Part shown: piece after piece, positions 1-64,000 of the stretch
Numbering within the stretch: the stretch's first letter is position 1
Layout of the letters: each line of letters begins with the position of its first letter
Assembly (NCBI RefSeq): GCF_004010195.1
Contig: NC_057757.1
Location: forward strand, 2,050,985 to 2,114,984
Reading direction: 5' to 3'
Source: Chiloscyllium plagiosum
Lineage: Eukaryota
Length of the DNA stretch: 64,000 nucleotides
Notes under the pieces: model-generated
What the model was told of the DNA's origin: nothing
What the model saw: only the letters and a program-made list of their open reading frames with translations
The model's database searches: none
Position numbers and translations under genes: made by a program

Positions 1-627
1 TGCAATGCATTTGGTATAGTTAGACCCATACTACTGTTAGGAAAAGAGTTCCAGGATTTTGACCCAGCGACACTGAAGGAACTGCAACATTTCTAAGTCA
101 GGATGATGTGTGGTTTGGAGGGGAGCTTGCAGGGGTTTGGTGTTCCTATGTATCTGCTACCCATTACCTTCTAGATTGTAAAGGTCATGGGTTTGGAAAT
201 TTGGAACTTGAGGGCATCCAAAGCTCTGCTGGCCGTGTTGTTAATCCCAAGTCCTGTTTGTCCATTTGTCTCATGCTCACTGAGCTAATGGCTCCTGGTT
301 ATGCCAAATCTGGATTTCAAAATTCTCACCCTTGCATTTTTAAAAATCCCTCCAGAGCTTTGCCCCTTCCCAACTCTGTAATCATCTCTAGCCCCACAGC
401 TCTCCAACATCTCTTTGATCTTCTAATTCTAGCCTGTTGACCAGCTCTGATTTCCATTGCTCTGTCACTGGAAGCTCTACCTTCAACTGTCTGGATCCTA
501 AGTTTGGAATTCCCTCCCTAAACCACTTGGGATCTCTGTCTTTCTTTAAGAAACTGGGTAAAACCTTTTTGTCTTTGACAAATCTTTTGTTTATCTGTCC
601 TAATGCCTCCTCGGGTGGTTTGATGTG

Positions 628-1610
628 AATGTGGAAGTGGGAGGTCATCCATTTTGCTAGGAATAACACAAAATGGACTATTATTTCAATGGTGAAAAAT
701 TGGGGAAGGTTGCTGCGCAGAGGGACCTTGGCATCCATGTGAATGAATCACAGAAGGTTAGTTTGGAGGTGTAGCAGGTAATTAAGAAGGCAAATGGAAT
801 GGTGTCCTTCATTGCTACAGGGATTTCAAAACAGGAAGGTTATACTGCAGCTGTATAGGGTGCTAGTGAGGCCACGTCTGGAGTACTGTGTACAGTTTTG
901 GTCTCCTTACTTGAAGAAAGTGAGGACTGCAGATGCTGGAGACCAGAGTTCAAAAGTGTGGTGCTGGAAAAGCGCAGCAGGCCAGGCGGCATCCGAGGAG
1001 CAGGAGAATTGATGTTTCGGGCATAAGCCCTTCTTCAGGAGTGAGGTTGGTGTGCCAAGCGGGCTGAGATAAAAGGTGGGGGTGGGGGGGAGGAATTTAG
1101 TACTGGAGGGAGTGCAGGGGAGGTTCACTCGATTGATTCCGGAGTTGAGAGGGTTGGCTCATGAGGAGGGATTGAACAGACTGGGACTATACTCATTGGA
1201 ATTTAGAACAATGAGAGAGGGATCTTATAGAAACACATAAAATTATGAAGGGAATTGACAAAATAGAAGTTTGGAAGTTGTTTACACTGGCGGGTGAAAC
1301 TAGAACTGGGGGCATAGCCTCAAATAAAGGGGGAGCAGATTTAGGACTGAGTAGAGGAGGAATTTCTTCACCCAAAAGGTTGTGAATCGGTGGAATTCCC
1401 CTGCCCAGTGAGGCAGTTGAGACTACCCCAGTGAATATTTTTAAGGCACAGACAGATTTTTGAACAGTAAAGGAATTAAGGGTTAGGGTGAACAGGTTAG
1501 GGTGAGTGGAGCTAAGTCCATGAAAAGATAAGCCATGATCTTATTGAATGGTGGAGCAGGCTGGTGGGGCCAGATGGCCTACTCCTGCTCCTATTTCTGA
1601 TGTTCTTATG
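628..1610 (+). mobile_element. CR1 LINE 3' fragment
   Basis: [20 protein letters not shown] and RRNFFTQ motifs. Confidence 0.85.
918..1090 (-). mobile_element. Short PLE-type repeat inserted into a CR1 copy
   Basis: Same family as the copies near 10140, 17350-17790, 25945, 40770 and 45760; hammerhead-like CTGAAGA...GAAA at 1011-1038 on the minus strand. Confidence 0.65.
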
Positions 1611-2609
1611 ATGTCATATTTCATTTCATAATCCTCCTTTCAAGCACTTTAGGACATTTTATTACATCAATGATCGTGTACAAATACAGGTTGTTGCTGA
1701 GCTAGAGGAGAATGCAATAATTGGGAAGGATTGAGGCCATGCAGTGATATTAAAAAATAAGAATTGTGTATCTACCTGTTATAATGTCAGAAATGGTGCA
1801 GTAAATTTGCATACAGCCAGCCTTCGCAAACAGCAATGAGATAATTGACCTGATGCTCTGTTTTCAGTGATATTGGTTGAGGGATATCTCTAGTATCCCT
1901 TCAAACAGTTGAGTAAAAGTGGTCAACAGCAGACCACACATATGCAAGGCTTGTTAAGATTAGATATTGAAGGTAGCAGTCTGTCGCTAGAGGACGTAGA
2001 AAGCAATCTTGTGGTGCAGTGGTAGTGTCCCTACCTCTCGGCCAGAAGCTCTGGGTTCAAGTCCCACCTCAACATAAGCTGTGTCACACGTTCACAGAGG
2101 CTGGTTAACTAAAACAGAGCAAGTCAGGTGGAGGAAGTGGGTGTGTGCAGAATTCAGTATGTTGGCATGGCGAGGTTAGAAGATTTTGGAATTCTGGGAT
2201 GAAATGGATTAACTTGGTGGGTTTACTTTCTCTGGAAGTGCATTACAGAGGTGTTAATATTTGTAAGATCTTTTTTCTTCCAATGGGCCTCTCTAACTCT
2301 CCAAGCTCATACAGTTCGCTGAACCTGTTCAGCCAAACAATTAAAACGGGACTGTTGTGTTTCTCAAATCCATCCACCCAGTTGAGAACAAAAAAGGTTG
2401 GTGTTGAAACACATTTCTGCCCTATCCCGATGCAGCACTTTCTTTTTGAGAGGTGTTTCCAGATTTCCAGTATGGTTTGTCAGAAGAGATGCTTCCTGAC
2501 TTTAACCCTGGATGACCTGGCTCTTATTTTAAAATAATGAACCTACTTCTCTGAATGTTCCTTCTACAACAAATGACCCCATATCCTGTATGTCTCCACC
2601 ACCCCCCAC

Positions 2610-4810
2610 AGAGATGTACAGCATAGAAACAGACCCTTCACTTCAACTTTTCCATGCCAACTAGGTATCCTAAATTTATCTAGTCCCATTGCCAGCATTT
2701 GGCCCATATCCCTCCAAATCCTCCTGTTCATATACCCAACCAGATGCCTTCTAAATTTTTTTATCATTAGATTAGATTTTCTACAGTGTGGAAACAGGCT
2801 CTTCAGCCCAACAAATCCACACTGACCCTCCGAAGAGTAACCCACACAGACCCTTTTCCCTCTGACTAATGCACCTAACACTATAGGCAATTGAGCACGG
2901 CCAATTCACTTGACCTATACATCTTTGGACTGTGGGAGGAAACGCAGACACATGGAGAATGTGCAAACTCTACAGGAATTGAACCTAGGCGCTGTGAGGT
3001 AACAGTGCTAACCACTGAGCCACCTGCCTCTACCACTTCCTCTGGCAGCTCATTCCACACATACACCACCTTCCGCATGAAAATGTTACACCTTAGGTCC
3101 CTTTTAAATTTTTCCCCTCTCACCATAAACCTAGACTCTATAGTTTTGGACTCCTCTACCCTGGGAAAAAGACCTTGTTTGTTTACACTATTCATGACCC
3201 CTCATGATTTTATAAACCTCTATAAGGTCACACCTCAACCTCCAACAGTCCAGAGAAAATAGCCCCAGCCAATTCAGCCTCTCCTTAAAACTCAAAACAT
3301 TTTCTCTCTGCCTACTCTTCTGACTCAGCGAGAATGGTGCTCAACGACACACCCGAGATAAAAGAGTGGGAGGAACAAGAGGAAAGTTGCATGATTTATT
3401 TTGAGCAGTTGTCATCTGGCTATTCATGAAAACTTAATAAACATGCTGTGCACATGGGACTGAATCACAAGATTCTGGATTTGAATCTCACCCTGCATCA
3501 TTGGAGACACGGTATCTCAGAACATGTGACAACAATAAATCAAACACAATAAACTGAAACTACTGTCTTTCAGATGAGATGTAAAACCGAAAGCCCAGTT
3601 CCAGGGGGTTTAAAAAATCTCATTGTTCCTTTTGGAAAACTAAGAAAACCTAGGGGAGTGGGAACCAGTCACCCTCTCAAAAGAATTTGGGAAAAAACAG
3701 AAATCGCAGGAGAAACTCAGCAGATCTGGCAGCATCTGTGGAGAGAGAGTAACAGAGTTAACATTTTGAGTCCAGTGACCTTTACAGTATCACACAGCAC
3801 TGAAGCATACCTTTCAGCTCAACTCAACCACGCTGACCAGCATTTGGCCCATAGCCCTCGAAACCCTCCCTATTCATATACCCATCTCAATGCCTTTTAA
3901 ATGTTGTAATTGTACCAGCCTCCACCACTTCGTCTGACAGCTCATTCCATACACACACCACTCTCTGCATGAAAAAGATCCCCCTCAGGTCCCTTTTAAA
4001 TCTTTCCCCTCTCACCTTAAACCTATGCCCATTAATTTTGGATTCCCCCACCCAAGGAAAAACACCCTGGCTATTCACCCCACCCATGCCTGTCATGATT
4101 TTATAAACCTCTACAAGGTCACCCTTCAGTCCATGACACTAACCCATCCAGTCTTTTCCTGCAGCTCAAAACACTCATGCTATTAGATTTAGATTAGATT
4201 CCCTACAGTGTGGAAACACGCCCTTCAGCCCAACAAGTCCACACCGACCCTCCGAACCGCAACCCACCCAGACCCATTCCCCTACATTCACCCCTAATTA
4301 ATCCACCTAACACCAAGGGCAATTTAGCACAGCCAATTCACCTGACCTGCACATCTTTGGACTGTGGGAGGAAACTGAAGCACTCAGAGGAAAGCCACAC
4401 AGACACGGGGAGAACGTGCAAACTCCACACAGACAGTTGCCCGAGGTGGGAATTGAACCCGGGTCCCTGGCGCTATGAGGCAGCAGTAGCCGCCCCTCCA
4501 GTCCCAGTAACATCCTTATAAATCTTTACTGCACCCTCTCAAGTTTAACATCTCTCCTATAGAAGGAAGACTAAAATTGTATGCAGTATTCCAAACGGGG
4601 CCTCACCAAGGTCCTATACAACTGCAACATGATACCCTAACTCCTATACTCCATGTTATGACCAATGAAGGCTAGTATACCAAATCCCTTTTTCACCAGC
4701 CCGTCTACCTGCGACTCCACTTCTAAGAAACCATGCTCCTGTACCGCTAGGTCTCTTTGTTGGCAAAATTCCCCAGGGTCCTACTATTAACTGTAGATGC
4801 CCTGCCCTGA
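2610..4810 (-). mobile_element. Two CR1 3' fragments (about 2610-3295 and 3785-4810), each interrupted by a SINE
   Basis: GLFPRVEESK/FKVRGERFKRDLRG/WNELPEEVVEAG motifs; SINEs at about 2765-3022 and 4183-4490. Confidence 0.85.
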
Positions 4811-5259
4811 TGTTCTTCAGGACTGGGACACTGGGATTGAAACTTATAAATCTGCTTTCTCTCCACAAATGCTTCTGGCCGGGTGAGTTTCTCCAGCAAT
4901 ATCTTCAGCACCCCGCAGTTTTCGGTTTTGTTTCGGAAATGGACTGGGATCTTGCTGTATGGGGATCTTCACCGATTGTGGAAGTGCTGTGAGATATGCA
5001 ATGTTCTGCTGTAGAGACGTGAAACTCGCCAAGATATAATGGAAGGATAGAATCCCTAGACGTAGGGAAGGAGGCTGTTTGGTCCATCGAATCCAATAAC
5101 ATTAACCATCCGTAGAGCATCCCTCCACCCAACCCCATCCAGGTGCATGGCCAATTCACCAAGACTGGTGAAAACCCACAGTACCCCGGAGGCTGGAACC
5201 GAACCCATAACCCTGGCGTTGTAAAGCACAGCCGCTAACCACTGAACCAACGAGTCCAC

Positions 5260-5782
5260 AAACGGTGGCCCTGAGACTTTGAGAGATCAGGGAACGTCGA
5301 CCAATGACGTCATTACGCACGCCAACCTCCCTGCCCCGACCCCGCCTCCTTTTTGCAACGGCAGCACGGGGCGCGCCTCCTACCGCCCGTGGAACCTTAC
5401 CTGTCAGGGCGTGTGACGTCACCACGCGCCGCCGCGCACATCGCTGCGGGGCTGCGCACCGGACCGGCGCGCGTTGGCGTGGGGTCAGCTGCCCTCCGCA
5501 GGAATGTGCCGGAACAGCAGGATGGAAACTTAGCAACCGTGCGGCGGCGCCAGCCAGCTTCTCGTCGACCCCCCCGCTCCCCCCCACCAGCAACCAACGA
5601 GACCAGCCCCCCCCCCCACCACCCGTCATATATCGCATTAATAAGCCTCGAAAACAACATGGACGAACATCGGAGCGACACGACGGTTTGATTCCCCGAA
5701 GGACTCATACGGGCGGGGAGCCCCAGCCTCCCCCTCTCCTCTCCGTCGAGGCGCTCCTCCCCCGCCGGCTGAAAATTGGTGC
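5260..5782. promoter_or_regulatory. CpG-island promoter of an unidentified gene
   Basis: CpG-dense and GC-rich. CCAAT at 5301-5305, full CRE TGACGTCA at 5305-5312 and 5414-5421, GC box, RFX-like half site TAGCAAC near 5531; minus-strand donor CAG|gtaagg at 5401. Abuts the assembly gap. Confidence 0.75.
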
Positions 5783-6282
5783 NNNNNNNNNNNNNNNNNN
5801 NNNNNNNNNNNNNNNNNNNNNNNNNNNNNNNNNNNNNNNNNNNNNNNNNNNNNNNNNNNNNNNNNNNNNNNNNNNNNNNNNNNNNNNNNNNNNNNNNNNN
5901 NNNNNNNNNNNNNNNNNNNNNNNNNNNNNNNNNNNNNNNNNNNNNNNNNNNNNNNNNNNNNNNNNNNNNNNNNNNNNNNNNNNNNNNNNNNNNNNNNNNN
6001 NNNNNNNNNNNNNNNNNNNNNNNNNNNNNNNNNNNNNNNNNNNNNNNNNNNNNNNNNNNNNNNNNNNNNNNNNNNNNNNNNNNNNNNNNNNNNNNNNNNN
6101 NNNNNNNNNNNNNNNNNNNNNNNNNNNNNNNNNNNNNNNNNNNNNNNNNNNNNNNNNNNNNNNNNNNNNNNNNNNNNNNNNNNNNNNNNNNNNNNNNNNN
6201 NNNNNNNNNNNNNNNNNNNNNNNNNNNNNNNNNNNNNNNNNNNNNNNNNNNNNNNNNNNNNNNNNNNNNNNNNNNNNNNNNN
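5783..6282. other. Assembly gap (others at 30831-31052 and 36406-36725)
   Basis: Runs of N. Confidence 1.
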
Positions 6283-6744
6283 ACTCACTGTCTGTTTGCG
6301 AAGACAAGGGTTCCGACGCAGTTCTTTCTGCAAGTTGCTGTACTGAGTGTAAAGCTGTGTCAGCAGACTGATGCACCTCGTTACCCTTCGGTTAATAAGT
6401 CAACTGCTCGAGTCTCAAGGCAGCCACTGACAGGAGGGCTCAGCTCCCACAGCAGCCTGTCTCCCTACCTGTTCAATCCTTGCCCCAGTACCACCACCAT
6501 TACACTGTTCACCCCCTTACCCAAGTGGTCTGCAATACTGAACTCAGGCCCATCTCCACAGAGGCAGTGGTTTGACCAGGGTGGTAGTGTCCCCACCTCT
6601 GAGCCAGGACGTCCAGATGATGTGTCGTTATCCACCTTGCCAGATTGATTTAAAAACATCTACAATTCAGCCAGTCCGCATGATTTGAGTACAGGATGAG
6701 TGAAGAGTTGCTTGGAGATTTTAGCAGTCCGGTCAGTTAAGAGC

Positions 6745-7440
6745 ATAGAACATAGAATGTTACAGCGCAGCACAGGCCCTTCAGCCCTCGATGTTGCACC
6801 GACCTGTGATAATTACCTGATGCCCATCTAACCTACACATTCCATTTTTCTCCATATGTACGTCCAGTGCCCATTTAAATGCCCTTAACGTCGGCGATTC
6901 TGCTACTGTTGCAGGTAGGCCATTCGATGCCTCTACTACTCTCTGAGTAAATAAATTATCTCGGGTATCTGTTATATAATATATATATATCACCCCTCAA
7001 TTTAAAGCTATATCCCATCGTGTTAGCTATCACCATCCAAGGAAAAAGACTCTCACTGTCCACCCTATCTAACGCTCTGATTATCGTATACGCCTTGATT
7101 AAGTCACTTCTTGGCCTTCTTCTCTCCAACAAAAACAGCCTCAGTTCCCTCAGCCTTTCCTCATAAGACCTTCCCTCCATACCAGGCAACATCTCAGTAA
7201 ATCTCCTCTGAACCCTTTTAAAAGCTTCCACATCCTTCCCATAATGCGGTGACCAGATCTGTACGCAATACTCCAGGTGCAGCCTTACCAGTGTCTTGTG
7301 CAGCTGAAGCATGACCTCGTGGCTCCGAAACCTAATCCCCCTACCAATAAACGCCAACACAACATATGCCTTCTTAACAACTCTATCAACCTGGGTGGCA
7401 ACTTTCAGGGATTTATGCACCTGGACACCGAGATCTCTGT
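6745..7440 (-). mobile_element. CR1 LINE 3' fragment
   Basis: DLGVQVHKSLK...LEYCVQIWSPH...RVQRRFT. Confidence 0.88.
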
Positions 7441-7898
7441 ATATAGCGAATTTTGAGAAGATTTGTAGCTCAGGTTGAGGTTCTGGATGTAGGTTTGCTG
7501 ACTGAGCTGGAAGGTCCATCTCCAGACGCTTTGCCACCCCACTAGGTAACATCTCCAGTGGGCCCCAGGCAAAGCAGTGCACATGACCCCCGCCTTCCAC
7601 CTACATGCCTGGGATGTCACCTACCGCCCCCCCCCCCATCAGGGGGTGGCAAATGGGGCCCAACCCGATGCGTTCGTCGACAGAGCCCTGGCTGGAATGC
7701 CACGCTTCCAGGAATTCTCATGCGTGTCTCTGTTTGGCTTGTCCTAAGATTGATGTGATGTCCCAGTCGAAGTGGTGTCCTTCCTTATCTGTATGTAAGG
7801 ATACTAGTGAGAGAGGGTCATGTCGTTATGTGGCTAGTTGGTGTTCATGTATCCTGGTGGCTAGTTTTCTGCCTGTTGTCCAATATAGTGTTTGTGTA
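7441..7898 (-). mobile_element. Penelope-like element 3' fragment (degenerate GIY-YIG)
   Basis: Reverse strand reads KHYIGQ/TGRKLATRIHEHQLAT*RHDPLSLVSLH...HHFDW; terminal sequence homologous to the right end of the 61.5 kb element. Confidence 0.8.
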
Positions 7899-8239
7899 GA
7901 CCTGTACCCCGGAGTGCTGCTTTGGTCTCTTTATCTCAGGAACTACATTATTGCCACAAAGGGAGCACTGAAGGTCTACCAGGGATGGAGGGATTTGCCT
8001 TATGGAGAGGGATTGCATAAACTCGTCCTGTTGTTCTCTAGAATTTCAAAGAATGAGAGGTGATCTCCCTGAAATTTGCAAAATATTTAAAAGGACTGAC
8101 AGGCGATAGAATCCCTACGGTATGGATAGAGGCTATTTGGCCTACACCAATTCTCAAAGAGCATCTCAGCCAACCCTCTACTTGTAACTCTGCATTACCC
8201 TTGGCTAACCCACCTAGTCTGCATATCCCTGGTCAATAC

Positions 8240-8938
8240 ACAATAGACAATAGACAATAGACAATAGGTGCAGGAGTAGGCCATTCTGCCCTTCGAGCCA
8301 GCACCACCATTCATTATGATCATGGCTGATCATCCTCAGTCAGTATCCTGTTCCTGCCTTATCCCCATAACCCTTGATTCCACCATCCTTAAGAGCTCTA
8401 TCCAACTCTTTCTTGAAAGTATCCAGAGACTGGGCCTCCACTGCCCTCTGGGGCAGAGCATTCCATACACCCACCACTCTCTGGGTGAAGAAGTTTCTCC
8501 TTATCTCTGTTCTAAGTGGCCAACCCCTTATTTTTAAACTGTGTCCTCTGGTTCGGGATTCATCCATCAGCGGAAACATGCTTCCTGCCTCCAGAGTGTC
8601 CAATCCTTTAATAATCTTATACGTCTCAATCAGATCCCCTCTCAGTCTTCTAAACTCAAGGGTATACAAGTCCAGTCGCTCCAATCTTTCAGCGTAAGAT
8701 AGTCCCATCATTCCGGGAATTGACCTCGTGAACCTACGCTGCACTCCCACAATAGCCAGAATGTCTTTCCTCAAATACCACGGGACAATTTGAGGTTGAC
8801 CAATCCACCTGGACTGTGGGAGGAAACCAGAGCAGACACCAGGAGAACATGCAAACTCCACACAGACAGTCGCCTGAGGGTGGAATCGAACCCAGGTCCC
8901 TGGCACCGTGAGGCAGCAGTGCTAACCACTGAGCCGCC
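8240..8938 (-). mobile_element. CR1 3' end with (CTATTGT)n tail, adjoining a SINE 5' part (8776-8938)
   Basis: VQRRFTRSIPGM...LRGDLIETYKI...RRNFFTQRVV; tandem caataga at 8240-8266. Confidence 0.88.
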
Positions 8939-10309
8939 AAGTTGGCACTGAGCTGCAGATGTGGGTTGCTGCTGGTAAAATGTTGCCTCCTGTTCGGTGA
9001 GTCCAGAATTCAAAAATAAGCGGATGCCACTCAGGTCGAGATGAGGAGAAAAGATTTAACTCAGATGGGCTGTGAATGTTTAGAGTTCTCACCCACAGAG
9101 AGGGCTGTGAACGCGCAGTCTAAGGATGGATCACGTAAGGGTTCACTGCATTATTGCTGTTTCTCAGTGGGATGTTAAACTGAGGCCCCATCACATCTCA
9201 GTCAGGGACACAATCGAATTGCTGACCCTATTGTGGGGGTCAAGTCCTGGGCCAAAGTCGACCACCAAATAAGTAGGCGATCTCTTGACTATGGCACCTG
9301 CAACGTGAATTAGCTGCCCAGTTTCCTACCTGAAATGGGAACCAAAAGTAATCCAATGGCCAAAAAGCAGCCAAGATTGTCCTGAGGTTGTTAAAGGCAC
9401 TACAGAAATTCAAGCCCTTTCTTTGCTTCGTGAAGAAGTTTCTCGAGATCGCTTTTGTAAATGGCTCCCCTTATCACCACACTTTAATTCCTGTCAATTC
9501 GCCTTTAGCGAGTCAACCTACACCAGGCAACGTTCTCTATCAATACCCTGCCCTCACCTTAGACTGAACATAAAGGGACCCCTTAAAATAAAAATGGCTT
9601 GTTCTTTCATTCTGGAATGTTCCAGTCAGAAGCTAATCCTACCCGTTCCCAGAAGCCAAGGGTAAACCACCAAACGTCCAACTCTCATCGCCTCCCCCAA
9701 TACCCCCAACCGCAATGCGACTTCAGTTTAACATCTCACCTTTAAGTGGTACTTCTGACAGTATGGCATTCCCTCAGTACTGCAGCAGGAATGTCAGCCT
9801 GCACTTTACGCTCGCATCCCCGTGTGTGGGGGTTTTGTGGGATTGACCTCAACAGCAGATCCAGGTTCACAGGAATTCTCCCCAGGTCACCAAGTAGGTG
9901 CAATATTCATGTTTTGGCTTTGCCTGGAATGCTGTCTTGGGTAACAGAATGATGCCAAAAGTGTGGGTTCAATCCCTGCACTGGCTGATGTTCCATGACA
10001 GACTCTCTTTCTGCAGTCTCTACCTGGGTGACCCTCAGGTTACACCCCCACTGGTTACCTCTGTCTAATGAGGTAGCACTATGGTGACCTAATGGTAGGG
10101 TCCTGGGGAGTGTTACTGGACAAACGACCTTAGGGCAGGAAAATCGACGTTTCGGGCAAATGCCCTTTATCTGAAACGTCGATTTTTGCCTGAAACATCG
10201 ACTCTCCTGCTCTTCGGATGCTGCCTGACCTGCTGTGCTTTTCCAGCACCACTCTAATCTCGAGTCTAATCTCCAGCATGTGCAGTACCCACTTCTGCCC
10301 AAAGAGACC

Positions 10310-10775
10310 AGGTTCATAGTTTCTTGAAGGTAGAGTCGCAGGTAGACAGGATGGTGAAGAAAGCATTTCCTACACTTGCCTTTATTGGTCAGTGCATTGA
10401 GTATAGGAGTTGGGAGGTCATGTTGCGGCTGTACAGGACATTGGTTAGGCTGTTTTTGGAATACCGCAATCAATTCTGGTCTCCCTGCGATAGGAAAGTT
10501 GTTGTGAAACTTGAAAGGGTGAGAGGGGAAAGATATAAAAGGGACTTAAGGAGCAACTTTTTCACGCAGAGGGTGGTGTGTGTGTGTGGAATGAGCTGCC
10601 AGAGGATGTGGTGGAGGCTGGTACAATTACAACATTTAAAAGGCATCTGGATTGGTAAATGAATAGGAAGGATTTACAGGGATATGGGCCAAATACTGGT
10701 AAATGGGACTAGATTAGTTTAGGATGTCGGGTCAGCATGGACAAGTTTCCATGTTGTACGTCTCTATGACTCTTT
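10310..10775 (+). mobile_element. CR1 3' fragment with internal deletion
   Basis: KVESQVDRMVKK...LYRTLVR...RDLRSNFFTQRVV. Confidence 0.85.
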
Positions 10776-11459
10776 GGCTTTGCCTTACAGGAGGGAGCTG
10801 GGACAATGCACCCTCTGCAGGCACCCTGAAGAATTGCAGTAAAATTATGGGCTCCCATCTCCTCTCAATCAATTCTGCGATTTGCCCCAGATTGTCCATT
10901 AAGAGGGAGTGAAGGGGATCATTCATGTTCCAAAGCTGATCAAATTCTCCTTTTGATTAAGTGCTTTTGTTTTGAAGAGTGGAACCTTGAAGGAAACATC
11001 ACTGAACCCAGTTGTAATGCTCCCATCATCTGTTTGGTTAGGGTTGTTAAACACTCTCTCAGCCTCATCTTTAACCTACCCGGCGACAGAGCCTGGAAGT
11101 GCAACAACCAAGTGGACTGGCTCTCATCAGAGACCCTCCATGAGTTACATTCACTCATATCTACCTTCCTTGACAATGCCTAGAGAGAAATAGCTCTTAA
11201 AGGGACCCCCCAGCTCAGAAATGCTTAAACTGACCCTTTAAAGGGGCCACCATCCATGTTCCTGCTAATAGGAGAGGGGAGAGTGGGATTATGATCATGA
11301 CCCCAGACCCTACTTGGCACCAGGATGTCCTCTGATGAGATTCAGCCCACCCTCCAGGGGCATTAATGCACCAGGTAGACCAAATTATCTTCAAACAGTG
11401 AGACCATTCCCATTTACCTGCTAGGCTAAGTATTTAAGTTGCACGTGGATGCTGCAGAA

Positions 11460-11955
11460 AATGCACACACACCGTCACAGAGGAGCAGAGACACAGACAG
11501 ACCCACGGACACACAGAAACAGAGACACAAATGTGCGCGCACACACAAAAACAGAGACATATACAAACACACACACAAACAGTCACACTCAGACACAGAC
11601 ACACAGAGATGGTCACACTCAGATTACACACACACACAGACACAGTCTCACACACACACACACACACAGACACAGTCTCACACACACACACACACACAGA
11701 CACAGTCTCACACACACAAGCCCACAGACACAGTCACAAACAGATAGACACCCACACACACACATACAGACACAGAGACACAAACACAGGGATACATGGA
11801 CACATAAGCCCACAGACACAGACAAACACAGGCGCAGAGAGTCACAGAGACATTGACGGATGTGGGAATAGACAGTAGAAGCAGAGGCAGAGAGATGAAG
11901 ACACTCAAACACAGACACACACAGGGTCAACCACATAATAGAGACAGACACACAA
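11460..11955 (+). repeat. Compound (CA)n/(GACA)n microsatellite
   Basis: Direct inspection. Confidence 0.9.
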
Positions 11956-11977
11956 TTAAAAACAGAGATAAACTCAC

Positions 11978-12356
11978 ATGAATATTGCAGCAACTGTGAA
12001 AATAAGCAATTGTGTTCGCCACCCACCTCTTGGTTCTTGCTTGTTTGCAGAAACTTTTAAGGAAGATTGTAAGGGAAGAGAATTGGCTGCTCAAGAGTGC
12101 ATTCCAGCTCCCTGCTCTGGACTCGAACATTCAGAGGGCTGTGCTCTCACTCCCTGGCTACTTGTCTCCCATCGCTCAACCTGTGATCGAATGAAAGTAA
12201 TCAGCTAAAAGCAGCACTCACTGTCTCTTTCTCTCTCAGTCCCTGTCCGTCCTTCCCACACCCTGACTTGCTGCTCACTGTTAAATGCTCTGCACAACAC
12301 AACAGCTGAGCATTTTGGTTCCCTTGCTTAACGCTTTAAACAAGCATTGGTTTATA
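11978..12356 (-). other. Candidate alternative first exon of the left-running gene (possible 51-codon start MFESRAGSW...CCNIH)
   Basis: Donor CAT|gtgagt at 11978, ATG at 12130 in phase 0, TATAAA (minus strand) at 12351-12356. No protein recognised. Confidence 0.3.
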
Positions 12357-12869
12357 AAGTCTTGTGAATGAAGTTGATCTCGGAGCAAAGGAGGTCGAGA
12401 GGGGAGCTGCAACGGGGGCGGACGAGATGATGGAGCGTTCGAGAAAAGGTGCAGGAAGCAAAGCTGTGCCCTCGAACTGATGGAAAAGGACTGGGAGGGA
12501 CACAAATCTCACAGTTTGGACTAGAGGTGCTGAGGGCAGATGGGAGGAAGAACTTTTATTGACATTGCGAGTGTTAATGGCCTGGAACCCCAAGAGAGGT
12601 TGGGAGCAGGGTGGCAGGAATGAAAGTGGAGATGGTGAATGATTTTGACAGAAAACTTGGAGGGGCACTTGAGGGAAATGAACTGTATGGGGAAACAGTG
12701 ATTGATTGAAATAGTATGGAACTGACTGGATTGCTCTGCTAGAGAGAGCTAGAAAAGATTTGATGGGCTGAGTGGCCTCCATCATGACACTACGTTATTA
12801 CACTAGACTACACGACATTACTACCTTGGGATTCAGGTAAATAATTCTTTGACATTTGCATCACATATA

Positions 12870-13590
12870 AAGTGGGTGGTTATGAGGGTGTTTGGCAAGC
12901 TTCCCTTCATCGCTCAGCCCTTTGAGTACAGGACTTGGGACGTCATGCTGAGGTTGTACAGGACATTGGTGAGGCCTGTTCTGGAGCACTGTGTCCAGTT
13001 CTGGTCACCCTGTTATAGAAAGGACATTATTAAACTGGAGAGGGTTCAGAAGAGATTTACCAGCAAGTCCAGTTCTAAGGGAGCGTCACTGGACCAGAAA
13101 CATTAACTCTGCCATGCCTGCTGACTTTTTCCACCAATATCTTCTTTTGTTTCTGATTTACAGCATCCGCAGTTCTTTCAGTTTTTATTTACCAAGATGT
13201 TGCCAGGGAAGGGAGGGCTTGAGATAATAAAAAATAAACTGGGAAAGCTGGGACTTTTCTCACTGGTGTGTAGGAGGTTACAGAGGTTTACAAAATCACA
13301 TGGGGGGCATAGATAAGGTGAATGGCAGGTGTCTTTTCCCGAGGCTGGAGAATTTCAAGTCAAGGCATTTATTTAAGGTGAGAGGAGAAAGACTTAAAAA
13401 GGACACTAGGGGTAAATATTTTACACAGTGAGTGGTTCGTGTGTGGATGTGGGTTCAGTTACAACTTTTAAAAGACATCTGGATAAGTCCATGAATAGGA
13501 AAGGTTTGGGCCAGGAGGGACTAGTTTAGTTTGGGATTATGGTTGGCATCGACTGGTTGGACCGAAGGGTCTGTGTGACTCAATGACTCT
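12870..13590 (+). mobile_element. CR1 3' fragment interrupted by a short repeat (about 13065-13190)
   Basis: LYRTLVRPVLEHCVQFWSP...LERVQKRFT; CR1 resumes at accaagatgttgcc. Confidence 0.8.
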
Positions 13591-14014
13591 ACAATCTAAG
13601 AAAAAGGCTTGCAAACCTCCCAATTCACAAATACGCAGAATGGTTACAGCACGCAGGAGGCTATTCAGCCCAGCTTGTTTGTACCAGCTCTTCAAATGAA
13701 CTTCATTACCTAATGCAATTTTTTTCCCACACTTCCGGACTCTGCATTCCAGATTCTGGAAGAGTTTTCTCTTCCATCCCATTTCTGAATCCTTCTCGGT
13801 ATTCATTGACACACAGAACATGAATAATGACTTTTCTTTTGTGACTGAACACTCTCCCCTCACCAAAGGAAACAAATTCTTCTACTCAGACAAACTTCTC
13901 GAGAGTAATTTGAACTTTGTGTAAAGGGTTTTAAGAGCTAAGGTCAATAGGTAAGTGGGAGCAGTATACAGATCAGACTGGTAGGATAGGCTCATGGGGT
14001 TGAATGGCCTGTCT

Positions 14015-14275
14015 TAGAATCCCTATAATACAGAAGCAGGCCATTCAGGCCCATCAAGTCCACACCAACCCTCCCAGACCCATTCCCTGCATATTCCACC
14101 TAGCCTGCACATCTTTGGTCACTACAGAGTAATTTAACATGACCAATTCGCCTAGCCTGCACATCTTTGGATTGTGAGAGGAAACCCATGCTAACTCCAC
14201 ACAGACATTTGCCCGAGTCTGGAATCGAACCCAGGTCCCTGGCGCTGTGAGGCAGCAGTGCTAACCACTGAACTG
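14015..14275 (-). mobile_element. HE1-type SINE
   Basis: Homologous to the 33056 element. Confidence 0.75.
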
Positions 14276-14709
14276 CCCCCTGTTTGATGCAGTAGTGGTC
14301 GTCTCTTTAAGGGATCTGATGCCTTCCTCCCCTCAATCCTTTATGTCAACTTCATCATTTAGGGGTCAGTTGGTTGGATGAGTCACTGGAGCACTCATCA
14401 CACAAGTCCTGCCTCTCCGCCCAGTAAAAACATTCCCATTTTATGGTAAATCCACATTGCACTGATCAAAGTAAATGCAAAGTTTTTTTTAATGCCCTCA
14501 TTTCTTTCCTTCAGGATTTTACCCCCAGCTGGAAGTTCCAATTCCTGATCAGTGTTGGAGTGAGAGTGGGGTCAGGTTCGTGACTTTCGGTGTTCATACA
14601 GCAAGGCCAAACAGTAAAGAGTGATTGATGGAATATTGAGCGTTTGTAATTTCCTCAACCATTTTCTCTTTCAGTGTCAGGGAGGTGTGGGGGTGGGGTG
14701 GGGGGGTTG

Positions 14710-15200
14710 GTGGAGATAGAGAGCAGGAGAGAGAGAAGCTGGAAGAGGCAGAAAGAGAGAAAAAGAGAGAGATTCTGAAAGGAACAGAGAGATAGCAGGG
14801 GTTGGGGTGCATTGTGTGAGGCATAGACAGAGAGAGAGAGAGACAGAGACGGGGAGACAGAAAGAGACAGACACAGGAGGAGACAGAGAACAGGAGAGAC
14901 AAAGAGAAACTGACAGAGAGAGAGAGAGAAGGCAGATACTTGGAGAGTGAGCGAGAGAGAAAGAGAAAGAGAGAGTGATCGAAACAGATAGAGCAGTGAG
15001 ACAGACTGAGAGTAAGAGACTAACAGACAGAGAGAAAAAGAGGGACAGAAAATAAGGACTGAGAGAAAGAAAACCAGGCGGATGGAGAGAGAAAAAAGGC
15101 AGGGACTGAGAAAAAAAGAGAGAGGAGACGGGGAAAAGAAAATGGGACAGACACAGAGTGACAAAGAGCAAGAGAGAGAGGGAGATCAGGGACTAAGAGA
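14710..15200 (+). repeat. GA-rich low-complexity tract
   Basis: Direct inspection. Confidence 0.9.
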
Positions 15201-15341
15201 GTGAGCACCTGTGTCAGCAGGATGTGTTTTGAGTTTGAAGGACTTGATAAAGTGGTGGCTATTTGAGAAGATTAAATATGTAAACAGCAGCATTCTGTTC
15301 AAACAGAAACCGAGAGTGATCAGGGCATTTGCCTTTAGTAA

Positions 15342-15427
15342 CACAACGTCTGTAATCCCAGCTTCATATACAGGGGGTGGGGGACACAACGTCTGTAAGC
15401 CCAGCTTCATATACAGGGGGTGGGGGG
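15342..15427 (+). repeat. 44-bp tandem duplication
   Basis: cacaacgtctgtaa(t/g)cccagcttcatatacagggggtggggg twice. Confidence 0.85.
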
Positions 15428-17348
15428 GCGGTCAGCCAGGTTCCTCTGTCACTGTGCCTCAGGAAGCCCCCCAAAACCCTGTTGGACGGGGACGTCAGGA
15501 AGTTGGGGGTGGGGGAGAGATCTGTCCGAGTGATCCCACCCTGAGAAAGATAGCGAACCATTGGCTGAAAACCGTTCTCTGTAAGTGACATCTTCATATT
15601 GGCAGATTGCTGGGTTTTTATTGAGATGTGGAGGGAAGGAGGGATTGAGGATTACAGAATGTAGGCAGGGAGTGAATCTACGCGGAACCAATGCTTCTCC
15701 AAGTGAATGTTCCTGGGCCACAAACCACCTTCGAGCTTATCCAAAAGGCTGGAAGATGGGAGACTGAGCCAGGTGCAGTGGAAAATGAACAAAAGCCGAA
15801 TGGTTGGTTGAGGCCGGGGCAAAGTTTGGATGGGCTGTTCAGCCCATTGTGGCTGTGCTGTCCCATTACCTGCTTCCCCGTTTCCTCCCCCTCCCCCAAC
15901 TGCAACCCTGAAAATTATTCCCCTTCAGATGATGTATTGTGGAGGAAAGAGCTGTTTAGTTACAACATTTCATCAAGATAGTCACAAGAATACCAAAGTA
16001 AAGGGGAGCAACAGTCAGCAAATGGATTTTGATTGGCAGAGGCAGTGCCACAGAGAATACATTGACTGATGATGATCGACAGTCAACTGCCACACTTCAA
16101 ACCAGGTTTCTCAAGTCGCTATTTAATCTGCTTCCACTGCTCTTTTTGATCAGAAAACTCAATGAGTCCAAATCTTTTCCCCTTTTTCTTCATTGCTGAA
16201 TATCATAAGTCTGCATCCCTCTGGTTACTGACCCTCCAGCCATTGGTCACATTTCCTCCTTGTTCACTCAACCCTCAGTGAGATTTCAGCGCCTCAAATA
16301 AATCTGCCCCTTAATCTACTTTGCTGCAAGGGTGCTGGCAGGTGGGACTAGATTGAGTTGGGATATCTGGTCGGCATGGACGGGTTGGCTGTACATCTCT
16401 ATGACTCAATGAGAGAAATCCCAGCCTCTCCAGGTAACTTAACTGAAGTCTTGCTTCCCTGAAACCATTCTGGTAAATCTCTTTCCAAGGCCTTAGGTAT
16501 TCTTCTGAAAGTCCAATGTCCAGAATTGGCTCTGTAGAGAGTATATTTGATACGAAGCTGGACCTATCATTGAGCCTGACACTGGGGTTATGAACAGTAG
16601 CTGGAAGTGAAGGAGAGGATGGATAGAGTCAGTGACTTGAGAGCAGGGCTTGTGGAAGGGGGTGGGGAGCCTCAAGACCTCTTCCCAGCCATTCCTTGAA
16701 GAGCCATTCTAGCTTAAAATGACTAATCCGATGGCTCTGGGGGGAGGGGGTGGTTATGTCATGGGGTAGGGTGGATCTCCTTTGGAGTTTAAAGTGATCT
16801 TACTTGGGAACTTAAAAGAGCAGGGATAAGTGCCAGCCAAGTTGGAGAATTGTCATTCCTTGTTACGTTGTACATAATTTTACCAAAGTGTAAGTTCTTC
16901 CAGTGAAAATCCCTAATGAGAGGGACAACTCCAGGAGGATCAAGCTACAGCAGGCTGCATTTTTTTTAAATGCACTTGTGGGATTTGGCATTGCTGGCTG
17001 GGCCCAGCATTTATTGCCCCTCCCTATTTGCCCCTTGTGAAAGGGGGAGGGGGGTGGTTGAGCTGTCTTCTTGAACCGCTGCAGTCCACCTGCTGTGGGT
17101 TGATCCACAATGCCCTTAGGTGGGAAATTCCAGGATTCTGACCCAGCGACACTGAAGGAACGGCCGGTATTTATCCAAGTCAGGATGGTGAGTGGCTTGG
17201 AGGGGAACTTGAAGATGGTAGTGTGCCCATGTATCTGCTACCCTTGTTCTTCTAGATGTCCTTATGACTGTGACCCCCTGGGTTCTGGACAACACCTACC
17301 CCCTCCCCGGGTCATCAGGAACATTCTTACTGCTTTTACCCTGTCTCG

Positions 17349-17787
17349 AATCTGGTTTCCAGCATCTGCAGTCCTTGTTTTTACCTCGTTGATTTTAACG
17401 CTACTGCGAATCCTCTTACAAGGATGCCTGCCTTGAAGAAGTTTTCCTCCTCTCTCTACAAGAATCTCAGGGAGTCTCTCTCTCACTGCAACTCCCAGGT
17501 CATCTCCTCTGCCCCGAAGCTCTTACCAGTCCTACCTGCCTATCTTCCTTTCCACCTATCCACTCCACCCTCCTCTCTGCCCTACCACCTTCATCCCCCA
17601 CCCCATTCACCTATTGTACTCCACGCTATTTTCTCCCCACCCCGACCCCCACCCCCCTCTCATTTACCTCTCCACCCTGCAGGCTCCCTGCCTCTATTCC
17701 TGATGAAGGGCTTTTGCCCGAAACGTCAATTTTCCTGCTCCTCGGATGCTGCCTGACCTGCTGTGCTTTTCCAGCACCACTCTAATC
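17349..17787 (+). mobile_element. PLE-type repeat (longer copy with duplicated terminal segment)
   Basis: Contains the family signature ctcggatgctgcctgacctgctgtgcttttccagcaccac and the hammerhead core. Confidence 0.65.
17700..17727 (+). ncRNA. Minimal hammerhead ribozyme core in a PLE-derived repeat
   Basis: CTGATGA-A-GGGC-TTTT-GCCC-GAAA-CG-TC: intact core boxes, 4-bp stem II, GUC triplet. Activity is untested. Confidence 0.65.
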
Positions 17788-18654
17788 ACCACCCTATATG
17801 CCAGATCGACATATATACTGTGATTGATATATGGTAAACACTGGCTGGGGACACAAGTGAGGAAGCGGCCTGGATTCTGTATTGCAATATGGACCTGACT
17901 ACAACCTGCACTGATCAGCTTTCAATAAAACACTTGTTTCAGGCAGAGAAGAGCTAACAGACTTGATGGTGAAAACAGCTGGCCTTTAGCTGCTTGCTCA
18001 ACACATTTCGATTCCGAGCTGTTTGCTCAGGAGCGGAAAACAGGACGAGGGTACGCTTGTTCCAGAGATAATTGTTGAGTGGAGAACAGATTACAGGGAG
18101 TGTGTCACTGTTAACTGAAGCCATTAGGGAGCATCTGTCAACAGTTAAGTAGAACAACATTAGCCAATTATTCTATCCAAGGCAGGGCCAGAAATAGCTG
18201 GGCTCCAGTGAGCACATTAAAGAGCATGTTAAAAGCATGAAAGGGTCATTGAGTGCAAGTCACTTGCTCCACCTCCCACTCCTATCCCTCTTCCTGCTCT
18301 TCGACTACTGAAACCCTCATCCATGCTCCAGATTCTTCTAGTCCAATGCACTTCTGTCCAGTATCTGAAATTCAGATCATCCAATGCTGCCCCATGTCCC
18401 CACTCACATTAAAACCTTTCCCCAACCCCTTTCTCCCTCTCTGTAACCTCTTCCAGCACCTGCAACCTCCGAGATCTCTGCAACCTACTCCAGTTCCAGC
18501 CTCTTGCCTCTCTCCTGCTTCACGACACTCCTTAAATATTTCTTTAAACTGAGCTGTTAATGGTCTGTGACACTGATGGCCGCTTCTGTCAATTGCCTGA
18601 GGTGGTGCTATTTAAATGCAGCTGAACAGTTCTCTGAGGACTGTAGTAATTTAT

Positions 18655-19200
18655 AGAATCCCTACAGTGTGGAAGGAGGTCATTTGGCCCATTGATTCTG
18701 CACTGACCCTCCAAAGAGCATCCTACTGAGACCCATGTCCCTTCTCCAGCCCTGTAACCCTGCATTTCCCTGCATACTAGCATAAGTGGATATGCTAATC
18801 CACATATCCTACATCCCTGGACAGTATAGGACAATTTAGCACGGCCAATCCACCCCAATCTGCACATCCCTGGACAGTATAGGACAATTTAGCTCGGCCA
18901 ATCCACCCTAACCTGCACATCCCTGGACACTATGGGACAATTTAGCACGGCCAATCCACCCTAACCTGCACATCTGTGGACACTATGGGACAATTTAGCA
19001 CGACCAATCCACCCTAACCTGCACATCTCTGGGCACTATGGGACAATTTAGCATGGCCAATCCACTCTAACCTGCACAGCCTTGGACTGTGGCTGGAAGC
19101 CAGAGCACCCAGAGGAAACCCACACAGTCACCCATAGCTGGAATCGAACCTGGGTCCCTGGTGCTGAGAGGCTGCAGTACTAACTACTGAGCCACCATGC
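18655..19200 (-). mobile_element. HE1-type SINE with an internal tandem amplification (about 5 copies of 53-54 bp)
   Basis: Repeated ggacactatgggacaatttagcacggccaatccaccctaacctgcacatc at 18810-19090; A/B boxes at the right end. Confidence 0.8.
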
Positions 19201-20981
19201 TGTCATATTCACATTGCCTCTCCTCCAGCTTTGAGATTAAAGGAGTGTTTTTGAAAGAACAGCAGTAACCACCTTTAGCATGACTCCTCCCACCACCGAT
19301 ACTCAGTAGCAGCAGTGTGTACCATCTACAAGACGCACTGTAGAAATTTACTGGGCTCCTTTGAACTTTTACACCATCTTGAGTGAGGGCAGGAGCCTAG
19401 GTTCAAGTTCTCATCTGAAAAGCTGCACCTTCGGCAGTGTGGCACTCCCTCACCACTGCACTGGGCAGGCTCGGCTTGGATTTTGTGCTCATGTTTATGG
19501 AATGGGACTTGAAGCCCAGACTCAGTGGTGACCAACAGAGAGAGAGACAGAGAGAGAGAAAAATAGAAAGGTAGGTTTCAACATTCCTGGAAGCAGGCAG
19601 TGAATTCGGCAGGATGGTGACAGGATGGAATACTGTCACCTTTCCAACATTGCCCGGGATAATTCCTTAATGGGAAGACGTAAGCTCATCCTCCCCCAGT
19701 GTCTGCTGCTAAATGCCCTTCATGGTCAATGAATAGCCAATTGTGTCCCTCATCTCATGTGACCCCCATCATTTCTAGGCTGACAGGACTGATGTACGAA
19801 GTGAGACCTGAAATTGGTTGGGACTACATTCTCTGGAGTTTAGAAGAGTGAGGTGTGATCACATAGAAACCAATGAAATCCTAACAGGACGAACCAGGTT
19901 CAACACAGGAAGGATGTTCTCACCGACCAGGCGAGTCCAGAACCGAGGTGGGGGGTGTTCACAGTCTTAATGACACAGGGTCGGCCATTTAGGACTGAGT
20001 TGAGGAGAAATGTCCTCACCCGAAGAGTAGGGAGCCAGTGGAATTCTGCAAGTGGTGGAGGCCAAGAAGGAGTTAAGATATAGTTCTTAGGGCTAAAGGG
20101 TGGGAAAGGGGGCTGAGTTGGATGATCAGCCATCATCATGTTGAATGGTGGAGCAGGCTTGAAGGGTCAAATGGCCTACTTCTGCTTCTATTTTCTACAA
20201 TTCCACTTTAGCTCGAGGCGAGAGAGAATGGGCCTAGCCGACCAGGTGACCCAGGTGGGCAGCTTGTGCTGGGAGTGAGGGCTCCTGGGCCCACACTAAT
20301 CTGGACTTGACTCGGAGTGGGGGTGTTCTGGAGCTGGGGTGAGGTGAGGGGGGGGGAGTCAGTCGCCAAGAGCAAACCCAACAAGCCCCTCGCACCTCCC
20401 AAAAGCGAGGCTTATCTTCCCCATGGGCCCACGGAGTAGGCTGGTGTCTTGTCTAGGCCGCAACCACAGCCTACTCCCGTGGGCCACCAATTCCGGGCGA
20501 GGAGGATGGAGCCTTCAGATCCGGGGCCCATGTTCCAGCAGAAAGGCAGCCAACCAGCTGCCCACTTCCCCGTAAGAACTGGTGGGAATTCTCACTCGTA
20601 GAATGTATTGAGTAGACTAAGACTGCACTCATTAAGATTTAGGACTGAGTTGAGGAGGAACCTCTTCACCCAGAGGGTTGTAAATGTGTGGAACTCCCTG
20701 CCCAGGGAAGCAGTCGAGGCCACGTCACTGAATGTTTTTAAGGCAAAGATAGGTTTTGGAACAGTAAAGGAATTAAGGGTTAGGGTGAGCGGGCAGGTCA
20801 GTCCATGAAAGGATCAGCCACGATCTTATTGAATGGCGGAGCAGGCTGAAGGGGGCGTGGGGGCAGACGGCCTACTCCTGCTCCTAGTTCTCGTGTCCTT
20901 ATGCCGCATGTTCGCCTCCCTCAGACACGGCCTGCGCACCGACAAAAGAAAACGCCAACCTTCGAAGCACTTTTCTGAACA

Positions 20982-23900
20982 TTTATTGCCTCCCCGAACA
21001 TTTTATTTGCTCCCTCTTTTCAACAACGTGGTGGTAACAGTTAACATGTGGAAAACAGCAACTTAAAAAAATATATATCTAAATATATACAAAAAAAAAT
21101 AAAATGATTAATATGGGAATACTGACTGAGCTGTGGCCCTCATTGTCACAGCTAGGCCTGTGTTACAAGCAGCCTATATAATACGGCCTTCACAAATAGG
21201 CTCAGAGCTGCAGGCCTTGTCTGGAACCATGTGGGAGGCACAGCGAGGGGAACGGGAGTCTGTTGGGACCAGACCGGGGGGGGCTGTTGGGAACTCCAGA
21301 AACACAAATCCCCAGAGTATTTCATCCTCCCCCAACCGGCCCTTATCAATCTCAACTGATACTTCCTGCATTTTCAAAACTGATAGAACCCATTAAACAC
21401 TGAATGTTGGCCTAAGGGTTGAGGAAGGGATGGGGGTGTTAGACGTGTAAAAGTAGGGAAGTTCATTACAGTTGAGGGTGTCATTGGTCAAACCACATCT
21501 TGAGAATTATACACGGTTGGACTTTCTTGCTTACAGAAAGACAGGCCTCCACTACCACAGGGGGCTGCAGAAGCTGGCTCACTGAGTATTTTCAAGGCTG
21601 AGATGGGCAGATTTTTAATCAGCAAGGGAATCGGGGGGGGACAGCGATAAGTCAAGAAAATGGGAGTTGAGGATGATCAGATAAGCCGTGATCTCACTGA
21701 ATGGCAGAGCGGACTCAAACTCCTACAGCATGGAAACAGACCCTTCACCCAACCAGTCCGTGCCGACCATAATCCCAAACTAAACTAGTCCCACCTGCCT
21801 GCTCCTGGCCCATATCCCTCCAAACATATCTAAATGCCCTTTAAATGTTGTAACTGTACCCACATCCATCACTTCCTCAGGAAGTTCATTCCACACGCGA
21901 ACCACTCAGTGTAGGGAAAAGTTGCCCCTCATGTCTTTTTAAAATCTCCTTCACCTCACCTTAAAAATATGCCCCCTAGTCTTGAAATCCCCCCCACTCT
22001 AGGGAAAAGACACCTGCCATTCACCTTATCTGTACCCCTCATGATTTTATAAACCTCTATAAGGTCACCCCTCAGCCTCCTACGTACCAATGTACAAAGC
22101 CCCAGCCTTTCCTTAGAACTCAAAGCCTCCATTCTCAGCAGCAACCTGGTAAATCTCTTCTGAGCCTCCTCCAGCTTTCCTCCCCATATCCTCCCCATAA
22201 CAGGGTCACCAGAACTGCACACTGTACTCCAGAAGAGGCCTCATTGATGTCCTGTACAACCCCAACACAACTCAAGGGGCAGAATGGCCTCCTTCTTCTC
22301 CCATCCCTGTGGGTCATTGAAAGCAGCTTGGAGATGGTTCACTCGAGTGATTCCTGCAAAGCCACGATTGCCTGATGGAGGAGAGACTGAGTAGGTTTGG
22401 ATGCGTACTCATTTGGGGTCTAGAAGAATGAGAGGCCCCAAGATTTTGAGGGGGATTGACCGGCTGGACGCAGAGATGCTTTCTCCCCTTGCGCAGCGAT
22501 CTAGAATTGGAGTGGAGGGGCACAGTTTCAAAACGTAGGGTCCCCTTTTTAAGGTGATGAGGAGAATCCTTTTCTCTCAAAGTGTCATCCTTTGGAATTC
22601 TTTCCCCCAGAGAGCAATGGGCACCAGGACATGGAGTAAAGTTAAGGGCGAGATAGAATTTAATTAGTAACGGGGTTATGGGGAACAGGCAGGAAGGCGA
22701 GTTGAGGCTGAGGTGACTGTATTGAAAGGGGGGGGGCAGGCTCAAGGGCTGAACGGCCTGCCCCTTGCTCCTAATTCTGATGTGCCTGACTCTGAAATGC
22801 CCTCTGCGATGGCCCAGGAAGTCATTCCGTGGCAGTTGGGGGTGGGCAACAAAGGAGTAAAGGGAAAAGCCGTACAGGGAATGGGGAGAATATGAACAGA
22901 ACAAAAAGCTGGAAAATACTCTCCAGGTCATGGAGAAGCCGCGTTAATGTTTCAGCTTGAGTGACTTTATCTCCTAAAGTTTGGATTCTGCATCAAGTCA
23001 GACCTGTTACGGAGTTATTCCAGCTTTTATATCAGTCTTATTTCAGATCTGCCCCCTTCCTCAGCATTTCGGAGTCACTGAGATGTACAGCACAGAAACA
23101 GACCCTTCAGTTCAACTCATCCATGCTGGCCAGATATCCTAAATTAATCTAGTCCCAGTTTGCAGCATTTGGCCCATACCCCTCTAAACCCTTCCTATTC
23201 ATTTACCCATCCATATGCCTCTTAAATGTTGTAATTGTACCAGCCTCCACCACTTCCTCTGGCAACTCATTCCATACACGCACCACCTCTGCATGAAAAA
23301 GTTGCCTCTTAGGTCCCTTTTAAATCTTTTCCCTCTCACCTTAAACTCTTCGCCCTATCCACGCCCCTCATTATTTTATAAACCTCGATAAGGTCACCCC
23401 TCAGCCTCCGATGCTCCAGGGAAAACAGCCCCAGCCTGTTCAGCCTCTCCCTATAGCTCAAACCCTCCAACCCTGGCAACATCCTTGTAAATCTTTTCTG
23501 AACCCTTTCAGGTTTCACAAGTTGGTGCAGACACGGTGGGTGTTACTACTGTAACAATTCTGTAACCATCACCTCTACACTAACCAGAAAACGTCGAGTG
23601 TCCTGTACAGGTTAAGCCTACATTTATCAAGTAGCCTGGTCATGGCCTTCTCAAAACCGGTGTGTAATCTCACCTCTGTTTAGCAGGCAAGTCTAAGACA
23701 GACATAAAAGGAGTAGATTCACCCCAAACCCCTGTGTTCACTGACCAATTTGGACCATTTAAAACTCACATCGCTGCTTCCAAACGCTTCCTGCGTCTCA
23801 CCTCCTCCCCGTCTCGGTAATCTTCTCCAGGCCCACAGCCATTTGAGATCTCAGCTCTCCTCTAATTCTGCCGTGATATGTATTGCTCTGATTTCCATCT

Positions 23901-24940
23901 CTCCGACTCTGGGCCCTCAGCAATCTAGGGAACCCTAAGATCTGAAATTCCCTCCCTAACCCTCTGTCTCGGAGATGCCTCGTCAAACTGACCCGCTGCA
24001 ACACACATATCTGGGTCTTGTCCCTCCTTGATGTGACTTAAGTTATTCCTGACAATGATTCCACTGATCGTGCCCTGTTCAGGGCACCACATAAATGCAG
24101 GTTGTTGTTGGCCCACGGACTTTAGTCCCCCCACTCGGACCCAGGGTCTGCACACGGTCTCATTTTACCTCAGGATGAGAGGGCATCCCGCCTTTCCCAC
24201 AGGAAAGACGGAACTTGCATTTACGTGATGCCTGATAAAAAAGGAATCCCAAAGGAAAAGGTGCTTCACAGCCAATCAATGGAAGTTCTGAAGTGTAGTC
24301 ATCGTTGTAATGCGGAAAACACAGCATCCATTTTACGCATAGCAAGATCCCACAAATGCCTCTTTTTTTTGTAGGTCTGATCTTGGCTCAGGAATAAATA
24401 TTGATCAGAGGGCATCTGGGAGACCCCTCCCCAGTGTGGGACCTTCCACGGTCGCTTAGAGGTTAGACATAATTTCAGTCTAATGCCCCTGGAGATGGCA
24501 CCTTCAGCAGCGCGGCACTCCCCCAGCGACGGCACTGGGGAGGGAGGGAGGGCCAGGCCAGGAATTAATCGCTGGATAAGGTGGATTCACGGTCGGCAAA
24601 ATCCAATGGCGGCAGATGGAGCGAAGATACAGATGGGGCCCCGAGATCTCACTGAGCGGCGGGGTGAGGAGGGGTAGGACAGGCCCGTCAGGCCAAATGC
24701 CCTCCCCCTTGTCTCGTGTTTCCTGCAGGCCCCTGGACACGAACTGAGCAGCTCCAAAGATGCAACCCTCCCGACTTTGGAATTCAGCCGGATTCGAATC
24801 CTGGACTGGAACCCGGAATCGGAGATTTCCCACTGGTGCAAAATTCGCAAACAAATGAAAAAATAAAGACAGGAAAGGAAAGAATCCCTATTGTGTAAAC
24901 CTCTTCACTTCTGTTTTTCTTTGGTTGAATTATTCAGAAC
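20982..24940 (-). other. Probable non-coding terminal exon region / 3' UTR of the SCHIP1-like gene
   Basis: Strong acceptor ctgtttcctttctccctcag opening at 24940; two AATAAA signals (minus strand) at 20982-20987 and 21002-21007. Continuity across the interval is inferred. Confidence 0.5.
21720..23520. mobile_element. Cluster of CR1 3' fragments (21720-22270 minus, 22365-22790 plus, 23070-23520 minus)
   Basis: RRRLRGDLIEVYKIMRG motifs and CR1 3' tails. Confidence 0.8.
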
Positions 24941-24971
24941 CTGAGGGAGAAAGGAAACAGATCAATTAGAC

Positions 24972-25680
24972 TCATAGAATCAGAGAGATGTACAGCATGG
25001 AAACAGACCCTTTGGTCCAACACGTCCATGCTGACCAGATATCCTAATTAATTTAGTCCCATTTTCCAGCACTTGGCCCATATTCCTCTAAATGCTTCCT
25101 ATTCATACACCTATCCAGATGCCTTTTAAATGCTGTAATTGTACCAGCCTCCACCACTTCCTCTGGCAGCTCATTCCATACACGTACCACCCTCTGTGTG
25201 AAAAAGTTGCCCCTTAGGCCCCTTTTATATCTTTCCCCTCTCACCCTAAACCTATGCCCTCTAGCTTTGGACTCCCCGACCCTGGGGAAAATTCCTTGTC
25301 TATTCACCCTATCCATGCCCCTCATGATTTTATAACACTCTATAAGGTCACCCTTCAGCCTGTGACGCTCCAGGGAAAACAGCTCCAGCCTATTCAGCCT
25401 CTCCCTGTAGCTCAAATCCTGTAATCCTGGCAACATCCTTGCCAATCTTTTTTGAACCCTTTCAAGAAGCACAACACCCTTCCTCCAACAGAGAGACCAG
25501 AATTGCACGCAGTATTCCAAAAGTCGCCAATTAGTGTCCTGTATAGCCACAACATGACCTCCCAACTCCTGTACTCAGTGTTCTGACCAATAAAGGCAAG
25601 CGTACCAAACACCTTCTTCACTGCCCTGTCTACCTGTGACTCCACGTTCAAGGAATGATGATCCTGCATCCCAAGGTCTC
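24972..25680 (-). mobile_element. CR1 3' fragment
   Basis: ORF 25053..25565 is a typical CR1 ORF2 C-terminus. Confidence 0.9.
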
Positions 25681-26756
25681 CTTCAGACCGGATCCAGCTA
25701 CACGGCTGGTGCTTTCAAACAACGGGAGCAGGCAAAGAAATTCTTCTGCTTTATCACCTTTCATCACCTCCGGGTGTACCACAGCACTTTTAATGTCAAC
25801 TGAAAGTGTGGCAGACAGCAAGCCGGGGGCTGAGGGGCGAGCTGATCGAAGTACATAAAATTATGAGGTGTACAGATAGGAAGGATAGTCTTTCCCCCAG
25901 TTTGGAAATGTCAAACATTCGGGGGCACAGGTGAGAGGGGTCGAAAAGTGTGGCGCTGGAAAAACACAGCAGGTCGGGCAGCATCCAAGGAGCAGGAGAG
26001 TCGATGTTTCAGGCATAAGCCCTTCATCGGGAATGTGGCTTTAAGGTGAGAGGGGGCCATTTTAAAGGAGTTGTGCGAGGTAAGTTTTTTTTTAAACACA
26101 GAGGATGGTAGTTGCATGGAATGCACTGCCAGGGGAGGTGGTCAAAGCAGAAATGGAGGCATTTAGACAGACACATGAACAGGCAGAGAATAGAGGGAAA
26201 TCAATCATGAGCAGGGAAATGGTCGGCACAGACATGATGGGCCGAAGGGCCTGTTCCTGTGATGTACCGTTCTATGTTCTACATAAACCCAGATCAGTTG
26301 CCTACAGTGGCATTGACTCAGAAGTAAATATTGGCCTCAGGACCCTGTGTGGAATTTTCTCTGTATGACAACCATAACCCCCCCACTCCAGTGTCTCCAT
26401 TTACAGCCCCCTTCAGTGTGCAGTGCACTAGGGACTTCAGCTTAACATGGCAGCCAAAAGAAGGCATCTCTGACAACGCAGGGCTCCCTCAGGCCTGTTC
26501 AGAGAGTGTCAGATTGCTCCTTAATCCTCTGGACTGCTGGAAGGTGTCAGCTCAGTGAAGGCACTGTTGACTGTGCAGCTCCAGACAGAGCTCTCCCTCT
26601 GGACTGCAGCCTTGTGGTCCAGAGAAGGGAAGCTAATCAACTCTGCCAAGAAAACGGAACGGCATACATACAGGAAGAGAGAAGCCTTCTGAAAGGAGGT
26701 AGTGCAGGCAGCCATTGGAACTCGCTACATGCTTGGAATGATCGCATAGCAGAGTA

Positions 26757-26866
26757 GTCACCCATTCCCTTTCAGACTAGCACAATGGTCAGCCATTCCC
26801 TTTAAGACTAGCACAATGGTCACCCATTCCCTTTCAGACTAGTACAATGGTCACCCAATCCCTTTA
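26757..26866 (+). repeat. 31-bp tandem repeat, about 3.5 copies
   Basis: Unit gtcacccattccctttcagactagcacaatg. Confidence 0.9.
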
Positions 26867-26896
26867 ACAGACCCAAGCACTCACCTTCATTTGCAC

Positions 26897-26994
26897 TCAG
26901 TGTGTCAAGTCTCCAATTTCGACCAGTAAGGCATCTTGCTTGGTCTTCAGCTCATCCCGGGTTTCCAGAAGCTCCATCAGTTGGGTGTTGAGAC
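26897..26994 (-). CDS. SCHIP1-like last coding exon (GLNTQLMELLETRDELKTKQDALLVEIGDLTH*)
   Basis: Acceptor tcctgctcag; phase 1 completes GGT; resembles SCHIP1 [30 protein letters not shown]. TGA at 26899-26897; donor AAG|gtgagt at 26885. Confidence 0.9.
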
Positions 26995-27511
26995 CTGAGC
27001 AGGAGAACCAAACCAGGGTCAGTATTGACCAATCAGAATTCAGTGGCTGCAAGTGTTCATGGGAGGCCAGTCGCATGATCGGTGTCAACAGGGCGTTGAC
27101 GGAAGGGAATTGATCATGTAATCTCCAGTGCACATACAAAAGACCTCCTCGGCGCAGTGGTACTGTCCTTACCTCTGAGCTGAGAGGACAAGGTTCGAGT
27201 CCCACCTGCTCCACAGGATATGTCGTAACATCTCTGAGTGGGTTGGTTGGAAAGTATCACTCAAGGCCTCTGTTCTCCAATGGTTACATCTGCTCCTGGG
27301 GGAACCTGAAGGAGGACCCTTCCAGCACACGATCTATGATCAGTGGGCACCACAGAGGCATCATCTCCCCACATACAAATATATTTTAATTTAAATTTAC
27401 TCAGCTTCCTTTCACAATTTGACTTTTTGCCATAGTAACCGTTTAAAAGGGGATGTCATCTGGATTCATTGACTTTTCGTTTTAAAACTGGGATCATTAA
27501 TTGACCATTAC

Positions 27512-27742
27512 TCTGGCGACTGTCCGTGTGGAGTTTGCACATTCTCCCCGTGTCTGCGTGGGTTTCCTCCGGGTGCTCTGGTTTCCTCCCACAGTCCAAA
27601 GATGTGCAGGTTAGGGTCGATTGGCCAGGCTAAATTGCCCATAGTGTTAGGTGAAGGGGTAAATGTAGGAGAACGGGTCGGTGTGGACTCGTTGGGCCGA
27701 AGGGCCTGTTTCCACACTGTAAATAATCTAATCTAATCTAAT
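27512..27742 (+). mobile_element. 5'-truncated HE1-type SINE with (TAATC)n tail
   Basis: V-domain and tail match the 33056 element. Confidence 0.8.
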
Positions 27743-28269
27743 TACTAGACTTTCCTCTCCAGAGCTCCTGGATGTCCTTAGAGAGTGCTCCCTCTAGAGG
27801 CCTCCATGATGATGATGACAGGGCCTCCAACGCATTATCTCCCCCGTTCAATTTTATATTAATCTAAAATATATACTTTTTGTTCCACTGTTGTTATTTT
27901 TTTAAAAGGGCCATTAATCAATATGCCACCTTGGTTCGGGTACACATTAAAAGCTAGGGTCACCACCACCACCATCCATTAAATAATAACAAGAGTAGGC
28001 CACTCAGTCCCTCGAGCCTGTTCCATCACTCAATGAGATCATTGCCGGTCTGTGGCCTAAATCAGCATATCTGCCTTTGGCCCATATCCCCATAAGATCT
28101 TTGCTTAACAAATATTTATCCATCTCAGACCCTGCTGCAAATCTGTTGTTTGAAATCACTCAACAATCAAGGGTCAAAATCTTATTTAAAAATAAAAGAA
28201 TCTTGAGTTCAGAAGGCAAAATACAAGGAAGTTAACATGAGCTGAGCCATAGAGTGAACATGAGCGGAG

Positions 28270-28875
28270 TTATAGAGTCGTACAGTACAGAAACAGACCC
28301 TTTGGTGCAACTAGTTCATGCCGTCCAGATATCCTAACCTAATCTAGTCCCATTTGCCAGCACTTGGCCCATATCCCTCGAAAGGCTTCCTATTCATACA
28401 CCCATCTAATGCCTTTTAAATGGTGTCATTGTACCAGTCTCCACCACTTCCTCTGGCAGCTCATGCCATACACGCACCACCCTTTGCATGAAAAGAGTTG
28501 CCCCTCATTTTAAAATCTTTCCCCTCTCATCTTAAACCTCTGCCCTATAGCTTTGGACTCCCCTACCCTGTGGGAAAGATCTTGTCTATTTACCCTATCC
28601 ATGCCCCTCGTGATTTTATAAACCTCTATAAGGTCACCCCTCAGCCTCCGATGCTCCAGGGAAAACAACCCCAGTCTATTCAGCCTCTCCCTATAGATCA
28701 AACCCTCCAACCATGGCAACATCCTTGTAAATCTTTTCTGAACCCTTTCAAGTTTCACAACATTAAAAATCACACGACACCAGGTTATAGTCCAACAGGT
28801 TTAATTGGAAGCACTAGCTTACACAGCATTGCTCCCTTCACAACATCTTTCCTACTGCAAGGAGACCAGAACTGA
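28270..28875 (-). mobile_element. CR1 3' fragment with a small PLE-type insertion
   Basis: LERVQKRFTRML...; insertion flanked by two copies of ttcacaacat. Confidence 0.85.
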
Positions 28876-30609
28876 GTTTTTATGAATTACTGCTTCAGAC
28901 TCAGTTGGAGGACTGGATCCAATTCATCAAGGCTTTGGAAACGCTGCAAAACAGACTTACGAGAAAAGGTCCCAGGAGATGAGGAGAGACTGGAGTGGTC
29001 AAGATTATTTTCTTTAGAAATGTTGAAATATGCTTAACTATAATGGCACTGGCAGAATAAAGGAGGGGAATCGGTTTCCACTGACAATGGGCCAAAACCG
29101 AAAGCGATATCGATTGTAGATGCCAGCTAAAGGATCTGGTGATGTTCAAGCCATTGCGATCTGGAATGCACTGCCTCAGAGGGAGCAGATTCAAGAGGAA
29201 CTTTCAAAAAGGGAAGTTGAGGAAACATTTGAAAGGGGGGGATGGGGTGGGGAAGAAAATTGCACGGCAGTGCAGAAAGAGCAGGGAGGGAAGTGTGATT
29301 TATTAGCAAGCTCTTCAAAAGGGCCAGTACAGACACAATGAGCCAGGTCACCTTCTGTTCTGATTTTTGAGTTCAAGACTGTGACCCCCTGCAGTGGGGC
29401 AAAGGGCCCACTGTTGAACCCAGTCTTCAGACCATTGGGGAGCAAGGCATGGGAGGGGAAGGGGCAGGGGGAATGATGATGATGTTTATGCAGTGAATCA
29501 GCAGAATCCCTGCCAGCAGCTGGACAAATAAAAACAAGGACACATCCCAAAGGCCAGTTCCACGCACACACTGAACAAAAAGTCTGGGAATCACGCCAAA
29601 TGGCTGCACTGATACAGGGGGAACATAGGGGAATGTACAATTTTTCACATTTTAGGCCTTTCGCAGGCTCACTATCCCAGAGCGGGTTAGTTTTTGGAGG
29701 CGTCATAAAACCCTGCGAGCACGAGAGGACATAGCTTTAAATTGAGAGGTGATAGATACAGGATAGGTGTCAGAGATAGGTTCTTTACTCAGACAGTCGT
29801 AGCGGCGTTGAACGCATTGCTTGCAACAGTAGTAGTGTCGCCAAATTTAAATGGGTTGGCACACAGAGTCGTAGAGATATACAGCACAGAAACAGACCCT
29901 TCGGTCCAACCCGTCCATGCCAACCAGACATCCCAACCCAATCTGGTCCCACCTGCCAGCACCCGGAAGATGGACTTCAGATTGGGTTCCACAGGTCGGC
30001 GCAACAGAGGGCCGAAGGACCTGTACTGCCCCGGAATGTTCTACGTTCTAATTTGTACACAGTAAGTTCCCACAAGGAGCACTGTGCCAGTGGCATGTTA
30101 CAGCCGTCTGGGCTCAATACTAAGTTCAACACCTTCAGGTTGTGAACCCACTCCCATTCCTTCCCTTTTTATTTTAGCTTTACTGTTTGCATTCTCTGTC
30201 AACACGTCCTCTCTCCGCTCCCTTCCCTACTCCAGTTGGACTGTGTCTGTCCTTCCCAGTCTGGCAGTTAGACACATCATTCTTCTGCCATTCTCACATT
30301 CCAGGTCCTTCATTTGCAATAATCAGCACCCCTTCTCCCCCAGCACTCCACCATCACACCCCTCACTAAGCGCAAGTGCTGTCCCCTCCACACTTCCCTT
30401 CAGCTCTGATAAAGAGTCACCTCGACTTGAAACATTAGCTTGCTCTCTCTCCACGGATGCTGCCTGACCCGCTATGATCTCCAGCATTCGTTGTTTTCAG
30501 TGACTGGGACTCCAGACAATTAGGGATGGGCAATAGATGCTGGGCCTAGCCAAAGACAATCACATCCAACTGGTGTGGGTCTGGAGTCACATGTAGGCCA
30601 GACCAGGTC

Positions 30610-31775
30610 ACAGAGTCAGAGAGATGTACAGCATGGACACAGACCCTTCAGTCCAACCCATCCATGCTGACCAGATATCCCAACCCAATCTAGTCCCACC
30701 TGTCAGTACCTGGCCCCTATCCCTCCAAACCCTTCCTAATCATATAACCGTCCAAATGCCTCTTAAATGTTGCAATTGTGCCAGCCTCCACCACTTCCTC
30801 TGGCAGCTCATTCCATACACGTACCACCCTNNNNNNNNNNNNNNNNNNNNNNNNNNNNNNNNNNNNNNNNNNNNNNNNNNNNNNNNNNNNNNNNNNNNNN
30901 NNNNNNNNNNNNNNNNNNNNNNNNNNNNNNNNNNNNNNNNNNNNNNNNNNNNNNNNNNNNNNNNNNNNNNNNNNNNNNNNNNNNNNNNNNNNNNNNNNNN
31001 NNNNNNNNNNNNNNNNNNNNNNNNNNNNNNNNNNNNNNNNNNNNNNNNNNNNATGAATCTGCACTCCAAGGTCTCTTTGTTCAGCAACACTCCCTGGACC
31101 TTACCATTAAGTGTATACGTCCTGCTAAGATTTGATTTCCCAAAATGCAGCACCTTGCATTTATCTGAATTAAACTCCATCTGCCACTTCTCAGCCCATT
31201 GGCCCATCTGGTCAAGATCATGTTGTAATCTGAGGTAACCTTCTTCGCTGTCCACTACACCTCCAATTTTGATGTCATCAGCAAAGTTACTAACTGTATC
31301 TCTTATGTTCACATCCAAATCATTTATACAAAAAGTGAAAAGTAGTGGACCCAGCACCAATCCTTGTGACACTCCACTGGTTAAATGACTCCAGTCTGAA
31401 AAACAACCCTCCACCACCACCCTCTGTCTTCTACCTTTGAGCCAATTCTGTATCCAAATGACTAGTACTCCCTGTATTCCATGAGATCTAACCTTGCCAA
31501 CCAGTCTCCCATGGGGAACCTTGTCGAACGCCTTACTGAAGTCCATATAGATCACAAATACCGCTTTGCCCTCATTAGTCCTCTTTATTACTTCCTCAAA
31601 AAACTCAATCAAGTTTGTGAGACATGATTTTCCACACACAAAGCCATGTCGACTATCCCTAATCAATCCTTACCTTTCCAAATACATATACGTCCTGTCC
31701 CTCAGGATTCCCTCCAACAACTTGCCTACCACCGATATCAGGCTCACTGGTCTATAGTTCCCTGCCTTGTCCTTA
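30610..31775 (-). mobile_element. CR1/HER1-type LINE, reverse transcriptase and 3' end (spans gap)
   Basis: ORF 30740..31666 reads HGFVCGKSCLTNLIEFFE, YMDFSKAFDKVPH, GVSQGLVLGPLLF, FADD. Confidence 0.93.
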
Positions 31776-32522
31776 GGTGAGGATGGCTAGTGACCATGTG
31801 GGTATTGCCCCCCAATAATCGACAATGGTCTCATAGTCATCATTATTCCAGATTTTATATTACTGAATTTAAATTCTGGTGTGGTGGGATTTGAACCTGG
31901 CTCCCCGGAATGTTTTTGTGCTGTCTGGATTAGTGACAGTACCACTAGGCCATCATCTCCCCTACATTTCTACTTGACGTGAGCCCTTTTCCCTTCCCCA
32001 GCTCTCCCACATCTCCTTAATCATCGCTGCAATTTCTTCTTAAATGTCTCGATATTATTAACTGCAACCACACCCCGGGAGTTTCACTTTCCCTTGCACT
32101 GCCCTCTTTTGCCTGAGCTGAACTTGCTCTCTCGCCAAACCATTTCCCCTTCAAATCCGCTCACTTCCTCTCAAATAAGAGGTGTCACTAACAGAACGTC
32201 TGTAGGTCCTAGCTCCTTTATTTCCTTTGCACAGCCTGATACAGTCTCACTTCCCTCTCCCGCCACCCGACTAAGGACTCAACATTATCAAACCCTTGCT
32301 GAATTTCAAAGGCCAATTGCAGGTTGGCTTTCTGTGTTCCAGAGAGAAAATAAATGCCCCAACCTGTATCAACCCATGCAGAGATGTATCCGCTCTCAAT
32401 TCAGTTGAGCCTTCTTCGCTCAGTTGGCTGGAAGGCTGGTTTGTGATGTAGGGTGATGTCAACTGCATGGGTTCAACTTCCAACTGGCTGAGTTTACCGT
32501 GAAGATCCCTCCTTCTCAACCC

Positions 32523-33406
32523 TATGATTTCTGACATTAAGAGATTATTTTGTCCTTTTTTTTTGAAGAAACGTTGTAAGGCAGAGGCGCTTGAATGACT
32601 AGAGTAATCAACTTCAGAGACCTTGGGGTTCTTGTCTAAGACAGTTTGAATGAGTGTGGCCGACTCACACTGATCCAGATGTCCGAGTTTTGCTTTTTTC
32701 CGCAATGTACTCTCCTAGCTCCTGAATTTTCTCTTGATGTCTATTTCCTCCTGGATTGGAGAACTGCATGTGAGAACCTGTGTCTGAATTTACCAAGGGG
32801 TGTGTTTATGGGATGTTCCTATATTGTAACAGTTAATTAGTAACAGGTACTGTATCTGTTACTTGGTTAAGTTTTCCAGTAGTTGAGGTATTCTAAATTC
32901 CTCTTTCTTTCAGTTTGTATTTTAACTGTAGCGTTTAAATAAATTGTGTTTTGCTTAAAGTTGAGTTGTTTGACGAGGTGCATCCCATCTGCAACACAGT
33001 ACTTCACATCTATCTTTAAAATAGGAAAATGTTAAGGTCTAGGCTACCTTCTTAATGGGTGGCACGGTGGCTCAGTGGTTAGCACTGCTGCCTCACAGCG
33101 CCAGGGACCCGGGTTCGATCCCACCCTCGGGTGACTGTCTGTATGGAGTTTGCACATTCTCCCCGTGTCTGCGTGGGTTTCCTCCGGGTGCTCCGGTTTC
33201 CTCCCACAGTCCAAAATGTGCAGGTTAGGGTGGATTGGCCATACTAAATTCCCATAGTGTTAGGTGCATTTGTCAGAGGTAAATGGTTCAGGGTGGGTTA
33301 CTCTTCGGAGGGTCGGTGTGGACTCGTTGGGCCGAAGGGCTTGATTCCACACTGTAGAGAATCGATTCTTAAAGTATTTTGAGGGGGTCTGTCCTGCTCC
33401 ATAACA
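32523..33406 (+). mobile_element. Probable solo LTR (contains the 33056 SINE)
   Basis: Ends in ...cataaca, has AATAAA near 32938, and splits an older SINE-like repeat whose halves (32405-32521 and 33407-33480) are contiguous in the copy at about 54445-54590. Confidence 0.5.
33056..33365 (+). mobile_element. Full-length tRNA-derived SINE (HE1/V-SINE type)
   Basis: A box TGGCTCAGTGG, B box GGTTCGATCCC, V-domain tgtggagtttgcac...ttcctcccacagtccaaa, CR1-like tail; 7-bp TSD ttcttaa at 33049-33055 and 33366-33372. Confidence 0.9.
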
Positions 33407-35270
33407 GAGTGGTGACCCTCAGGTTAAACCCACCATGGTTGTCTCTAGCCCCATGGTATGGTAGGACAATGTGACTTTAGCTTTTATATCTTTTGATATT
33501 ACAGAAGCCAGAACTGCACGCAAAAGCATATTGTAACAAACAGCACAGGCTTCTTAAATAACATTTCTCTGCCCCTCAACTACAAGTGAGGGTAATGCCC
33601 CGATCAAAGAGGCAATACCTTTCATGAAGCAATGGTTACAGCAAAGTACTCAGCTCCCCAAGTTCAGGCTTGAATTCACGACCTTCAGATGCGGGATCAG
33701 AAAATCTGACTCAGTCTTGTCGGCACCGCTGACTAAATATTCCTCAGCTCTTACGAATCTCTCAGGAGAGAGAAAGCAAAGTCACCTTCAAGGTAAATGC
33801 TGACAATACAAGTCAGACCAGAACAGGTCTAAAACCGCAGATAACAACTCCTACGTGACTCACTGTCACTGGGTCAGGAGTCTGGAATTCCCTTTCTGAA
33901 CAGCACACCACACACAGTGCAGCTGTTCAGAAAAGCTGCCTCTTCTCACAAGATCAGAAGGAATAGGAACAGGAGAAGGCTATTCAGCCCCTTGAGACTG
34001 CTCTACCATTCAATAGGCTCCTGGTTGATCTGACACCTGTAACCCTGGATACCCCGACTGATCGAGAATCTATCTCAGCCTTCAATACACACAAGGACTC
34101 TGCCCCCATGACTCAGCCTGCTCCCTCTGTTTCCATCAGGCAAGGGCAGACAGTGGGAATAGGCGACTGAGTTGGACGATCAGCCATTTCGAGTGGCGGG
34201 TCAGGCTCGAAGGGCCAAATGGCCGACTCCTGCTCCTGTTTTACACACAGCTCACCACCACCTTCCCAAGGACAATAAATTCTGGACGACCTGAACATCA
34301 CCCACATTCCACAAAAGGAAGCAAAATAAGGCTTTAATGTAACAAAATGACTCCACGTGCTTCACTGGAGGAGGGTTAGGTAGGACACCATGTTACATAA
34401 GGAGATATTACGGACAAGTGACCAAAGAGGTTGGTCTTACGAAAGGAGTGGGGTGACAGAGGGGTTTAGGGAAGGAATTCCAGGGCTCAGGCAGCTGAAG
34501 GCACAGCCCCCCCCCCAGTGGCAGAGTGGTGGGAATCGGGGGATGGCCAAGAGGCTGGAATCGGAAGGGCAGAGATATCCGGGAGGCTTGAGGGCCAGGA
34601 GGAGATTACTGAGTGGGAAAGATAGAGTCAGTGAGGCACTGGAGAGAATTCGAGAACAAGGGTGAGAATTCTATGGTCAGGATGTTTGATTGGGAGAGTT
34701 TGGACACACACACAGAGCAGAGTTTTGGATGATCGCAGATTAGGAGGGCAGGACCTGGAGAGCAGACATGAGTCAAAGGCCTGGATGATGAGGCTGTCAG
34801 GGAGGTGGAGTTGGAAGAGGGTGGGGCCTTGGGTCAGTGATGCCACAAAGATAGAAATGATCAAACCTTCACAAAGCTGTCAAACTGAGGGCAGAAGCTC
34901 ATCTTGAAGTTGGAGGTTGGGGAACAGACTGGTTTAATCCTTGAATTTCACTGGGGAAAGGGATGGAGAATCGAGCGAGGCCTGAAATTAGTCTTTGTCT
35001 AATTTAACGGCAGTAACGTTCTACTGGATGTTGGAGAGACTGCCTGAAGATTTACAGACAGTGAAAATGGGCATTAGAGTCACACACAAAAAGCTAACTC
35101 TGGGGTTTCAGCCAACACACCAAGGGGCAGAATGGAAATCACGACTTTGAGGTTTCAACGATAAACGCTTAGTGAAGTCGAGGGGGTAATGGTGAGGGAG
35201 CAGGAAAACAAATCATTTGGACGGCTGACAGTGAACAAGCTCCATTCTGGTACCTCACATTCGCAACACT

Positions 35271-35591
35271 GGGGTTAGATACAGAGTAAAGCTCCCTCTA
35301 CACTGTCACCCTATCACACACTCCCAGGACAGGGACAGCACGGGGTTAGATACGGAGTAAAGCTTCCTCTACACTGTCACCCCATCACACACTCCCAGGA
35401 CAAGGACAGCACGGGGTTAGATACAGAGTAAAGCTCCCTCTACACTGTCACCCCATCACACACTCCCAAGACAGGGACAGCACGGGGTTAGATACAGAGT
35501 AAAGCTCCCTCTACACTGTCACCCTATCACACACTCCCAAGACAGGGACAGCACGGGGTTAGGTAAGAGTAAAGTTCTCTCTACACTGTCT
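35271..35591 (+). repeat. 71-bp tandem repeat, about 4.5 copies
   Basis: ggggttaga recurs at 35271, 35342, 35413 and 35484, with a partial fifth unit at 35555; degenerate relatives at about 51213-51465. Confidence 0.93.
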
Positions 35592-35625
35592 CCTTATTCC
35601 CACCCGTGGAGATTGACAGACTTAC

Positions 35626-35734
35626 CGTGAATTTGCGAGTAGAGGTGTGATTGCAGATTCCAGATTTGCGGCAGCTTCATTGTTTGCAGGTCTCTTCGCT
35701 CCATAGATTTGCCCCTGCCCTCGGCATCTTTCAG
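35626..35734 (-). CDS. SCHIP1-like coding exon 5 (LKDAEGRGKSMERRDLQTMKLPQIWNLQSHLYSQIH)
   Basis: Acceptor tttttctctccctcag, donor G|gtaagt; 109 nt; resembles SCHIP1 [27 protein letters not shown]. Confidence 0.85.
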
Positions 35735-35971
35735 CTGAGGGAGAGAAAAATCACTTCTGTTATGGAACTCACAGAGTACAGGAAAGAAAAGAAGATTTCC
35801 ATAGCATCTTTTCCAACCTCAGCAAGTATCAAGCCAATCAGGGACTTTCAGAGGCGGAATCACTTTTTTACTGTTAAAACCAGCAGTGACTCTGTACACA
35901 GCCTCCGGGGAGCAGCTCACTTTCAGTGAAAGAACGAGTTGGAGGAGCCGGTGTAGGACTGGGGTGTACAA

Positions 35972-36162
35972 AGTTAAGAATCACACAACACCAGGTTATA
36001 GTCCAACAGGTTTATTTGGAAGCACTAACTTTCGGAGCGCTGCTCCTCCATCAGGTGGTTGTTAATGACTGACAACTACCTGATGAAGGTGCAATGCTCT
36101 GAAAGTTAGTGCTTCCGAATAAACCTGTTGGACTATAACCTGGTGTTGTGTGATTCTTAACT
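35972..36162. mobile_element. ~190-bp palindromic PLE-derived element with a hammerhead-like core in each arm
   Basis: Arms 35972-36062 and 36072-36162 are near-perfect reverse complements; CTGATGA at 36080 and GAAA at 36101. Confidence 0.75.
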
Positions 36163-36293
36163 CGGTGAAGGAAGGTAATGGGCCCAGGGGATCAGAAAAC
36201 CTCTATGTTTTTCATCAAATTGCTGGATATCTTACACTCAGCCAAGATAACACAGATTGTCTGATCTTCAACATCTCGTTTAAAGATGGTTTG

Positions 36294-36822
36294 CCCAACA
36301 GTGCGGCATTCCCTCAGCGCTGACCCTCCGACACTGCCCACTCCCTCAGCGCTGACCATCCGACAGTGCGGCACTCCCTCAGCGCTGACCCTCCGACAGT
36401 GCCCANNNNNNNNNNNNNNNNNNNNNNNNNNNNNNNNNNNNNNNNNNNNNNNNNNNNNNNNNNNNNNNNNNNNNNNNNNNNNNNNNNNNNNNNNNNNNNN
36501 NNNNNNNNNNNNNNNNNNNNNNNNNNNNNNNNNNNNNNNNNNNNNNNNNNNNNNNNNNNNNNNNNNNNNNNNNNNNNNNNNNNNNNNNNNNNNNNNNNNN
36601 NNNNNNNNNNNNNNNNNNNNNNNNNNNNNNNNNNNNNNNNNNNNNNNNNNNNNNNNNNNNNNNNNNNNNNNNNNNNNNNNNNNNNNNNNNNNNNNNNNNN
36701 NNNNNNNNNNNNNNNNNNNNNNNNNCTCCCTCAGCACTGACCCTCCGACAGTGCAGCACTCCCTCAGCACTGACCCTCCGACAGTGCGGCACTCCCTCAG
36801 CGCTGACCCTCCGACAGTGCGG
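36294..36822 (-). repeat. Same 33-bp minisatellite in opposite orientation (spans gap)
   Basis: Unit ctccctcagcgctgaccctccgacagtgcggca. Confidence 0.9.
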
Positions 36823-36908
36823 AGCCACATCCATCCTGGAAGCTTGTGCCTGTGTGAGTTTGGAACGCTGAACAAACTTGCTCCTGAGCAACAATCGGCC
36901 GCACTCAC

Positions 36909-37052
36909 CCGCTCGGCGGCTGCCCGCAGTAGCTGCTTCTCCTGGTCGAGTCTCCGCTGTAACAAGGCGAGACTTCTTTTGGCCTCACTCTCCAGCTCCT
37001 TCCTGCGGGATTCCAGACTCCCCTCAATGGGGGAGGATTCACTTGTGGTTGG
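36909..37052 (-). CDS. SCHIP1-like coding exon 4 (PTTSESS...SRRKELESEAKRSLALLQRRLDQEKQLLRAAAER)
   Basis: Acceptor ttcacag, donor CGG|gtgagt; 144 nt; resembles the SCHIP1 coiled-coil segment TRQKKLQAEAKMALAM...EVEKQ. Confidence 0.85.
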
Positions 37053-37397
37053 CTGTGAACGCAAACATTACAGTCGCGGTGTCACAGACGGAAACTCAGC
37101 AGCCTGCCTTTCGGACCTTCCTCACTGTGTATTACAATCCCAAATTTTGTGTGCACTGCAGGCTTTGAAAAGATGGTGTTTTCCAAAGGGGATGATGGGC
37201 TGAATTTGCCTTTCTGAGCTGCTTACCCACACACCTCTTAAACTAAACCCTCATTGTTACAAAGTTCCCAGGCTTCAGGGCCAAACATCTCAATGAGATG
37301 TCAGAGAAACAGCACTGAATCAGTAAGTGTGACCTTGCTGCACTGACAAATAGGGCCTGTCTCCCGTGGAACAGAAGCAAATGAACGCTCTCAGTAC

Positions 37398-37503
37398 CTG
37401 AGGGGACGGTGTGCTGGAAGCTCCCCCGACTGCCTCCTCAGCCTCACTCTCACTGCTGCTGTCGTTGATGAAACAGAGCTGCAGGTTCATCCGACTGTGG
37501 AAC
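37398..37503 (-). CDS. SCHIP1-like coding exon 3 (FHSRMNLQLCFINDSSSESEAEE...PSPQ)
   Basis: Acceptor ctctctcctacag, donor CAG|gtactg; 106 nt; MNLQLCFINDS resembles SCHIP1 MNLQICFVNDS. Confidence 0.9.
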
Positions 37504-37619
37504 CTGTAGGAGAGAGGGACACAACGACCAAGGATTCACTGAGACACCATGAAGTGGTAGGATCTGAGCAGGGGGCTGGACCCAACAGTGAGGCAGAATC
37601 GGCACACCCACCTCAGGTT

Positions 37620-38338
37620 GAAGGTCAGTGCCGAGGGAGTGGGCACTGTCGGAGGGTCAGTGCTGAGGGTCGGGCAGTGTCAGAGGGTCAGTGCTGAGGG
37701 AGTGGGCACTGTCAGAGGGTCAGCGCTGAGGGAGCGGGCAGGGTCAGCGCTGAGGGAGCGCCGCACTGTCGGAGGGTCAGCGCTGAGGGAGCGCCGCACT
37801 GTCGGAGGGTCAGCGCTGAGGGAGCGCCGCACTGTCGGAGGGTCAGCGCTGAGGGAGCGCCGCACTGTCGGGGGGTCAGCGCTGAGGGAGCGCCGCACTG
37901 TCGGGGGGTCAGCGCTGAGGGAGCGCCGCACTGTCGGGGGGTCAGCGCTGAGGGAGCGCCGCACTGTCGGGGGGTCAGCGCTGAGGGAGCGCCGCACTGT
38001 CGGGGGGTCAGCGCTGAGGGAGCGCCGCACTGTCGGGGGGTCAGCGCTGAGGGAGCGCCGCACTGTCGGGGGGTCAGCGCTGAGGGAGCGCCGCACTGTC
38101 GGGGGGTCAGCGCTGAGGGAGCGCCGCACTGTCGGGGGGTCAGCGCTGAGGGAGCGCCGCACTGTCGGGGGGTCAGCGCTGAGGGAGCGCCGCACTGTCG
38201 GGGGGTCAGCGCTGAGGGAGCACCGCACTGTCGGAGGGTCAGCGCTGAGGGAGCACCGCACTGTCGGAGGATCAGTGCTGAGGGAGCACCGCACTGTCGG
38301 AGGATCAGTGCTGAGGGAGCGGGCACTGTCAGAGGGTG
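37620..38338 (+). repeat. 33-bp minisatellite, about 21 copies
   Basis: Unit gggtcagcgctgagggagcgccgcactgtcgg(a/g); source of the repetitive ORFs in the track. Confidence 0.95.
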
Positions 38339-38671
38339 AGTGCCATGGGAGTCCTGCACCACTGTCTATCTCTGGGGCTGCAGTGCTCCCACAGTGCTGC
38401 AGAGGGATTGCATTTTGGAATTTCATTCTGGAGTCTCTGTGTGGGGGAGCTCCAATATTTATGACTTTGAGGTGAGAGACAGAGAGAGAGAGAGAGATGG
38501 AGAGATTGTGAGGTAGAGACAGTGAACTAACACTGAGCAGCGCTGCCCCATACCATGATGCACAGCGCTCTGAGGACTATTTCCATTCAGTTGCAGGGAG
38601 TCTATCGACTTGCATTTGGGCCAGTCTTGGTTAAGAGAGAATATTGACCAGCTCACGTGTTCTGCCCCTAC

Positions 38672-38763
38672 CTCGTGGTGCAGTGAAAGTTCGTCATCTG
38701 CCAATTGCTGTTGCTTGCTCTTTCCCAGGAGCTGAATCTCTCCATTCTCCTTCTGCCCCGCGG
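38672..38763 (-). CDS. SCHIP1-like coding exon 2 (PRGRRRMERFSSWERASNSNWQMTNFHCTTR)
   Basis: Acceptor cttttgtattccag, donor AG|gtagg; 92 nt. Phase 0 in and phase 2 out exactly bridge exons 1 and 3. The sequence itself is highly diverged. Confidence 0.72.
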
Positions 38764-39816
38764 CTGGAATACAAAAGGGAACGCCCGTCAGACTGGGAAT
38801 GCAAACCAATGACATCGGTTAGGCCACTCTCGGAATACTGCGTGCAGTTCTGTTGTAGGAGAAAATCCGCTACCCTGTCCACCCACAGTATGGCCACAAA
38901 CAGCATAAGGAACCATGTCTGCTAGGCCACAACTGAAACTACCCAGAGTGCCTCAGCCTTCATCAAACAGACTAACTAAGACTCAAGGCAGCAAACAGGG
39001 AGATGACTCAAGCCACTTCCAGACTGGGGAATACATTTCCCGAGACAGCCTGACAATAGACTTCCTCACCCTCAGTAACCACAACCCCTCCCAAATCCCT
39101 AAGGCCAGCCTCGCTCCTCACACATACTGAATGCAGTATTCCAAAAGCTGAAGGACAGTAGAAGGGGAGAGATTATAACGACAAAGGGATGGAGGTTACG
39201 AAAACAGAAATTGCTGGAAAAGCTCAGCAGGTCTGGCAGCACACGTGGAGAGAAATCAGAGTTAACGTTTTGGATTGAGCGACCCTTTTGAGGAGAAGTG
39301 ATGGAGGTTTCCAAACGACAAGGTGTTGTTGATGGGGGTCATGAAGAGAGATAAAACGTTTCACAGCACAGAAACAGGCCATTCAGCCCATACACTGCAG
39401 TGTAGGGATAGGTTGAATAGGCTGGTGTGGTTTTCCCTGGAGCGTCGGAGGCTGAGGGTTGATCTTATAGAGGTTTATAAAATCATGAGGGGCATGGATA
39501 GGGTAAATAGGCAAAGTCTTTTCCCTGGGGTGGGGGAGTCCAGAACTAGAGGGCATAGGTTTAGGGTGAGAGAGGAAAGATATAAAAGGGACCTTGGGAT
39601 ATCTGGTTGGCATGGACGGGTTGGACCGAAGGGTCTGTTTCCACGCTGAACATCTCTATGACTGGCTTTCCCAGCCACTCCCTGTACTTCCCCAGGGCTC
39701 CGGGAGTCTGGAAATCTGTCTTATTGCAGCAACACGGTTCCAGCGTTGGCTCCCAGGCACCAGGGCAACAACTGGCCACCCCATTACTCGTGCCGGTGGG
39801 CGGTTGGCACACTCAC

Positions 39817-40254
39817 CGACCCTTCTCTGGCAGCGATGCCTGTTTTGCGGTTCCGCTCTCGGGCCTGTTGCCTCTCGTCCTCCTGTAGCTGGAGGCCGGC
39901 GATGTGACTCTCCAGGGTCTCCCAGTTCATGATGGGCAGCTCGCTCGCTGCTGCCTCCGACGGAGAGGTGCCCTCGGCAGGGGGTGGGGGCCCAGCCGGC
40001 GCCGCTCGGAGCCCCCAGCTAGACAGGCTGCCTGTCGGACTGGCACTGCTACCCTCCCCCACGGCCAGGCCGACTGGTCCATCCTGCGCCTGACCCTCGG
40101 GCGTTCTCAGCTCGCAGTCCTGAAAGCCCTCGTCGTCGGAGGAGCTGGATCCCAATCCCACCGGGGGCTTCTGCCCGGAGAGCCGGAACCTTCCGGAATC
40201 TGGCCTCGCCGTCAGGGAACTGAAGAGTTCACCTCCCGAATCCATACCATAGCT
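39817..40254 (-). CDS. SCHIP1-like coding exon 1 (SYGMDSGGE...PIMNWETLESHIAGLQLQEDERQ...EGS)
   Basis: Acceptor after a long pyrimidine tract (...tgcag), donor TCG|gtgagt; ATG at 40245. MNWETLESHIAGLQLQE resembles recalled SCHIP1 MDWEALERHLAGLQFRE, and GMD resembles SCHIP1 DGMDLG. Confidence 0.85.
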
Positions 40255-40768
40255 CTGCACCATTAAAAGAAAATAACAAGAGAGAAGGACATCCAGTTAG
40301 TCAGTGGCAATGTTACTGGAATTACAGCTGAGACATTAATCTTCTGGGGACATTTGTTCAAATCCCACATCAACAACTCACAAAACTTGCATTTGACCAA
40401 TCAAATGGGTCAGCACTTAAAAATGACAGGACATATGTACCAAGTGCAGGTGAATGGGATTGGCATCAGTTGGTGAGCGGTACAGACATGGTGAGGCACA
40501 TGCTAAGTCTGGAACAGAAATCTCTCCTCAGTGACGAGAAACCAGGCGTTGTAAAAGTCCATCTGGGGGGGTCACTAAAGCACGCAAGGGAACAAAATCT
40601 GCCATCCTTGCCCGCTCTGGCCTACACATGACTCCAGACCCACGGCAATGGGGTTGATTCTTAACTGCCCTCTGAAATGGTGGCACGGTGGCTCACTGGT
40701 TAGCACTGCTGCCTCACGGCGCCAGGGACGCGGGTTCGATTCCAGCCTCGGACGACCATCTCAGTGTC

Positions 40769-40968
40769 AAGACTGGAGTGGTGCTGGAAAAGCACAGCAG
40801 GCCAGGCAGCATCCGAGGAGCAGGAAAATCGATGTTTCGGGCAGGAGCCCTTCATCAGGAATCATCCTGATTCCTGCTCCTCAGATGCTGCCTGGCCTGC
40901 TGCGCTTTTCCAGCACCACTCCAATCTTGAGTCTGATCTCCAACATCTGCAGTCCTCACTTTCGCCTA
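40769..40968. mobile_element. Fold-back PLE-type short repeat inserted in a SINE
   Basis: Inverted arms gtggtgctggaaaagcacagcagg... / ...cctgctgcgcttttccagcaccac; interrupts the SINE at 40680-41130. Confidence 0.7.
40831..40858 (-). ncRNA. Minimal hammerhead ribozyme core
   Basis: Reverse strand reads CTGATGA-A-GGGC-TCCT-GCCC-GAAA-CA-TC. Confidence 0.55.
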
Positions 40969-42012
40969 CACTCTTCCCAGGACTGTGTGGGTTTCCTCCG
41001 GTCTCCTCCAGGTGCAGGTTAGAGTGGGTTGGCCATGGGAAATGTTGGGTTATGGGGATCGGGAAGGGGGGTACAGGTGGGATGCTAATCGGAAGGTTGG
41101 GGTGTACTCAATGGGCCGAACGGCTTCTGCTTTCACTTCGGCATTTTGTGGACAACAGAAAACACTTTGGAGTTCTGTAAGGAAATGTCTGGGACAGCAA
41201 ACAGGAAACTGGAGGATTATCACATCAGCCAGGATCTCACTGAATGGCTGAGCAGGATCCAATGGGCTAAATGGCCTACTTCTCCTGACAAAGAGGTCAG
41301 TTTTCAGACATGGTGAGAGAGTGAAAGAGTGTGAGTGTGTGTGAGAGAGAGGGAGAGTGAGGGAGGGGGAGGGAGTGGGAGTGGGAGGGAGTGAGAGGGA
41401 AAGGGAGGGAGGGAGTGGGAGGAACTTGTGGGGAGGCTACATATCTTGGAGGGTTGCTGGACTGGAGGAGGTTAAAGAGATCACTTGGTTAGAACATCAT
41501 GGGTTTAAGGGCTGTGTTCGATCACAAGCAAAAACAAAAAAAACAGCACGAGCACAATCCAGTCCCAGCTGCTCTCAGGTGAAAAACGTTTGAACTGGCT
41601 TTTCAAAGGTTAAAGTACACAGGCAGAGCACAGAAACATGACTTACTGTAGTCCCTTGATTACAGAAGATTGAGCAGTGACAGATAATCGCCTCCAATGT
41701 TTGAAAACCAGAAAACAAGGAGCACAATATTACATCTCAACTGAGGTGGAGTTGGGACATTCCCCTAAATGGCTTGCGATAAGAGCTGGCATTTGTATAG
41801 CACCTCTCTCGCAACCCTCAAAGCACTTAGCCATTAGTGGGTCTCATCTGCTGGGACACGGAAGATGCAGTGACCAATTCGCACACAGCAAGCTCCAGCA
41901 GACAGCAGTGAGTAATTAACGTGATCAGATTTCGATGATAGTAGATTCGAGGGATAAACGTCGATCCCAAGAAAGTGGGGAGCACACCCCGGTGCCACCA
42001 ACCTCCCTTTCA

Positions 42013-42644
42013 CCCCTTCATGGTATGCTTGCCTTTATTGGTCAGTGTATCAAGTGTAGGAGTTAGGAGGTCATGTTGCGACTGTAGGGGACATTGGTTA
42101 GGCCTCTTGGAATACCGCGCTCGGTTCTGGTCTCCCTACTGTCGGAATGATATTGCTAAACATGAAAGGGTTCAGAAAAGATTAACAAGGATGTTGCCAG
42201 GATTAGAGGATTTGAGCTATAGGGAGAGACTGAATAGGATGGGGCTTTTTCCCTGGAGTGTCGAAGGCTGAGGGGTGACCTTATCGAGGTTTATAAAATC
42301 ATGAGTGCCATGGATAGGGTGGATAGTCAAGGTCTTTTCCCCAGGGTAGGGGAGTCCAAAACTAGAGGGGCATCGGTTTAAGGTGAGAGAGGAAAGTTTA
42401 AAAGGGACTTCAGGGGCAACCTTTTTCACACAGAGGATGGTGCGTGTATGGAATTAGCTGCCAGAGGAAGTGGTGGGTGCTGGTACCACGACATTTAAAA
42501 GGTATCTGGATGGGCGTATGAATAGGAAGGTTTAAGAGGGATATGGGCCAAATGCTGGCAAATGGGACTAGATTAATTTAGGATATCTGGTCAGCATGGA
42601 CGAGAAGGACCAAAGGATCTGTTTCTGTGCTGTATCACTCTATG
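42013..42644 (+). mobile_element. CR1 3' fragment
   Basis: LLEYRARFWSPY...ERVQKRLTRMLPGLE; 3' tail. Confidence 0.85.
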
Positions 42645-43002
42645 GGGTGTCTGAAGAAGGCAGGACTGGTTTTACCTGAGGGGTGGCGCCTCTGACAGTG
42701 CGGCACTCCCTGCGCAATGGCACAGGGTGTGCGCACCCACATGGTTTACAGCCAGTAGTGACTGGCTGTTAAAGAGGGCAGATCCCACAGGATGGGTGTG
42801 CAAAGTGCCCAATATGGGAGCCAAGGCAGAGAGAGAGATGGGGTACGCGTGAGGAATTTCAATAGGCAAGTCACATTGGGACTGGAGGATAATCCCAGCC
42901 TCTTGAGAATTGAAGGAATCTGGGGGAGGGAAGGGGGGGGGGTGTTGAGGGGTGGGGGAAGAGGCTTGCTTTAACGCAGAAAAATAAAGTCTGTCCACTC
43001 AC

Positions 43003-43650
43003 ATGTATAAAAATAACCCTCCCAGGGTTGGCCCTATTGCTACTGAAACGTGAAGGGGGTTTTAAAATGCTTGACTTTTCACTGAATATCACTCAGTTTC
43101 CATGAAAACTGAAATCGAGCCAACCCCTACCGAGGGACAGCAATCACAGGAAGTCTCACTAATCGCGCTGTTTAAGATACTCACACAAACGCATTCCTAG
43201 TTTAAAGTGAAGTTTCCTTCGGTCTTTTTTTTTTTAACTTCCGGGTTTCCAATCTCTGAGAATTTTTTCTCCCCCCTCTCCTATTCCCGAAGTGTGAAAC
43301 TCACCAAAAAGGGACGTGGATTCCAATTCCAGTTATCAGTGTCTGCTCTCTCTCCTCCCAAAAACTGTAGCCCGGCCCAACCCAGTGCAGCCAACTCACT
43401 CCTGGATTCCCTTCCTCTTAAACTTATGAAATCAGACTGACTGCTAAGTTCCTTTCCAACTTTTTCTCGCTGTTTTAACTCCTCCCAGTTCACTGGAGAG
43501 TCGGGGAGCTGTCACTTTCTCTCTCTCTCTCCCCACCTCCAGCAATAACTAGCATCTGATGCACTGATCTGTCAGTCAAGCCTTCGGCCACAGTAAATCC
43601 AGCAGTAAAGTGGCCTTTCAAACGCCCCGCGTAGCTCATGATTAATGCAA
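43003..43650 (-). promoter_or_regulatory. Candidate promoter and 5' exon region of the SCHIP1-like gene
   Basis: Repeat-free segment with minus-strand donors (gtgagt near 43184 and 43002) and an ETS-like CCGGAAG motif. A further candidate small exon ends at about 41647 (ACA|gtaagt). Confidence 0.4.
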
Positions 43651-45754
43651 ATAAACTCAACAGAATTAGATTTTAAGTCAGAAATCTGCTGTAACGTCCC
43701 AACGCAGGAATACTAACCGATGCACATGGAGGAGATGGGGACACCACTGAAAGGTTTGACAGAGGTGGTCATGGAAACACACCCCTCAGTCCAACTAGTT
43801 CATAATCCCAAACTAATCTAGTCCCACCTTCCTGCTCCTGGTCCATATCCCTCCAAGCCTTTCCTATTCAGACAGACTGTGTGTATGTGTGAGTGAGAGA
43901 GTGAGTGTGTGAGTGTGAGAGAGTGCCTTTGCATGGATCTATCTGGTTGTGGCTCTGTGTTTTTGCCTGTGCCTATGGGTGGGCAGCTCTCTGCATCTTT
44001 TGTGACTTTACTGGCTCTTAGGGAGTCCACAATGACTCTGTGTGGAACGTAGCCACACTACCAATACCTTGGACATGAAGCTAAAGGTGAAATTAAGGAT
44101 GAAGAGAGGCCATGGGGTATTCCCCCCACACATGAACCCTCCTGCTAAAACTCATCACCCTAGTATCCCAGGGCAAAAGATCCAGAGGAGTAGAATAAAG
44201 TTCGGAAAATGGAGAGCAAGTAGGACGAGAGGCAACCTGATAGAAATTTATACAGTAGTGCGGGTTGTAGATGGAGTCAGTGAGAGTTGTCGTTTCCCTA
44301 GGATGGGGAATTTCAAGACCAGGGGCACATTTTTAAGGGGAGACAAGAGAGATTTTAAAAAGACACGGGGGGGGGGGGGGGGCAACATTTTTACACAGAG
44401 AATGATTCGCGTGAGGAATGAACTTCTAAAGGAGGTGGTGGATGCAGGTAGAGTTACAATGTTTAAAAGACATTTGGATAAGGACATGAATAGGAAAGGT
44501 TTGGAGGGGTATGGGCCAGGAACAGGCAGGTGGGACTAGTTTAGTTTGGAGATTATGGTGGGCAACGCACTGTTTGAACCAAAGGGTCTGTTTCTGTGCT
44601 GTTCTGTAAGACTCTATGACCTTTCCTATTCATGTGCTTATCCAAATGTCTTTCGAGTGTTGCAACGTACCCACATCCACTACTTCCTCTGATAGTTCAC
44701 TCCACACACTGACCCACTCTCAGTGTAGAAAGGTTGCCCCTCATTGTCCTTTTAAAATCTTCCCTCTCTCGCCTTAAGAAAATGCCCCCGGTTTTGAACT
44801 CACCCATCCAAGGGAAAATATCTTGGCTATTCACGTTACCTATGCCTCTCATGATTTTCATAAACCTCTTAAAGGTCGCCCCTCAACCTGCTGTGCTCCA
44901 AATGGGGGAAAAGAAGGTAGATTTAAAACAGCCCAGGAGGAGTAGAGTAGGGGAAAGCAGAGAGATTTACAGAAGAGAATTCCAGAGCTTGGAGTGCCAA
45001 TCAGCTGAAAGTACAGCACCAATGATGGTGGGAATTGAGGGTTGCCCCAAGAGGCCAGATTTAGAGGAATGCAAAGATCTCTGAGGGATATGGGCCTGGA
45101 GGAACATACAGAGATAAGGAGCTGATACAAGGCCACAGAGGGATTTGAAAGATGCAAGAATGACTTCTAGACAAGAGGAGACACCAAAGTTTGAAGCAGC
45201 CTCAGTGTAAGTTAGAATACAGGGCAAGGTCAAAATCATAAACGGTAGAATGCCAGTCTGGGATTCTTAGAATAATAAATCACGATAGGTATTTATAACA
45301 GGAATTCACAACAGCATTGACAGCCACTCAATATCTTGGCAGCGTCCACTGCCCATCATGTATTTCCCTTACAGAATACCTGGACACAGACAAGATCAGA
45401 GGTAGACAGCCATGGAATGTACACTTTCTGAATCTATTGCTAACCTTGCAAGATTGAAGCCTGACCCGGCTGCATCACTTTAAGGGAACTGAGACTATGG
45501 TGTCCACCATTTATAAGGCATGGGTCAGAAATGTGTACTCTCCAACATGCCATTCAGCTCAACATCATCCATGACAATGCAACCCCACATGATTGGCACC
45601 CCATACGTCTTAAATGTTCACACTCTCCACCACCACTAGAGTGGTAGCACCTGGAGGTCCGTTAGTCCCACCAGGCAGAACCAAGACTGACACTCCCACT
45701 ACACAACCAAGGGAATGCTGTGCTGTCGGAGATGCTGTCTTCTGGAACAGTATG

Positions 45755-45972
45755 GATTAGAGAGGTGCTGGAAAAGCGCAGCAGGTTAGGCAGCATCCGA
45801 GGAGCAGGAAAATCAATGTTTCAGGCAAAAGCTCCTCATCAGGAATGGATGAAGGGCTTTTGCCCGAAATGTTGATTTTCTTGCTCCTCAGATGCTGCCT
45901 GATCTGCTGTGCTTTTCCAGCACCACTCTAATCTTGACTCTGGTTTCCAGCATCTGCAGTCCTTGTTTTTAC
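45755..45972. mobile_element. Fold-back PLE-type short repeat
   Basis: Inverted arms meet at about 45845; CTGATGA on the minus strand at 45836-45842 and a truncated core on the plus strand. Confidence 0.7.
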
Positions 45973-47452
45973 TTTCTGGAACAATATGTTTAACCAAGGC
46001 AGTCTGTCTGCTCAGTGTCTCCCTCTCACGAACTGAAATCCATGGGTGGTGGCTAACACCCCTCCTTCAATCAATCACATCCAAAACAGATCATTTACCA
46101 TCCCTGACATCTTGCCTAACAGAGTTGTGAGTGCATGGAATGTGTTGCCAGCTGAGGTGGTGGAAGCAAAGTCATTGGGGACATTTAAACAACTGCAGGA
46201 CATGTACATGGATGGCAATGAGTTGAGGGGTGCGTAGGTTATTACTCTATTTTACATTAGGATTAAGTCTCAGCACAACATCGTGGGCCTAAGAAAAGTA
46301 CAGCACAGAACGGGCCTTATGTTCTAAGCAGTGACTGGGCTTTCGAAATCACTTTAGGATGTGGTAAGAGCCTATTTCAAGTGCAGCCTTTCCCATACTC
46401 CTGAAGGATGAGAGGGGTGACAAAAGAAAAAAATAGGTTAAGAATGGAGTTATAGAATATGGCGGCGTATGAGTTAAAAGGTGGCTAGCAGAAATAGTGG
46501 TGCAGAGGGAATTAGGTGTAATCTGGTAGCAGGGTGCAAGAACAGGAGGACATTTATTTATCAGGAATAAGAGGAGCCTATTCCATCTGTTGTACAGAGG
46601 ACAACAAACTGATTTATTCTGGCAAAGAAATCAGTAGCTTGCTTTTTGTATCAGTGCACAGTGGTATCACTGACTAGAGAAGCCAGCCTGCCGTTTCCAA
46701 GAGCCTGAGATCTTTGTGTTGTTACAACTCTGGCCTCCTGCATCTTCTTTCTCCCTTCACAACTGACGTTATAAGAAGGACCTAAATACGTTCCCTCCCT
46801 AAACTTCTCCCCTCCCTTGAGAAGCTCCTTAAAACCTATCTCTTCAATGAAGTCTGTCCTAACATCTCACTTTGTTGTAGCATGAATTTCATTTGACAAC
46901 TGGTCCAATGGGATGGTTAGATTGGTTCAAGATGCTACATTGATGTAACTTGTTGTTGGCTGAAATCCTGCAGTTGCACTCACCCTTACTGGCCATGAGA
47001 TGGCATCTCATACACACTGCAGGGATGGCTTCAGGGAGCTGCTGGATGAAATTGAATTTGACAGTCCCAGTTCTGTGGCTGACAGTGATTTTACAGGATA
47101 GTTCTGTGCACGGGTGCTTTCAAAACAATGTTTAATTCATTGCTCATCACTAGTCACCCTGATAACTGACCGGTATTGCATTGATGTAGCAACATATTCC
47201 AAGAAAATACTGGTGACTGAAAGCTGGTCTCGAATATGAGTAACTTGCAGGGTCGCCAACAAAGGTGGAGTGTAGAGAAGCACTGCTCCCTCACACAGAA
47301 CCAGCACAGGCACAGCGGGTCGATTGGTCTCATTTGGCACTATATGTTCCCACAAAGGGGAGCAGACAGAATTCTCCAGCAAAACGCAGTCGGTAAAGGG
47401 AAATACAAATGAGCAAAGAAGAACCCATGCTAACTTTGATCTGCAATTTTTT

Positions 47453-47458
47453 TTTATT
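47453..47458 (-). terminator. Candidate polyadenylation signal (AATAAA) for WRAP53 or a downstream minus-strand transcript
   Basis: tttatt on the plus strand, in non-repeat sequence with 3'-UTR-like composition. Confidence 0.4.
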
Positions 47459-49594
47459 GATGACATACAAAACAGTACAAAAGTCAAACTCTGCAAAACA
47501 CTCCCAGGCAACATGCCCAAAATACTAAGAAACAGGAAGACTCCTGACAGATGTTCCTAGCACTTGCCATAAACAGTTAACATGCTCAGTTAAAGTGTGC
47601 ATTTCATTGTGAGATAGTCAGTCTAGGTCACCCCTGAACAGACTGTTCATTTTTTCAAGACTTCTGTTTGTTTGTCCAGACTTGCCATTATTGCCCCACA
47701 TGAGAAATATTTCCATTGCTCTGCCCTACTCTCATAGATCAATTCCCCACCTCCCTCCCCACACAACCAAGCAGTGAAACAACAGCCCAAAAGGAAACAG
47801 AAAATGGCTCTGCTCGACTGGCTGCTTCCTGGGCGATAGTGGGTGACGGCCTAAAGCCCAATCCCACTCACCCTGGCACGGAGCATCCAGACAAGGTGCA
47901 AGTTGGTCCATTTCCCAGCCACAAGGTGAGGTCTTCGTGCTGCCAGGTCAAATCAGTGCCCCACACTGATCCTCACCCTAATCACAGTGGACGACAACGG
48001 GTCACCTCGAATGCAGGGGTGGGAGGGGCTTTGCCACTTTGAGAACACTGATGCGAGGTGGTAAGGCAGGCATGGCGGAGAATTCACTTCTGTGACAAGA
48101 AGCTTCTTTTTTTATATTAAAAATAGTACACTTCTGAAATAGGTAAAACTCCATACAACTTATTCAACAGATGAAGATCAAATAGATCTCTATGGGGATG
48201 GAGAGAGCCCCTTCGAAGTGCACGTGAACCAACTCAGTTACGATAGGGGCTATTCCACATGCAGGCTGTCCAACTGTACATTTATACTATTTGGGACCAT
48301 GCATTGGAAACTAGCTGTCCTCAATACCCTGCCCGTTATTAACGTTGCACCTTTTCACTCGGCCCTTGGGAGTGGGGAATCTGCAACTTACCCTTGGCTC
48401 CTGAATCCCTACCCTGGAACCTAAACCCACCCACTCTGCCTCCTCCTTGCCCTCTGCTCCCTGTGGCTGTGAAAAAGAGAAAGCGAGAGAGGGAGCGAGA
48501 GAATTCTGTTGCTTCGTGGTCCCAAGCTCAGGGAGCCCTAGCTGTTCCCAGGAGGACCAGGTCTGGTCTAAGCTCCAGCTGCATCTCGGAAGATTGCGAA
48601 GAACAGCAATGCTGAGGGAGGCCAGCAACTCTAAAGACTTGTTACGAACATCAGTTGAAGCGAGCTGCTCTAACAATCAGCTGGCAAGACAAACAAAAAA
48701 TAGTCTTTGATAATAATCAAGACACAGGTTAGAGTCGGCCCCGTTTAGCCCCCAGTCAGCCCAAACTGATGGTTATTGAAAGGGGACCTGAATCCCTGCT
48801 TTGTTGCCTGCAGCTGCTAGTTATAGGACCCCTGTCGCAGAGGGAGCCCCATCTGCAGTCAATTAAGTGCCAGCCCCAAGCACAGCTCCCTGGCCTCGAC
48901 TTCAGTCAATGTTGTTTCTGGAAGCAGAGCTACGAGGTCTCCCTGCACAGGCCAAGGGTGAAACGTCATCGCCCTGGTAGCCAATTCCTGTGGTGTTTTG
49001 CTTTTGAAAGAAAGGCAAAAGAGCCAGGATTGCAGAATATGATCCATCCTTCAAAATTATCAAAACATTCCCGCGTTATTAAGACAGGAAACTTAATCTA
49101 TCCGCGGCAGTGGCCCCTGATTAGAGGGAATATTGGCCTCTTGCGGATTTGTAGGCAATGGAAAACAAGGGTGAATCGTGCACCGCGGAACCTGTTTTGA
49201 AAAAAAACCACAAACATAAACAGAGTAACTTTAATCGAGTCACATGTAAACTTCTGGCGCCGGTCGGTGTTTTTCAGTTCCGTGCTCCAATGAATAGGTC
49301 ACTTGTGAAATAACATACACCACTCTACAGCAAGTAGCCTTGTGCTCTCACCAAGGCAAGGTGCCCTGTTTCAACTTCAAAACCATAAAATGATAAACAG
49401 AGAGGAGATGTTTTCATTTGTAAATGAAGACCCCAGACAAGACAATGGCTATAAGATCGAATAAACAGGGAGTTCAGGGAAGGTTCACTCGGCTGATTCC
49501 TGGGACAAAGGAGGAAAGGTTCAGCAGGAGTTTCGAAGGACCAGGGGTGATCTTATTGAGACGTACAATGGGAAGGGCGAGAGGGATAGATCTC

Positions 49595-49910
49595 AGAATC
49601 CCTACAGTGTGGAAGCAGGCCATTGGGCCAATCAGGTACTCACTGACTCTCCAAAGAGCATCCCACCCTATTCCAGTAACCCCACTTTTCCCATGGCTAA
49701 CCCACCTCATATGCACATCCCTGTCCACAATGGAACAATTTAGCATGGCCAATCCACCGCAACCTGCACATCTTTAGACTGTCAGAGGAAACATATGCAG
49801 ATATGGGGAGAATCTGTGCAGAGTTTACACACAGTCTCCCGAGGCTGGAATTGAATCCAGGACCCTGGTGCTGAGAAGCACCAGAGCTAACCACTGAAGC
49901 ACATGCCACC
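49595..49910 (-). mobile_element. HE1-type SINE
   Basis: Homologous to the 33056 element. Confidence 0.7.
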
Positions 49911-51866
49911 CAGTAAAGAGATGGTGAAAGGATAGGTCAGTTTCAAAATAAGGGATTTCCCCTCTCTTCGTGATCGTTAAGTCTTTGGAATTCTCTTCCC
50001 CAGAGGCCAGAGAGATTGAGTCACTGAATGCATGTGACACTGAATTAGACAGACTCTTGAATCATAAGGGAGTCAAGTTTTATTTAGGGGACATAGGGTC
50101 AGGGGGAGAGAATTGACAGGAAAATGGAGCGCAAGTCACAGGGACATCAGCTACAATCTTATTGAGTGACAGAACAGGATTGAGGGTCCCAACAGCTTCC
50201 TTCTGCTCCAAATTCTCACCCTAAATAAGAAAGCCTGGTGTATATTCCATATCATATGTTTTGTTGTTTGCAAGAGATGAAATCTCAGTTGCTGGAGGTT
50301 GGCAGAGGTGAGCGCAGGGGTGACCTGAATGTCCAGCCAATGAATTCGGCCTAGGGTCAGCATAGGAAAGGGGACACCACTTGTACTGCAGCCAACTCCT
50401 GTTCCTTTTCCTAATATTCTTATCTGATGAAATTGGGGAACTCGCTAATGCAGGGAGTGGCTGAGGTGAACAGCATCAATGGATTTAAAGGGAGTCTGAA
50501 TAAACCTGCAAGGAATAGAGGGATAGGGTGATCAGTGAGATAAAGACAAATGGGTGGAATGTAAAAACCTGTCAGGCTAATATCCTTCCCTTTGCTCCCC
50601 GCTATCTGCAGAGTGCAGGAGATCCTAAACACAGGTCCAGTTTATCCATTTCAATCTAGTAATCCTACAGGGCGATCCCCATAGCTTCTACCTATTGAAT
50701 ACCACTCAAACTGGTCCCAAGGGTGCAGCTAATCACTGGCAAGTCAACAGAGCCCAGTGCTGAACTGAAACGAGGTAAAAGATAGAGGAAATGTTCGAGA
50801 GCTGGCCAGCATTCAAGAGGAACGTGTAACAATCAGGTTCCACTGCAGGAGGTCGCTGTTTGTATCAGTAAGCCACCAGCCTCTCAGCTGCACGGTTGGC
50901 CTTTCCAGATATCAGCATTTATTTGGAGGGGATGAGAGTGGGAATTGATTCTGCTCGGTGTGGCTGGGGAGGGTAGTTCCTTGAGAAGCTGGGCATCCTT
51001 TGTTAACTATTCAAAGAAGCTGATGAAAACTGCATCCCTCCCGCCTCCTCAAAGCTGTTTCATCCCTTGTGCAACTTTGTCCACTGATTCCCCAGTGAAG
51101 ATGGGCAATAAATCCATCGTCCAATAATCACTGACCATTTAACTCTCAAAGCTTCCAGAAAATGTGTGCTTGGCAGTAGGACTGTATACGGAGACTGGGA
51201 AATTGATCAGCCAAGCTCTACACTGTCCCCCATCAAACACTCCCAGGGCAGGGACTGCACGAGGTTAGGTAAACCTGCCCCCACACTGTCTTCTTCAAAC
51301 ACTCCCATAACAGGTAGAACATGAAGTTAGATACAGAGTAAAGCTGCCTCTACTGAGCCCAGAAAACAGCCCCAGGGCAGGGACGGCATGGTGTGATACA
51401 GAGTACAGTTTCCTCTACTTTTTAATTAAAAGTAAAGGTCCTTCTACATTCTCCCCATCAAATACCCCCCAAGCTGCTGCAGCCTGATTCACACTGTCTG
51501 CTTAATGACAATCTACAGCACAACATCAAATCATTATCATTCTCTCCCCTCTGCCAAAGGCATTGACGTTTCGGTCACTCCCAGAGCCCAAGAGACTCTG
51601 AAAGAAAACAGAGGGTAGCCTTTACCTCATCTCTTGAAATGAGTAAAGGACAACTCGTAACTCAATCCAGAAGCCTAGAGAGAGCCGAGGATAAGTCAAC
51701 CTCCCAGACATTTGCAAAAAAACAACCTAACACAAGCAAAGCAACGTTACCTCGGTCACCTGGGAGCGATTTTATTTTGTCGCAATGCACAGATGCTCCA
51801 TCCTAACCTCAATGCACGTAAGGCAGTATTGAGAGTGTCAGTTAGTCCAGCTCTTACACGGAGTCG

Positions 51867-52068
51867 TCACTTTGAACTACCTCCCAGTGTGCTGGCCTGC
51901 GTCGCTGGGCCAGGCTGCTGGGAACAAAGCCACAACTTCATGGAGTTCTCAGCCTTGATGTTGCGGTGGGTCATCAGGATCCCATTGCCCTCGTCCTCGC
52001 TCTCGGCAGGCTCCGGGAACTTGCGCTGCCCCGAGGTGGTGGCCAGCAGGTTCATACGTGGGTGTAGG
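51867..52068 (-). CDS. WRAP53: WRAP53 last coding exon (SLHPRMNLLATTSGQRKFPEPAESEDEG...KLWLCSQ...SSK*)
   Basis: Acceptor ccccttctgcag; TGA at 51869-51867; matches [21 protein letters not shown]. The six exons sum to 883 nt in one continuous frame. Confidence 0.95.
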
Positions 52069-52962
52069 CTGCAGAAGGGGGAGCAAGCCACAGGGTCAAA
52101 GGTTCAACATGTGAGGCAAACAGTAGAATCTTGCTGAGACTGCCAACTCTTACAATAACACTGTGTGTGTAGAGTGCTTTTCAAACTGTCCTGATTAACG
52201 TACTTCACTGGGCGTGTTAAACAAACCGAAACTGAGCCACTTGAGACAACATCAGGACAGGTGACCAACAGCTTTGTCCAAAAGGTAGGTTTTAAGATGC
52301 ACCTTAAAGGAGGAAGGAGGTGGAGGGATTTAGGAACAGAAGTCCAGAGCTTACAGCCCAGGTAAATGAAGGATGGCCATCAACGGTGGAGCCACAGAAA
52401 CAATAGATGTGCAAAATATCAAAAAGAGGAGGGTCAGGGACGTTGGAAGACCTCGAGACTGGAAGAGGTTGTAGAGCTAGGGAGAGTGAGGCCACTAAGG
52501 GATTTTAGAACAGCATCAGAACTTTTATAATGGGCTGCCAGGCCGGGAGCAAATGTCGCTCTATGAGATTGTTGGGGAATACGATGGGATGCAAATGAAG
52601 AGGTGAACAGTCTCAGGTAAGCTCACAATACATTGGAACAAGTCAAGCCTTAAAGGTATGGATAGGGATTTCAGCTACAGATGAGCTGAGACAGGGAAGA
52701 AAATTTGCAGTGTTACTGATGGTGGAAGCTGGCAATTTTGGTTCAGAGAAAGGGAAGGCATGAGTTTAACTCGGTCAAAAATAAAACACAAGCTTTGGTG
52801 GCTCCCTGGACAGTCTAAATAAATTGCAACCCATCGACCTTGCTCAGGATCTTAGCTTCAGATCTTTCTTTTACCCCTGGGCAGGATTGCTGCACACCTC
52901 TCTCTGCATCATCACCACACCCCAAAAAAAAATGTTTCTGCTGAGTAACCAGTGCAGCTTAC

Positions 52963-53106
52963 CTGATCCCGTTAACACAGTCCTGCTGAGTGTGAAACTG
53001 AAGAATGGGATCGAGGATGCAGTCCTTCCCCTCAGTCGGCGTTAGTGTGGTGTCCCACACAGAAACTGTTCCCTCAGTGTTCCCACTGACTACATAGCGC
53101 CCATAA
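52963..53106 (-). CDS. WRAP53: WRAP53 coding exon (YGRYVVSGNTEGTVSVWDT...QQDCVNGI)
   Basis: Acceptor cttcctgcacag, donor AG|gtaag; 144 nt; phase consistent. Confidence 0.95.
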
Positions 53107-53924
53107 CTGTGCAGGAAGGAAACACCAACATCAATTCTTTGCTCAGCAAGCTCACCCAAACATTCACACGATATTAGTCAGATTGGCCTTGGAGGGTTAG
53201 TTAAAGGATAAATATTGGCCAAGACAAAATGGGGACAACTCCCCTGTCTTGTCTGGAAAGAGCCATGAGAGATTTTGTTTGCATGTCCACATTTAAGAGC
53301 ATGGCTAATCAAACTGTACACTGATTTCCACCTTCCTATTTGCCCCCAGTTACCCCTGAACACACAAGTCAAGAAGCCTCCACCACTCACTAAGGAAAAG
53401 AATTTCAAAGAGGGGAAAAGAAACTCATTAGTCTTAAGTGAAAGACTCCTAATTTTAACATTGTGCCTCCTAGTTTCCCCTAAACGGAGCAAATATCTAC
53501 CCCATCATCCCTACCCCACCTTCCTCCAAGAATCTTACATGCATCAAGAAACTACATCTCGTCCTTCTAAATGTCAACACATTTCGACCCAACCTGTTCA
53601 AACGTCTACCGTGCAGTGCCCCGGGTTATTTGGAAATGTCAGCACAGATCGTGTGTTCACGAATCTGGAATGGAACGCTAGCCAGTTTTATCTGCCAACA
53701 TTCACCACTGAAAATTGCCATGTTCACATTCAGTGTCGCTGTCAATAGTCACAATGGACACTAGGAGTCAATCGGGAGCATATCTGTTGGTCCAAATCCC
53801 ATCCACCCCATCGGTTGACCAGTGGGGCCACAGCACTGGCCATAAACACAGTGTTGAAAACTAAACTCCTAATCACTAAACGACCACTAGCAACTCTCCA
53901 AGAAAGACTGAAAGGATTACTCAC

Positions 53925-54028
53925 ACATCCAGATCAAAATACATCCTCTGATTGGTGATCGCTGAGCGGAGCATGGAGAACAGCACTTTGCCAGGCTGGC
54001 GTAGATCCCAGCACAGGATTTCGGGATC
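53925..54028 (-). CDS. WRAP53: WRAP53 coding exon ([34 protein letters not shown])
   Basis: Acceptor ctttccctcag, donor GT|gtgagt; 104 nt; matches the LCWDLRQ...TNQRIYFDLD motif. The ORF track does not show this frame. Confidence 0.95.
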
Positions 54029-54596
54029 CTGAGGGAAAGGAGAAAAAAAAGAGTAGTTTGAAAACAGGCTTTTGGAAATGGAACCGAGTAAACTTCAGGG
54101 AGGTGAACCATGAATAAGTAACAGTATTCAGGGAGTCTGGCAGGTCGTCTGAAAGGATAGAAGTTGGTACCAGAGCACGATATAAAACAGATGGCTCCCC
54201 ATTCACACCCAGGAACAAAGCACAGTATAGCAAAGGAGATCATTCAGTCCATAATGCCTATGCTGGCCCTGTGACGCTGCTATCCAATTAACCTCACTCT
54301 TTTTTCCCCCAGAGCTTTGCAAAAGCATGGCCTTTTGACATCTCAATCCAAATTCCTCTTGAAAATTTTGAAAAGTTCGGCTTTCAGATTACAACAATTC
54401 GCAGGGTTAATAAAAATTCTCCTTTCTTCCTCTGTTTCAGTAACTCACGTTGACTGGACAGCTGGCTTGTGGTGTAGTGATGTCAACAGCATGGGTTCAA
54501 TTTCCAAACTGGTCGAGGTTCGCGTGAAGGACTCTCCTTCTCAACCTCTCCCCTGAGGTGTGGAGACCCTCAGTTAAACCACCACTAGCCAGAATT

Positions 54597-55204
54597 GAAC
54601 AGCACAGAAACAGACCCTTTGGCCCAACTTGTACATGCTAACCAGTTTTCCTAAAGTCATTTAATCCCACTTGCCAGCATTTGGCCTATATCCCTCTATG
54701 GAGAATCTGGGGTATAGGGAGAGGTTGAATGGGCTCGGACTGTTTTCCCTGGAGGGTCGGAGGCTGAGGGGTGACCTCAGAGTTTTATAAAATCAGGAGG
54801 GACATGGAGAGGATAAATAGACAAAGTCTTTTCCCTGGGGTGGGGGAGTCCAGAACTAGAGGGCATAGGTTTAAGGTGAGAGGGGAAAGATATAAAAGAG
54901 ACCCGAGGGTCAACTTTTTCACGCAGAGGGTGGTCCGTGTATGGAATGAACTGCCAGAGGAAGTGGTGGAGGCTGTTACAATTGCAACATTTAAAAGCAT
55001 CTGGATGGGTATATGAATAGGAAGGGTTTGGAGGGATATGGGCCCAGGTGCTGGCAGGTGGGACTAGATTGGGTTGGGATATCTGGTCAGCATGGACGGG
55101 TTGGACCGAAGGGTCTGTTTCCATTCTGTACATCTCTGTGACTCTAAACCCTTCCTATTCATGTACTCATCCCGATGCCTTTTAAGTGTTCTAATTGTAC
55201 TGAC
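54597..55204. mobile_element. Plus-strand CR1 3' end (about 54700-55146) nested in a minus-strand CR1 3' end
   Basis: The host copy breaks at atatccctcta and resumes at aacccttcctattcatg. Confidence 0.75.
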
Positions 55205-55838
55205 CTCAAGAGAGAGAGCGAGCTAAAGGGGAGTGAGAGAGTGATGTGCAGTGACAGTCCTCCCACCATGCTGCATGTAAAGGGTTCACTCACTCTGAGT
55301 GACAGAAGGCAATGAGCTAGTCTGAAGGAAACAGGTACAAACAGAGAACTGTCTTACTGAGTGCTGTCAATTAACCACCGTCTAAAGCAAACAAGACAAA
55401 AGGATTTCAACTCACCTGCAAAGCCAAGAATCCCAAAATTAACTGCCCAACGATCAATGCTCCACTGTTTACTCTCTATCACTGACCCAGAGACTGTTCC
55501 ATATAGCTTTTATCTTATCTTGGACTCGCTTTTCATTTCATGTTACTTTGTATCTTACATTCATATTTATTTTGCAGCTAATAAGCTCAATTTTCTATTA
55601 ACTCAAGAAAGCGAAATGAGATTGGCTGCTTTTGAAACATTAATTCATTTGGTCAGCGAGAAAGACATTCACAAGGGAGCGATCTTTCTAAATTATCCTT
55701 GCTCCGACCAACCCGAGGAAGCAGATTAATGAAGGAGGGAGCCAGTTTATCCTCCTCCCCTGGAAAGCTACTGCGACATCTGGTCATAACGCTCATACTC
55801 AGAGTACCTCCTGGTCCTCTCAAAGACTCCCAGCTTAC

Positions 55839-56047
55839 CTTCCGCCCCCCAGTGTAAAGCAGGTTTCCATCGGGTGAAAATGTCACGTGTGTCACTCCTC
55901 CCTGATGGCCCTGTAAAATGGTGAGCACAGTCCCCCTGTCCCTGGAGTACAGTCCCACTGTCTTAGAGTAGGAGGCACAGGCGTACAGGTCATGCTCTGG
56001 GCTGAAGGCAATGCACGAGATGATCCCAGTCTGCCCCCGTTTCTTCA
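55839..56047 (-). CDS. WRAP53: WRAP53 coding exon ([17 protein letters not shown]...[24 protein letters not shown])
   Basis: Pyrimidine-rich acceptor ending tttccag, donor AAG|gtaag; 209 nt; WD40 repeats matching WRAP53. Confidence 0.97.
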
Positions 56048-56382
56048 CTGGAAAGAGAAAAAGAGAGAGAGAGAGAAAGGCCAGTCAGTGGAATTCTGTA
56101 GTTTTTCATTGCTGGCTGTTCACTGGAAATTGGGGGAGGGGGGGTGCTGTTCTGACAACCTTCCCACCAATGCTGACTGCATTCCCTGCACACTGGCGTA
56201 CCAATCAGCTCTCCCCCCCTCTAGGATCTTGCATCATACCAAGGCTTGGTGAACCAACTTTATAGAAGGTGCTATGGACCACATGCAAAACAATCGTACA
56301 GAACTGAATATAGCCCTTTGGTTGGTCAGTCCTGTGCCAGCTGTTTGAAAAAAAACTATCCAATTAACTCTGTTCTCTTGCC

Positions 56383-57435
56383 CCAGGAGCAACAGAGGCT
56401 GAGGGGTGACCTTAGAGATTTATTAGGTCATGAGGGGCATGGATAGGGTAAATAGTCAACATCTTTTCCTTGGGGTGGGGGAGTACAGCACTAGTAGGCA
56501 TAGGTTCAGGGTGAGAGAGGAAAGATATAAAAGGGATCTAAGGGGCAACTTTTTCACATAGAGGGTGCTGTGTGTATGGAATGAGCTGCCAAAGGAAGTG
56601 GTGGAGGCTGGTACATTTAAGCATTTAAAAGGCATCTAGATGGGTATATGAATAGGAAGGGTTTAGAAGGATATGGGCCAAGCACTGGCAAACGGGACTA
56701 GATCAGGTTAAGATATCTGGTTGGCATGGACGAATTGGAGTGAAGGGTCTGTTTCCATGCTGTACATCTGACTCTTCAAATAACCATTTGCTCCTGCTTA
56801 AGAAGCCAAGGATTCTGAGATCCCCATGATTTCTCGAAGGTCATTACAACTCCAACCAGACAGTATCTATGAAGGTACAATGCTCCGTCAGTAATGGACT
56901 GGAAGTGTCACCCTGGATTTTGTGCCTACGGAGCGGAACATTAATCTACAACTTGCAGACTTGGAGAACTGAATTCAAGATGTACTGGTATTGGAAGCAG
57001 TCCAAAGACGGTTCACTAAATGATACCTGCTCTGGAGGGACTGTCTTGTGAAGAGAGGTTGAGTAGATTGGGTCTGTACTCCTTGGAATAATGAGGAATG
57101 AGAAGAAACCTTATTGAAACATTCAAGATTCTTAGGAGACTTGACAAAATAGATGTGGTGAGGCTGTTTCCCCTTGCGGGAGAATCGAGGACCAGAACAG
57201 AAAATCTCAGAATAAAGGGTGCTTACACATTTAAAACAGAAATCAGGAGGAATTTATTTAATTTTAAAACTAACATTCTTTATCTGTTAAGGATGGGTCA
57301 CTAAGTATAATCAAGGCTGAGGAAATCAAGGGATATCAGGAAAAGGCAAGAAAACAGAGTCGATGGTTAGATCATGATCTCACTGAATGGCAGAGCGGAC
57401 ATATATGGGCTAAATGGCCTGCTTCTATGCTTATG
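56383..57435 (+). mobile_element. Two CR1 3' fragments in a WRAP53 intron
   Basis: RLRGDL / RRNLIETFKILR motifs. Confidence 0.75.
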
Positions 57436-57639
57436 GATGTGATGGTCAAACAAAAAGGAACTCAAAGTCAATTGTGGGCAAGACCAGAGGGAGCAGTAAG
57501 TTTCAGCCCCACGGAATTAAATAGAACGATGGATCAAAGTAATTCCAAACTGACTCAACAACAAACTGATAAATGATCCTTCTAATCAATAAACCCTAAT
57601 TCCCTCAGACCAGTTCTGAAAGAAAGCAGTCAGGCATAC

Positions 57640-57772
57640 CCAGGGTTGGTCTCTTCTCACACTCTCGGCCTGGACGAGATACGTCGAACACCCTCACCAT
57701 CTTGTCAAAGCCACAGAACAGCTGATTCCCATCGGGTGTGAAACAGAGCGAGTGAGCAGACGTCAGCTCATC
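57640..57772 (-). CDS. WRAP53: WRAP53 coding exon ([44 protein letters not shown])
   Basis: Acceptor gcttgcag and donor G|gtatgc; 133 nt; phase consistent with both neighbours; matches WRAP53 DELTAAHSLCFSPDG. Confidence 0.96.
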
Positions 57773-58297
57773 CTGCAAGCAGAACATTCAAACAAACTCT
57801 ACAGCCCAATTGGCAATGGCAGTTACCTCTACTGGTTGACATGCTATACATCCTCTGAGTATCAGATATATTCCACTGTCCCTTGATTACCTCCCACCTT
57901 CCATCACTTCAAATTCATCCAAAACCCTTACTCCTAATGCATTCGGTTCCATTCATTCATCACCGCAGTTCTCGACCCCTCTGATATCTTCACACTCCTA
58001 CAACTCTGGGCTCTTGCACATCGTGATATCTTTTCCTTCAGCTAATCTAAATTCTGGAAATTGACTCGCTAAACTGCTCTGCTTCTCTCTTTCACAAGAA
58101 CCCTTCCCTTAAAATGTAGGTTTTAAATTAAGCTTTTGCCCCAATTCTCCTCAATATCATGTTGCCATATTTTGTTATGATATCAATCAAGTGCATCATG
58201 TAACCATAACAGAAAGTGATACCTTTTGAGTGTACGCCACCTCTCATGTGTACCTGGGGGCCACTCTCTCGTAATCAACCAACTGTAAATATTAACA

Positions 58298-58572
58298 CAA
58301 AATCAGAAATTGCTGGAAAAGCTCAGCAGGTCTGGCAGCATCTGCAGAGAGAAATCAGTTAGCACTTTAGGTCAAGTGACCCTTCTTCAGAATCTGTTTT
58401 TATTTAGTATTTAACTCACTGCCGCATCTCTTCCAGGCATGCTAGGTCTGAGGAAGGATCCAAAACGTTAACTCAGATTTCTCTTCACAGATGCTGCCAG
58501 ACCTGCTGAGGTTTTCCAGCAATTTCTGTTTTCGCTTCTGATTCACAGCATCTGCAATTCTTTCGGTTTTTT
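58298..58572. mobile_element. Inverted pair of a second short repeat family (cagaaattgctggaaaagctcagcaggtctggcagcatctg)
   Basis: Arms about 58300-58392 and 58446-58540 with degenerate hammerhead-like boxes; relatives near 3690, 4840, 13070 and 39200. Confidence 0.55.
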
Positions 58573-58831
58573 ATCTTGTAAATATTAGCTATCCCATTAC
58601 ATGAGGAATCACACAGGAATGTGACCCGCAGAGCACACTGAGTCAGCAGCTGGTCACTGGTTATAATCGGGGCTGCTTGTGCCCTCAAACTTCAACTTCA
58701 ACCCTTGCACAGAATTAGAACAGCAACTCAGCAACATCACACACAACTCCATGTCCTAGGATTCCACCTGTTAAAGCTGCTGGATGTACTTGGTGGAGAA
58801 AGTTAGAAGGTTAAAGCCACCTGGGACTTAC

Positions 58832-58922
58832 CAGGTGATTGTACGGCCGGAACGTGGCCCGTAGGTCCCCGTAGAAAGCGTCCCAGATGTGAATCGGGTT
58901 GTCGCGGCTGCTGCTGGCCAGA
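58832..58922 (-). CDS. WRAP53: WRAP53/TCAB1 internal coding exon ([30 protein letters not shown])
   Basis: Acceptor ttttgcag and donor CTG|gtaag; 91 nt. Translation matches the recalled WRAP53 WD40 segment ([30 protein letters not shown]). Confidence 0.95.
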
Positions 58923-60110
58923 CTGCAAAAGGAATGGCAACAGTACAGAGTTCAGAAGCCATGCTCTGACCCACTGTCTCACCTCACATTTTAGTAGTTA
59001 GAGTGGATTCACAAGGACAAAGAAACTGGCTAACAAACTAAACACGGCTGAGGTGCCGCGTGGGTATGTAAAAAGCAATGCTTTCGTATAAAGCCAACTA
59101 ATAAGAAACCCACAAGTACTGGAATTGTGTACAGCACACAATGCCAACATGGCCCAGGAGGCCACCATTCAGCCCACCAAAGAGTCATATATCATGCAAA
59201 CAGGCCCCTAGTTCAATTTGTCCATACCAACCAAATTTTCCAAACTAAACTAGTCCCATCTGCCCGCACTTGGCCCATATCCCTCTAAACCTCGCCTATT
59301 CATGAACTTACCTAAATGCCTTTTAAATTTTGTAACTGTACCTGCATCCACCATTTCCTCTGCTAGTTCATTCCACACACTAACCACTCTGTAAAATAAA
59401 GTTGTCCCCATGTCTGTTTTTAATGTCTCTTCTCTCACCTTAATCCTCCAACTATTTGCCCAATTTCCTTCTGAAGGCAAATTTTGACAGCATATTACAA
59501 ATTGTTCAATTTTTCTCCCCTGGCCCAAATCTGTCACCTTTGGTTTTCGACCAAACTGCTATATAAACGAAAAAGAACTCTGGGCTCTGGCCTCCTGAGC
59601 AGGGTTACATATTGGGATTGAGCCCCCAATCAGTGACTGCTATCATGGAGCTTGGACTAATTTCCGATAGCAAACGAGATATTTTGGTTATGCGATGTGT
59701 TTTGTTTTGAACAGACAAAAGATAATTCATTAGGAAATAGAACTGGACAGCTACCTGCAATGTAAAAATCTCCAGGGCTGTGAAGAATGGAGGAATTGGA
59801 CTGCTCTTTCAAAGGGCCAGCACAGGCACAATGGGCCGAGTGGTCTCCTTCTGTGCCATAAGTTCGCAGATTAAATAACTTTTCTCATTGCAGGAGAAAC
59901 CAGTCACTTGTTTCAGTCATTCATGGTCCTTTTGCGACTGCGACATTTTATCACTCAAGGAGAACATGAATCTTTTGCCCACCTAACTATGGACCAATGA
60001 AATTGCTTGTATCAAAAGTTGCACGCTCCTGCGATGTTGATAGTGGATTAAGCACAGCAGGTAGTATGTGAGGGACCCTTAAATCCAAACATCAAAATAC
60101 AATAACATTC

Positions 60111-61510
60111 CTGTTGTGGTTCTGTTCGCCGAGCTGGGAATTTGTGTTGCAGACATTTCGTCCCCTGTCTAGGTGACATCCTCAGTGCTTGGGAGCCTCC
60201 TGTGAAGCGCTTCTGTGATATTTCCTCCGGTGTTTATAGTGGTCTGTCCCTGCCGCTTCCGGTTGTCAGTTCCAGCTGTCTGTTGCAGTGGTCGGTATAT
60301 TGGGCCCAGGTCGATGTGCTTATTGATTGAATCTGTGGATGAGAGCCATGCATCTAGGAATTCCCTGTCTGTTCTCTGTTTGGCTTGTCCTATAATAGTA
60401 GTGTTGTCCCAGTCGAATTCATGTTGCTTGTTGTCTGCGTGTGTGACTACTAAGGATAGCTGGTGGTGTTCATGGATGCGGATCGTTAGCTGTCTTCCTG
60501 TTTGTTCTATGTAGTGTTTTGTGCAGTCCTTGCATGGGATTTTGTACACTACATTGGTTTTGCTCATGCTGGATATCGGGTCCATCGTTCTGGTGAGTTG
60601 TTGTCTGAGAGTGGCTGTTGGTTTGTGTGCTGTTATGAGTCCTAGTGGTCGCAGTAGTCTGGCTGTCAGTTCGGAAATGCTCTTGATGTATGGTAGTGTG
60701 GCTAGTCCTTTGGGTTGCGGCATGTCCTCGTTCCGTTGTCTTTCCCTTAGGCATCTGTTCATGAAATTGTATTTGCCAAAAACGGATACCCGCGCAATTT
60801 CATCAACAGATGCAAAGGGAAAGACAACGGAACGAGGACATGCCGCAACCCAAAGGACTAGCCACACTACCATACATCAACAGCATTTCCGAACTGACAG
60901 CCAGACTACTGCGACCACTAGGACTCATAACAGCACATAAACCAACAGCCACTCTCAGACAACAACTCACCAGAACGATGGACCCGATATCCAGCATGAG
61001 GAAAACCAATGTAGTGTACAAAATCCCATGCAAGGACTGCACAAAACACTATATAGAACAAACAGGAAGACAGCTAACGATCCGCATCCATGAACGCCAA
61101 CTAGCTACGAAACGACACGACCAGATAGCCTTAGTAGCCACACACTCAGATGACAAGCAACATGAATTCGACTGGGACAACACTACTATTATAGACAAGC
61201 CAAACAGAGAACAGCCAGGGAATTCCTAGATGCATGGCACTCATCCACAGATTCAATCAATAAGCACATCGACCTGGACCCAATATACCGACCACTGCAA
61301 CAGACAGCTGGAACTGATAACAGGAAGCGGCAGATTCAAGCCACTATAAATGCCAGAGGAAACATCACAGAAGTGCTTCACAGGAGGCTCCCAAACACTG
61401 AGGATGTCACCTAGACAGGGGACGAAACGTCTACAACACAAATTCCCAGCTCGGCGAACAGAACCACAACAACGAGCACCCGAGCTACAAATCTTCTCAC
61501 AAACTTTGAA
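60111..61510. mobile_element. Penelope-like retroelement: inverted (fold-back) pair of 3' fragments with GIY-YIG endonuclease remnant
   Basis: Both arms encode NVVYKIPCKDCTKHYIEQTGRQLTIRIHE on opposite strands. Arms are about 60113-60769 and 60796-61470. Flanking direct repeat caataacattc at 60100-60110 and 61511-61521. Confidence 0.9.
61398..61431 (+). ncRNA. Minimal hammerhead core near the Penelope 3' end (mirror copy at 60152-60185, minus strand)
   Basis: CTGAGGA-T-GTCACCT-AGAC-AGGGGAC-GAAA-CG-TC. The mirror copy has a GCA/TGC stem I. Confidence 0.6.
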
Positions 61511-64000
61511 CAATAACATTCTGCACTTACAAACAGGTCTCAGGAGCCATCGATGACATGATTGGGTACCAGCAATAATCGTATATGGTATCTCCCTCAG
61601 ACATACGCAAGACAGCACTCTGCAAATTTATCCACAAGAGGTAAGATCAATAGCAAAGGAACCAAAGGGGAGATGAGAACTTAGCTTATTTTTTAGAAAA
61701 TTGTTTTGATTTGTTGAGGTGTGGAATGCACAGAGGAAGGTTTAACATAGCTTTAAAAAAATGGAATTGGATCAATACTTTAAAGGAAAAATGTTGCAAG
61801 GGCAGTGAACAGGGAGAGAGTGGAACTAATCAGAATACTCTTTCAGGTACAATGGATCAAAAGACAAGTTACTTTTCATAGCTCCTTTGATATTCTAAAC
61901 TGCCCCACAAGTATATTATCAAGCCAGATTTGACATCCATGTATGGAGATATTACAAAAGGTTGGTTAAAAAGATAGGTTTTAAGGAATACTTTAGTAAA
62001 GGAGAAAGTCATTGAAAAGATTACCACTGAGCAAGTATGCAACCCGACTAGCTGTATAGATATTGTGGCTATAAAAGGTCACAAGATGGGAATTCTGCAA
62101 TGACTAATTGACCTCCTAACTCCAAAAAGCCTATCCACTATCTAAAGGAGTGTGAAGGAATACTCCCTGCTAGCTTGGAAAGGTGCAGCTCCAACAACAT
62201 AAGAAGCTTGACACCAATCAACCGAGTTGATTAGCACCACATCTAACTACCTCAATCTTCACATCCTCCACTAGCGACGCTCAGTAGCAGCAACGTGTGC
62301 CATTGACAAGACGCATTGCTGCAACTTGTCAACCCTTCTTCGAGCACCTCTTCCAAAACCATGACACCAACCATCTCAAAGGACAAGGGCAGCAGATGAA
62401 CTGGAATGACAATCACCAGCAGCCAGTCTCCCTCCAACCCACACATCAATCTGACTTTGAACCTCCTTCACTGCTTTTGAGCCAAATTCCTGAAATCCCC
62501 TGTTTGACTGTACTGTGCACATACCTACAGCTTAAGGACTCCTGCAGTTCAAGGCAGCTCTCCACAACCTTCTCAAAGAGTAATCGGGGTGGGCAATAAA
62601 TGCTGGACTAACCAGAAATGCCTACATCATGAAGAAAATAGTTTTCAGGAAAAACTGCCATGTATTTTTATTCACATAAAAGATGAGCAGGAATCTGGTC
62701 ACTTGAATCTACTCTGCTATTCAATGTGACCATGGTCGATTAACTCCCTCCACACCACTTTCTCCTCAGCTCAGTCTGAAATTACAGCTTCTTGTGCCCT
62801 CCTCTTTTGGAGTGCTAGCCTCTCAGCGCTCCCAGCCAAGCCTTCTGGAAATATTTTAAATGCATCAAATGAGAAACCCCACTACATAAACTTTCTACAG
62901 TTAAAACAGGGGAGTGCCTCATAGCATCCAAAAAAAACACTTGCCTCACTGGCAGAAACAACTCTACTTATTCAAGAGCTTGAGTACATTGGTTGCAGGA
63001 ATGAGAGATGACGATTAAAATTCAGAAGCATTGCAGGCAGCCTGGTTTGGCATCTTCAATTCCTAAATGTACCATGGAGCACCTAGCACCACATAAATCT
63101 AGCAATTTTCATATGTCTTGAATGGGAATAGTCATCTCCCAAAGCTCCTGTATTAGGGGCTGTGCTGGGAATCCCACCAAAATGCATCTATAACGCACAA
63201 TGACAATCCCTTATTTAAGGTGACAGGACCTTTCTACAGTAATCCAAGATAATACCTACAGTTTAGAGCTGGCACAAATGCACACGTTATAAACAAGTTG
63301 GAAAAAGGACATCGGAATTTGTCGGGCTCATGACATTCAACCGTGATCAAATAACTCAGAGATAAAGACGCACTGAGGGCTGGAATTAAACCCCACTCTG
63401 ACAGGAAGTGGTTATGCTTCAGAAGGGCAAGACATTTGGGATTGGTGTGAGATCTCGTTTTTGCAAATCCCTCTCACTGTAAACACCGAGAGCAGTGCAA
63501 GCGGGTCAAAGAAATAGATACCATTTCTGAGAGGTCAGCCAACTCCCCGCTATACAGCTCAGAAGGGAGGTTAAAGATCCGCAGTGTATTGTCAGCACTG
63601 TTGGTCAGAATGCAAGAACCATCCGGTGCCCTGAGATAAAACACATGACAAGTCAGTAAAAGAAAAGGTGCTTCTACTCACCGCGATTCACAGCAAAACA
63701 AACTTGGGAAATGAGCCACTTAGACAAGCTCATTCAAGTGAAAGAACATAAAAATCAATCTGCTTTATGAGCTACAGTAACCATTGCTGTGTGATGCCAT
63801 CAACTGTTCTGAACTGTACCAATGGAGTATCTTAACTTTCGACAATCAAGAGTTGATTTGATCTCTGTACTGTTATAAGGCAGACAGGGTGAAACTATTT
63901 CTGCTGGTTGGGGAGTCTGGGGTTAGAGGGCAAAGTTAAAAAACTAGTGCCAGCCCTTTCAGGAGTGAACTTCAACACAAAGAGCTATTGATGTCTGGAA

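Follow-up and report, generated by a model that had tools for sequence, protein, structure and literature searches.

A short motif with the core of a hammerhead ribozyme recurs throughout a 64-kb window of shark DNA (the whole stretch that was analysed), and it raises the questions of which kind of element brought it there and whether the present copies could still act on RNA. The first-pass annotation had named seven sites with the core motif and five core-mutated ones and had read them as non-autonomous, retrozyme-like derivatives of Penelope-like elements (PLEs). We therefore assessed the recurrence and structure of the motif, the insertions that carry it, and the condition and starting points of the individual copies.

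Recurrence and anatomy of the motif

All seven sites named previously contain CUGANGA, one nucleotide, stem II, GAAA, two nucleotides and UH with zero core mismatches (Table 1). A relaxed descriptor, which allows a 1-nt insert and one stem mismatch, requires the first G of helix II and was tuned after the copies had been seen, returned these seven alone with an exact core, versus 0.025 expected from 40 order-3 Markov simulations (maximum 1). With one core mismatch it gave 10 hits versus 0.475 expected in the same simulations, while the strict descriptor gave 3 exact hits versus 0.0 and 7 one-mismatch hits versus 0.43 (30 Markov simulations). Without the insert, or with a 2-nt insert, the strict descriptor found nothing in the window; hits arise solely with a 1-nt insert, and exactly one unpaired nucleotide stands between positions 9 and 10.1. 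The five core-mutated copies all exist as well and were re-anchored at the positions listed as decayed cores in Table 1 (one to three core mismatches each), and two cores beyond the earlier list were found at 36054(-) and 45846(+). The recurrent hammerhead motif in this window is real. The repeats behind the former estimate of about a dozen elements in 64 kb are likewise genuine, while the count has to be corrected to 14 cores belonging to 11 insertions.

Helix I was left out of the search descriptor. In the 10 copies that have no more than one core mismatch, 17 of the 20 cells for its first two pairs are Watson-Crick, versus 0-8 of 20 in six slid registers. When one representative per family was chosen, the helix I pairs formed in 8/8 cases with their own partner and in 4/24 across families. 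Across the four families, pair 2.1-1.1 is C-G, U-A, C-G and A-U, and pair 2.2-1.2 is U-A, C-G, A-U and C-G. Helix II pairs also vary by family, and the distinct Watson-Crick pair types number two to three at each of 10.2-10.4 and three at both 2.1 and 2.2. The 10.1-11.1 pair is G-C in six of the 10 copies and G.U in four, its first G being required by the relaxed descriptor and not by the strict one. Since MAFFT did not bring the stems of different families into register, pairs were counted by hammerhead numbering. The proposal that stem sequences differ by family while pairing persists was thus borne out, helix I included; of the stems quoted for it, GGAGC/GCTCC comes from 36054(-). Covariation, whose absence had been named beforehand as the refuting outcome, was found between families in both helix I and helix II. 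Being between families, this covariation points to selection acting on the parent elements rather than on the copies in the window.

The self-complementary stretch at 15.2-16.2 reads ACGU in 17700, 61398 and 10173 (families A and D), and a family-C piece near 28830 has AGCU as its palindrome. This anatomy matches the Penelope-type minimal type I hammerhead with a palindromic dimer helix III that had been suggested, and the cut expected after 17727 is correctly placed for the predicted site. The helix III stem and loop-loop contacts of a canonical type I hammerhead are absent from these motifs, and an Rfam search of the window at E<=1 gave no hammerhead hit. Judged by their anatomy, the motifs are minimal hammerheads of the PLE type.

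Table 1. Motif-bearing insertions in the window, their parts and their target duplications
Feature	Position	Strand	Details
Family A copy with tail	915..1088	-	perfect core 1038; ACAU for ACGU; helix I closing pair broken
Older family-D-like fragment	7451..7876	-	endonuclease-region remnant 7876-7640; decayed core 7558(-)
Family A inverted, rearranged pair	10135..10294	.	decayed core 10173(-), 2 mismatches; second arm begins inside helix II
Focal unit, family A	17344..17787	+	444 bp; parts in the next 12 lines
PLE tail, 40 bp, direct orientation at 5' end	17344..17384	+	95% identical to 45932-45972
Family-A PLE ORF, first 34 codons, then internal deletion	17424..17525	+	91% identity to shark protein P0007
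Putative pyrimidine-rich 3' untranslated part, family A	17529..17695	+	covered by family contigs and reads
Focal minimal hammerhead	17696..17731	+	closing pair 2.1-1.1 is C.A
Helix I, 5' strand	17696-17699	+
Core	17700-17706	+	perfect core 17700
Extra nucleotide	17707	+
Helix II	17708-17719	+
GAAA	17720-17723	+
ACGU	17723-17726	+
Helix I, 3' strand	17728-17731	+	predicted cut after 17727
Family-A 3' end to short end point	17732..17787	+	loose ends behind 17780 and 17787
Family A solo insert, 103 bp	25941..26043	-	decayed core 26030(-): U4 to C, ACAU
Target duplication, perfect 12 bp	25929, 26044		around the 103-bp solo insert
Family B copy, approximate bounds	30385..30500	+	decayed core 30406(+): G8 to A, ACAU
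Family C head-to-head pair	35935..36163	.	core 36054(-), perfect core 36080(+); tail on one arm; no ORF seen
Family A head-to-head pair	40761..40963	.	perfect core 40858(-); (+) arm begins right after predicted cut site, carries tail
Family A head-to-head pair	45755..45973	.	perfect core 45842(-), core 45846(+); 40-bp tail on one arm
Target duplication, 15 bp, 1 mismatch	45740, 45974		around the family A pair
Family B head-to-head pair	58295..58576	.	decayed core 58390(-), 3 mismatches; (+) arm without helix II; tail on one arm
Target duplication, 11 bp	58284, 58577		around the family B pair
Family D head-to-head pair of Penelope/Poseidon-type 3' fragments	60112..61509	.	perfect cores 60185(-), 61398(+); 38-bp tail on one arm
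Target duplication, 12 bp	60099, 61510		around the family D pair

Insertions and their protein relatives

Head-to-head inverted pairs make up six of the 11 insertions, and five of the six carry a tail (~27-44 bp) on one arm only. Target duplications of 11-15 bp (null p<=0.001) surround four insertions, namely three inverted pairs and one solo piece; in the remaining seven, including the focal unit and the family C pair, none was significant above chance. At the inversion centre of the 40761-40963 pair an 8-nt filler (40863-40870) resembles the helix I 5' strand fused to post-cut sequence, as if the folded ribozyme had been skipped. Three Rfam microRNA hits below the gathering score (MIR1023, mir-2756 and mir-577) were rejected, as they are the inverted-arm centres of Penelope pairs at 60696-60867 and 40789-40906. 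More end pieces of families B and C, beginning inside or after the ribozyme, lie at 3694-3783, 4840-4904, 13109-13186, 28757-28835 and 39199-39287.

In family D, a GIY-YIG-region ORF runs into cores 60185(-) and 61398(+), and the ORF fragments are 83-88% identical to P0001, a Chiloscyllium protein with a reverse transcriptase (RT) match. A relative, P0003, matches RVT_1 above the cut-off and GIY-YIG weakly. P0031 (882 aa) carries GIY-YIG above the Pfam cut-off and matches the RT-bearing P0003 with an E of 8e-42 over 727 columns in a 68-protein set. Residues 23-159 of P0007, the shark protein that the focal ORF start matches, align to P0031 (N-terminal match 29% identical), and this shared N-terminus suggests that family A is a PLE. 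The P0007 N-terminus is common to predicted proteins of other carpet sharks, and a search for longer proteins with its residues 1-165 gave no hit among 131 candidates. Taken together, the protein hits point to a shark as host. P0031 has a C-X4-C-X2-C linker fitting the Neptune pattern CX2-5CxxC, which lies between RT and endonuclease; family A, tied to P0031 by the N-terminus alone, is probably Neptune-type. No RT or endonuclease remnant of family A was found in the window by tblastn with P0031, and no Pfam family was matched by either endonuclease-region ORF of the window, by the focal ORF or by six other ORFs. Of a single ORF with RT and C-terminal GIY-YIG the window shows fragments only; the domains are carried by the relatives P0003 (RT, weak GIY-YIG) and P0031 (GIY-YIG). 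No ORF was found for families B and C in the window. A location in the terminal repeat of a PLE is indicated by ORF remnants for families D and A, by 3'-end similarity to A for family B, and by architecture alone for family C.

Two shark gene models are built on Penelope sequence: P0002, a MAP3K7 isoform model, resembles the family-D endonuclease region over its final 160 residues, and P0008, a 'mucin-2-like' model, matches the family-A ORF start. ESM Atlas matches were left unused, being unnamed or HEAT/TOG-type clusters only, with few shared features. A 22-nt family-A pattern had no match in metagenome contigs or in viral contigs.

The focal unit consists of a tail, an ORF start, a deletion, a pyrimidine-rich stretch, the ribozyme and a short end, and from 17669 onward it is 83% identical to 1069-955. 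The family-A tail normally follows 17787, since joints of 17785-17787 to 17344-17351 occur in X3, X4 and a poly(A) single-cell RNA library of organism A (X21, about 2% of the run read). Of the contig pieces listed from two DNA runs, those that cover the ORF start end at 17504-17524 and none spans the deletion at 17525/17529; loose ends also occur before 17529. The listed pieces thus give no sign that the internal deletion is shared by the family. Directly left of the unit stands an unrelated short repeat (17128-17257), with other copies at 49-176 and 62351-62461.

The reading of the copies as retrozyme-like, that is, as non-autonomous elements processed by their ribozymes, possibly through circular RNA, and served in trans by PLE proteins, did not hold up. 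The focal unit does look like a unit-length permutation (tail first, short end last, 2-nt overlap), as one round of a circle would give, and short pieces greatly outnumber bodies, an excess that a dedicated short non-autonomous family could also yield. A 2026 preprint moreover reports tandem retrozymes derived from pLTRs in one chondrichthyan genome (bioRxiv 10.64898/2026.07.22.740005). However, no head-to-tail hammerhead arrays occur in the window, where the nearest same-strand cores are 1795 bp apart and belong to different families, and none of six tandem arrays tested (of 19 tandem-repeat rows) contains a core. Protein-coding remnants are present in families A and D, unlike in retrozymes, whose hammerheads are moreover canonical (PMC7229834) and not of the minimal type seen here. 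The absence of a listed contig piece bridging the focal deletion also counts against this reading, and a direct-orientation tail on the 5' side is a described PLE variant (PMC8557442, PMC2377424). In their remnants of ORFs, their truncated 5' ends, their inverted arms, their tails on one side and their target duplications, the copies look like ordinary PLE insertions. A retrozyme-like origin is very unlikely. Of the tandem arrays themselves, a 53-bp array at 18811-19087 lies inside a dispersed repeat and a 71-bp array at 35271-35590 has a diverged copy 16 kb away (51216-51418); neither array holds a core.

Our results suggest instead, with good confidence, that the motifs sit in 5'-shortened end pieces, often arranged as head-to-head inversions, from four or more families. 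Two of these families have ties to PLE ORFs. The pieces were likely laid down singly by autonomous PLEs and are likely inert at their present sites. The parent element would carry the hammerhead in its pseudo-LTR, where selection would keep the core and helices. The element protein would nick the target, and reverse transcription would begin 60-100 nt past the ribozyme, at either of two start sites, with most copies ending at the ribozyme or slightly beyond. Priming off both target strands would produce the inverted pairs, the one-armed tail and the target duplication, after which the inserted copies would decay neutrally, with CpG sites most affected. While still part of the parent RNA, the motif may have weak cleavage activity, either in a dimer or when assisted by protein.

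The insertions lie among other repeats and probable host exons. An exon-like ORF at 55653-56084 (-) contains WD40 repeats (Pfam WD40, E 4e-13) and resembles WRAP53/TCAB1. Further exon-like ORFs of a probable host gene, with no Pfam family above the cut-off, lie at 32271-32714 (-), 36858-37067 (-) and 39784-40296 (-). A GC-rich segment at 5150-5780 with ORFs on both strands adjoins a 500-base N gap and is possibly a promoter CpG island. A 33-bp minisatellite forms two arrays of opposite orientation (36298-36822 and 37741-38337), one of which spans an N gap. Fragments of LINE-type 3' ends form a dense family, which we take to be CR1-like (for example 2601-3296, 23070-23520, 24972-25683, 30597-31669 and 42021-42655); one of them contains RT-like sequence at 30740-31669(-).

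Condition and starting points of the copies

None of the 14 cores is fully intact when the core, two helix I pairs, helix II and the dimer helix III are considered together. The palindrome of the dimer helix III is changed to ACAU in five of the 14 and is of the wobble type in most others, and helix II contains a mismatch in 45842, 36080, 61398 and 60185. Copies 36080 and 60185 would count as intact once a single helix II mismatch and wobble pairing in the dimer helix are tolerated; as both keep the core and two helix I pairs, residual activity is possible. The focal copy retains the core, helix II and ACGU, and its closing pair 2.1-1.1 is a C.A mismatch. The family base at 17728 is G (1666/1891 RNA reads in X21; 82% and 84% of contig depth in X3 and X4), so the A found there breaks the closing helix I pair, and 17700, the copy suggested earlier for a cleavage assay, is one with a broken helix I and is predicted to have little or no activity. 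With G taken as the family base at 17725 and 17728, 19 differences separate five family-A copies, and transitions at four CpG positions account for 9 of them.

We also considered that one or more copies had been co-opted to cut or regulate host transcripts. Library X21 contains 3396 reads on the focal stretch, on both strands, and 97% of these reads continue into other sequence. One contig of organism A (record 8) joins the 3' end of the focal insertion to the same flank. However, the portion of X21 that was read (about 2% of the run) has no reads over the unique flank 17800-17900, and all 14 cores are defective. Moreover, inverted arms would pair with each other, and in the minimum-energy fold of the isolated motif a competing hairpin forms in which the two core boxes pair with one another. 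The minimum-energy homodimer of the focal motif differs from the active fold, a result of little weight because the program does not model the core. No pile-up of read ends was seen in X21 at the cut site or elsewhere, which is a weak test with one poly(A) run, and a second RNA run (X22) gave 0 reads on the focal stretch. Within the limits of this weak test, the X21 pattern is what passive read-through would give, and it is in line with the lack of such read ends in Anolis. Co-option of any copy is extremely improbable.

The places where copies begin bear on how the short pieces arose. Compared with 17656-17679, the segment 17704-17727 is covered 27 times as deeply by RNA reads and 42 and 82 times as deeply by contigs, whose summed depth is no measure of copy number. 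Many pieces have loose ends before 17696-17697 (987+324 contigs in X3, 918 in X4 and 338 reads in X21; flank agreement 0.31-0.44), and 7 of 9 family-A arms begin within about 17687-17732. Among the strand-switch joints listed, the best supported connect 17696 to 17729 (27 and 17 contigs, 1 read) or to 17733 (15 and 20 contigs, 9 reads); given the family variants at 17728-17732, these two positions are where the alignment of an arm that begins at the cut site would be expected to start. The segment 17694-17700 fits what we take to be the initiator pattern YYANWYY, with A+1 at 17696; the density of this pattern in the window is 1.1% per position. A downstream-promoter-element match at +28 was dropped as poor.

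These observations would fit short pieces that are run-off products of fixed length, transcribed from about helix I in the upstream pseudo-LTR and copied from an RT start 90-130 nt downstream until the enzyme runs off the 5' end of the RNA, some templates having been cut by the ribozyme beforehand, and the internal promoter with an initiator described for D. virilis Penelope (PMC2377424) offers a parallel. Several findings weaken this view. A CCTC-like consensus closes the loose letters, so the edge at 17696 can arise from a 1-nt indel that separates the focal copy from the main subfamily, and starts in the window scatter 4-13 nt before the core. No loose-end peak appears at 17728-17729 among the rows listed, nor is there a pile-up of RNA ends, and template skipping between the near-direct repeats that flank the ribozyme could make the same joints, as the filler described above illustrates. 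The initiator match is post hoc, and for the Anolis element no reads ending at the cut site were found (PMC11167929). We regard the run-off model as unlikely; it would refine deposition by autonomous PLEs and not replace it. Bolder, and less likely again, is the proposal that the abundant 90-130-bp pieces are strong-stop-like products of shark Penelope elements, that transcription starts from helix I, that reverse transcription begins internally a short way downstream and runs off the 5' end, and that the recurrent inversion joints between 17696 and the first base past the cut are a fossil record of in vivo cleavage. The starts before helix I and the joints at the predicted cut site may thus record transcription start and cleavage in vivo, or may be alignment artefacts. 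If true, this would be a genomic record of in vivo hammerhead cleavage, for which we found no precedent in the literature on PLE minimal hammerheads.

Comparison with known systems

Minimal hammerheads (min-HHR) of low activity have been described in the pseudo-LTRs of metazoan PLEs (Cervera and de la Pena 2014, PMC4209133), and PLE hammerheads are also reviewed in PMC6765202 and PMC6155905. The shark families described here are added to a class that has been in print since 2014. Sharks are not named in the text passages of PMC4209133 consulted or in two of its supplementary files, and our literature search found no shark account of PLE hammerheads or solo pLTRs; these families may well be listed in subscription journals and Repbase/Dfam. 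The 64 kb hold 14 cores in 11 insertions, a high density, and the copies are decayed, none of which would surprise a specialist. PLE hammerheads may cut in vivo, but their in vitro activity is low (PMC4209133) and the Anolis data show no read ends at the cut site (PMC11167929); a copy-rich genome of this kind permits insertion starts to be counted relative to helix I and the cut site.

Animal non-LTR retrozymes are similar to the present copies in being short, in carrying a type I hammerhead and in their relation to PLE ends. They differ in being arranged in tandem, in that every unit has its own hammerhead, in most cases a canonical one, and in being expressed as circles (PMC7229834; bioRxiv 10.64898/2026.07.22.740005).

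Closer agreement is found with the min-HHR, which share the core boxes, the one nucleotide between 9 and 10.1, G10.1-C11.1, the loop-less palindromic 15.2-16.2 stretch and a short helix I, and which likewise occur as many families per genome, mostly as single truncated copies and in close opposite-strand pairs (PMC4209133). Helix II measures 4-7 bp here versus 7-8 bp in the Schistosoma families (PMC4209133).

Descriptions of PLEs include inverted copies with 5' truncation, tails on one side only, target duplications and derivatives with internal deletions (PMC8557442, PMC3846280, PMC8969392). In the Anolis PLE, two adjacent internal RT starts, extension of both target strands and a protein-assisted ribozyme have been shown (PMC11167929). 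The start codon follows the tail by ~40 nt in family A and the family D ORF runs into the ribozyme, whereas the Anolis ORF begins in helix II (PMC11167929). Unlike the endonuclease-bearing Penelope/Poseidon and Neptune clades, the window contains no full-length element. It shares with these clades 5' truncation, inverted copies, a 30-40-bp tail and target duplications (PMC8557442, PMC3846280, PMC11167929), together with internally deleted derivatives and two 3' end points about 40 nt apart.
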